The notes under the pieces: model-generated
What the model was told of the DNA's origin: nothing
The model's database searches: none
Seen by the model: the letters and a program-made list of their open reading frames with translations, nothing else
Made by a program: the position numbers and the translations under genes
Part shown: positions 1 to 32,000 of the stretch, piece after piece
Position numbering within the stretch: the stretch's first letter is position 1
How the letters are laid out: every line of letters begins with the position of its first letter
Assembly: GCF_007748075.1 (NCBI RefSeq)
Contig: NZ_CP036280.1
Span: forward strand, 1,800,001 to 1,832,000
From: Mucisphaera calidilacus
Lineage (GTDB): Bacteria > Planctomycetota > Phycisphaerae > Phycisphaerales > Phycisphaeraceae
Length of the DNA stretch: 32,000 nt
Direction of reading: 5' to 3'

Positions 1-553
1 CACCCATGTACACACACAGCGTCCCGCCCGAACGCACCATCCCGGCCAACGCCGCATAGTCCAGCTGCGTCGATGACTTCTCAGGCGTCTCGTGCCCCGT
101 CAGCAGCGTCACGCTCGACGACATACCCCGAAACGTCGCCGGGATCCCAGCCAGCGCCGGGGCCGCCAACCCACTCGTCACACCCGGCAGAACCTCACAC
201 ACCAGCCCACGCTCCGCCAGGTAAATCGCCTCCTCACCACCACGCCCGAACAGATAAGGATCACCACCCTTCAAACGAACCACAAACCGCCCCGCTTCCG
301 CATGCTCCACCAGCAACGCGTTGATCTCGTCCTGCGTCAGCGTATGGTCTTTCGCACGCTTGCCCGCATCAATCAGAATCGCCTCCGGGCTAACCTCCTG
401 CAGCAGCGAGGGATCCGACAACGCGTCGTAAATCACAACGTCCGCCTCACGCAGTCGCTCAAGCCCGCGAACCGTGATCAAACCCGGGTCACCAGGCCCG
501 GCGCCAATCAGCGAAACGTCGCACGTCCGAATTTCCGGTCCTTCATCTTTCAC
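1..553 (-). CDS. cobA: uroporphyrinogen-III C-methyltransferase (SUMT), C-terminal end runs off the window
   Basis: My own reverse-strand translation from GTG at 553 gives VKDEGPEIRTCDVSLIGAGPGDPGLITVRGLERLREADVVIYDALS...RLKGGDPYLFGRGGEEAIYL...LPGVTSGLAAPALAGIP. The GAGPGDPxLxT and GGDPxxFGRGxEE motifs are tetrapyrrole-methylase signatures. It is absent from the ORF track because it is open at the window edge. Confidence 0.85.
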   Translation of the reverse strand, partial: MKDEGPEIRTCDVSLIGAGPGDPGLITVRGLERLREADVVIYDALSDPSLLQEVSPEAILIDAGKRAKDHTLTQDEINALLVEHAEAGRFVVRLKGGDPYLFGRGGEEAIYLAERGLVCEVLPGVTSGLAAPALAGIPATFRGMSSSVTLLTGHETPEKSSTQLDYAALAGMVRSGGTLCVYMG

Positions 554-635
554 TGCTGAACCTTAACGCCTGAACAACCGATTCATCCGATATCAACGGT
601 GGTCATACTTCACGATCACAGAGCGGAGGTTCACC

Positions 636-1019
636 ATGTCACAGACTACAGCTTCAAACCCACTTCGGCTCGCCGTCGATCAGCACGACGAACTCGACCC
701 ACTCGTCTTCGAACGCCGGCAGAGTACACGACGTCGCATGCGGGGACAGGTCACGGCCCTCATCCGCTCCGCCGCCGAATCGCCCAAAGAGGCCCGGCAG
801 CACAAGATCTGCGCCATGACTCTTCATGATATGTCCGACACCGGCATCGGCATGATGGCACAGGAGCCCATCGCCCTCGGCGACGAAGTCACCGTCTTCT
901 TCCCGCCCCACGGGTCCGAACGCGGCTTCGACATCAACGGCACCGTCGTCCGCCAGAACCAGGCCAACGACCAGACCAGCATCGGCATCCGCTACGGCAG
1001 CCAGATCATGGCCGCCTGA
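636..1019 (+). CDS. single-domain PilZ (c-di-GMP-binding) protein
   Basis: 127 aa ORF with the two PilZ signatures: RRQSTRRRMRG (RxxxR) and DMSDTGIGM (DxSxxG). GGAGG at 625-629 lies 6 nt before the ATG. Confidence 0.7.
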   Translation: MSQTTASNPLRLAVDQHDELDPLVFERRQSTRRRMRGQVTALIRSAAESPKEARQHKICAMTLHDMSDTGIGMMAQEPIALGDEVTVFFPPHGSERGFDINGTVVRQNQANDQTSIGIRYGSQIMAA

Positions 1020-1046
1020 GCCGCAACACACATCCCAAGACCACAC

Positions 1047-1583
1047 TCAAGCCGGCCCCACGGGACCGGCTTGTTCTTTGGCCGTCAGTAGGTCCGCATA
1101 AGACGCCTCCAGAGCCTGCGGCATCACCCGCGCGTTACCCACCGTCTCCATGAAGTTCACGTCGCCCTGCCAGCGTGGCACCACGTGCACGTGCAGATGA
1201 CCCGGAACCGCCGCACCCGCACAGCGACCGATGTTCATTCCGATATTCACGCCCTGCGCGCACACCGCTCTGCGAATCAAAGCGTCCGCCCACGCCACCA
1301 ACTCCATCAAATCAGCACGCTCCGCCACCGTCAGGTCGCCGAGTTCGCCCACGTGCCGCACACTCGCCACCAGCAGGTGACCATTCGTGTACGGGTAACG
1401 GTTCATCAGCACCACCGCGGTCCGATACCTCGTCAGGATCAGACGCTCGCGACGCTCCTGATCCGACAACCCCTCCGCCCCCGCCTCACACAAAAAACAC
1501 CCGTCATCCGCACCCGATGAGAGCTCACCACGCAGGTACTCGATCCGCCAAGGTGCCCACAGCTTCTTATCGCCACTCATCAC
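1047..1583 (-). CDS. HIT-family (histidine triad) nucleotide hydrolase/transferase
   Basis: 178 aa with the histidine-triad motif GHLHVHVVPRW (HxHxHxx) and NRYPYTNGHLLV upstream of it. Confidence 0.85.
   Translation of the reverse strand: MMSGDKKLWAPWRIEYLRGELSSGADDGCFLCEAGAEGLSDQERRERLILTRYRTAVVLMNRYPYTNGHLLVASVRHVGELGDLTVAERADLMELVAWADALIRRAVCAQGVNIGMNIGRCAGAAVPGHLHVHVVPRWQGDVNFMETVGNARVMPQALEASYADLLTAKEQAGPVGPA
1049..1080 (+). terminator. possible intrinsic terminator after the PilZ gene
   Basis: Stem AAGCCGG (1049-1055) pairs with CCGGCTT (1066-1072), with extra inner C:G pairs, followed by GTTCTTTG. It overlaps the last codons of the convergent HIT gene and the T-tract is weak. Confidence 0.3.
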
Positions 1584-1699
1584 AACAGACTATCAACGCC
1601 CAGAGTCCGATGACGTCGGCGATATGCACTTTTCCGTAGGCACGCCACCACCGATGCCGATGAATCGCTAGAGTCTCCTCCGGAGCTACCGGGAACACC

Positions 1700-4270
1700 A
1701 TGAATAACGCCTGGATCATCCTGTTTGCTGTCCTCGCACCGCTCGTCACGGGCATGCTCACGCTGTTGTTGCCTCGGCAAGCGATCACCCTCAAAGTGCT
1801 CCTCGCAGCCCTCGGGCCCGTCGTCGCCTTCGCCTTCATCATCGCCGGCAGCAGCCGGATCAACACCGAATTCAGCCAGCACGCACTCGATCACCACGCC
1901 GACCACGCCACCGCGCACCTCGACGACCACCACCACGCCGGACACGACCCCTTCGCCGACATCCCACTACCCACAAGCGAGGTCATCCCCTGGATGCCCG
2001 CGCTCAACCTCAGCCTCGCCTTCAACGCCGACGGGTTATCGGTCTTCTTCGCATTGCTCGTCTCGGGCATCGGACTGATGATCGTCCTCTACGCCCGAGG
2101 CTACTTCGGACCCAACGCCGACGACCTCGGACGCTTCTACCCCACACTCGGCTTCTTCATGACCGCGATGCTCGGCATCGTCGTCTCCGACTACACACTC
2201 CAGATGCTCCTCTTCTGGGAAATGACCTCCATCTCGTCCTTCCTCCTCATCGGGTGGGACCGCTACGACAAAAAAGCTGTCAAGCTCGCCATGCAGGCCT
2301 TCTTCACCACCGGCCTCGGCGGCATGGCGCTCTTCGGGGGACTGCTCCTCCTCGGCGTCGCCTCCGGAAACCAGGGACTCCTCGACGGCAACGGCATCTG
2401 GCGCTGGTCCGAACTCTACGCCAACGTCACCCAACTCGACCTCAACGACCCCTGGGTCGTCAGCGCCTTCCTCCTCATGTTCATCGGCGCCGCCACCAAA
2501 TCCGCTCAGTGGCCCTTCCACTACTGGCTGCCCGGGGCCATGGCCGCCCCCACACCCGTCTCCGCCTTCCTCCACTCCGCAACCATGGTCAAAGCCGGCG
2601 TCTTCCTCGCCGGACGCATCCTCCCGACTCTCGGAACCATCGACGCCTTCCCCTGGCTGCTCGTCGGCCTCGGCGGCGTCACCATGCTCCTCGGCGGGCT
2701 GATCGCCATCCAGCAGCACGACCTCAAACGCATCTTCGCCTACACCACCGTCAGCCAACTCGGCCTTCTTATGGCTATGTACGGCCTCGGCTCGCTCCGA
2801 TACGCCCACGGCGACCACACCCTCCCCGCCATCGACCTCGACCTCACCCAGATCGCCAACCACGCCTTCTACAAAGCCCCTCTCTTTATCGCCGCCGGTG
2901 CGATCGGCCACCTGCTCTCACGCGACATCACCCGGCTCACCGGCGCCTTCTACAAGTTCCCCGCCATCGGCGCCGTCCTCATCCTCGCCGGCTACGGACT
3001 CGCCGCAGGACCCGGCACCGTCAGCTTCCAGGCCAAGGAACTCTTCCTCTACGCCATCTATCACGCCACCTCCATCAGCCCGTGGTTCTGGATCCTCATG
3101 GCCATGACCGTGGTGACCGCGATCTGCAACGTCGCCATCTTCATCCGACTCACCGCTACGCTCCTGGACCTGCCGGGCGGCATGGGCCCCTACGCCGAGG
3201 CACACGCCGACGACCACCACCACGCCCACGAACCCGAACGCGGCTTCTGGGGCGCCATGATCTGGATACCCGGATTCCTCCTCGTCGTGCCCCAGTACGT
3301 CGGCGGCCTCTTCCCGAGCCTCTGGAACCAGGTCTTCATGCCCGGCGAGCGATTCGCCTACTACGACTCCTTCTCACACGGCGTGCCCTCCGTCTACTAC
3401 CTCATCACACACCCCGGCTGGCCGCTCTTCTGCTCCATGCTCGCGCTGGGCCTGGGCATCGTCGTCGGCTTCCTCCCCGCCTTCCGACGCGCCATCGTCG
3501 ATATCCACGACACCATCTACCCCGCCGTCTACTGGCTCGCCGTCTCGGGCGGCGGCATCCTCTTCCGCATCGTCCAGACCGGACGCCTCCGCCAGTACAC
3601 CCTCATCGTCCTGCTCACCCTCACCGCCATGTTCACCGCCGCCGTCATCACCGACGGCGCCATGATCGCCGCCACCACCAGCACACTCGCCGCCTACACC
3701 AACTGGTACGACCACCTCCCGGGCATCATGCTCGGCCTCCTCGTCTGCGCCTCCGCCGTCTGCATCCCCGCCACCGAGTCACGCGTCGTCCGCGTCCTGC
3801 TCCTCGGTGCCTGCGGCTTCTCCGTCGTCGGTATCTACCTCGTCTACCGCGCTCCCGACCTGGCGTTGACCCAGCTCATGTTCGAGGTCATCTCCGTCCT
3901 CCTCTTCGTCGTCGTCCTCCGGCTCCTGCCCGAAGACAAGCCCCGGCCCTACCGCGGCAAACCCATCCGCATCGTGATCAGCATCCTCATCGGCCTCATC
4001 ATGGGCTGGATGACCCTCATCGCCGCAACCGCCGAACGACCCATCGCCGATGACCAGACACTCGGCTCTGTCTTCGTCCGCAACAGCGCCTACGGCGACC
4101 CCGCCTCCCCGCTCGCCACCGAACGCGGCGGCGGCGGAACCAACGTCGTCAACGTCATCCTCGTCGACTTCCGCGGCTGGGATACCTTCGGCGAGATCAC
4201 CGTGCTCGCCATCGCGGCCATCGGCGTCTGGTCCATCCTCCCCAGCCGACGCAAGGCGGTGACCTCATGA
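1700..4270 (+). CDS. mrpA: Mrp/Mnh multisubunit cation:proton antiporter subunit A (NuoL-like, with fused MrpB-like C-terminal domain)
   Basis: 856 aa polytopic membrane protein and first gene of a seven-gene A-G set of canonical order and sizes. It carries antiporter-type WLPxAMxxPTPVSAxLHSATMVKAG and two unusual His-rich loops. Confidence 0.85.
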   Translation: MNNAWIILFAVLAPLVTGMLTLLLPRQAITLKVLLAALGPVVAFAFIIAGSSRINTEFSQHALDHHADHATAHLDDHHHAGHDPFADIPLPTSEVIPWMPALNLSLAFNADGLSVFFALLVSGIGLMIVLYARGYFGPNADDLGRFYPTLGFFMTAMLGIVVSDYTLQMLLFWEMTSISSFLLIGWDRYDKKAVKLAMQAFFTTGLGGMALFGGLLLLGVASGNQGLLDGNGIWRWSELYANVTQLDLNDPWVVSAFLLMFIGAATKSAQWPFHYWLPGAMAAPTPVSAFLHSATMVKAGVFLAGRILPTLGTIDAFPWLLVGLGGVTMLLGGLIAIQQHDLKRIFAYTTVSQLGLLMAMYGLGSLRYAHGDHTLPAIDLDLTQIANHAFYKAPLFIAAGAIGHLLSRDITRLTGAFYKFPAIGAVLILAGYGLAAGPGTVSFQAKELFLYAIYHATSISPWFWILMAMTVVTAICNVAIFIRLTATLLDLPGGMGPYAEAHADDHHHAHEPERGFWGAMIWIPGFLLVVPQYVGGLFPSLWNQVFMPGERFAYYDSFSHGVPSVYYLITHPGWPLFCSMLALGLGIVVGFLPAFRRAIVDIHDTIYPAVYWLAVSGGGILFRIVQTGRLRQYTLIVLLTLTAMFTAAVITDGAMIAATTSTLAAYTNWYDHLPGIMLGLLVCASAVCIPATESRVVRVLLLGACGFSVVGIYLVYRAPDLALTQLMFEVISVLLFVVVLRLLPEDKPRPYRGKPIRIVISILIGLIMGWMTLIAATAERPIADDQTLGSVFVRNSAYGDPASPLATERGGGGTNVVNVILVDFRGWDTFGEITVLAIAAIGVWSILPSRRKAVTS

Positions 4271-4689
4271 CCACACTCATCCTCCGCATCAGCATGAGGC
4301 TCATCCTCCCCATCGGACTCGTCTTCAGCCTCTACATGGCCTTCAAGGGGCACAACGAGCCCGGCGGCGGATTCATCGGCGGGCTCATGGCCGCCGCGAC
4401 CTTCGCCATCTTCAGGATGTCCAGCGGAGCCGCTGAACTCGACAAAATCCTGCCCTGCCACCCCCGAATCCTCGTCTCATGGGGGCTCGGCATCGCGCTC
4501 GTCACCGCCATCGCACCCCTCGCCGCCGGCGAACCCGTCCTGCGCTCCTACCTCTGGGACATCTACCTCCCGGGCGGCGAAGCCCTCCACATCCCCTCCG
4601 CCGCCTTCTTCGACATCGGCGTCTTCCTCGTCGTCATCGGCATCTGCGTCGGCATGATCGGACGCTTCAGCGAGGAGCTCGAACTATGA
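4267..4689 (+). CDS. mrpB: Mrp antiporter subunit B
   Basis: 140 aa with 4 predicted TM segments. ATGA overlap with the mrpA stop; position and size fit MnhB. Confidence 0.75.
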   Translation: MTTLILRISMRLILPIGLVFSLYMAFKGHNEPGGGFIGGLMAAATFAIFRMSSGAAELDKILPCHPRILVSWGLGIALVTAIAPLAAGEPVLRSYLWDIYLPGGEALHIPSAAFFDIGVFLVVIGICVGMIGRFSEELEL

Positions 4690-5129
4690 CCCTCGTCACC
4701 GCCATCTGCGTCGCCGTCACAGCCGCCGTCAGCATCTACCTGCTCCTGAGCCGTGAGCTCAAGGGCATCGCCATGGGCACCTTCCTCATCGGACACGCCG
4801 CCAACCTCTCCATCCTCGCCATGAGTGGCGAACCCGTCTACACCAACGAACAGGGCGAAACCACCCTTAAACTCCCGCCCATCCTCGGGTACGGCGAAGA
4901 CCCCGCCAACCCGCTCGCCACCATGGTCGACCCCCTCCCGCAGGCACTCATCCTCACCGCCATCGTCATCAGCTTTGGCGTCATGGGATTCCTCCTCGCC
5001 CTCATCGTCGCCACCGGACGCGTCACCGGGTCGCTCGACCTCGACGAGTTCGACGACGACCCCAAAGGCCTCCACCCCGAGGACGCCGAGCACATCGAAC
5101 AAAACGACAGCGAGGCCGCATCATCATGA
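4686..5129 (+). CDS. mrpC: Mrp antiporter subunit C (NuoK-like)
   Basis: The internal ATG at 4686 overlaps the mrpB stop (ATGA). MTLVTAICVAVTAAVSIYLLLSRELKGIAMG is a NuoK/MnhC-like N-terminus, and the C-terminal tail is acidic. The track ORF start at 4479 is rejected because it lies inside mrpB. Confidence 0.75.
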   Translation: MTLVTAICVAVTAAVSIYLLLSRELKGIAMGTFLIGHAANLSILAMSGEPVYTNEQGETTLKLPPILGYGEDPANPLATMVDPLPQALILTAIVISFGVMGFLLALIVATGRVTGSLDLDEFDDDPKGLHPEDAEHIEQNDSEAASS

Positions 5130-6772
5130 TCCCCGACCTCGCCAACCTCATCGTCTTCTTCTGCCTGCTGCCGCTCTGCACAGCGCTGCTCAGCGTCACC
5201 GTCGTCAACAACCGATGGGCCTCGCGCATCGTTGGCCTGCTTGGGCTTACCACCACCTTCACCACCGCCGTCGTCTGCCTGACACAACTCGCGCCCACCG
5301 GACACATCGCCGTCACCCAACTCGGCGGGTGGAGCGCCCCCTACGGCATCACCCTCGTCATGGACAGCTTCTCGGCGCTGCTGATCGCCGCCGCGTCCGC
5401 CGTCGCGCTCGGCGCCTACGTCCACAGCTTCTCAACACTCGACCCCCGAGTCGAACGACGATACTTCCACCCGCTCATCCACATGCTCATCTTCGGCGTC
5501 AACCTGAGCTTCCTCACCGGCGACCTCTTCAACCTCTTCGTCGCCTTCGAGATCATGCTCATGTCCTCCTACGCCCTGCTCTGCCTCGGCGCCAGCGACC
5601 AGCAACTCCGACACGCCTACAAGTACGTCCTGCTCAACATCCTCGCCTCCACCATCTTCCTCATGACCGCCGGCATGACCTACGGCATGCTCGGGACGCT
5701 CAACCTCGCCGACATGGCCCGCATCGTCGCCGAAAACCAGGCCGCAGGGAAAGACATGCCCGCGGGGTTCACCGCCCTGGGCGTCATGTTCCTCTTCGTC
5801 TTCGGGCTCAAGGGCGCCTTCTTCCCGCTCTGGTTCTGGCTCCCCGACACCTACTGGACCCTCCCTATCGCCATCTCAGGCCTCTTCGGCGGGCTCCTCA
5901 CCAAAGTCGGCGTCTACGCCATCGCACGCACCTTCCCGCTCATCTTCGCTCAGGCGCCGCCCACCGGCATCGAGCCTTCCGACATGCGCGTGCTCATCAT
6001 GACACTCATCGCCGCCTCCGCCGCCTTCACCATGTTCCTCGCCGTCCTCGGCGCTGTTTCCCAGCACCACGTCCGACGCATCCTCTCCATCCACGTCATC
6101 AGCCAGGTCGGCTACATGGTCTTCGGCATCGCCGTCATGACCGGACAGGCACTCGCAGGATGCGCCTTCTACATGGTCCAGCACATGGTCGTGAAGTGCT
6201 CTCTCTTCCTCTGCTGCGGCCTCATGGAAAAACACGCCGGCACCGACGACCTCGACAAACTCGGCTCCCTGCTCAAGCGTGACCTCGGCCTCGGCGTTCT
6301 CTTCTTCGTCGCCGCGATGAGCCTCGTCGGGCTCCCGCCTCTCTCGGGCTTCTTCGGCAAAATGGTCATCATCCAGTCGGGCTGGGACCAGGGACTCTGG
6401 TGGCTCGCCATCCTCGGACTCCTCACCGGCGCTCTCACCCTCCTCTCCATGCTCAAGATCTGGTCCTACGGCTTCTGGAACCCCGGCCCCGCCCCCACCG
6501 CCGAACCCGCCGAAACCGTACGCTCCGGCAACCGCGCCGCCTACATCGGCACCGGCATGCTCGTCGGGCTCGCACTCTTCCTCGGCTTCTGCGCCCCCGT
6601 CGTCTACGAGGCCGCCTTCACCGCAGGACGACAGCTCTACAACCCCACCGACTACGTCCAGGCCGTCCTCGGCGAACAACAGCTCGAGAACATCAAGTGG
6701 CGCGATACCATCACGGCACCCGTTGACCCACCGCAGACCGACCCCTCCCTCGCACTCAGGAGCGAACCATGA
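5126..6772 (+). CDS. mrpD: Mrp antiporter subunit D (NuoM/N-like)
   Basis: 548 aa polytopic protein with proton-antiporter-type motifs (FEIMLMSSY, WLPDTY). ATGA overlap with mrpC. Confidence 0.85.
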   Translation: MIPDLANLIVFFCLLPLCTALLSVTVVNNRWASRIVGLLGLTTTFTTAVVCLTQLAPTGHIAVTQLGGWSAPYGITLVMDSFSALLIAAASAVALGAYVHSFSTLDPRVERRYFHPLIHMLIFGVNLSFLTGDLFNLFVAFEIMLMSSYALLCLGASDQQLRHAYKYVLLNILASTIFLMTAGMTYGMLGTLNLADMARIVAENQAAGKDMPAGFTALGVMFLFVFGLKGAFFPLWFWLPDTYWTLPIAISGLFGGLLTKVGVYAIARTFPLIFAQAPPTGIEPSDMRVLIMTLIAASAAFTMFLAVLGAVSQHHVRRILSIHVISQVGYMVFGIAVMTGQALAGCAFYMVQHMVVKCSLFLCCGLMEKHAGTDDLDKLGSLLKRDLGLGVLFFVAAMSLVGLPPLSGFFGKMVIIQSGWDQGLWWLAILGLLTGALTLLSMLKIWSYGFWNPGPAPTAEPAETVRSGNRAAYIGTGMLVGLALFLGFCAPVVYEAAFTAGRQLYNPTDYVQAVLGEQQLENIKWRDTITAPVDPPQTDPSLALRSEP

Positions 6773-7248
6773 TCGGACTGTTCCTCCTCAACCTCTTCCT
6801 CGCCACCCTCTACATGGCCCTCGTCGGCTCGGTCACCACCCTGAACCTGGTCTTCGGACTCCTCATCGGTTTCGCCATCACCGTCCTCGTCTCCAGCCTC
6901 ACCGGCGAGGGCAGCTACCTGAGCCGCATCACCCACCTCTTCTCCTTCACCATCTACTTCTTCCGGATTCTCATCTTCGCCAACCTCCAGGTCGCCTACG
7001 AGGTCCTCACACCAACCCACCACATGGAGCCGCGCATCCTGCGCTACGACGTCCGCGGACTCTCACCCGTCCAGGTCACCACGCTCGCCAACGCCATCAC
7101 GCTCACACCCGGCACACTCACCTCCGACATCGACGAGGAAGCCGGATGCCTCTACATCCACTCCATGTACGCCGGCGACCGCGACAAAGCCATCGCCGAG
7201 ATCGACGTCCTTCGTGACCGCATCATGAAGGAGGTCTTCAACGCATGA
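6769..7248 (+). CDS. mrpE: Mrp antiporter subunit E
   Basis: 159 aa. ATGA overlap with mrpD. Position, size and the two N-terminal TM segments fit MnhE. Confidence 0.75.
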   Translation: MIGLFLLNLFLATLYMALVGSVTTLNLVFGLLIGFAITVLVSSLTGEGSYLSRITHLFSFTIYFFRILIFANLQVAYEVLTPTHHMEPRILRYDVRGLSPVQVTTLANAITLTPGTLTSDIDEEAGCLYIHSMYAGDRDKAIAEIDVLRDRIMKEVFNA

Positions 7249-7658
7249 ACCATCTCACACCCCTCATCCTCGCCGCCGCCAAGCCCGACGCACACGCCGA
7301 ACCGGGCCTCAACGAGCACGCTCTGCCCGAGCACCTGACCTTCCTCGACCCCGTCATCGAGGTCGTTCTCATCATCGGACTCGTCCTCGTCGTCGCGGGC
7401 GTCATCCTCTGCCTCTACCGCATCGTCAAGGGACCCCACCTCGCCGACCGCGTCCTTGCCGCCGACGCCCTCGGACTCCAGGTCGTCGGACTTGTCCTCG
7501 TCCTCGCCATCGCCACACGCATCGACGCCTTCTTCGACACCGCACTCACCGTCGCCATCATCGGCTTCGCCAGCACCGTCGCCTTCGGCCAGTACATCGG
7601 CGCCAACGCACCCAAGCCCGAGGAAACCGACGAAAACGAAAACCAGGTGACCTCATGA
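7245..7658 (+). CDS. mrpF: Mrp antiporter subunit F (with N-terminal extension)
   Basis: 137 aa. ATGA overlap with mrpE. The core LYRIVKGPHLADRVLAADAL is MnhF-like. Confidence 0.75.
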   Translation: MNHLTPLILAAAKPDAHAEPGLNEHALPEHLTFLDPVIEVVLIIGLVLVVAGVILCLYRIVKGPHLADRVLAADALGLQVVGLVLVLAIATRIDAFFDTALTVAIIGFASTVAFGQYIGANAPKPEETDENENQVTS

Positions 7659-7999
7659 TCTACATCATCAACGACCTGCTGACGCTTTTCTTTCTGCTGA
7701 TCGGGCTGGGCTTCATGCTCATCGGGGCCATCGGCATCGTCCGTCTCCCCGACACCTACCACCGGCTCCACGCAGCCTCGAAGTGCGCCACCCTCGGCCT
7801 CGCCGGCATGCTCTTCGCCGCCGTCTTCAACATCGGCACCCTCGCCGTTGTCACCAAGGCCGTCGTCACCCTCGTCTTCGCCTGCGTCGCCGTCCCCGTC
7901 GGATCCCACATCCTCGCCAAGGCCGCGCTCCTCGACCGAGCCCCCATGTGGACCGGCACCCTCGACAACGAGTGGCTCAAACGCCGCCGCGGCAAGTAA
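7655..7999 (+). CDS. mrpG: Mrp antiporter subunit G
   Basis: 114 aa. ATGA overlap with mrpF. GAIGIVRLPDTYHRLHAASK is the MnhG signature region. Confidence 0.8.
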   Translation: MIYIINDLLTLFFLLIGLGFMLIGAIGIVRLPDTYHRLHAASKCATLGLAGMLFAAVFNIGTLAVVTKAVVTLVFACVAVPVGSHILAKAALLDRAPMWTGTLDNEWLKRRRGK

Positions 8000-8027
8000 C
8001 ACCCCCACGCAGATCTTCAGATGCTGA

Positions 8028-8588
8028 CTAAGCGTGATCCCGATCGATCACACGGAAATTCTCGCGCTCGCCCCGACCGCGCATCGGATAATCCTTGCGT
8101 AGCGGATGAGCCGGGTATTCCTCGAACGTCAGGATCCGACGCAGGTCCGGGTGATTCCGGAACCGGATCCCGAACATGTCAAACACCTCACGCTCCAGCC
8201 ACTCCGCACCCGGCCACAGGTCCGTCGCCGTATCCAGATACAGCGCGGGGTCCTCCTCGATGCCCGACGTGTCCACCGTCGGCTCCAGATAGGTCTTGAT
8301 GAACAGGCGCAGGTCCTGGCTCGGGTTCACCACGTTGTAGACCACACCAAACCGGCCCTGAGGCGGCAAACCCTTCGGCTTCGGGTAATTCAGATAATCA
8401 ATGCCCGCGATGTCCGACAGGAAACCATACCCCGCGTCATCACGCAGAAAGGCGAGTACGCCGTGCAGATCCTCGGGCGGCACAACAACCGTCGTCTCGC
8501 CGCGAAACTCCGTCGCGTAAAACGTCTTGTCGGCGAAGCGTTCCTTGATCAACGCCAGGGTCGGGTGATTCAGTTCCATCGCACTCAT
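8028..8588 (-). CDS. nuoC: NADH-quinone oxidoreductase subunit C (stand-alone)
   Basis: [23 protein letters not shown]...PLRKDYP is the NuoC/30-kDa-subunit signature. The start is taken at ATG 8588-8586, which overlaps the stop of the upstream ORF (ATGA). The track's longer 8660 start lies inside that ORF. Confidence 0.85.
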
Positions 8589-9196
8589 CTGTCCGTATCT
8601 CCGATCGCCCGTGACAGCGAAGCCACCAGCGCTCGCCAGCGGTCCACCGTCTCCGGCCACTCATAAGCCAACGAATCCGCCAACGCGACCGTGTCGCCCC
8701 GCGTCATCAGGTCCTTCAACTCGGTCAGCCGCTCACGCAGGTGATCGATCGTCGCCCCGCCATCACCCTCACCCAACTCAAGCGACTCCAGATCGATATC
8801 CATCAGCAACGCCGTCTGCGCCACCGTCTGATGCGCCGCCAGCCAGATCCCGATCGCGTCAGCGACACGCTCAAACGCCTCCACCGGCTCGTCGCCCTGC
8901 AGAAGGTCCGCCGCCTCCGCCTGAATCTCCGCGGCCCGGGGCAACTGCTCGTCGATCTCCGCCAACGCGCTCAGCGTCAACGCACGAGCATCCTCGGTCC
9001 GCAACACCAGCCGGTCCCCCTCGACCGCGCGATCCTGAGCCTCCTCCAGACCGTCACCCACCAGCGGGCTGCCATCAACCTCCACTTCGGCGATAATCCG
9101 GCCGCGCTCGTCCAGCAGCTCACGAGCTTCCTCGAGAAGCTCGCCAAGCGTCGCTCCGGTCAGCGTGACCGGCTGTTCGTCAATCAAAATCTCCAT
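8585..9196 (-). CDS. hypothetical acidic protein, translationally coupled to nuoC
   Basis: Start taken at [12 protein letters not shown] (ATG 9196-9194). About 203 aa, strongly acidic. Third codon positions follow the NNG/NNT pattern of other minus-strand genes in this half of the window. I recognise no family. Confidence 0.55.
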
Positions 9197-9256
9197 CAGC
9201 CCATCATACGGCCCCGCCACCGGCACGACCAAACCCACACCACGAAAGCCCGCCAC

Positions 9257-9904
9257 GTGCTCATCGCCATCCCCTCCTACCCCGAAGCCGCCCCCATCAT
9301 CAAGAAGCTGCGACTCAAACGCCAGACCCCAAACACATGGTCATCCGCCACGCTCACCCTCGCCGTCATCGGGACCGGCCCCGAGGCCGCCGAACGCATC
9401 CCCACCCACCACCACGACACCATCCTCGTCGCCGGTCTCGCCGGCGCACTCGACCCGGGCCTCACCCTCTACGACACCATCCGCCCCGCCACCGTCATCG
9501 ACCCCGCCAACACCGACCGCATCGACCTCCACGCCGGCGACTCAGGCATCACCCTTCTCACCACCAGTCAGATCGCCCGAACCACCGCCGACAAACATCA
9601 ACTCCACCACACCACACACGCCCAGGCCGTCGACATGGAAACCCACGCCATCGCCCGCCGGCACCACACCACCCACCGCATCGCCGCGCTCCGCGTCATC
9701 AGCGACACCGCACACGACGACCTGCCCCCGGGCATCGAGCACTGGCTCTCGCCCACAGGACGCACACGCCCCCACGCCATCCTCCACACGCTCCTCACCC
9801 GCCCCGCACACCTCGCCGCCACAACGCGTTTCATGGCCGCCGCCGCATCAGCCACACGAGCCCTCGCCGACGCCGTCGCAGACCACCTCCCATCCATGCC
9901 ATAG
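9257..9904 (+). CDS. nucleoside phosphorylase-family protein (PNP_UDP_1 fold; MqnB/HpnG-like)
   Basis: C-terminal part of track ORF 8741-9904, with GTG 9257 as the likely start. Motifs are ILVAGLAGALDP, AQAVDMETHAIA and ALRVISDTAHDDLP, resembling the G-x-aGgl and vDMEsaa/ISD signatures of MTA/SAH-nucleosidase-like phosphorylases. The exact start is uncertain. Confidence 0.5.
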   Translation: MLIAIPSYPEAAPIIKKLRLKRQTPNTWSSATLTLAVIGTGPEAAERIPTHHHDTILVAGLAGALDPGLTLYDTIRPATVIDPANTDRIDLHAGDSGITLLTTSQIARTTADKHQLHHTTHAQAVDMETHAIARRHHTTHRIAALRVISDTAHDDLPPGIEHWLSPTGRTRPHAILHTLLTRPAHLAATTRFMAAAASATRALADAVADHLPSMP

Positions 9905-9913
9905 ACTCCCCGC

Positions 9914-10534
9914 ATGAGCCGCAACGCCCAACAGATCATCATCTTCGGCGGAACCTTCGACCCGCCCCACCGGGCCCACATCCAACTCCCCGACCTCGCC
10001 CGCCGGCACCTCCACGCCGACCAGGTCCTCTACCTCCCCGCCGGCAACCCGCCCCACAAGACCGACCAGACCATCACACCCGCGCACCACCGCCTCGCCA
10101 TGCTCCGCGCCGCCCTCCGTGACCACCCCTGGGCCCGGATCGACACCCGCGAACTCGATGACACCTCAGGCAACCCCAGCTACACCGTCAACACCCTCGA
10201 ACAGATCCGCGCCGAACAGCCCCCGACCACACAACTCCGGCTCCTCATCGGATCCGATCAGGCCCTCCTCTTCCACGCCTGGCGCGAGCCGCAACGCATC
10301 GAACAGCTCGCCGAGCCCCTTGTCATGGTCCGACCGCCCCTCACACCCGACAGCTTCCTCGATCAACTCCCCCCCGCCGACCGCGAACGCTGGCAGCCCC
10401 GCATCCTCGAAGTCCCCGCACTCGACGTCAGCTCCACCACCATCCGTAACGCCATCCGCCACAACAGCGCCGCCGACAACCTCAACCCCGACGTCCTCAA
10501 CTACATCCGCGAGCACAAGCTCTACGCCGATTAA
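9914..10534 (+). CDS. nadD: nicotinate-nucleotide adenylyltransferase
   Basis: IIIFGGTFDPPHRAH nucleotidyltransferase motif and ISSTTIRNAI near the C-terminus. 206 aa. Confidence 0.9.
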   Translation: MSRNAQQIIIFGGTFDPPHRAHIQLPDLARRHLHADQVLYLPAGNPPHKTDQTITPAHHRLAMLRAALRDHPWARIDTRELDDTSGNPSYTVNTLEQIRAEQPPTTQLRLLIGSDQALLFHAWREPQRIEQLAEPLVMVRPPLTPDSFLDQLPPADRERWQPRILEVPALDVSSTTIRNAIRHNSAADNLNPDVLNYIREHKLYAD

Positions 10535-11841
10535 GGGAAGATGCCCCGCAGGCTGTACACCTTCGCCAGGTGCTCGAACGCCGCCACGTACGCCGCCGTC
10601 CGCAGGTCGCAGTTCAGCCGCGACGCCACCTCACGCACACGGCCCGCCGCCTCCACCATGTGGTCACGAAGCTCGATATCCACGTGCTCCTCGTCCCACG
10701 TCTCCGCCATACGGTTCTGCTTCCACTCGAAATAACTCACCGTCACGCCACCCGAGTTGCACAGGATCGCCGGCAGGATCGTCACCCCACGATCCAGCAG
10801 GATCGTCTCCGCCTCAGGCGTCGTCGGCGCGTTCGCGCCCTCGGCGATCGCTCGCGCCCGGATCCACTCCGCCTGCTGCACGTCGATCATCTGCTCCAAC
10901 GCCGCCGGGATCATGATGTCCACCGGCTCCTCGTAAAACGCACGCTCCTCGATCGCCTGCACACCCCCGAAACCACGCACGCCACGTGTCTGACGCACAT
11001 ACTCAGCCAATCCGTGCGCATCGATGCCCTCGGACGACCGAATCGCACCCGTGTGATCCATCACCGCAATCAGCTTCGCCCCGCGATCCGCCAGCAGACG
11101 CGCCGTCCACGAACCCACGTTGCCATAACCAATCACGCTGTACCGAAGCGACGACATCGTCAGCCCCAGCGACCCCAGCATCTGCTCCAGCACAAAAACA
11201 AGACCCTGCCCCGTCGCCTTCTCACGCCCACGCGACCCGCCGAAGTCAAGCGGCTTGCCCGTCACCACCGCCTGCCCGTCGTGACGTGAGTGCGTCGCCG
11301 AAACGTTCTCATACGTATCCGCCATCCACGCCATCACCTGAGCATTCGTCCCCACGTCCGGCGCCGGAATGTCGTAGTCCGGGCCAATGTTGTTCCCCAA
11401 CGCCGACACGAACCGACGCGTCAGACGCATCAACTCCGCCTGACTCAACGCATAAGGATCCACCTGAACCCCGCCCTTCGCACCGCCCAGCGGCAGACGC
11501 ATCAGCGAACACTTCATCGTCATCAGCACCGACAACGCCTTGATGTGGTCCAGCGACACGTTGGGGTGATAACGCATGCCGCCCTTATAAGGCCCAAGAA
11601 TGTTGTTGTGCTGCGCCCGATACCCCTTGAACAACCGATACTCGCCCGAGTCCAGCCGTACCGGAAAATGCACGATCAACTCGTTCTTCGGCTGAGCCAT
11701 GATCAGCCTCAGGTAACGCGGCGCATCAATCAACTCCGCCGAGCGTAGCACCGACCCCAACACCTGCTGGTAGATGTTCGCAGGATCAAATCGGAATCCG
11801 AGCTCCTGAAGAATCGCGAACTCCTGGCTGTCTCTGTTCAT
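10531..11841 (-). CDS. gdhA: NAD(P)-specific glutamate dehydrogenase (Glu/Leu/Phe/Val dehydrogenase family)
   Basis: Motifs KCSLMRLPLGGAKGG, GPDYDIPAPDVGT and IGYGNVGS (Rossmann). The ATG at 11841 (MNRDSQEF) is preferred over the TTG at 11874. Its stop overlaps the nadD stop tail-to-tail (TTAA). Confidence 0.9.
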   Translation of the reverse strand: MNRDSQEFAILQELGFRFDPANIYQQVLGSVLRSAELIDAPRYLRLIMAQPKNELIVHFPVRLDSGEYRLFKGYRAQHNNILGPYKGGMRYHPNVSLDHIKALSVLMTMKCSLMRLPLGGAKGGVQVDPYALSQAELMRLTRRFVSALGNNIGPDYDIPAPDVGTNAQVMAWMADTYENVSATHSRHDGQAVVTGKPLDFGGSRGREKATGQGLVFVLEQMLGSLGLTMSSLRYSVIGYGNVGSWTARLLADRGAKLIAVMDHTGAIRSSEGIDAHGLAEYVRQTRGVRGFGGVQAIEERAFYEEPVDIMIPAALEQMIDVQQAEWIRARAIAEGANAPTTPEAETILLDRGVTILPAILCNSGGVTVSYFEWKQNRMAETWDEEHVDIELRDHMVEAAGRVREVASRLNCDLRTAAYVAAFEHLAKVYSLRGIFP

Positions 11842-11897
11842 CACGGCTCCGGCGTCAGAAGAAGCAAAAACCAAACCTACGCCTATACTCCATCGTC

Positions 11898-12278
11898 ATG
11901 ATCGCCTACGCCTGTGCAGACCTCATCTTCGCCACCAGGATCCGCGGCACCGCCGAGGCCCTGGGCATCGTCTCAAGACCCACCCGAGACACCGATAAAC
12001 TCGCCGCACGACTCGAACGCGTCGACGACGGAAAACCCAACGACCCCGTCACCGCCCTGCTCATCGACCTCGACCTCGGCGACCAGGCCATCGAACTCAT
12101 CCGCTACGCCGTCAATCACCCCGCCAGGCCAACCGTCATCGCCTTCGGCGCCCACGTCGCCGCCGATCTCCTCCAGGCCGCCGCCGACGCCGGCGCCGAC
12201 CCCGTCATGACCCGCGGCTCCTTCACCAGCAACCTCCCCAACCTCCTCCAGCAACTCGACGCACCACCCACCACCTGA
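11898..12278 (+). CDS. hypothetical protein (possibly receiver/flavodoxin-like fold)
   Basis: 126 aa. The codon third-position pattern (NNC/NNA) matches other + strand genes in this half. The alternating beta/alpha-like pattern (LLIDLDL, TVIAFGAHV) is only suggestive. Confidence 0.5.
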   Translation: MIAYACADLIFATRIRGTAEALGIVSRPTRDTDKLAARLERVDDGKPNDPVTALLIDLDLGDQAIELIRYAVNHPARPTVIAFGAHVAADLLQAAADAGADPVMTRGSFTSNLPNLLQQLDAPPTT

Positions 12279-12404
12279 CCCCAAACCCAGCCACACCCCC
12301 CACAACCACAACTTCCACGCGCGCACGTTCCCGCCCGGGCGATAACCCCCGTCATCACACCGGTTCCTACGGGCAGGCCAACACCCCACACGAAGCCCAA
12401 CGAC

Positions 12405-13433
12405 CTACCACAAATCCTCAGGATTCGTCGCGTTCAGGTCGAAGACCATCTCCTTGACAGAATCCGCCGAAGTCGCCTGTCCCGGACGTGTGCTACCACC
12501 CGATTTCAGAGCAGCATCAGCCGAACGCCGATCGCCTAACAGACCCGCTTCGCCTGCCTGGCCATCAGTGCCCAGATAGGCCAGCCGAGCGTCATCGAGA
12601 CTCGAATCACCCGCCGCGCCCGAAATCGGGTTGTTATCAACATGACCATCGACCCACAGAATCTGGATATTTCCGTTGTGCCGCGGATCAGCACGACCCG
12701 CATTCACCACCGTTATGTCACCATCCATCACGACGTGGGCACCCGCAAACTCACCGCTGGATTCGAGCGCCTCCTCCAGTTCCGAATCTTCCGCAAGCGG
12801 CGGATTATGATTGCGTACAGTCGTGGTCAGCAGCACATCAGTCGTCGAGGCCATATCGTCCGTGCTTGCAGGTAATGCGACCGGACCGCCGAAACGCTTC
12901 TCACCTGAGAAATACTTCTGGGCAACGGCGCTCACCTTCGTATAATGCGCCCCAATGTTCGAACCCACGTACACAAAATTGTACCCGTAGTGAATCCGAT
13001 TGAACCCGCGGTACGCCGCGTTGTCCGCCGCGTTCTCATCCTTCGCCTCGCCCGACTGGATCGAGAAATCCAGGATCCCCACGTGACCGTTATCCCAGGT
13101 CGGATCCAAATACACATCAACCGTCGGGATCACACCCAACTCAATCAGACGCGTCGTCCAGTACGACTGAATCGGCTCGAACATCGTGTCAGCACTCAAC
13201 CCGTTCTGCCACTTCGGGAAACGCATGTTGTTCCCCGCAGCATGGGCGTACATCCCCTGCCCGATCGAACGCTGGTTCGCCGCCGACTGCATCACGCGAG
13301 CCGTGCTCCGCGCCGCACCCAACGCGGGCAACAAGATCCCGATCAGCAAAGCGATGATCGAAATCACCACCAGCAACTCGATCAACGTAAACGCCCACAC
13401 ACGCCGTGCACGAGATTCCATGGAAAGCTCCAT
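12405..13433 (-). CDS. prepilin-type N-terminal cleavage/methylation domain protein with H-X9-DG C-terminal motif (DUF1559 family), paralog 1
   Basis: [29 protein letters not shown] pseudopilin leader/helix, then RHNGNIQILWVDGH (H-X9-DG). The start is either ATG 13433 (MELSMES) or ATG 13421 (MESRARR). The track start at 13487 is less likely. Confidence 0.85.
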   Translation of the reverse strand: MELSMESRARRVWAFTLIELLVVISIIALLIGILLPALGAARSTARVMQSAANQRSIGQGMYAHAAGNNMRFPKWQNGLSADTMFEPIQSYWTTRLIELGVIPTVDVYLDPTWDNGHVGILDFSIQSGEAKDENAADNAAYRGFNRIHYGYNFVYVGSNIGAHYTKVSAVAQKYFSGEKRFGGPVALPASTDDMASTTDVLLTTTVRNHNPPLAEDSELEEALESSGEFAGAHVVMDGDITVVNAGRADPRHNGNIQILWVDGHVDNNPISGAAGDSSLDDARLAYLGTDGQAGEAGLLGDRRSADAALKSGGSTRPGQATSADSVKEMVFDLNATNPEDLW

Positions 13434-13516
13434 CTCTGTTCTGCCCGAACCAAACAGGAACGCCGACCGATCACACCCTACCACCACGCGGACCGCACCG
13501 CCCTCAAACCATCAAC

Positions 13517-14530
13517 TCAGTCGCCGGGGTTCGCCGGCCAAAGGTCAAAGACGCACTGCTTCGGATCGCCCGCACCCGGACGGCCCGATCCCTTGTTGCC
13601 CGTGTAATTCTGCACCGTCGTCGCAGCACCCAATGCATCCTCCGAAAACGGTAGCTCAAAATCCGTCGGGTTCGCCGCCGCACCCGGAACGCTGATCGTC
13701 GAGACGTGACCGTCCGCCCAGCTGATCTGAACGCCACCGCTGTGCCGCGCATGCGGATAGGTCGCATGAGGCACATACACGGGATAGTCAATCACCACGT
13801 GGCCGCCGATCTCCTCGCCCTCGTCCTCCGATGCGTCCTTGTTACGCACCGTCGACGTCACCAGAACATCGCCCGTCGACGCCATGTCATCCACCGACAC
13901 AGGCGTCGAGGGGCTCGCACCCACGCGACCCGGCCATTTCGCACCCACGCGCGACGTCGATATCTCAGGCTCCGAAAGATTGCCACCCACCCAGACGTAG
14001 TTGTAGCCGAAGTGAATCCGGTTATAGGCGCGAGACGCCATGTTCCCGCTCCCGCTCTCCGCCGAACCACCCGGACGCCCGGGCCGAGGCGTACCACCGC
14101 TAGGCGAACTCGAATTCGCCGGCAGCGACGTGTCCAGCGCATACTTCAGAAAGTCATAGTTCGCGTCCCAACTCGGATCCTCATACATGTTCAGGTTCTG
14201 AAGGATCCCCTCACGCACCAGCAGCGTCGTCCAGTACCCCTGGATACTCCCGAACACCATCCCGTTCCACTCCGTCCCGTCAGCACGCGTGTACGTCGTG
14301 TTGTCCCACTGCCAGATCGGAAAACGGAAACCCTTCTCACTCGTCGCATAGACATACATGCCCTGCGCGATAGAACGCTGATTCGCACCCGCCTGCATGT
14401 ACTGCGCCGACTTCCGCGCCGCACCCAACGCAGGCAACAAGATCCCGATCAGCAACGCAATAATCGAAATCACCACCAGCAGCTCGATCAGCGTAAACGC
14501 AAAACCCGACGCACTCGGACGCTTCATCAC
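13517..14530 (-). CDS. prepilin-type N-terminal domain / H-X9-DG (DUF1559) protein, paralog 2
   Basis: [39 protein letters not shown], then [15 protein letters not shown]. The C-terminal tail is [12 protein letters not shown]. Confidence 0.9.
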
Positions 14531-14599
14531 ATCACTCCAATTGTCGCCACCACCCGATGACAGGACGCAAACCAGAGATGCAGGCCTTAAATCATCATA

Positions 14600-15619
14600 T
14601 CAGTCGCCGGGGTTCTGCGGCCACAAGTCAAACACATTCTGCGCACTCGTACCCGTAGTTCCACTACCCGGACGCCCGGACGGTGCCGAAGAACCGCCAT
14701 TGTTCTTGGTTCGCTTGGTTGTGCCCAGCGCCTCGTCCGCATAGGAAAGAGAGTAGTTCTCCGGCTCTTGCGCCGACCCCGGCACCTCAAGCCGGCTGTT
14801 GTGACCATCAGCCCAACTCACATAGAGACCTCCGCGGTGTCTTGCATGCCCCATACCCGCCCAAGGCACATCCTCCGTGTAATAGTCGGACACAACGTGA
14901 GCCCCAACCTCTTCACCGCTGCTGCGGGTGCGTGCAACATCGATCACGGGTGCTGTAATCAGTGTGTCTCCCGTCGATCGCATGTCGTCGATTGAAGCAG
15001 GTATATCATTGCGACCGATCGCGATGCGCTCGGGTGTTGCGGCACCATATCGCGCCTTACTTGAGGTATCGCCGTAATAGGCGTTTCCGTAGTTCGATCC
15101 CACCCAGAGATAGTTATAACCAAAGTGAATATCCACAAAATCGCGATCCCAGAGAGGAGCACCACCGTCGGGCGTGTTGTTGGACGTCTGGCCTGAGCCT
15201 CGCCCGCCGCTGCTTGTGTTGACCAACTCGTGTGAAGTCAACTGCTTGTTCTTGAAATTGTTGACAGCGTCAAACGATGGATCCTCATACGTCGAGAGAT
15301 CCTGAATGATCCCCTCCGCAGCCAACTTCGTCGACCAGAACCAACGGACCGGTTCCTGCATTCGATTCTCAGCAGCTCCGTCAGCCGTCTCGCCCCATTG
15401 CCAGAGAACGAATCGCATGTCGTTACTCGTCGCGTAGATGTAGTGTCCCTGTGCAATCGAACGAAGGTTGGCCGAAGCCTGCCCGAACCGCGCCGCATCA
15501 CGCGCCGCACCCAACGCGGGCAACAGGATCCCGATCAGCAACGCGATGATCGAAATCACCACCAGCAACTCGATCAGCGTAAATCCACGACGTCCATTTC
15601 GTTCATACATGATGCTCAC
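14600..15619 (-). CDS. prepilin-type N-terminal domain / H-X9-DG (DUF1559) protein, paralog 3
   Basis: [40 protein letters not shown] (canonical G/F cleavage context), then ARHRGGLYVSWADGH. The C-terminal tail is NVFDLWPQNPGD. GGAG lies 8 nt before the ATG. Confidence 0.9.
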   Translation of the reverse strand: MSIMYERNGRRGFTLIELLVVISIIALLIGILLPALGAARDAARFGQASANLRSIAQGHYIYATSNDMRFVLWQWGETADGAAENRMQEPVRWFWSTKLAAEGIIQDLSTYEDPSFDAVNNFKNKQLTSHELVNTSSGGRGSGQTSNNTPDGGAPLWDRDFVDIHFGYNYLWVGSNYGNAYYGDTSSKARYGAATPERIAIGRNDIPASIDDMRSTGDTLITAPVIDVARTRSSGEEVGAHVVSDYYTEDVPWAGMGHARHRGGLYVSWADGHNSRLEVPGSAQEPENYSLSYADEALGTTKRTKNNGGSSAPSGRPGSGTTGTSAQNVFDLWPQNPGD

Positions 15620-15720
15620 TCCACAGGAGGTAAACGCCTAATTCAAGACGCAGTAATGACTTTCAACGAATTACGGGTCTCCAGACCCGATCAAACGAAA
15701 GGTGAAACACAGGCTCTATA

Positions 15721-15749
15721 ATTATGAAACTCTGGGCCGCTTTTGGCAA
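15721..15749 (-). promoter_or_regulatory. possible sigma70-type promoter for the DUF1559 gene cluster
   Basis: On the minus strand: TTGCCA (15749-15744), a 17-nt spacer, then CATAAT (15726-15721), about 100 nt upstream of the paralog-3 ATG. This is a pattern match only. Confidence 0.3.
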
Positions 15750-15778
15750 CCCCTCTTACGTTTAAATCTCAATAATTT

Positions 15779-15787
15779 CCCCCCCCC
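15779..15787. repeat. homopolymeric C9/G9 tract
   Basis: Nine consecutive C on the + strand, in the AT-richer spacer between the hicB-like stop (15843) and the putative -35 element (15749). Confidence 0.9.
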
Positions 15788-15842
15788 AAACCTAACCCCA
15801 AAAACGGCTTAGCCATACCTCCCCGGATACACCCGCGCAACA

Positions 15843-16058
15843 TCAGGCCGCGATCGACGTCTCAAGATCGATAAACGCCCACACCGCCTCAGCATAAGAA
15901 GCATCCCCCGCAATCACCGACTCCACAGCCGACGCACGCGGAACCGACTGCCCCGCATCCAGAGCCGACAGCACCCACCCCTGGGCCGCCTCCTTCGCCA
16001 TCGCGATCACCTCCTCCAGATCATCGCCAAACGTATGGCAACCCGGAAGATCCGGCAC
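15843..16058 (-). CDS. hicB: HicB-family (UPF0150) antitoxin-like protein, apparently N-terminally truncated
   Basis: GTG-initiated 71 aa beginning (M/V)PDLPGCHTFGDDLEEVIAMAKEAAQGWV, the core PDLPGC-x-T-x-G-x-T/L-EE motif of HicB. The beta-strand that normally precedes it is missing from this frame. Confidence 0.55.
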   Translation of the reverse strand: MPDLPGCHTFGDDLEEVIAMAKEAAQGWVLSALDAGQSVPRASAVESVIAGDASYAEAVWAFIDLETSIAA

Positions 16059-16226
16059 GCCCGCCGGATCGCGACGTAGTAGCTCGACGTGGTGTACCGG
16101 TCACTGACGCTCCGCAGGGGATCGAGCACTCGGTTCGTCCCCACCCGGTTGACGCAGGAGAGCGGCGTCTTGCGGGCAGCACTGGCACGGCACGGTTTGA
16201 GACTTGCTGATTCTGCAGCGGTGGCT

Positions 16227-16652
16227 TCAAAAGAGGTCCTCCCCTGGCAGCGATGAGGCTTGCTGAATCCACTCGCCAAGAGCTTGATCGTCAATCTGTT
16301 CGCCTTCGGGAATGTGCAAGTAGCGGACGTGTTCGTGCTTCGACGACTCAGGCGGCATCGGATTGAGTTGGGAGCCGTTCAAGAACGTCACCTTGATGTA
16401 CTTCGTGAAGCAGTGATAGCTCAGAAACCAGCCTCTGCCTTCGACTCCGTAGAACGGCGAGTTCCATCGCACTGCCTTCCGAACGCCCGGCACCGTGGTG
16501 GTGACAAGTTCGTCGATCCGGCGGCCGACGGCCTGCTTCCACCCGGGCATCGCCGCGATGTACGCTTCCACCGGCGCGTCGCCATCACCCTTCGGGATCT
16601 GAGGGTTGCCGCCGGAGAGCAACTTGGGTTTCGGATCTTTCGCTTTGGCCAT
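16227..16652 (-). CDS. DUF1801 (YdhG-like) domain protein
   Basis: 141 aa with AYIAAMPGWKQAVGRRIDELVTTTVPGVRKAVRWNSPFYGVEGRGWFLSYHCFTKYIKVTF, the typical DUF1801 core. Confidence 0.7.
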   Translation of the reverse strand: MAKAKDPKPKLLSGGNPQIPKGDGDAPVEAYIAAMPGWKQAVGRRIDELVTTTVPGVRKAVRWNSPFYGVEGRGWFLSYHCFTKYIKVTFLNGSQLNPMPPESSKHEHVRYLHIPEGEQIDDQALGEWIQQASSLPGEDLF

Positions 16653-16666
16653 CTCGGTGCTCCGTG

Positions 16667-16974
16667 TTACGTGTGCAGGTTCTGAGTTCGAGTCACTGCA
16701 TTATGGCTGGCGTTGTAGAGGTACGCGCCGCCGTGCTCGCGGGCGTCGGTCTCGGACTGCTCGAACAGGCCCCAGTGGTACGGGACAACGTCTCGGAAGT
16801 GGCCGCGCTCGTTGATGACGCGGAGTCGGTCAGCGTGACAACGGCCTGGTCATAGCCAGATCGTTTTCGGTACGAGGGGGTCTTGGCGGTTTTTTTTGGC
16901 AGGGCGGTCGCTCCCGAACGCTGGAGCGCGGTGTAACACCGCACTGATTTGGGCGTTTCGGACTGCGCCGCCAA
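16667..16974 (-). pseudogene. possible frameshifted remnant of a tyrosine-integrase N-terminus next to tRNA-Ala
   Basis: Frame 1 (16974 downward) encodes ...KKTAKTPSYRKRSGYDQAVVTLTD. This resembles the PSYRxHxxSGQAVVTL N-terminal motif I recall from planctomycetal integrases. A second, start-less open frame (16849-16670, stop 16669-16667) encodes RVINERGHFRDVVPYHWGLFEQSETDAREHGGAYLYN with clear codon periodicity. No catalytic domain is present. The assignment is tentative. Confidence 0.3.
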
Positions 16975-17019
16975 GTGGCGGGTGCCCGCAAATTGCGGAC
17001 TCAGCCGTTTTTACGAAAA

Positions 17020-17092
17020 TGGAGCTGGACGGACTCGAACCGACGACATCCTGCTTGCAAAGCAGGCGCTCTCCCAACTGAGCTACAGCCCC
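17020..17092 (-). tRNA. tRNA-Ala (anticodon UGC)
   Basis: The reverse complement reads GGGGCTGTAGCTCAGTTGGGAGAGCGCCTGCTTTGCAAGCAGGATGTCGTCGGTTCGAGTCCGTCCAGCTCCA. It folds as a cloverleaf with the G3:U70 Ala identity pair, anticodon loop TT-TGC-AA and T-loop GGTTCGAGTCC. CCA is not encoded. Confidence 0.95.
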
Positions 17093-17149
17093 AAATTGTG
17101 ACATCTATTCTATCGTCAAATCACCACCCTGACGACCACACCGGCACGC

Positions 17150-18412
17150 CTAGCCCTTGTCGATCGTCAGAGGCGTCATCTTCTCCACCTGGCCCTGTGC
17201 GATCTTCTCAAAACCCGATCCCAGCTCGCCGATTGGGTCGGGCGGCAGGATCTCCACCACCTTCTCACCCAGCTTGACCTCCCCGCTCCGCACGCGGTCC
17301 TCGAACTTACGGCACTCCTCCAGCAGACGGTCCAGGATCTCCTCCTCCGGCACGTTCGCCACCTTCTGGCCCTGAACGTAAATGATCCCGCGACGGTCGC
17401 CCGCGAAAATCGCCACGTCCGCCCCCTCCGCCTCACCCGGCCCGTTGACGATGCAGCCCATCACCGCCACCTTGATCGGCAGCTCGATCTCCGCCGCCAG
17501 CTTCTCGCGAACCTCCTGCACCAGCGTGAACAGGTCCACCTGAATACGCCCGCATGTCGGACACGCGATCAGGTCCACACCCTTGCGCTCACGCAGCTCC
17601 AGGCAATAAAGCAGCTCCAGCCCGTCCTCCACCTCAAAAACCGGGTCGTTCGCGTAGCTGATCCGGATCGTGTCGCCGATCCCCGAAGCCAGCAGGTGGG
17701 CCAGCGGAGCCACGCTCCGGATCGCGCCCGTCTCCCGCGGCCCCGCGTGCGTCACGCCCAGGTGCAGCGGATGATCAAAACGCTTGCTGATCTCCGTGTA
17801 CGCGTCGATCACCAGCGTCGGGTCCGGGCTCTTCGCCGAGATCGTCACGTCATAAAAATCACGCTCGTAGAAGATCTCGAGGTACTCCTCGAGCTTCGCG
17901 ATCATGATCGCCAGGAAGTGCCCGTGCTTCGCCCCGGAGAAGACCCCGCCCAGCTCCTTCATCCGCTTCTGCTTGTCCCTGCGCTCGATGATCGAGCCCT
18001 CGTTCACCCCCACCCGGATCGGCAGCCCGCGCTCCTTGCAAGCGTCGATCACCTTCCCCACCTGCTCGCGGTCCTGAATATTGCCCGGGTTCAGCCGGAT
18101 CTTGTGCACCCCCGCCTCGATCGCCTCCAACGCCCGCTGGAAGTGAAAATGCACGTCCGCGACGATCGGCACCTTGACCTGCGGCAGGATCTCGGCCAGC
18201 GCCTCGGTGTCCTTCTTCTCAGGCACCGCGACGCGGACAATGTCCGCCCCCGCCGCCGCCAGCTTGTGGATCTCCGCCACGCACGCGTCCACGTCGTGGG
18301 TGTACCCCGAGGTCATCGTCTGCACGCTCACCGGTGCATCGCCGCCGATCGGCACCACGCCCACACGGTCATCACCCACCCGCACCTGCCTGGTCTTGCG
18401 TCGTTCGTTCAT
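17150..18412 (-). CDS. ispG: 4-hydroxy-3-methylbut-2-en-1-yl diphosphate synthase (flavodoxin)
   Basis: RKTRQVRVGDVxxGGDAPVSVQTMT, IVRVAVP, RLNPGN, VGVNxGS and CPTCGR...GCIVNGPGE are GcpE/IspG signatures. 420 aa with a C-terminal extension of about 45 aa. Confidence 0.95.
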   Translation of the reverse strand: MNERRKTRQVRVGDDRVGVVPIGGDAPVSVQTMTSGYTHDVDACVAEIHKLAAAGADIVRVAVPEKKDTEALAEILPQVKVPIVADVHFHFQRALEAIEAGVHKIRLNPGNIQDREQVGKVIDACKERGLPIRVGVNEGSIIERRDKQKRMKELGGVFSGAKHGHFLAIMIAKLEEYLEIFYERDFYDVTISAKSPDPTLVIDAYTEISKRFDHPLHLGVTHAGPRETGAIRSVAPLAHLLASGIGDTIRISYANDPVFEVEDGLELLYCLELRERKGVDLIACPTCGRIQVDLFTLVQEVREKLAAEIELPIKVAVMGCIVNGPGEAEGADVAIFAGDRRGIIYVQGQKVANVPEEEILDRLLEECRKFEDRVRSGEVKLGEKVVEILPPDPIGELGSGFEKIAQGQVEKMTPLTIDKG

Positions 18413-18452
18413 GCCTCGATTGTACGGGACATCCCGCGATCGGGTCTCATCC

Positions 18453-19190
18453 TCACGCCGCGTAGCCCATCGCCTCGAGCTCCCGCCCGAACAGGTCCTT
18501 GGCCAGCGCCCGCTGCCCCGCGGTCATCTCGTCGAGATACCGACCCGACGTCGCCTTGTTGAGCATCAGGTTCTGCTTCGTCGTGCCCTGTAGCTGACGC
18601 CGGTCGAACCGCGCCACGATCTCCGCCAACGCCCCGTCGTCCAGATCCAGCCCGAGGTGATCCGCCACCCGCCGCATCAGCAGCTCCGGCTCCACGAGCA
18701 TCTGCTCGTACCGGAGCATCAGCAACCCCTGCGTGCTCGACCACCTCTCCCACTCGGGGATATACAGCTCCGCCGCGTAGCGAAGCGCATCCTCCACCGT
18801 CCGCAGATCCTTCAGCTCGTGGCCGTGCCCCCCCGCCCGGGCACGCTCGCCGTGGTTCATCGCCGAGAGCGCCACGTCCCGCAGATCACGATAGATATAC
18901 GTGCCCCGCGCGGTGCCCACGGCCATCAGGGCTCGAAGCGACCGCGACGGCGCGAAGTGCGTCTTGCACAGCACCGCCTCGCCCATCGCGTGAGCCGGAA
19001 TGAGCCGCAGCAGCTTGCTCGGCGTCGCGTAGCTGATCTCGTTGGCCTTGCTCACCAGCACGCCATGCAGCCGGTAGCGGTCCCGGACTTCCTCCGCCGA
19101 CCGATAACCGTCTGCGACCAGCGCCGCGTCGGTCATGCTGTAGAGCCACGTGCTTCCGGACTTGGGCATGCTGCCGCTGATCACAATCAT
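18453..19190 (-). CDS. sulfotransferase-family protein
   Basis: MIVISGSMPKSGSTWLYS (5'-PSB PKSGSTW loop) and YIYRDLRDVALS (3'-PB-like). The ATG at 19190 is preferred because GGAGG lies just upstream. The track start is 19208. Confidence 0.75.
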   Translation of the reverse strand: MIVISGSMPKSGSTWLYSMTDAALVADGYRSAEEVRDRYRLHGVLVSKANEISYATPSKLLRLIPAHAMGEAVLCKTHFAPSRSLRALMAVGTARGTYIYRDLRDVALSAMNHGERARAGGHGHELKDLRTVEDALRYAAELYIPEWERWSSTQGLLMLRYEQMLVEPELLMRRVADHLGLDLDDGALAEIVARFDRRQLQGTTKQNLMLNKATSGRYLDEMTAGQRALAKDLFGRELEAMGYAA

Positions 19191-19305
19191 GCCCCCTCCA
19201 TCGGACACCCGCCGAAACGATCAGCACTCCCCGCAGCGGGCCGCGCCACCTCCGGTAATACGCTTGGTATTCTTGAGACGACGCCCTAGCCCACGGAGCA
19301 CCGCG

Positions 19306-20346
19306 ATGTCCAAGCCCGAACTCTACCCCCTGCGTTTCCAGCCCATCTACAAGGAAAAAGTCTGGGGCGGCCGCACCCTCGAACGCCTGGGGCGCGACCT
19401 GCCCGGCGACGCGACGACGCTCATCGGCGAGTCGTGGGAGATCGCCGACCTCGCCCAGACCTCCGCGTCGGGTGGCGGCGGCAACCCCGAGCATTCCGTC
19501 ATCGTCAACGGCCCCCTCGCCGGCCAGCGCATCGATCAGGTCATCCGCGACTACACCTCCGAGCTGATGGGCTCGGTCGCCCCCTCCCCCGAGGGCGGCT
19601 TCCCGCTGCTGATCAAGTTCCTCGACGCCCGCGAGAACCTCTCGGTCCAGGTGCACCCCTCGCCCGAGTACGCGTCGAAACACCCCGACGCCCACCTCAA
19701 GTCGGAGGCTTGGTACATCCTCGACTGCGAACCCGGCGCGGTGATCTACAAGGGCGTCATGGAGGGCGTCACGCCCGAACGCTTCCGCCAGGCGATCGAG
19801 GACGACGCGGTCAGGGAACTGATGATCGAGATCCCGGTCAAGCCCGGCGACTGCCACTACCTGCCCTCGGGCACCTGCCACGCCCTCGGCCAGGGCGTGC
19901 TGGTCGCTGAGGTGCAGACCCCCTCGGACACCACCTTCCGCGTCTACGACTGGGGGCGGACCGGGCGCGAGCTGCACCTTGACCAGGCGATCGAGTGCAT
20001 CCACTTCGGCCCGGCAGAAACCTCAGCCTTCGAGAGCAAGGCCCCGGCGATCAAGCCGGATCAGGCGTCGACACACCGGCTGGTGTCCTGCGACTACTTC
20101 GGCATCGACCGCGTGCACGCGCCGGACGGTTTTGAAGACTCGATCGCGGAGACGAACCCGACGATCTGGATGATCCTCAGCGGCTCGGGGCGTTTCGAGG
20201 TCCCGGGGCAGGAGGCGTATGCCTTCGCCGCAGGTCAGACCTGGCTGGTGCCGCCCGACCTGGGAGACGGCTGGGCGATGGTGGAGCACGAAGCGACCTG
20301 GCTGGAGGTGACGTTCGGCAAGACCGAGCCGATCCGCATGGCCTGA
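19306..20346 (+). CDS. manA: class I mannose-6-phosphate isomerase
   Basis: The internal ATG at 19306 (MSKPELYPLRFQPIYKEKVWGG) begins a type I PMI. Motifs are GESWEIAD, FPLLIKFLDARENLSVQVHP, KSEAWYIL and PSGTCHALGQG. The upstream part of track ORF 19150 overlaps the sulfotransferase gene and is rejected. Confidence 0.85.
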   Translation: MSKPELYPLRFQPIYKEKVWGGRTLERLGRDLPGDATTLIGESWEIADLAQTSASGGGGNPEHSVIVNGPLAGQRIDQVIRDYTSELMGSVAPSPEGGFPLLIKFLDARENLSVQVHPSPEYASKHPDAHLKSEAWYILDCEPGAVIYKGVMEGVTPERFRQAIEDDAVRELMIEIPVKPGDCHYLPSGTCHALGQGVLVAEVQTPSDTTFRVYDWGRTGRELHLDQAIECIHFGPAETSAFESKAPAIKPDQASTHRLVSCDYFGIDRVHAPDGFEDSIAETNPTIWMILSGSGRFEVPGQEAYAFAAGQTWLVPPDLGDGWAMVEHEATWLEVTFGKTEPIRMA

Positions 20347-20386
20347 GTTGTTGCGGCTTGTCATGCAGGGGGCCTGAAGGCCGGTG

Positions 20387-20422
20387 TTGTGCGCTGAGAC
20401 GCAGGACATTCTGCGCGCACAG
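20387..20422. repeat. inverted repeat pair 1 of the TTGTGCGC box
   Basis: TTGTGCGC at 20387-20394 and GCGCACAG at 20415-20422. The 7-bp arms TGTGCGC/GCGCACA are separated by a 20-nt spacer. Confidence 0.9.
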
Positions 20423-20469
20423 GATGACAACTTTGCAGATTTTTACACTTTTTCCGGTCAGAATCGGGT

Positions 20470-20527
20470 CGTTTTCAAGCGTTTTGGGCTCGTTTTCGTT
20501 CGTTTTGGAGCGTTTTGGTCCAAAACG
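20470..20527 (+). repeat. five helically phased CGTTTT direct repeats ending in a perfect 8-bp-arm palindrome
   Basis: CGTTTT starts at 20470, 20480, 20491, 20501 and 20511 (spacing 10, 11, 10, 10). The last unit forms CGTTTTGG-T-CCAAAACG (20511-20527). Additional T5 tracts lie at 20440-20444 and 20449-20453, and TTTT at 20534-20537. Confidence 0.9.
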
Positions 20528-20549
20528 GGCCGATTTTCGGTCGCGGCGT

Positions 20550-20574
20550 GCGCACAAATACCGTCCTTGTGCGC
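20550..20574. repeat. inverted repeat pair 2 of the TTGTGCGC box
   Basis: GCGCACAA at 20550-20557 and TTGTGCGC at 20567-20574. Perfect 8-bp arms with a 9-nt spacer ATACCGTCC. Confidence 0.9.
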
Positions 20575-20615
20575 CAGGGGCGATGGACACGAAAATGAGT
20601 ACAGGTTGATGTTGA

Positions 20616-21233
20616 TCAGCGTCTGCAGAGGGTGGCGAGGCCGAGGAGCATGAGGGAGACGGCGGCGGGCTCGGGAATGATGTTCATGGTGACGTCGTCT
20701 AGAGAGCCATCAGCAGCAATGACAACGCGGAAGTAGTCGATGGTGCCGTTGATCTGCCACTGCCAGCCTTCTGTCTCTTGGTTGGTGGTGGGCGAGAGGA
20801 TGATCTCGATGCCCTCCTGCGTGATGGCACCGCCTTCGGTCGGGAAGTCGGACGCCAAGATGGTCAGCGCAGAGAGGGAATCATCTTTGGGACGGATAGA
20901 GAGGTATTCGACAGAGGTGGTGAAGCCGAGTGTGATCGCGCTGGCGGGCGTATCTTCACTGACAGAGGTGATGTTTAGCCAGGCAGTACCACCACCGGCT
21001 CGACCGGGATATACACGAAGCAACTGGCCAGCAGGATATTCATCAAGACCAAAAAATGGCTGGGATATACCACCATATGACGTCGTGAATGCGATACCGT
21101 CACTGGCAGCTTCACCTGCCACACCAAAACTACTGTCGAGAGGCAGGTTCTCGAAGCTGGTGGAGAGAACCTCGGCGGAGAGCGAGGTGGTGGCACAGAG
21201 CAGGAGAACGGGGGAGAGGTTGAGGAGGTTCAT
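20616..21233 (-). CDS. PEP-CTERM sorting-domain secreted protein
   Basis: N-terminal signal peptide MNLLNLSPVLLLCATTSLSAEV. The C-terminus IIPEPAAVSLMLLGLATLCRR has the PEP motif, a TM helix and a basic tail. Confidence 0.8.
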   Translation of the reverse strand: MNLLNLSPVLLLCATTSLSAEVLSTSFENLPLDSSFGVAGEAASDGIAFTTSYGGISQPFFGLDEYPAGQLLRVYPGRAGGGTAWLNITSVSEDTPASAITLGFTTSVEYLSIRPKDDSLSALTILASDFPTEGGAITQEGIEIILSPTTNQETEGWQWQINGTIDYFRVVIAADGSLDDVTMNIIPEPAAVSLMLLGLATLCRR

Positions 21234-21294
21234 GGGGTTACTTTCTATGCCATTGTTTATTATAAGTTAAGATTGCGTGCTGTGCCGAACTATC

Positions 21295-21429
21295 TCACTC
21301 GTAATTCGTGGCCAGAATAGATAGGTCCAAGAGGTCGGTCACATCATCACCATTAAAATCTCCGTCTGCCCGGCCGGTATCGGTTAAGTCATAGTTTGAG
21401 GTCGAGATCAAGAGGTCGAGCAGAGCCAC
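21295..21429 (-). other. orphan dockerin/EF-hand-like Ca-binding repeat coding remnant (44-codon frame, GTG start at best)
   Basis: My own translation gives VALLDLLISTSNYDLTDTGRADGDFNGDDVTDLLDLSILATNYE-stop. DFNGDDVTDLLD fits the D-x-N-x-D-x(6)-D dockerin-type loop. It overlaps the esterase stop in another frame and has no ATG. Confidence 0.3.
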
Positions 21430-22211
21430 CGCCTGAGGAAGGCGATGGCGAGGTCGATCCAGTTCTGGGCCTCGGGAATGGGTGGTCGCCCGCCTGCGCC
21501 GGTGGCGAGGCCGAGGCCGTGCGGCCCCTCGGGGTAGAGGTGGAGTTCGACGGGGACTTTGTGCTCGATGCAGGCGTTCGCGAACTGGATGGAATTGTCG
21601 ACGGGGACGGAGGCGTCGTCGACGGTATGCCAGAGGAAGGCGGGGCAGGTTTCGGGAGAGACCCGGAGCTGGGTGCTCATCTTCTGGAGCGTGGCTTCGT
21701 CGGGGTCGGGGCCGAGGAGGTTGGCTGCGCTGCCGTTGTGCCGGATGCTGCTGTGCATGTCGATGACGGGGTAGCCGAGGATGACGGCGTCGGGTCTTCC
21801 GGAGTGCTGCTGGCGGAGGTCGTCGTGGTCGGCGGACATCTGGTCGCCGAAGACGGCGGCGCTGGAGCAGAGGTGTCCGCCTGCGGAGAAGCCGAGCGCG
21901 GCGACGCGTGCAGGGTCGACGCCCCAGGTCCGGGCGTTGTGACGCATCATGCGGATGGCACGCTGGAGGTCGTTGAGGGGGTCGGGGTGCCGGCTGGGGC
22001 TGACGCGGTAGCGGAGGACGGCGGCGGCAAAACCGGCGTCGATGAGTTTCCGGGCGACGGGTTCGGCTTCGTGGTCGGCGTGGTCGCGGTACCCCCCTCC
22101 CGGGCAGATGACGACGGCGGGCCGGTTGGCGTCGGGCTGCGGGTCGACGAGGGTGAGATTGGGGAGGCCTTCGGGGATAGCGGGCCAGATGGGGAGGGTT
22201 TGGTTGGGCAT
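21408..22211 (-). CDS. alpha/beta-hydrolase fold esterase/lipase
   Basis: 267 aa with VVICPGGGY (oxyanion-hole region), the GFSAGGHL nucleophile elbow (GxSxG) and a C-terminal His region (YPEGPHGLG). Confidence 0.85.
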   Translation of the reverse strand: MPNQTLPIWPAIPEGLPNLTLVDPQPDANRPAVVICPGGGYRDHADHEAEPVARKLIDAGFAAAVLRYRVSPSRHPDPLNDLQRAIRMMRHNARTWGVDPARVAALGFSAGGHLCSSAAVFGDQMSADHDDLRQQHSGRPDAVILGYPVIDMHSSIRHNGSAANLLGPDPDEATLQKMSTQLRVSPETCPAFLWHTVDDASVPVDNSIQFANACIEHKVPVELHLYPEGPHGLGLATGAGGRPPIPEAQNWIDLAIAFLRRWLCSTS

Positions 22212-22259
22212 GGGGTGGCTTGGGAATTGCGTGCGAGATCGGAGTTGCGTGTCTGTGGA

Positions 22260-22958
22260 TCAGGCGTGGCGGTCTGGTTTTCGCGCGCGGACAATGTAGT
22301 TCTTAGGGAAGCCGTAGGCGGTGAACTGATGGCGCAGGTCGAGTCGTGAGAGCAGGCGGGAGGCGAGCAGGAACATGGGGCGGGCGCAGAGCGCGACGGG
22401 TGTCATGGCGTAGCCGATGAGTCCGCCGCCATAGTGCCTGGGAGCGAGCGGGAGGTAGGAGGCCATCATGTGGCACATGTAGCCGGAGGTGGCGAAGAAG
22501 CCTTCGAGCCAGTCGATGCTTTCGATCTCGTAACCGGCTTTTTCGAACATCTCGCGCATGGCGAACTGCGTGTAGCGGTAGAAGTCGTAAGGCTGCTCGT
22601 GTTCTTCGTAGAGGAAGGGTGCGGAAGCAAGGATCACGCCGCCGGGTTTGGTGACCCGGTTGAGTTCCCTGAGGACTTCGATGGGGTTGGGCAGGTGTTC
22701 GAGGACCTGGCTGAGGAGGACGTAGTCGTAGCGGTCGTTCTCGACGGGGATGTCGGCGAGGTCGCAGACGTGGGTTGATGCGGCGTAGGGTTTGTCGACC
22801 TTCTCGAAGTCGGCCGACTCGTAGTGGGTGTGCGTGAAGAGGTGAGCGTAGGGCCCGTTGCCTGAGCCCGCGTCGAGCATGATGGCGTTGTCGGGCATTT
22901 CCGCGGCGTAGGCCTCGATCGCTCGGAGCAGATTCACACGGGACGGATTGACGTTCAC
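22260..22958 (-). CDS. class I SAM-dependent methyltransferase
   Basis: Motif I LDAGSGNGPY, post-I DFEKV, YDYVLLSQVLEHLPNP and LNRVTKPGG (Methyltransf_11-like). Confidence 0.85.
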   Translation of the reverse strand: MNVNPSRVNLLRAIEAYAAEMPDNAIMLDAGSGNGPYAHLFTHTHYESADFEKVDKPYAASTHVCDLADIPVENDRYDYVLLSQVLEHLPNPIEVLRELNRVTKPGGVILASAPFLYEEHEQPYDFYRYTQFAMREMFEKAGYEIESIDWLEGFFATSGYMCHMMASYLPLAPRHYGGGLIGYAMTPVALCARPMFLLASRLLSRLDLRHQFTAYGFPKNYIVRARKPDRHA

Positions 22959-23060
22959 GCTGGCTTCCCTTCGTCCGGTTTCCGGCCTGGGGTTGCCATG
23001 GGCTTGACGCGGGCGTGGCCGGATTGCGGGCCATGATACTGATGAGCGGCCCGGGTGCGT

Positions 23061-24641
23061 TCAGGCGATGGTTTCTGCCAGCGTGCCGAACAGGCTGAGG
23101 GTGGTGGCGCGTTGGATGTCGACGTTGACAACGGTGCCGGTGAGCGCTTCGTCGCCGTCAAAAAGGACGATGAGGTCACCTCCGGTTCGGCCTGAGAGCT
23201 GGGTGACTTGCCGCGTGGCGGTGCTGGTGTCGGATTCCCAGCCGAGTTCGACCTGGTTCTGCTTCTTGATTTCCTTGCGGCTGGCGCCCTCGACGAAGAC
23301 GGAGACCGTCTTGCCGACGTATCTGGCGTGGACGCGTTGGGATGCCTCGGCCTGGGCCTCAAGGAGTTCGCGGTTGCGTCGTTTCTTGATGTCGTCGGGG
23401 ACGTCGTCTTCGAGGCGGTCGTAAGCGACGGTTCCGGGTCGTGGCGAGTACTTGAAGATGAAGCTGTTCTTGAAGTCGGCGGTACGGAGGAGGTCGACGG
23501 TTTTCCAGTGATCGTCTTCGGTTTCGCCGCAGAAGCCGGTGATGATGTCGGTGGCGATCTCGACGTCGGGGATGATGCGTCGTGCGCGTTGGAGGAGGTC
23601 GCGGTACTGGTCGATGGTGTAGCCGCGGTTCATGGCCTTGAGCTGTGCGTCGGACCCGGACTGGACGGGGAGGTGGAGGTATCGGCAGATACGTGGGCAG
23701 TCGCGGATGGTCTCGAGGATATCGTCGCCGAAGTCACGGGGGAAGGAGGTGACGAAGCGGAGCCGCTGGAGCTCGGGGACGTTGTCGTGGATGAGTCGGA
23801 GCAGTTGTGCGAAGGAGGTGACGTCATCGGCGAAGACGGGCGAGGGCCCGCCGGTGCCTCGGTTGGGTGCGATGACGGAGCCGACCTGGGGCTGGGTGAC
23901 GCCTTCGACGGTGACGGCGGCGGCGTTGTCGTAGTGGTAGTGGTTGACGGTCTGTCCGAGGAGGGTGACCTCGACGGCTCCGGCGTCGACGAGCTTGCGG
24001 ACCTCGTCGAGGATGGCCTGAGGCGGTCGGTGGACTTCCTGCCCGCGTGTGAAGGGGACGACGCAGTAGGTGCAGTACTTGTTGCAGCCGCGTGTGATGC
24101 GGACGTAGGCGGAGTGTCCGTCGCGTTCGGGCGAGAAGGACCGGGCGAGGTCGATCATCTCGAGGGAGTCGCGTGCGGCCTGGAGGGTGGAGGCGCGTCG
24201 CTGGTTGTCGCCCTGGAGCGCGACCTGGGCGCTGCGGAGTCCGCCGCGGTCGTTGACCCGGGTTCGGAGGACGTTATCGATGAGGAGGGGGACCTTGTCG
24301 AGTTCGGAGGGCCCGCACATGAGGTCGACCTGGGGGTGCTTGCGGACGAGGTCGGTGCCGTCGCGTTCGGCCATGCACCCGATGACGCCGAGGACGAGGT
24401 CGGGCCGCGTGTCGCGTTTGTAGTCGCCCAGGATCCCGACGCGTGACCAGACCTTCTGCTCGGCGTGTTCGCGGACGGAGCAGGTGTTGTAGAGGACGAC
24501 GTCGGCGTCCTGCCATCGGTCGGTGAATCGGTAGCCGAGTCCCCGGAGCTGTCCGGCGACGAGTTCGGTGTCGAGGACGTTCATCTGGCAGCCGAAGGTC
24601 TCGATGAAGACCGCGGGTTGTTGCGGATTGGGTTGTTGCAT
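23061..24641 (-). CDS. miaB: tRNA-2-methylthio-N6-dimethylallyladenosine synthase (radical SAM methylthiotransferase)
   Basis: FIETFGCQMNVLDTE (MTTase N-domain), the radical-SAM cluster motif GCNKYCTYCVVP and a C-terminal TRAM-like domain. 526 aa. Confidence 0.9.
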   Translation of the reverse strand: MQQPNPQQPAVFIETFGCQMNVLDTELVAGQLRGLGYRFTDRWQDADVVLYNTCSVREHAEQKVWSRVGILGDYKRDTRPDLVLGVIGCMAERDGTDLVRKHPQVDLMCGPSELDKVPLLIDNVLRTRVNDRGGLRSAQVALQGDNQRRASTLQAARDSLEMIDLARSFSPERDGHSAYVRITRGCNKYCTYCVVPFTRGQEVHRPPQAILDEVRKLVDAGAVEVTLLGQTVNHYHYDNAAAVTVEGVTQPQVGSVIAPNRGTGGPSPVFADDVTSFAQLLRLIHDNVPELQRLRFVTSFPRDFGDDILETIRDCPRICRYLHLPVQSGSDAQLKAMNRGYTIDQYRDLLQRARRIIPDVEIATDIITGFCGETEDDHWKTVDLLRTADFKNSFIFKYSPRPGTVAYDRLEDDVPDDIKKRRNRELLEAQAEASQRVHARYVGKTVSVFVEGASRKEIKKQNQVELGWESDTSTATRQVTQLSGRTGGDLIVLFDGDEALTGTVVNVDIQRATTLSLFGTLAETIA

Positions 24642-24713
24642 GGGATCGCACAGGATAGCAGAGGGTGTGGCGTGGATTGGTCTGTCGGCGTGGTGTTAGC
24701 CGATGGATGGGTT

Positions 24714-25244
24714 ATGGATGCTGTGCGCGCCGAGCGAGGCCCGAATCCGATTGCGTTGCTGACCAGTTGGCTGGTGCTGGTCGCGGGCCTGACGCTGATC
24801 GGGACGCTGGTGCTGGGGCCGGACCTGGATCGTGCGGAGCTGGCCGAGGCGCGGACGTGTGTGCTGGAGCAGCGTCTGGACTGGTGGGAGCGTCGGGCGG
24901 GAGCGCACGAGGATTTTCTGGTGGCGTTGCGGGCGGATGACCCCCTGGTGCTGGAGCACCTGGCGCTGACGGAGCTGAATCGGATCGTGCGAGGCAAGCG
25001 GCTGTACGACGAGCGGGTGACGTTCGTCGCACCGAACCCGGCGGTGCTGGGGCACCTGGGCGGGTGGCTGGATGATGCGGCGGGCCCGCTGACGACGGCG
25101 GCGATTTCGGCGCCGCGTCGTGGTTACCTGGACGGGTTGTCGTCGTGGAAGCGTGTGGGGTTGCTGGTGGCAGGGTCGCTGTTCGTGGTGGCGGGGATTT
25201 TGTGGAATCCTCAGGGCGATCGCGGCGTGAATCAGAGCACATAG
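24714..25244 (+). CDS. hypothetical membrane protein (two predicted TM helices)
   Basis: ATG 24714 (MDAVRAERGPNPIALLTSWLVLVAGLTLIGTLVL...). The codon third positions are NNG/NNT, like other + strand genes in this half. The upstream part of track ORF 24465 overlaps miaB and is rejected. Confidence 0.5.
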   Translation: MDAVRAERGPNPIALLTSWLVLVAGLTLIGTLVLGPDLDRAELAEARTCVLEQRLDWWERRAGAHEDFLVALRADDPLVLEHLALTELNRIVRGKRLYDERVTFVAPNPAVLGHLGGWLDDAAGPLTTAAISAPRRGYLDGLSSWKRVGLLVAGSLFVVAGILWNPQGDRGVNQST

Positions 25245-25292
25245 ATCCGGAGCGGGGCTGTGGGGCCTTGAGGCGTGCTGTCTTGGCGAGCG

Positions 25293-25697
25293 TTATTCGG
25301 GGTTCTTGGCGTGGTGTTCGAGCCAGCTGGGGTATCCGCCTCGGAAGTCGTAGACGTCGTTGTATTCGTAGGCGAGGAGTCGTTTGACGACGGCGGGCAC
25401 GCGGTCGTCTTTCCATCCGCTGCCGTAGACGATGATGACGTCGGCGTCGGTGAGTTGGGGGTCGAAGCGCTGGACGTCCTGGAGGGGGAGGTGGCGTGCG
25501 TTGGGGAGGTGTCCGGCCTCGAATTCGGCCTGGGTGCGTACGTCGACGAGGACGGGGTCGTCGTGCTTGTCGAGGTCGCGGAGGACGGTCTTGACGCTGA
25601 CGACACGGAGGTCGCGGTCGCTGATGCCCGATGAGCAGCCGACGAGTGCCGTGGCGAGGAGGATGAGGGCAGCGTTAAGCCAGTTCGAGGTCTTCAT
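25293..25697 (-). CDS. rhodanese-homology-domain lipoprotein (catalytic Cys apparently absent)
   Basis: MKTSNWLNAALILLATALVGCSS is a signal peptide plus lipobox. The rhodanese fold is marked by VLVDVRTQAEFEAGHLPNARHLP...IIVYGSGWKDDR...FRGGYPSW, with Gly at the active-site Cys position. Only the last 134 aa of track ORF 25293-26663 are used. Confidence 0.8.
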   Translation of the reverse strand: MKTSNWLNAALILLATALVGCSSGISDRDLRVVSVKTVLRDLDKHDDPVLVDVRTQAEFEAGHLPNARHLPLQDVQRFDPQLTDADVIIVYGSGWKDDRVPAVVKRLLAYEYNDVYDFRGGYPSWLEHHAKNPE

Positions 25698-26775
25698 AGA
25701 TCGCTCCGAGGGTTCGGTGGACGCGTTCCTGGTGTACGGGTTCGCCTGGCGTTCCGTTCCAGAGGATAACGATGGCGATGCCGTGGGCGGGGTCGGCGAA
25801 GGCGGCGGAGGACTGGTTGCCGGAGTGTCCGAAGGCGTAGTGGCTGGCGTGGGGCCCGTAGCCGTAGGGCACGACCTCCTTGCCGTAGTCCTTGGAGTCG
25901 AGGATGAATCCGAGTCCCCAGTCCATGTTGGCCTTGAAGGTGTGGTCGAAGAGGTTGACGCGGTGTCGTGCGGTGAAGAGCTGGATGGTTTCGGGTTCGA
26001 GGATGCGTTGTCCGTCGAGTTCGCCACCGTCGCAGAGAGCCCGGTAGAAGCGGACGAACTGGACGGCGGGCCCGCAGCCGTTGCTGGCGGGCGAGCATCC
26101 GGTGAGGAAGGGTTTGCCGGTCCAGTCGCGTGGGGGCGCGTCTCTGCGTGCGGTGTCGGGGACGATGCCGATGCGGTCGGCGTTCTGGTCGTAGACGTCC
26201 TCGGGCATGCCGATCCAGCAGTCGTCCATCCTGAGAGGTTCAAAGATGTGGCTTCGGACGAAGTCGGGGTAGGTCTGTCCGCTGACGCGTTGGACGATCT
26301 CGCCGAGGATGAACCAGCTGGTGGTGATGTGGTAGCCGGCTTTCTCGCCCGGGGTCCAGTCGGGTTCGCGTTTTGATTCGTAGATGGTGTTGAGGATGGT
26401 CTGCCAGTCGTCGCGTGGGAATTCGTAGGGCGCGGCGCGGAAGCCGCCGGTGTGGGTGAGGATGTGGCGTGTGGTGACGCGTTGCTTGCCGTGGGTGGCG
26501 AATTCGGGGATGACGGAGGCGACGGGTGCGTCGAGGTCGATGCGTCCGAGTTCCCAGAGCTGAGCGATGGCGACGGCGGCGATGGCCTTGGTGGCGGAGA
26601 GCCAGGGGAGGATGGTGTTGCGGGCCATGTGCTGCCCGGGGCGCATCTCGCCGTAGCATGCACAGTGTGAGATGGTTCCTTCGAAGGAGATGGCGATCTG
26701 CGCGCCGAGGTGCTGTCCCCGTTCGATCCCGGCTTCGACCAGTTGCCCGGCTCGCCCCAGTGAGGTTTCGAGCAT
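25675..26775 (-). CDS. beta-lactamase-family serine hydrolase (class C/EstB-like, PBP-like)
   Basis: The start ATG 26775-26773 overlaps the nuoF stop (ATGA). SATK (SxxK) lies in LPWLSATKAIAAVAI, with FGHSGNQSS (HxG) near the C-terminus. The 3' end overlaps the rhodanese gene start by 23 nt. Confidence 0.85.
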   Translation of the reverse strand: MLETSLGRAGQLVEAGIERGQHLGAQIAISFEGTISHCACYGEMRPGQHMARNTILPWLSATKAIAAVAIAQLWELGRIDLDAPVASVIPEFATHGKQRVTTRHILTHTGGFRAAPYEFPRDDWQTILNTIYESKREPDWTPGEKAGYHITTSWFILGEIVQRVSGQTYPDFVRSHIFEPLRMDDCWIGMPEDVYDQNADRIGIVPDTARRDAPPRDWTGKPFLTGCSPASNGCGPAVQFVRFYRALCDGGELDGQRILEPETIQLFTARHRVNLFDHTFKANMDWGLGFILDSKDYGKEVVPYGYGPHASHYAFGHSGNQSSAAFADPAHGIAIVILWNGTPGEPVHQERVHRTLGAIYEDLELA

Positions 26776-28148
26776 CAGGCGGAGCCGACCACGGCGAGGC
26801 TGACGTATTTCTGTTTGCTCACGCGTGACTCGAACTCGTCCCAGAACTTGTTGACGACGGTTCGGACGGCCCAGTTGGCGCCGTCGGCGAGGCCGCAGAT
26901 GGTGGTCCCGGGCATGGAGCCGACGGAGGAGGCGAGTTCGAGGAGGAGGTCGAGGTCGCGTGTGGTGCCGTCGCCTTCTTCGATGCGGCAGAGCATCTTG
27001 TACATCCAGTTGCAGCCCTCGCGGCAGGGGGTGCACTGGCCGCAGCTCTCGTGGGCGTAGAAGCGGACGATGTTGCGCAGGACGGCGACCATGTCGGTGT
27101 CCTCGTCCATGACGACAACGCCGGCGGTGCCGAGTCCGAGGCAGGCGTACTTCTTGCCGATGTCGAAGTCGAGTTCGGCGTCGTACTGGTCGGTGCCGAG
27201 GATGCCCATGGAGATGCCGCCTGGGATGGCTGCTTTAAACTTCTTGCCGTTGCGCATGCCCTGCGCGTGGTGCTCGATGAGGTAGGAGAGCTTGATGCCC
27301 AGCTCGTCCTCGTAGACCTCGGGGCGGTTGACGTGCCCCGAGATGCCGTAGAGCTTGAACCCGTAGCTGGCGGGGACGGTGGGGGGTGCGCCCTCGGGTC
27401 GGTCGACGCCCATGGACTTGAACCAGGCGGGGCCCTCGGTTCCGCGTTCGACGACGGGAACGACGGCGGCGAGGGTCTCGACGTTGTTGATGATGGTGGG
27501 TCGGCCGAAGGCACCGGCGACGGCGGGGAAGGGAGGCTTGATGCGTGGCCAGCCGCGTTTGCCTTCGAGGGATTCGAGGAGTCCGGTCTCTTCGCCGCAG
27601 ATGTAGGCGCCGGCACCGCGGTGGAGGAAGAGGTCGGGCCAGCGGTCGTTGATTTTCCCGAGTCGGCTGTTCTCGCCGAAGACGCCGTTGTCGTAGGCCT
27701 CGGCAATGGCTTTTTCGAAGGCCTCGCGGTGTCGGTGGTACTCGCCACGGATGTAGAAGTAGGCGGTGTCGAGCCGGCAGGCGTGCATGCAGATGGCGAT
27801 GCCTTCGATGATGATCTGCGGGTCGAACTGGATGAGCAGTTGGTCTTTGAAGGTGCCGGGTTCGGATTCGTCGGCGTTGACGGCGAGGTAGCGTCGTTCA
27901 CCGTCTTCGGGCGGGAGGAAACCCCACTTCATGCCGGCGGGGAAGCCGGCGCCGCCACGGCCGCGGAGTTCGGCGGCCTTGACGAGCTCGACGATGTCCT
28001 TGGGTTCCTGGGCGAGGGCGTACTCGAGGGCCTTGTAGCCGCCGGTCTCGACGTACTCGGGATAGCTGATGTATCGGCGTTCGCTGGGGTCGCCCCATGG
28101 GTGGGTGGGTACCCGTTTGAAGAGGATGGGCTCGTTGAGAAGGGGCAT
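26775..28148 (-). CDS. nuoF: NADH-quinone oxidoreductase subunit F
   Basis: GRGGAGFPAGMKWGF (FMN/NADH site), LAVNADESEPGTFKD and ESCGQCTPCREG (N3 4Fe-4S ligands). 457 aa. Confidence 0.95.
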   Translation of the reverse strand: MPLLNEPILFKRVPTHPWGDPSERRYISYPEYVETGGYKALEYALAQEPKDIVELVKAAELRGRGGAGFPAGMKWGFLPPEDGERRYLAVNADESEPGTFKDQLLIQFDPQIIIEGIAICMHACRLDTAYFYIRGEYHRHREAFEKAIAEAYDNGVFGENSRLGKINDRWPDLFLHRGAGAYICGEETGLLESLEGKRGWPRIKPPFPAVAGAFGRPTIINNVETLAAVVPVVERGTEGPAWFKSMGVDRPEGAPPTVPASYGFKLYGISGHVNRPEVYEDELGIKLSYLIEHHAQGMRNGKKFKAAIPGGISMGILGTDQYDAELDFDIGKKYACLGLGTAGVVVMDEDTDMVAVLRNIVRFYAHESCGQCTPCREGCNWMYKMLCRIEEGDGTTRDLDLLLELASSVGSMPGTTICGLADGANWAVRTVVNKFWDEFESRVSKQKYVSLAVVGSA

Positions 28149-28188
28149 GTCGTTTCTCTCGTGACAAAAGACCTTGAGGCCTGAGAGT

Positions 28189-28434
28189 CTATGGGATCAG
28201 GGGCGGTTCGTCCCGTTTTTCGGGGTCGTTGCGGTCGTCATCGGCGGGTCGCGATCGGATTTCGACCTCCTCGATGGTGACGCGTCGGACGCGTTGGACG
28301 GTTTCGCCGGGCTCGGTGGGCTGGGTGGCCTGGTCCTTCGGCTGCGGCCGGTCGTGGGTTTGATCGCTGACGCCTGCGGTGGCGTGGTGTATGGCCAGCC
28401 CGGCGTTGCGGCAGAGGCGTTGGAACCATCCCAC
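28189..28434 (-). CDS. small hypothetical protein between nuoE and nuoF
   Basis: GTG 28434 lies 11 nt after the nuoE stop. The 81 codons read VGWFQRLCRNAGLAIHHATAGVSDQ...VTIEEVEIRSRPADDDRNDPEKRDEPPLIP. Third positions are mostly C/A, as in the flanking nuo genes. The other frames look like R-rich or G/V/D-rich shadows. No family recognised. Confidence 0.35.
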   Translation of the reverse strand: MGWFQRLCRNAGLAIHHATAGVSDQTHDRPQPKDQATQPTEPGETVQRVRRVTIEEVEIRSRPADDDRNDPEKRDEPPLIP

Positions 28435-28445
28435 GTTGGGTCTCG

Positions 28446-28970
28446 CTATTCGAGTTCGACGAGGATGCGGTCGAGGTCGTTGACGTCGAGGTTCTCGTGG
28501 AGGACCTCGTTGACGAGGGCGCAGGGTGCGGTGCCGCAGGAGCCGAGGCACTCGACCTTCATGAGGGTGAACTTGCCGTCGGGTGTGGTCTCGCCGACGT
28601 TGATGCCGAGCTTCTCCTTGAGGGTCTGGGTGAGGCTTTTCTCGCCCATGATCTCGCAGGAGAGGGACTGGCAGATCCAGAAGACGTACTTGCCCTTGGG
28701 TTCGAGCCAGAATTCTTCGTAGAAGGTGGCGGTGTCGAGGACGGTGGAGGCCTCGAGTTCGAGGAAGTCGGCGATTTCCTCGATGGCCTGGGGCGGCAGC
28801 CATCCGATGCGATGCTGCATGGCGTGGAGGACGGGGAGGGTCGCGGCCTGCCGTGTGGGGTATCGAGCGACGACGTCCTGTTCGAGCTGCTGCTTGAGCT
28901 GCTCATCGAGATAGGGCGTGTCGGTGCGTTCGATGAGTTCGGTGGCGGAGTTCTTGGTGATCCATGCCAT
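28446..28970 (-). CDS. nuoE: NADH-quinone oxidoreductase subunit E
   Basis: Thioredoxin-like 2Fe-2S ligands in WICQSLSCEIMG and VECLGSCGTAPC. 174 aa. Confidence 0.9.
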   Translation of the reverse strand: MAWITKNSATELIERTDTPYLDEQLKQQLEQDVVARYPTRQAATLPVLHAMQHRIGWLPPQAIEEIADFLELEASTVLDTATFYEEFWLEPKGKYVFWICQSLSCEIMGEKSLTQTLKEKLGINVGETTPDGKFTLMKVECLGSCGTAPCALVNEVLHENLDVNDLDRILVELE

Positions 28971-28994
28971 CGTGTCGTCGGGCCTCTCTGCGGT

Positions 28995-30287
28995 TTAGCG
29001 GTCCAGTTCTGCCGCGATGATGTTGATGCTGCTCATCATGGCCACCACGTCGGAGAGCAGGTGTCCTTCCATGATCTTGGGGAAGACGGAGTAGTTGACA
29101 AAGCTGGGTGCGCGGGTCTTGACGCGCCAGGCGGTGGGCCCGCCGTCGCTGACGATGTAGAAGCCGAGTTCGCCGTTGGGAGATTCGGTCGCGGCGTAGA
29201 CCTCGGCGACGGGCGCTTCCCACTTGCGGTTGGTCATGACGAGCTGAAAGTGCTGGATGAGCCCTTCGATGGAGCCGTAGACGTCGGCCTTGGGGGGCTT
29301 GGTCATCTTGCCGTCGGAGTCGATGTTCATGGGCCCGGTGGGGATGTTGTCGATGAGCTGCTCGATGATGCGGGCGGATTCCTTGATCTCGGCGACGCGG
29401 ATGAGGTACCGGCTGAGGACGCACCCCTGGCTGGCGACGGGGACCTTGAACTCGACGGGCTTGGCGCCCATGCCGTCCCAGTTGTCGGCGTAGCAGAGGT
29501 AGGGCTCGTCCTTGCGGACGTCGCGAGCGACGCCCGCGGCGCGTGCGAGGGGTCCGGAGAGCGACCATGCGAGGGCGTCTTCGGCGGAGATGGTGCCGAC
29601 GCCCTCGGTGCGGTCGCGGAAGATGCGGTTGCTGTTGAGGAGTCCTTCGAGGTCGTCAACGGCCTTGGGGAGCTTGTCGTGGATGAAGCTCTTGACCATG
29701 CGGACGAAGGTGGCCTCGTCGGGGAGGTCGGCCATGGTGCCGCCGACGCGTGTGTAGTCAACGTGGAAGCGTTGGCCGGCGACGAAGTCCATGATGTCGT
29801 TGATGAGTTCGCGTTCGTTGAAGCCGTAGATAAAGCCGGTGAAGGCGCCGAGTTCAAGGGCGGCCTCGCCGACGCAGAGGAGGTGGTCCTGGATGCGTCC
29901 GAGTTCGGCGAGGATGGTCCGGACGGCTTTGCAGCGCGGTGTGAGGTCGATGCCGAAGAGTTTTTCGACGGCGTTGTGCCATGCGATGTCGTTGCAGACC
30001 GGCGAGATGTAGTTCATCCGGCTGACGACGCAGACGTACTGGTTGTAGTCGAGTTCTTCGCCGAGTTTTTCGAAGCCGGAGTGGAGGTATCCGATGTGGG
30101 GCGTGGTGCGGACGACGCGTTCGCCGTCGAGTTCGAGGACAACGCGGAGCGTGGTGTGGGTGGCGGGGTGCTGGGGCCCGAAGTTGAGGGTCCAGCGGTC
30201 GCCCTTCGTGCCCGCATCGGGGTCGACGTAGGGCGTCGTCTCCATGTCCACGTCGTAGACGTCCATCGGTTGGAGGTTGTAAGCCAT
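28995..30287 (-). CDS. nuoD: NADH-quinone oxidoreductase subunit D
   Basis: 430 aa with LNFGPQHPATHTTLRV, RMNYISP and the C-terminal DVVAMMSSINIIAAELDR, typical of NuoD/49-kDa subunits. Confidence 0.95.
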   Translation of the reverse strand: MAYNLQPMDVYDVDMETTPYVDPDAGTKGDRWTLNFGPQHPATHTTLRVVLELDGERVVRTTPHIGYLHSGFEKLGEELDYNQYVCVVSRMNYISPVCNDIAWHNAVEKLFGIDLTPRCKAVRTILAELGRIQDHLLCVGEAALELGAFTGFIYGFNERELINDIMDFVAGQRFHVDYTRVGGTMADLPDEATFVRMVKSFIHDKLPKAVDDLEGLLNSNRIFRDRTEGVGTISAEDALAWSLSGPLARAAGVARDVRKDEPYLCYADNWDGMGAKPVEFKVPVASQGCVLSRYLIRVAEIKESARIIEQLIDNIPTGPMNIDSDGKMTKPPKADVYGSIEGLIQHFQLVMTNRKWEAPVAEVYAATESPNGELGFYIVSDGGPTAWRVKTRAPSFVNYSVFPKIMEGHLLSDVVAMMSSINIIAAELDR

Positions 30288-30413
30288 GCGTGCGTTTGCC
30301 TTATCGCCAGGTGCCGGCGTTCGGCCGGTTCGGGGGTGGGATATCGTAGCAATTCATAGCCGGTTCAGAGGCAGGCGGGCCACGGACGGGTCTGAGAATC
30401 TATCCTGATCCGG

Positions 30414-31391
30414 TTGTCGCGTGATGCCCCTGTCCAGCTCGATCCCCGTGAGGCCCGTCGTGTCGTGTTTGATGCGGCGGAGGCGCTGGGTTTTGGTCTG
30501 GTGGGTGTGACGGATTCGCGGGCGAGTGATCACGAGGAGCACGTGCGGGCGTGGGTCGCTGACGGGCAGCATGGCGAGATGGGGTATCTCGCGGAGAACC
30601 TCGATGTGCGGCTGGACCCCGGGCGGCTGCTGTCGGGTTGCCGGTCGATCGTGTGCGTGGCGGATGCGTACCGGGATGACGTGGAGCCGACGGAGGCGGG
30701 GAAGACGGCGCGGTATGCGGGTGGGCGTGATTACCACCGAGTGATGAAGCGGAAGCTTCACGCGCTGGCGGACGGTCTGCGCGAACGGTATCCGGGTGCC
30801 GATTTCAAGACGTGTGTCGATACCGCCCCCCTGCTGGAGCGTGAGCATGCGGCGCGAGCGGGTCTGGGCTGGATCGGGAAGCACACGCTGCTGATTCATC
30901 CGCGTCACGGTTCGTGGCTGCTGCTGGGCTGCCTGCTGACGACGCTTGAGGTGGAGACGAGTGAGGCGGCGGGTTATCCGGGGGCCACGGTTGCGCCGGT
31001 GGATCACTGCGGGACGTGCACGGCGTGCATCGACGCCTGCCCGACGGGTTGTATTTCGCCTTATGCGGTGGATGGCTCGCGTTGCATCAGCTACCAGACG
31101 ATCGAGAAGCGATCGCCGTTCACACCCGAGGAAGAGAGTTCCCTTGCGGGGAATCTGGCGGGTTGTGATATCTGCCAGGAGGTGTGCCCGCACAACCGAT
31201 CGGAGCAGCGCGTGGCTCTGCCGGTGCGTGCGGATTACGAGCCTCGTGGTCATGCGCGCGGCCTGGACCCGTCAAAGGTGGTGTCGTGGGATGAATCGGA
31301 CCGGCTGCGTCACCTGTCGGGCACGGCGTTGATGCGGCTGACGCTCGGGATGCTGCACCGCAATGCTCGGGCGTTGCTGGACGGAGGATGA
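30414..31391 (+). CDS. queG: epoxyqueuosine reductase
   Basis: YAGGRDYHRVMKRKL, GLGWIGKHTLLIHP and the two 4Fe-4S motifs CGTCTACIDACPT and CDICQEVCPHN. The TTG start at 30414 is uncertain. Confidence 0.9.
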   Translation: MSRDAPVQLDPREARRVVFDAAEALGFGLVGVTDSRASDHEEHVRAWVADGQHGEMGYLAENLDVRLDPGRLLSGCRSIVCVADAYRDDVEPTEAGKTARYAGGRDYHRVMKRKLHALADGLRERYPGADFKTCVDTAPLLEREHAARAGLGWIGKHTLLIHPRHGSWLLLGCLLTTLEVETSEAAGYPGATVAPVDHCGTCTACIDACPTGCISPYAVDGSRCISYQTIEKRSPFTPEEESSLAGNLAGCDICQEVCPHNRSEQRVALPVRADYEPRGHARGLDPSKVVSWDESDRLRHLSGTALMRLTLGMLHRNARALLDGG

Positions 31392-31450
31392 CAAAGCAGG
31401 GTGTGATCTTCTAACCTGTCAGGTTCCACTTTGAACTTAGGAGTCAGGAC

Positions 31451-32000
31451 ATGGGTCTGATGGACGGCAAGAAGGGCATCATCTTCGGCGTAGCCAACGA
31501 GCGTAGCTACGCGTACTTCATCGCGAAGCGTCTGGCCGAGCAGGGTGCGGAGCTTTACTTCACGTACCTGCCGATCGGGAAGATGGAGCACCGTGTGAAG
31601 AAGGCCGTGCAGGGCCTGGGGATCGAGGACCCGTGGCTCGTGCCGTGTGATGCGAGTTCGGATGAATCGCTGGACGAGGTGTTCGCAAAGCTCAAGGCGG
31701 ACGCGGGGACGATCGACTTCGTGGTGCACTCGATCGCGTTCGCGGACAAGGATTACCTGGACGACGACAAGTTCCACCAGACGCCTCGTGCGGTGTTCAC
31801 GCAGTCGATGGACATCTCGGCGTACACGCTGGTGGCGATGGCGCAGCGTGCGCAGCCGCTGATGCCCGAGGGCGGTTCGATGCTGTCGCTGACGTATTAC
31901 GGCGGGGAGAAGGTGGTGCCTCGCTACAACGTGATGGGCGTGGCGAAGGCGTGCCTGGAGCACACGACGCGTTACCTCGCGTTCGAGCTGGGCGACAAGG
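31451..32000 (+). CDS. fabI: enoyl-[acyl-carrier-protein] reductase (NADH), 3' end runs off the window
   Basis: My own translation from ATG 31451 (AGGAG 8 nt upstream) gives MGLMDGKKGIIFGVANERSYAYFIAKRLAEQGAELYFTY...SIAFADK...SLTYYGGEKVVPRYNVMGVAKACLE, the classic FabI SDR pattern. Confidence 0.9.
   Translation, partial: MGLMDGKKGIIFGVANERSYAYFIAKRLAEQGAELYFTYLPIGKMEHRVKKAVQGLGIEDPWLVPCDASSDESLDEVFAKLKADAGTIDFVVHSIAFADKDYLDDDKFHQTPRAVFTQSMDISAYTLVAMAQRAQPLMPEGGSMLSLTYYGGEKVVPRYNVMGVAKACLEHTTRYLAFELGDK

Follow-up and report, generated by a model that had tools for sequence, protein, structure and literature searches.

An oriC-type reversal of GC skew inside manA in a conserved gene block of the planctomycete Mucisphaera calidilacus, with no dnaA nearby

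Background

Replication origins need not adjoin dnaA. In E. coli, oriC lies at gidA-mioC, about 42 kb from dnaA, and the Caulobacter origin (Cori) lies beside hemE. As for termini, Hendrickson and Lawrence reportedly found in 2007 that skew changes sign at or near the dif site of XerC/D. A dif site has two XerC/D arms of ~11 nt that flank a centre of 6–8 nt. Very strong compositional asymmetry between replication strands is familiar from Borrelia, some Firmicutes, and reduced endosymbionts. In uncultured and non-model bacteria, origins and termini are located mainly by GC-skew polarity, a method that presumes a G-rich leading strand. The typical bacterial skew in SkewDB is about 2.5% (PMC8941118).

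Here we analysed a 32,000-nt stretch (the window) of the closed, 3.49-Mb chromosome of the cultured type strain Mucisphaera calidilacus Pan265, in which strand composition reverses abruptly. As with the origins of E. coli and Caulobacter, which do not adjoin dnaA, this locus has a rising flip (from C-rich to G-rich) among housekeeping genes without dnaA, conserved in a syntenic block of related genera. Unlike those origins, which have clear DnaA-box clusters and an intergenic AT-rich unwinding element, it has no recognisable box cluster and its flip lies in a gene; and whereas dnaA is near the origin on the chromosome scale in E. coli and Caulobacter, in M. calidilacus it may be ~35–50% of the chromosome away. 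With terminus or dif-centred switches the locus shares an abrupt flip between convergent genes, the lack of initiation genes nearby, a position that may be opposite dnaA, and kilobase shifts between relatives, but its sign is opposite to that of every described terminus, and neither a dif-like 28-mer nor a xer gene was found here. Similarly to Borrelia, the Firmicutes, and the endosymbionts, the asymmetry of G+T versus C+A overrides codon usage at synonymous sites; in contrast to them, values of 0.23–0.30 overall and 0.6–0.9 at four-fold sites occur here in free-living bacteria of 46–64% GC without gene-strand bias. The literature that we searched made no mention of skew, dnaA, or an origin for M. 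calidilacus, Poriferisphaera corsica, or the related strain ZRK32.

Results and discussion

Strand composition reverses within manA

The + strand has a GC skew of −0.251 over positions 1–20,123 (G 4778, C 7980) versus +0.229 over positions 20,124–32,000 (G 4665, C 2929), an arm-versus-arm difference in G/C with a Fisher p of 1e-242. In 1-kb windows, skew ranged from −0.10 to −0.44 between 1 and ~19.5 kb, except for the 16–17 kb window (+0.04), and from +0.16 to +0.33 between 20.0 and 32 kb. The cumulative G-C minimum of the window was at 20,123, and the maximum-likelihood change point was at 20,124 (2-lnL support interval 19,940–20,187), with skew fading gradually over ~2–3 kb on one side of the flip. 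The switch runs from minus to plus, the sign of an oriC, which reverse complementation leaves unchanged; a plus-to-minus (terminus-type) switch was not encountered. Its amplitude is ~10 times the typical bacterial skew, and the G:C ratio at four-fold sites is ~1:6.6 on one strand. The original prediction of a polarity flip, based on hand counts of four short lines of sequence (G13/C24, G13/C27, G24/C15, and G25/C13, all exact on recount), was confirmed by these values (−0.25 to the left, +0.23 to the right, change point 20,124). It had placed the switch in the last ~0.6 kb of manA plus the following spacer; the support interval retains the manA part, narrowed to the last ~70–130 codons (~220–400 nt) of the gene, but excludes the spacer.

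Within manA, coding-strand GC3 skew in successive 50-codon bins was −0.22, −0.53, −0.23, −0.29, −0.20, +0.05, and +0.20, while manA orthologs in genomes without a flip there kept a GC3 skew of −0.7 to −0.95 along the whole gene, so the drift in codon endings first noticed by eye is real. The PEP-CTERM gene, which comes first in the right arm, already shows the full skew of that arm (GC4 +0.66). The features of the window are listed in Table 1.

Table 1. Features of the 32,000-nt window of the M. calidilacus chromosome (positions counted from the first nucleotide of the window)
Feature	Position	Strand	Remarks
Left arm	1–20,123		GC skew −0.25, top strand C/A-rich
mrpA-G antiporter operon	1,700–7,999	+	On C-rich strand of left arm, directed towards the flip
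Island with weak or absent skew and lower G+C	14,600–17,018		In left arm
tRNA-Ala(TGC)	17,019–17,093	−	Conserved neighbour of the flip; on G-rich strand, directed away from the flip
ispG	17,150–18,412	−	Conserved neighbour of the flip; on G-rich strand, directed away from the flip
manA-like type I phosphomannose isomerase gene	19,306–20,346	+	346 aa, intact; Pfam PF20511; full-length versus orthologs
Change-point support interval	19,940–20,187		Maximum likelihood
Right arm	20,124–32,000		GC skew +0.23, top strand G/T-rich; recognised genes all −
Spacer, 269 nt, 54% GC	20,347–20,615		Between convergent manA and PEP-CTERM gene
PEP-CTERM-anchored secreted protein gene	20,616–21,233	−	First right-arm gene
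AT-rich spacer, 45% GC	21,234–21,407		Sigma-70-like predicted promoter for PEP-CTERM gene
Conserved syntenic right flank: esterase, methyltransferase, miaB (23,061–24,641), rhodanese, beta-lactamase-like, nuoF, nuoE, nuoD	21,408–30,287	−	

The genes converge at the flip and the recognised right-arm genes all lie on one strand, as would be expected if skew arose from transcription or codon usage and the flip only marked a change of coding strand. This explanation is scarcely credible, however, as left-arm genes carry the same top-strand GC4 skew on either strand (−0.47 to −0.76 for 8 − strand genes versus −0.65 to −0.73 for 11 + strand genes; for example, HIT (−) −0.62, gdh (−) −0.76, mrpA (+) −0.73, and mrpD (+) −0.70), and the coding-strand component of skew is ~−0.1 versus a strand component of ~0.65. 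Top-strand four-fold-site skew is about −0.6 to −0.76 in the left arm and +0.6 to +0.86 in the right. The complementary behaviour of A and T that had been predicted was borne out: the + strand is C- and A-rich to the left and G- and T-rich to the right, and four-fold sites show A>T in genes of the C-rich strand and T>A in genes of the G-rich strand. The accompanying claim that C exceeds G throughout the left side whatever the gene orientation held for both gene strands but not for two local exceptions at 14.6–16.7 kb, namely an N-methyl gene (14,600–15,619; GC4 −0.29) and a DUF1801 gene (16,227–16,652; GC4 0.00), both of lower G+C. The adjoining positions 16,653–17,018 have a skew of +0.14, and the island as a whole is probably recently acquired DNA.

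The flip itself shows no sign of bounding horizontally acquired DNA: neither G+C nor skew amplitude changes across it, and both arms have a G+C of 64–65%, equal and opposite GC4 amplitudes, and conserved core genes. A chimeric assembly, or the breakpoint of a simple inversion, joining opposite replichores would in principle give an abrupt flip and was raised alongside the original prediction, but it is very improbable given that genes are ordered and oriented across the junction as in ~30 other Phycisphaerae, that the flip falls inside an uninterrupted, full-length manA, and that the chromosome is closed and comes from a cultured type strain. The flip is a genuine boundary in replication polarity, on either side of which the two chromosome arms are replicated oppositely. 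Such a boundary would have persisted until neutral sites had come to an extreme mutational equilibrium.

The flip recurs across Phycisphaerae at shifting positions

About 30 Phycisphaerae loci share the order ispG-manA-(esterase)-miaB with adjacency and orientation kept, and the longer order nuoDEF-blac-rhod-miaB-manA-ispG is conserved in P. corsica, in WC338, and in one metagenome-assembled genome (MAG); synteny was scored at the protein level, as tblastx was swamped by compositional matches. A flip of the same sign occurs in this block at the miaB 5′ end in P. corsica (−0.27 to +0.31) and likewise in ZRK32, and inside manA in MAGs L082, L048, and L022. The predicted coordinate of the flip is ~2,770,760 in the P. 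corsica record (CP036425.1) and ~626,400 in CP066225.1. Across 68 loci, we counted 13 rising flips versus 3 falling ones. In ZRK32, polarity is as predicted at a distance of 390 kb on one side and, as the background, of 700 kb on the other; it is replichore-scale in this genome. The position of the flip shifts by kilobases between genomes, from the 3′ part of manA to the miaB 5′ end or to either side of ispG (upstream or downstream), and often falls in coding sequence; L048 and L022 have almost no spacer at the flip. No shared cis-site was found at the manA 3′ end among flip-bearing genomes, and neither a dif-like inner palindrome nor a shared non-coding 12-mer was found within ±3 kb of nine flips.

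Strong skew is confined to a subset of Phycisphaerae (Mucisphaera, P. corsica, ZRK32, and some MAGs), and Algisphaera and many others have almost none; L207 is likewise unskewed. L001, the closest relative, carries these genes too, with skew that is uniform and does not flip. WC338 shows a patchwork of skew inside this block although its gene order is identical to that of P. corsica. In ZRK32, a 13-kb patch of full-strength opposite skew, with no obvious landmark, lies at 1.33–1.35 Mb.

These full-strength opposite-skew patches, together with the two genes of aberrant skew in the window, are what might be expected if the flip were a relic or a patch boundary, i.e., neither a current origin nor a current terminus. 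Either the landmark moved recently within the block and skew has yet to re-equilibrate, or homologous recombination exchanged one arm for DNA of a relative whose polarity in this region is opposite. Both versions are unlikely, however. Skew has equal, equilibrium amplitude over at least 20 kb on one side and at least 12 kb on the other, at the same G+C; the transition is a smooth sigmoid within one intact gene; and same-sign flips recur in the block across several genera, with rising flips far outnumbering falling ones. As synonymous sites are saturated between genera, the skew must reflect long-term polarity.

An origin far from dnaA is the tentatively preferred reading

Conserved blocks of core genes are found more typically close to origins than in terminus regions. 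G+T-rich leading strands have been reported for Planctomycetes and for most bacteria (PMC4070872; PMC8941118), and by this rule the site is an origin. We infer that the G/T-rich strand is the leading strand in this lineage as well, and hence that the site is an origin and not a terminus. If so, two G/T-rich leading strands would begin at the flip and diverge, and the signs of the GC and AT flips both fit such a divergence. The origin would then lie at the flip or no more than ~1 kb away, and its setting would be non-canonical (ispG-manA on one side, PEP-CTERM-esterase-miaB-nuoFED on the other), distant from dnaA and without recognisable DnaA boxes. We therefore regard a chromosomal origin far from dnaA as a good possibility, held with slightly short of even confidence.

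As had been predicted, there is no dnaA, dnaN, or parAB nearby: tblastn with DnaA, DnaN, and ParB gave no match in the window or in at least 80 related loci, and Pfam annotation of ~35 open reading frames of the window recovered no dnaA, dnaN, parAB, gidA, or rnpA/rpmH. No xerD was found in the window by tblastn. DnaA boxes (TTATCCACA-like 9-mers) form no cluster; with at most one mismatch, four occur in the 32 kb (2.1 expected) and none lies within 2 kb of the flip, and with at most two mismatches (three consensus variants) they have background density around the M. calidilacus, P. corsica, and ZRK32 flips. Two stretches, 20,347–20,615 (54% GC, lowest 100-nt stretch 47%) and 21,234–21,407 (45% GC), are AT-rich versus the 64% of their surroundings and lie 0.2–1.3 kb from the change point, which is in coding sequence. 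The coding location of the change point, its variable position between genomes, and the lack of a flip in L001 all argue against an origin. Of the claim that a replication origin lies here, what stands is a replication-type polarity switch with the sign of an origin; the origin itself is less secure, considering the missing DnaA-box cluster, the variable flip position, and the apparent location of the block ~43–65% along three chromosome records, which probably start at dnaA.

The original prediction had also set two points against an origin, the convergence of the flanking genes and the head-on orientation of the mrp and nuo operons, which carry little weight because Planctomycetes show no gene-strand bias (0.50–0.51; PMC4070872). 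Gene counts in our own data were also roughly even between the G-rich and C-rich strands, and gene-strand bias was accordingly dropped as a polarity marker. Ribosomal RNA operons could not serve as one either, as none occurs in the skewed loci. The tRNA-Ala gene beside ispG lies on the G-rich strand and is directed away from the flip in three genomes, which is weak evidence of polarity.

The spacer downstream of manA was considered as a conserved origin element. It contains four TGTGCGC cores (20,388; 20,415; 20,550; 20,568) and five CGTTTT repeats ~10 nt apart (20,466–20,517) with inverted copies. The window's only inverted repeat, GCGCACAA-N9-TTGTGCGC (20,550–20,575), also falls here; its centre is 9 nt long, and the repeat is not conserved. 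AT-rich spacers 0.9–1.1 kb from the P. corsica and ZRK32 flips have motifs in common with it, namely TGTGCGC(ACAAA) boxes ~155–160 nt apart, CAACTTT, and TCGTTTY repeats. An origin element was nevertheless rejected: a profile of the two Poriferisphaera copies alone misses the window spacer (E = 43), the same profile matches additional copies in each of the two ZRK32 regions sampled at random, which points to a dispersed repeat, and the two genera differ in the side of the element on which the flip falls. One of the extra ZRK32 copies is directly upstream of a DUF1559 gene, and a pattern scan of metagenomes gave chance matches only. A small RNA was rejected as well, as neither strand showed a convincing conserved fold or covariation and an Rfam search of the spacer gave no match. 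The spacer is probably an operator- or promoter-like module.

A terminus with inverted polarity is the main competitor

The window lies at 43–64% of the gene order of CP036280 (by accession arithmetic), the site being at about QDU71587, the homologous flip lies at 64.6% of the P. corsica record CP036425, and the same block lies at 57.8% of the WC338 record CP194516, in the same orientation in all three. These records probably start at dnaA, going by the consortium's stated practice in an earlier paper; if they do, the flip sits roughly opposite dnaA, where termini normally lie. The site could then be a terminus of inverted polarity, with a C/A-rich leading strand, in the strongly skewed Phycisphaerae (Mucisphaera, P. 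corsica, ZRK32, and related MAGs). Forks from an origin near dnaA would converge at the flip, and their meeting point would drift by kilobases between lineages, hence a flip within genes. A terminus would fit the lack of a DnaA-box cluster and of dnaA or dnaN nearby, a flip in coding sequence that changes position without rearrangement, the gradual fading of skew on one side, and the orientation of the mrp and nuoDEF operons towards the flip. The absence of a flip from the same genes in L001 is also easier to explain with a mobile terminus, and an amplitude ten times the usual suggests that mutation follows an unusual regime, the sign of which is not bound by the rule.

Several observations speak against a terminus. 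We know of no lineage in which skew polarity is inverted. Virtually all bacteria that have been examined, among them the Planctomycetes studied, follow the rule of a G/T-rich leading strand (PMC4070872; PMC8941118). There is no dif-like site, no shared short motif, and no xerC/D nearby; the presumed start of the records at dnaA goes by an earlier paper of the same consortium; and in the ZRK32 record the block lies at 12%. Most P. corsica genes to the right of the flip (12 of 13 are on the G-rich strand, directed away from it) would moreover be head-on to replication. Overall, we consider a terminus a serious possibility, but a doubtful one.

Conclusions

The skew at this locus is so strong that the strand determines which synonymous codons are used. 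If the site is an origin, as we tentatively prefer, Phycisphaerae would have an origin of unrecognised type, unlinked to dnaA. If it is a terminus, this would be the first lineage with inverted skew polarity, breaking the rule of a G>C leading strand on which origin prediction relies, and the inversion would go together with a strand-specific mutation bias roughly ten times as strong as usual. The Planctomycetes cell cycle is, to our knowledge, atypical in lacking FtsZ. Under either reading, the extreme asymmetry points to an unusual strand-specific regime of mutation or repair, which is open to study in a cultured organism with a closed genome.

A strand-composition switch inside manA

The GC skew of the + strand changes from minus to plus near position 20,124 (hereafter the flip), and the composition switch claimed in the original prediction proved to be real, large, and correctly placed, with all four of its hand counts exact on recount. 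In 1-kb windows, skew was -0.10 to -0.44 from position 1 to ~19.5 kb (single exception at 16–17 kb) and +0.16 to +0.33 everywhere beyond 20.0 kb. Cumulative G-C reached its minimum at 20,123, and fitting two segments by likelihood placed the change point at 20,124 (support 19,940–20,187); arm totals were G4778/C7980 (left) versus G4665/C2929 (right; Fisher p = 1e-242). Given this support interval, the switch falls within the final 160–400 nt of a manA-like ORF, a little upstream of the spacer.

The skew is a strand effect, and gene orientation is not its cause. At four-fold degenerate sites (GC4, top strand), left-arm genes ranged from -0.58 to -0.76 irrespective of coding strand (+ strand: mrpA -0.73, mrpD -0.70; - strand: gdh -0.76, HIT -0.62) and right-arm genes from +0.61 to +0.86, which bears out the claim that the left arm is C>G whatever the gene orientation. 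The predicted complementary behavior of A and T was also seen at these sites, the G-rich strand being T-rich. GC4 skew split into a strand component of ~0.65 and a coding-strand component of ~-0.1, and C:G was 1342:204 at four-fold sites of C-rich-strand genes. Because bacterial GC skew is typically ~2.5% (PMC8941118), the skew of the window is about ten-fold above typical.

The source genome, M. calidilacus type strain Pan265 (Phycisphaerae, Planctomycetota), is a closed, plasmid-free chromosome (CP036280; 3,486,541 bp, 63.9% GC, 2,856 protein genes; PMC8882080), and window-encoded MiaB (QDU71591), IspG (QDU71585), NuoD (QDU71598), and MrpD (QDU71571) matched at 100% identity. Genes were mapped from Pfam annotation (see table). 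The longest ORF of the beta-lactamase-like gene shares ~260 nt with that of nuoF and also overlaps the rhodanese ORF; the real starts probably lie further downstream than the mechanical ones. A left-arm island with little or no skew and reduced G+C (0.57–0.62; N-methyl gene GC4 -0.29, DUF1801 GC4 0.00, skew +0.14 at 16,653–17,018) is probably a recent acquisition that has still to reach the local mutational bias equilibrium.

Features of the window and of compared loci (window positions unless a locus is named)
Feature	Location	Description
Left-of-flip genes, first part		PilZ(+), HIT(-), mrpA-G(+), phosphorylase(+), nadD-like(+), gdh(-)
Left-of-flip genes, second part		three N-methyl/DUF1559(-), DUF1801(-), tRNA-Ala(-), ispG(-), sulfotransferase(-), manA(+)
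Right-of-flip genes		all - strand: PEP-CTERM protein, esterase, methyltransferase, miaB, rhodanese, beta-lactamase-like, nuoF, nuoE, nuoD
Low-skew island	14,600–17,018	left arm
tRNA-Ala(TGC)	17,019–17,093	solitary, directly 3' of ispG; same place in L001 and L082 (MAGs), G-rich strand every time
manA-like ORF	19,306–20,346	contains the flip
Spacer module	20,347–20,615	intergenic, 269 nt, 3' of manA
Rhodanese ORF	25,293–26,663	
Beta-lactamase-like ORF	25,675–27,036	longest ORF
nuoF ORF	26,775–28,148	longest ORF
Module, L081 (Phycisphaerae locus)	8,955–9,200	intergenic
Module, L005 (Phycisphaerae locus)	505–750	intergenic
Module, L208 (ZRK32 region)	9,477–9,642	intergenic
Module, L209 (ZRK32 region)	19,158–19,240	intergenic
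L209	CP066225 1,330,688–1,351,542	patch of opposite skew at locus 4.3–17.2 kb
L206 (Poriferisphaera WC338)	CP194516 2,450,823–2,472,418	skew patchwork
L001 (Mucisphaera MAG)	2,529,633–2,550,886 of a 3.25-Mb contig	miaB-manA-ispG

Conserved synteny and an intact gene at the flip

Scanning species-representative genomes for IspG gave 80 Phycisphaerae loci, ~30 of which have the miaB-(esterase)-manA-ispG order and orientations of the window by protein-level synteny; the block queG-nuoDEF-blac-rhodanese-miaB-...-manA-ispG is common to Poriferisphaera corsica, Poriferisphaera WC338, and one 943-kb MAG contig. The manA gene is intact and full-length, and the codon drift predicted within it is evident in coding-strand GC3 (third-position) skew, which in 50-codon bins runs -0.22, -0.53, -0.23, -0.29, -0.20, +0.05, and +0.20; manA orthologs without a flip at manA stay at -0.7 to -0.95 along the whole gene. 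We therefore rejected a chimera or inversion breakpoint, since gene order is kept and polarity inside an uninterrupted gene cannot switch at a breakpoint, and likewise an island boundary, as G+C and skew amplitude are equal in both arms. Artefacts of any such kind are highly improbable. Intact manA, kept synteny, and equal arms together indicate a long-standing mutational polarity change at a fixed point, and the flip separates stretches of DNA that are replicated in opposite directions.

Flips in related genomes

A very clean flip lies within the same block of P. corsica KS4 (closed, CP036425), where top-strand GC4 is -0.49 to -0.91 in every gene from nuoD to the one preceding miaB and +0.37 to +0.90 in every gene from miaB to past ispG, with the change point ~90 nt into miaB. 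In strain ZRK32 (closed, CP066225), the flip lies at this position too. Among MAGs, L082 flips inside manA, L048 and L022 ~180–210 nt inside the manA 3' end as in the window, and L023 and L044 immediately 5' of ispG and 3.6 kb 3' of ispG. Significant changes among 68 loci were rising in 13 cases versus falling in 3, and only one of the latter changed sign. Far from the ZRK32 flip, skew is uniform and of the predicted sign in a locus 390 kb away on one side, and on the other, in a locus at 700 kb, the background carries the predicted sign; the homologous flip is thus replichore-scale. That the flip is a relic or a patch boundary seems unlikely.

Three loci complicate this picture. The closest relative, the Mucisphaera MAG L001, has uniform skew (+0.35 to +0.43) and no flip in its miaB-manA-ispG genes. 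It lacks nuoDEF, blac, and rhodanese 5' of miaB, and synteny breaks immediately upstream of miaB, thus at the exact site of the Poriferisphaera flip.

The other two carry skew of mixed sign. The 13-kb patch in ZRK32 (nine co-oriented genes including four DUF1559/N-methyl paralogs, GSIII, and a glycosyltransferase) has opposite skew at full strength (GC4 -0.6 to -0.94) amid positively skewed surroundings; a recent inversion is its simplest explanation. In WC338, whose gene order is that of P. corsica, skew forms a patchwork inside the block that is compared here: GC4 is +0.24 to +0.49 in queG/nuoD/nuoE, -0.12 to -0.65 from nuoF to an M19 peptidase, +0.25 to +0.50 in GH130/manA/hyp, and -0.38 in ispG, so that nuoE and nuoF, neighbors in one operon, have opposite skew. 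Possible causes are a landmark that moved repeatedly or recombination between lineages differing in polarity.

Position and hallmarks of origin and terminus

To place the flip, GenBank protein accessions were used, their numbering following the genes along the record. M. calidilacus paralogs cover at least the range QDU71330–QDU72602, and UniProt accessions follow ~1:1, which maps the published protein A0A518BTS0 to ~QDU70355. By accession arithmetic over 2,856 proteins, the window genes (QDU71571–71598) lie at 43–64% of the record; the corresponding figures are 64.6% in P. corsica for the homologous flip and 57.8% in WC338 for the same block, with the orientation ispG < miaB < nuoD in all three. 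By the practice stated in an earlier paper of the sequencing consortium, closed genomes begin at dnaA; if these records do so, ~35–50% of the chromosome would separate the flip from dnaA. For >80% of chromosomes, dnaA is no more than 5% away from the origin predicted by skew (PMC8941118).

As predicted for dnaA and dnaN, neither these genes nor parB or xerD occur in the window or any compared locus. The 32 kb contain 4 canonical DnaA boxes (≤1 mismatch) against 2.1 expected, all of them away from the flip; the ±3 kb around each of nine flips showed no clusters, and with ≤2 mismatches and three consensus variants, box density equaled background around the flips of three genomes. No dif-like inner palindrome was found within ±3 kb of nine flips, 12-mers common to flip regions fell only within ispG coding sequence, and conservation 3' of manA ends at the stop codon.

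The spacer 3' of manA holds four TGTGCGC cores (0.02–0.06 expected) and five CGTTTT repeats spaced by about one helical turn, and spacers adjoining the P. corsica and ZRK32 flips have seemingly the same architecture. In a non-circular test, a profile based only on the two Poriferisphaera copies did not match the window spacer significantly (E = 43) and picked up additional copies in each of the two ZRK32 regions sampled at random. We therefore rejected the module as an origin element; being dispersed and operator/promoter-like, it is withdrawn as origin evidence. It matched no known RNA and showed no conserved fold. The Poriferisphaera version comprises two TGTGCGCACAAA-type boxes ~155–160 nt apart around a promoter-like core (CTTGAC...GGTAAA) and CGTTTCT repeats. 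A DUF1559 gene directly follows one copy, and the module may be the operator/promoter cassette of a regulon.

The original prediction had also counted head-on genes against an origin. Gene numbers (G-rich/C-rich strand) are ~8/22 for the window, 15/7 for P. corsica, 12/11 for L082, and 6/8 for the ZRK32 region L208, and strand-biased gene distribution in Planctomycetes is 0.50–0.51, not significant (PMC4070872). On these counts and that null result, the argument has little force in either direction, and gene orientation is uninformative on the identity of the flip.

Origin or terminus

Of the predicted origin, one part stands: the flip is firmly established as a real and old boundary of replication polarity, with extreme amplitude. 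This boundary may be either an origin or a terminus. The rule that the leading strand is G/T-rich is mechanistically grounded, and we know of no exception; together with the sign of the flip, which is the reverse of a normal terminus, it points to an origin. Our tentative reading is that the flip may well be a replication origin of unrecognised type, far from dnaA. A terminus, quite possible if somewhat doubtful, would sit better than an origin with a position probably opposite dnaA, the absent DnaA boxes, a flip that wanders by kilobases through coding sequence among relatives, and skew attenuated on one side only near the flip; against it, the leading-strand rule says origin, and skew polarity would have to be inverted.

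Equally extreme skew is confined to a subset of relatives (a Mucisphaera MAG, P. corsica, ZRK32, and several MAGs), and Algisphaera agarilytica and many other MAGs have essentially none. Strongly skewed Phycisphaerae range from 46 to 64% GC and are patchily distributed (loci L001–L083, L204, L207). The literature searched contained no mention of extreme skew in these Phycisphaerae. This patchiness suggests that a strand-specific process of mutation or repair changed in a lineage-specific manner, and if the flip is a terminus, the polarity of this lineage would be inverted relative to the leading-strand rule.

Follow-up and report, generated by a model that had tools for sequence, protein, structure and literature searches.

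Type II plasmid centromeres and bent DNA are both built from phased 10–11-bp direct repeats, phased A/T-tracts usually lie upstream of promoters, and REPs occur in hundreds of copies. To our knowledge, neither a replication origin nor a dif site has been defined in Planctomycetes. A published phylum-wide prediction of dif sites failed in this group (PMC3025954). Here we describe a 269-bp spacer of Mucisphaera calidilacus Pan265 (Phycisphaerae; type strain DSM 100697), located in a 32-kb window (the whole stretch of DNA that was analyzed), together with its orthologue in the closest relative (Logan ERR15087775; positions 3183–3449 of contig L133).

How does this spacer compare with the known systems? 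Like the I-shaped terminators of high-GC bacteria, which have no U-tract, it is non-coding, lies between two 3′ ends and carries GC-rich inverted repeats. One of its hairpins keeps its distance from a stop codon while the loop varies, as in stem-loop transcript ends, whereas the lack of a U-tract and the long phased array between the hairpins set the spacer apart from them. As in REP/BIME elements, a short palindromic unit is reused in both orientations, but no dispersed copies were found in the 32-kb window or in ~190 kb of DNA from relatives, and the long phased tandem array between the hairpins is again a difference. The ~21-bp direct repeats, with 10.4-bp half-units in helical phase and flanking inverted repeats, resemble iteron plasmid origins and R1 parC-type centromeres. 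In contrast to these systems, the spacer has no adjacent rep or parMR genes and no similarity to PLSDB plasmids or phages, and its unit sequence is poorly kept between two close species. The comparison with iteron origins, which have at least three direct repeats of 17–22 bp beside a rep gene, was negative, with ~2–4 units of 21 bp, no adjoining rep gene and no plasmid match. In common with phased A/T-tract bent DNA, T4–T5 tracts recur every 10.4 bp on one strand over ~100 bp in both species; the array, unlike usual bent DNA of this kind, is downstream of both genes. Finally, the spacer resembles a bacterial oriC in that the cumulative GC skew of the window reaches its lowest point there, within 224 bp, in being AT-richer, and in carrying tandem short repeats and 8–9-mers in both orientations. 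Unlike oriC, it has no DnaA-box cluster, its array is located between the boxes and not at one edge, in relatives it and the skew switch are found apart, and neither dnaA nor dnaN is nearby. Our leading reading, which we hold tentatively, is that the spacer is a lineage-specific composite non-coding 3′ region common to two converging genes.

The spacer and its neighborhood

A sequence-only reading had described two genes facing each other end to end, and manA (+) and the PEP-CTERM gene (−) are indeed convergent. Their protein accessions are consecutive, and GenBank annotates nothing between them. The features of the locus are as follows.

19306–20346, + strand: manA, type I phosphomannose isomerase, left neighbor of the spacer (gene calls; QDU71587.1)
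19750–20350, no strand: center of the GC/TA-skew sign change, − to + (window skew)
20347–20615, no strand: whole non-coding spacer, from the manA stop to the PEP-CTERM gene stop (sequence reading, gene calls)
20387–20394, + strand: box 1, exact TTGTGCGC; identical in the orthologue (L133:3222–3229)
20415–20422, − strand: box 2, one-mismatch reverse copy GCGCACAg, forming hairpin 1 with box 1 (inverted repeat I4)
20430–20439, + strand: conserved 10-mer ACTTTGCAGA; 10/10 identical in the orthologue, with diverged flanks
20438–20537, + strand: phased T-tract array of degenerate T5 units, five CGTTTT (20470–20516), one inverted CGTTTT and one CGATTTT
20501–20527, + strand: stem-loop/palindrome region, in which CGTTTTGGA (20501–20509) pairs with TCCAAAACG (20519–20527) (inverted repeats I7 and I14)
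20550–20574, no strand: hairpin 2, consisting of box 3 (GCGCACAA, 20550–20557), a 9-nt loop and box 4 (TTGTGCGC, 20567–20574) (inverted repeat I1)
20591–20615, no strand: highly conserved right end of the spacer, directly 3′ of the PEP-CTERM stop (blastn, identity)
20616–21233, − strand: PEP-CTERM sorting-domain protein gene, right neighbor of the spacer (QDU71588.1)

The spacer is AT-richer than its neighborhood (GC 0.55–0.56 vs 0.64–0.70), and the ORFs that overlap it are non-coding, both as previously proposed. Their translations have no Pfam match, and many indels relative to the orthologue are not multiples of three; therefore, a conserved reading frame is absent. A small protein on either strand was considered and rejected, since the frame is lost at boxes 3 and 4 and the apparent conserved peptide motifs (TLQxFT and FxFVxERFG) reflect T-rich repeat DNA.

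Searches of the spacer against Rfam 15, at the gathering score and then at E values up to 10, yielded no family and no near-gathering match; the sole matches were two miRNA models (E = 2.9 and 3.7), far under the gathering score. ARAGORN found no tRNA in the spacer. Against plasmids (PLSDB) and phages, blastn in "distant" mode returned chance matches of 27–56 bp only. No rep, par or recombinase gene adjoins the spacer in the neighborhood, which encodes the PEP-CTERM protein, an alpha/beta hydrolase, a methyltransferase and MiaB.

The manA/miaB junction gathers variable DNA: it holds the PEP-CTERM, hydrolase and methyltransferase genes in the window, and ORF133/136 and a PIN/Phd pair in relatives. 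In both species that have the spacer, the PEP-CTERM gene is linked to it.

Boxes, hairpins and conserved islands

The 8-mer TTGTGCGC occurs in forward orientation at 20387 and 20567 and in reverse at 20550, with the one-mismatch reverse copy at 20415, exactly as first read from the sequence. The spacer motifs are far above chance. All three exact copies of the 8-mer in the window fall within the spacer (1.19 expected per window and ~0.01 per 269 bp), and so do six of the 18 window copies of CGTTTT, of which 7.1 are expected for the whole 32 kb. The box pairs do surround the array; the mirror symmetry claimed for them is loose, with the left pair centered ~94 bp and the right pair ~64 bp from the array center.

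Comparison of the spacer across relatives recovered the orthologue in the closest one, with three boxes and the T-tract phase kept. Three of the four boxes are exact in this orthologue (p ~0.003 at 74% neutral identity), while box 2 is more degenerate (GCGCTCAG). The outer-box distance is 180 bp in M. calidilacus and 179 bp in the relative. Within this frame, box 3 is displaced by 13 bp relative to box 1, and the 8-mers of boxes 3 and 4 are 9 nt apart in M. calidilacus but 21 nt apart in the orthologue. Because the half-site spacing varies, whereas a dimeric site would need fixed spacing, we interpret hairpin 2 as a stem-loop and not as a dimer site.

Hairpin 2 starts 42 nt past the PEP-CTERM stop on the − strand, and 41 nt past it in the orthologue. 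It folds with an 8-bp stem in M. calidilacus (−18.7 kcal/mol, z = −2.0) and with an 11-bp stem and a 17-nt loop in the orthologue (−20.8 kcal/mol, z = −5.2). In neither species does hairpin 1 exceed the stability of shuffled sequences (M. calidilacus, z = −1.17; relative, z = +1.67). A terminator scanner reported three terminator-like + strand sites at 20453–20533, with U-runs of just 4 nt, and hairpin 2 has no U-run. None of the spacer hairpins leads into a proper U-tract; at most there is a U4, which sits in the loop of a second small hairpin. The structured ncRNA suggested earlier fares weakly: it has one well-conserved hairpin, but no known RNA family comes near the gathering score and folding the two species to a consensus gives −30 and −21 kcal/mol, a poor result beside −98 and −78 for the single sequences.

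Whole-spacer identity between M. calidilacus and L133 is 66%, under the neutral third-codon identity of 71–76%. At the right end, 25 of the 26 non-coding positions 20590–20615 match in the orthologue, and the blastn block 20591–20666 is 96% identical to L133:3425–3500. Box 4 and the right end together contain a conserved promoter-like TTGTGC-N18-GAAAAT (20567–20596), recognized by eye and under the scanner threshold.

A phased T-tract array

The CGTTTT copies starting at 20470, 20480, 20491, 20501 and 20511 on the + strand, the T5 tracts at 20440–20444 and 20449–20453, the TTTT at 20534–20537 and the perfect palindrome CGTTTTGG-T-CCAAAACG at 20511–20527 are all present where they had been reported, and an inverted CGTTTT occupies 20522–20527. 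The phasing of about one helical turn holds as well; the basic unit is better described as 21 bp, composed of two half-units of 10–11 bp. TRF detected periods of 10 bp (4.8 copies) and 21 bp (1.9 copies), and the T/A-tract periodicity peaks at 10.4 bp with a power of 2.79 (shuffle maximum 0.86).

The array thereby puts the T-tracts in helical phase, and the DNA should be curved and more easily melted. The 10.4-bp periodicity is found in both species, with the array in the same orientation, while unit sequences and copy details differ. The array thus appears to evolve like a minisatellite, in which the phase is kept as unit sequences and numbers change between the two species. In a genome collection, the pattern CGTTTTN{4,5}CGTTTTN{4,5}CGTTTT, which is a loose one, occurs at at least 120 loci in all phyla, and among the matches listed, all from genomes other than Mucisphaera, the arrays lie away from skew switches.

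On the + strand, the RNA of the palindrome region folds at −20 kcal/mol (z = −3.6). The orthologue carries symmetric changes here (GG..CC to CG..CG), but shuffled versions of its local sequence fold just as well (z = +0.29). We therefore rejected a conserved terminator at the palindrome, for which RNAalifold had suggested compensatory pairs.

The strand-skew switch

Over positions 1–19000 the GC skew of the + strand is about −0.28, and over 20000–32000 it is about +0.25, regardless of gene strand; the cumulative G−C curve reaches its minimum at 20123, which is 224 bp to the left of the spacer. Skew crosses zero within manA, ~250–350 bp left of the spacer: the + strand GC3 skew of manA is −0.18, climbing from −0.27 to +0.16 along the gene, and that of the PEP-CTERM gene is +0.52. 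The TA skew flips together with the GC skew, and the polarity is origin-type. In this locus GC3 skew amounts to about ±0.6; a typical GC skew is ~0.025 according to the SkewDB paper (PMC8941118). The tRNA-Ala, rpsF-ssb-rplI and gyrA genes are all on the G-rich strand, and therefore the skew polarity is normal. Gene-strand bias was discarded as an uninformative test for an origin or terminus, as Planctomycetes have on average ~50% of their genes on the leading strand (PMC4613354).

Are the spacer and the switch connected? In the closest relative, the contig L133 has one skew sign (+) throughout, and its manA has a GC3 skew of +0.45 (vs −0.18 in M. calidilacus). In one relative (L002/L003), the switch is at the same gene junction, with spacers of 19 and 44 bp that contain none of the motifs, and in L136 a sharp switch occurs within a 50-bp spacer. 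Mucisphaera sp. has neither the spacer nor a switch at the manA junction, and one Mucisphaera sp. contig has two origin-polarity switches. Switch positions shift by kilobases among the relatives with gene order unchanged, and no common sequence was found among four switch regions. A 30-bp core shared by the spacer and a Mucisphaera sp. switch region (L124:3956–3972, with 2 mismatches in the palindrome) scored 28, against 18.9 ± 2.2 and a maximum of 29 for shuffles, and was dropped as borderline. A metagenome scan for CGKTTTGGNNCAAAACGGGNCG returned eight unrelated soil contigs, and a viral scan for it gave no match. As judged from these comparisons of sequence, the spacer and the skew switch are separable, each occurring without the other in relatives. 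If the two are unrelated, the position of the spacer within ~350 bp of the switch is a ~3% coincidence in the window.

Alternative explanations

Is the spacer an origin of replication? We consider it rather unlikely that it is (part of) the active chromosomal origin of M. calidilacus, with TTGTGCGC as non-canonical initiator sites and the CGTTTT array as the unwinding or bending element. The earlier origin-like reading holds in that the spacer is at a GC/TA-skew change of origin polarity, from which GC3 skew rises between manA and the PEP-CTERM gene and to which the strand of the tRNA-Ala, rpsF-ssb-rplI and gyrA genes conforms. Moreover, the spacer is the sole non-coding stretch of at least 100 bp within ~1 kb of the switch, its lower GC content and 10/21-bp tandem repeats would suit an unwinding element, and it carries four boxes in both orientations, a set that is conserved, with three exact, in the closest relative. 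The reading breaks down at the DnaA boxes and in the relatives. No DnaA-box cluster was found: TTWTNCACA with at most one mismatch has 7 matches in 32 kb vs 11.25 expected, the lone weak match in the spacer is TTTTACACT at 20441, and TTGTGCGCA differs from TTATCCACA at three positions, conserved ones among them. The orthologous spacer is off the switch, with equal skew sign on both sides, and therefore is not an origin in the closest relative. The element is not conserved with the switch: L002/L003 and L136 switch in short spacers, the related contig switches twice, switch positions drift, and the switch regions have no sequence in common. In M. calidilacus itself, the zero crossing is within manA. 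Since the skew flip and the repeats are independent in relatives, a spacer made up of transcript ends and a minisatellite is a likelier reading than an origin. We give little credence to the broader proposal that it is one of at least two non-canonical initiation sites without DnaA boxes in Mucisphaera chromosomes, with the CGTTTT array and the TTGTGCGC boxes as the initiation module. The opposite assignment, a replication terminus with a dif/Xer-type resolution site or a fork trap of opposed boxes, is the most improbable of all. It would accord with the converging genes, the hot spot for variable DNA at the junction and the switch positions that float among relatives, as fork-meeting points can. 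However, the skew has origin-type polarity, with G and T excess to the right, tRNA and ribosomal-protein genes are on the G-rich strand, and the inverted-box spacing of 9 vs 21 nt is incompatible with a recombinase core. In a search for 28-bp (11-6-11) sites like dif of E. coli, B. subtilis and Frankia over 19700–20700, the best matches were 12–15/28, and the highest of these (14–15/28) are no better than the window-wide best of 16–17; the recombinase or dif site once considered for this spacer is thus not borne out.

A DNA-level nucleoprotein site other than an origin, in which a protein would occupy the four TTGTGCGC boxes and the bent array would join them, is likewise doubtful. It could serve as a repression or insulation loop between the converging genes, as a centromere-like or origin-proximal organizing site, or as an invertible switch. 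Consistent with such a site, three of four boxes show no change between species whose neutral divergence is 26%, the outer boxes stay at nearly the same distance, the 10.4-bp phase is maintained though unit sequences drift, and the phased direct repeats have the architecture of type II plasmid centromeres and bent DNA. Nevertheless, the changed box 3–4 gap and the shift of box 3 do not sit easily with a fixed protein complex, box 2 has decayed in the closest relative, and none of the adjacent genes is a regulator, par or recombinase gene. There is no sign of inversion, as the array points the same way in both species. Related DNA (~190 kb) contains no more box copies, save isolated 7-mers within genes. 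A dispersed REP-like family, which the sequence-only reading had named as evidence against itself, did not appear in the DNA searched: TGTGCGC 7-mers elsewhere are inside genes and not in hairpins, and no REP/BIME/REPIN-style copies of the box palindrome were found in the 32-kb window or the relatives' loci. It is improbable, too, that the spacer is a decayed, functionless remnant, either a folK-like fragment or foreign DNA that came with the PEP-CTERM gene, whose 21-bp unit was amplified by slippage. The FolK of ERR15087775 matches the − strand of the spacer at 23–25 bits by tblastn (shuffles 15 ± 1.9), its gene has an in-frame 21-bp repeat that is 24/27 identical to the spacer unit, and the spacer as a whole has diverged at the neutral rate or faster. 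Against a remnant, the Pfam HPPK model has no match to the spacer translation, and conservation exceeds the neutral expectation at the boxes, the 10-mer and the right end. The KR-rich repeat is missing from the FolK of M. calidilacus and of more distant relatives, and therefore the FolK similarity rests on one species-specific repeat. With the frame also broken by indels, a folK pseudogene was rejected as the main explanation. Less probable still is a small or antisense RNA that would start at the promoter-like element and run into the 3′ end of the PEP-CTERM gene. The two hexamers are conserved and stay 18 nt apart while the sequence between them varies (12/18 identical), the 25 nt beyond the hexamers are nearly identical between species, and the − strand fold has z = −2.77. 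Opposing this, Rfam gives no match, each hexamer fits the consensus at 4/6 and is under the scanner threshold, the consensus structure is weak, and no terminator is evident downstream.

A model of the spacer

We return to the preferred reading, a composite 3′ region shared by manA and the PEP-CTERM gene, and propose the following scheme.

Arrival: The spacer and the PEP-CTERM gene would have arrived together in the ancestor that M. calidilacus shares with its closest known relative, at a manA/miaB junction that may also collect foreign DNA.

Transcript ends: Hairpin 2, a strong GC-rich stem-loop formed by boxes 3 and 4 at a nearly constant distance past the PEP-CTERM stop, may be a terminator or a 3′-end protector of that transcript. 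The weaker hairpin 1, the U-rich repeat tract and the stem-loop downstream of manA would make up the manA 3′ end.

Repeat tract: The middle would be a fast-evolving 21-bp tandem repeat, with T-tracts every 10.4 bp that probably confer curvature and easier melting. The T-rich repeats occupy the G+T-rich strand, in keeping with DNA that lies right of the skew switch.

Skew switch: The spacer may lie at the switch owing to an old switch location at the manA/miaB junction, and would not itself create the switch.

Several observations fit this scheme poorly. The hairpins have no proper U-tract, in the relative neither hairpin 1 nor the palindrome hairpin is significantly stable, and the two-species consensus fold is weak. 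The scheme does not account for the use of one 8-mer in all four stem arms, or for sequence conservation at box 1, ACTTTGCAGA and the final 26 bp. The constant outer-box distance and the 10.4-bp phase fit a DNA-level nucleoprotein complex better, and the proximity to the switch would be the coincidence estimated above.

The locus provides a precise coordinate, a 269-bp structured spacer at the sign change of a very strong strand asymmetry. An origin at the spacer would be one that lacks DnaA boxes, and if the spacer were one of several initiation sites, these planctomycetes would replicate from several or loosely defined origins. The skew in this clade is extreme and quick to re-equilibrate, and its switches move among close relatives and occur twice on one contig. 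If the spacer is not an origin, this behavior of the skew in the clade would be the more important result.

Architecture of the spacer between manA and the PEP-CTERM gene

The 269-bp spacer (window 20347-20615) separates manA, whose product is a type I phosphomannose isomerase with 100% identity to the M. calidilacus protein (Phycisphaerae, Planctomycetota; QDU71587.1 by exact look-up), from the gene of a 205-aa protein with a C-terminal PEP-CTERM anchor (QDU71588.1 by exact look-up). The gene records bear out that these genes converge on a non-coding gap, which is AT-richer than its surroundings (GC 0.55 vs 0.64-0.70). Every motif listed by the sequence-only reading is present at its coordinates.

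Motifs of the spacer, from sequence reading, and downstream genes (window coordinates)
20387 and 20567, forward: TTGTGCGC, boxes 1 and 4
20415, reverse, one mismatch, and 20550, reverse: TTGTGCGC, boxes 2 and 3
20440 and 20449: T5 tracts; 20534: TTTT
20470, 20480, 20491, 20501 and 20511 (starts), + strand: CGTTTT units
20522-27, - strand: inverted CGTTTT unit
20511-20527: palindrome CGTTTTGG-T-CCAAAACG
21408-22211, - strand: alpha/beta hydrolase gene
22260-22958, - strand: methyltransferase gene

All three exact TTGTGCGC copies in the 32 kb window fall inside the spacer (1.19 expected per window), as do 6 of the 18 CGTTTT copies (7.1 expected per window). Tandem periods of 10 and 21 were found by TRF, the latter with the higher score, and the T/A tracts follow a 10.4-bp spacing whose spectral power greatly exceeds that of shuffles. 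The motifs are real and non-random, exceeding chance by a wide margin. The proposed symmetry of the boxes is looser than claimed: the pairs do flank the array on both sides, but they are centred 94 and 64 bp from its centre.

No feature is annotated between the two genes, and the spacer contains no tRNA, resembles no PLSDB plasmid or GenBank phage, and has no match in Rfam or, for its translated ORFs, in Pfam. Its neighbours encode the PEP-CTERM protein, the alpha/beta hydrolase, the SAM methyltransferase and MiaB; no replication, partition or recombination protein genes are among them. The content of the manA-miaB junction varies (window 20616-23060; L001:11041-11586; L002:11038-12128): the PEP-CTERM, hydrolase and methyltransferase genes occupy it in M. 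calidilacus, and a 133-136-aa ORF and a PIN/PhdYeFM pair in relatives. On the other side of manA, tRNA-Ala(TGC) (window 17019-17093) adjoins gcpE; the MAG L002 has, inserted next to this tRNA gene (L002:1-8500), a type I restriction-modification island and an integrase gene.

Conservation and RNA structure

The closest relative is represented by L133, a 5056-bp contig of Logan run ERR15087775, in which ManA clusters at >=90% with that of M. calidilacus, manA has 81% nucleotide identity, and a 267-bp spacer separates manA from the PEP-CTERM orthologue. Since the spacers are 66% identical with many indels (neutral third-codon identity, 71-76%), the spacer is neither coding nor uniformly constrained. 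Conservation is confined to islands: boxes 1, 3 and 4 (box 3 shifted by 13 bp), ACTTTGCAGA and the final 26 bp (25/26 identical). Boxes 1 and 4 lie 179 bp apart in L133 and 180 bp apart in M. calidilacus, and the 10.4-bp phase of the array is kept, with differing units (CGTTGC, CGTTTA, CGTTTT, CGTTTT, CGGAAT, CGTTTT, CGAAAT and GATTTT in L133). The palindrome has changed symmetrically, from GG..CC to CG..CG. Compared among relatives, as had been proposed, the spacer is orthologous, with conserved islands, in the closest one, and its motifs are absent downstream of manA in both of two more distant ones. It is a lineage-specific non-coding element, probably acquired along with the PEP-CTERM gene.

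Is the spacer a structured RNA? Folded as a single sequence, it gives z scores of -1.44 (+ strand) and -2.77 (- strand), and the two-species consensus folds are weak (-30 and -21 kcal/mol). For the hairpin formed by boxes 3 and 4 (hairpin 2), the predicted energy is -18.7 kcal/mol in M. calidilacus (z = -2.0) and -20.8 kcal/mol in L133 (z = -5.2), with the start 42 and 41 nt, respectively, past the PEP-CTERM stop. The M. calidilacus hairpin has an 8-bp stem and a 9-nt loop; that of L133 has an 11-bp stem and a 17-nt loop, with 21 nt separating the 8-mers. The hairpin of boxes 1 and 2 and that of the palindrome are stable in M. calidilacus only and are not robust, which leaves hairpin 2 as the sole structure predicted to be robust. 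Its pattern would be easier to reconcile with a stem-loop ending the PEP-CTERM transcript than with a site for a dimeric protein. No real U-tract follows any spacer hairpin. The suggestion of a structured ncRNA is weak: the spacer has no Rfam match, its consensus folds are poor and, of its hairpins, only hairpin 2 is robust in both species. An antisense RNA might start from a promoter-like TTGTGC-N18-GAAAAT (20567-20596; a weak match, by eye only), which is kept in both species and faces the 3' end of the PEP-CTERM gene.

Skew switch in the window

Measured on the + strand, GC skew lies between -0.2 and -0.39 over 1-19000 and between +0.19 and +0.28 over 20000-32000 (about -0.28 vs +0.25), independently of gene orientation; AT skew changes sign together with it. 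Position 20123 marks both the minimum of the cumulative G-C curve and the best two-segment change point. The transition, about 2 kb wide, crosses the sulfotransferase gene and manA, whose GC3 skew is intermediate (-0.18) and climbs along the gene from -0.27 (5' end) to +0.16 (3' end). With GC3 skew about +/-0.6, this is an extreme strand asymmetry.

GC3 skew on the + strand
+ strand genes left of the switch: -0.54 to -0.68
genes on the - strand, left of the switch: -0.10 to -0.45
native genes right of the switch: +0.40 to +0.72

A minus-to-plus change is the polarity of an origin. As the G-rich strand carries tRNA-Ala, rpsF-ssb-rplI and gyrA in these genomes, nothing suggests to us that the polarity is reversed. 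Left of the switch, 8 of 10 CGTTTT copies are on the - strand; right of it, all are on the + strand, the palindrome partner excepted. Because the CGTTTT strand follows the skew, the array belongs by composition to the right-hand regime.

Skew switches in relatives

Along the whole L133 contig the skew is positive, including manA (GC3 +0.45) and the upstream sulfotransferase gene; the replication fork would thus pass straight through the spacer in the ERR15087775 organism. The two distant relatives (ManA 79-80% identical) keep the gcpE-manA...miaB order; both carry the 133-136-aa ORF, which overlaps the end of manA, and one carries a PIN/Phd pair as well. The ORF (L001:11041-11442, L002:11038-11448) begins in an ATGA shared with the manA stop, has a GC of ~0.50 in genomes of ~0.64, and encodes a conserved protein that has no Pfam family.

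In one of these relatives (MAG L002/L003), the minus-to-plus switch lies between manA and miaB, where the non-coding stretches are only 19 and 44 bp. In the other, Mucisphaera sp. (L001), the skew is uniform (-0.3 to -0.5) over these genes; a switch lies ~25 kb further on, between a 133-aa gene and rpsD, beside an inverted nuo block (L124), and that contig has a second origin-polarity switch at folK (L135), 1.1 Mb from the first. That chromosome therefore has at least four switches, or its assembly has a problem.

Switch sites
L124:3000-6000 (~2.519 Mb of the 3.25 Mb contig): Mucisphaera sp., gradual, ~3 kb
L135:9000-12000 (~0.375 Mb, same contig): Mucisphaera sp., gradual, ~3 kb
L135:10000-10500, L136:13100-13350, L137:5000-5300 and L134:4500-9000: folK-region switch

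Three genomes keep the folK-region switch at differing genes: it precedes folK in Mucisphaera sp. and follows a 483/487-aa gene in another MAG (L136/L137) and the ERR15087775 organism. In that MAG it is 3 kb further right than in Mucisphaera sp.; because it is sharp and inside a 50-bp spacer, the L136 switch cannot be a classical oriC. The origin-polarity switch found in the ERR15087775 sample (L134) lies between the folK cluster and a 165aa-rhodanese-nuo block, beside an IS1595 transposase gene. Switch positions shift relative to an unchanged gene order, some leave no room for a classical oriC, and no sequence is common to the switch regions.

Orthologues have opposite coding-strand GC3 skew: -0.63 vs +0.64 for miaB (window 23061-24641 vs L001:11587-13197), -0.61 vs +0.38 for nuoF (window 26775-28148 vs L124:10001-11371), despite NuoF clustering at 90% identity, and -0.83 vs +0.45 for manA between genomes. 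Between M. calidilacus and L133, the manA values are -0.18 (window 19306-20346) and +0.45 (L133:2142-3182), 75 of the 155 third-position differences being C to G. Since inversion cannot alter coding-strand skew, the skew re-equilibrates quickly and tells the present replication direction; re-equilibration of the mutational bias is very fast.

Similar arrays elsewhere

The ERR15087775 folK (L134:10350-10410) contains an in-frame 21-bp tandem repeat (AKRLEND/AKRTKND), which amounts to CGTTTT units every 10-11 bp and matches, at 24/27 positions, one unit of the spacer orthologue from that sample. The tblastn scores of the relative's FolK against the spacer are above those of shuffles. We do not take the spacer as a proven folK pseudogene: it has no HPPK profile match, and the M. 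calidilacus FolK (QDU72155.1), 568 genes away from ManA, is without the repeat. We treat the likeness as slippage-prone T-rich sequence present in both, or as ectopic conversion.

An element nearly identical among several unrelated MAGs (Planctomycetota, Anaerolineales), gttaagataggtaaggcaaaacgcgc followed by CCGTTTTTGT-type repeats, stands at or close to the ends of their contigs, and is perhaps the origin or terminus of a plasmid or phage. Tandem GGGTTCGTTTT arrays of 11-bp period occur, more than one per genome, in Sedimentisphaerales and Planctomycetales MAGs; those of L043 are directly upstream of promoter-like TTGACA/TATAAT pairs.

Sites of these arrays
L089:7840-8000, L116:1-160, L006:3770-3990 and L094 (- strand, first ~300 nt): gttaagataggtaaggcaaaacgcgc/CCGTTTTTGT element
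L043:770-900, L112:3160-3220 and L115 (- strand, ~3420-3470): GGGTTCGTTTT arrays

Model for the spacer

We tentatively favour a composite, in which the spacer combines the transcript-end regions of two genes with a minisatellite. The conserved stem-loop would belong to the PEP-CTERM transcript end, and a less strongly structured 3' region to that of manA; separating the two would be a fast-evolving T-tract minisatellite in helical phase. The region may sit on an old skew-switch junction that gathers variable DNA.

An active replication origin, as the sequence-only reading had envisaged, would account for the place of the spacer at the skew switch of M. calidilacus, near which there is no other sizeable non-coding DNA, and for its boxes beside an AT-richer repeat array. 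We nevertheless consider it unlikely: a DnaA-box cluster is absent, the zero crossing is inside manA and not in the spacer, the switches are multiple and mobile among relatives, and the element occurs without a switch in one (L133) and a switch without the element in another (L002/L003). A DNA-level nucleoprotein site is just as doubtful. Both roles stay in play because the same 8-mer in all arms, the outer-box distance and the phase are conserved. The recombinase-site reading found no support, and a terminus or dif site is very improbable, as the skew polarity is wrong, no dif-like sequence was found and the spacing of the inverted boxes is variable.

More surprising than the spacer itself is how the skew behaves in this clade.
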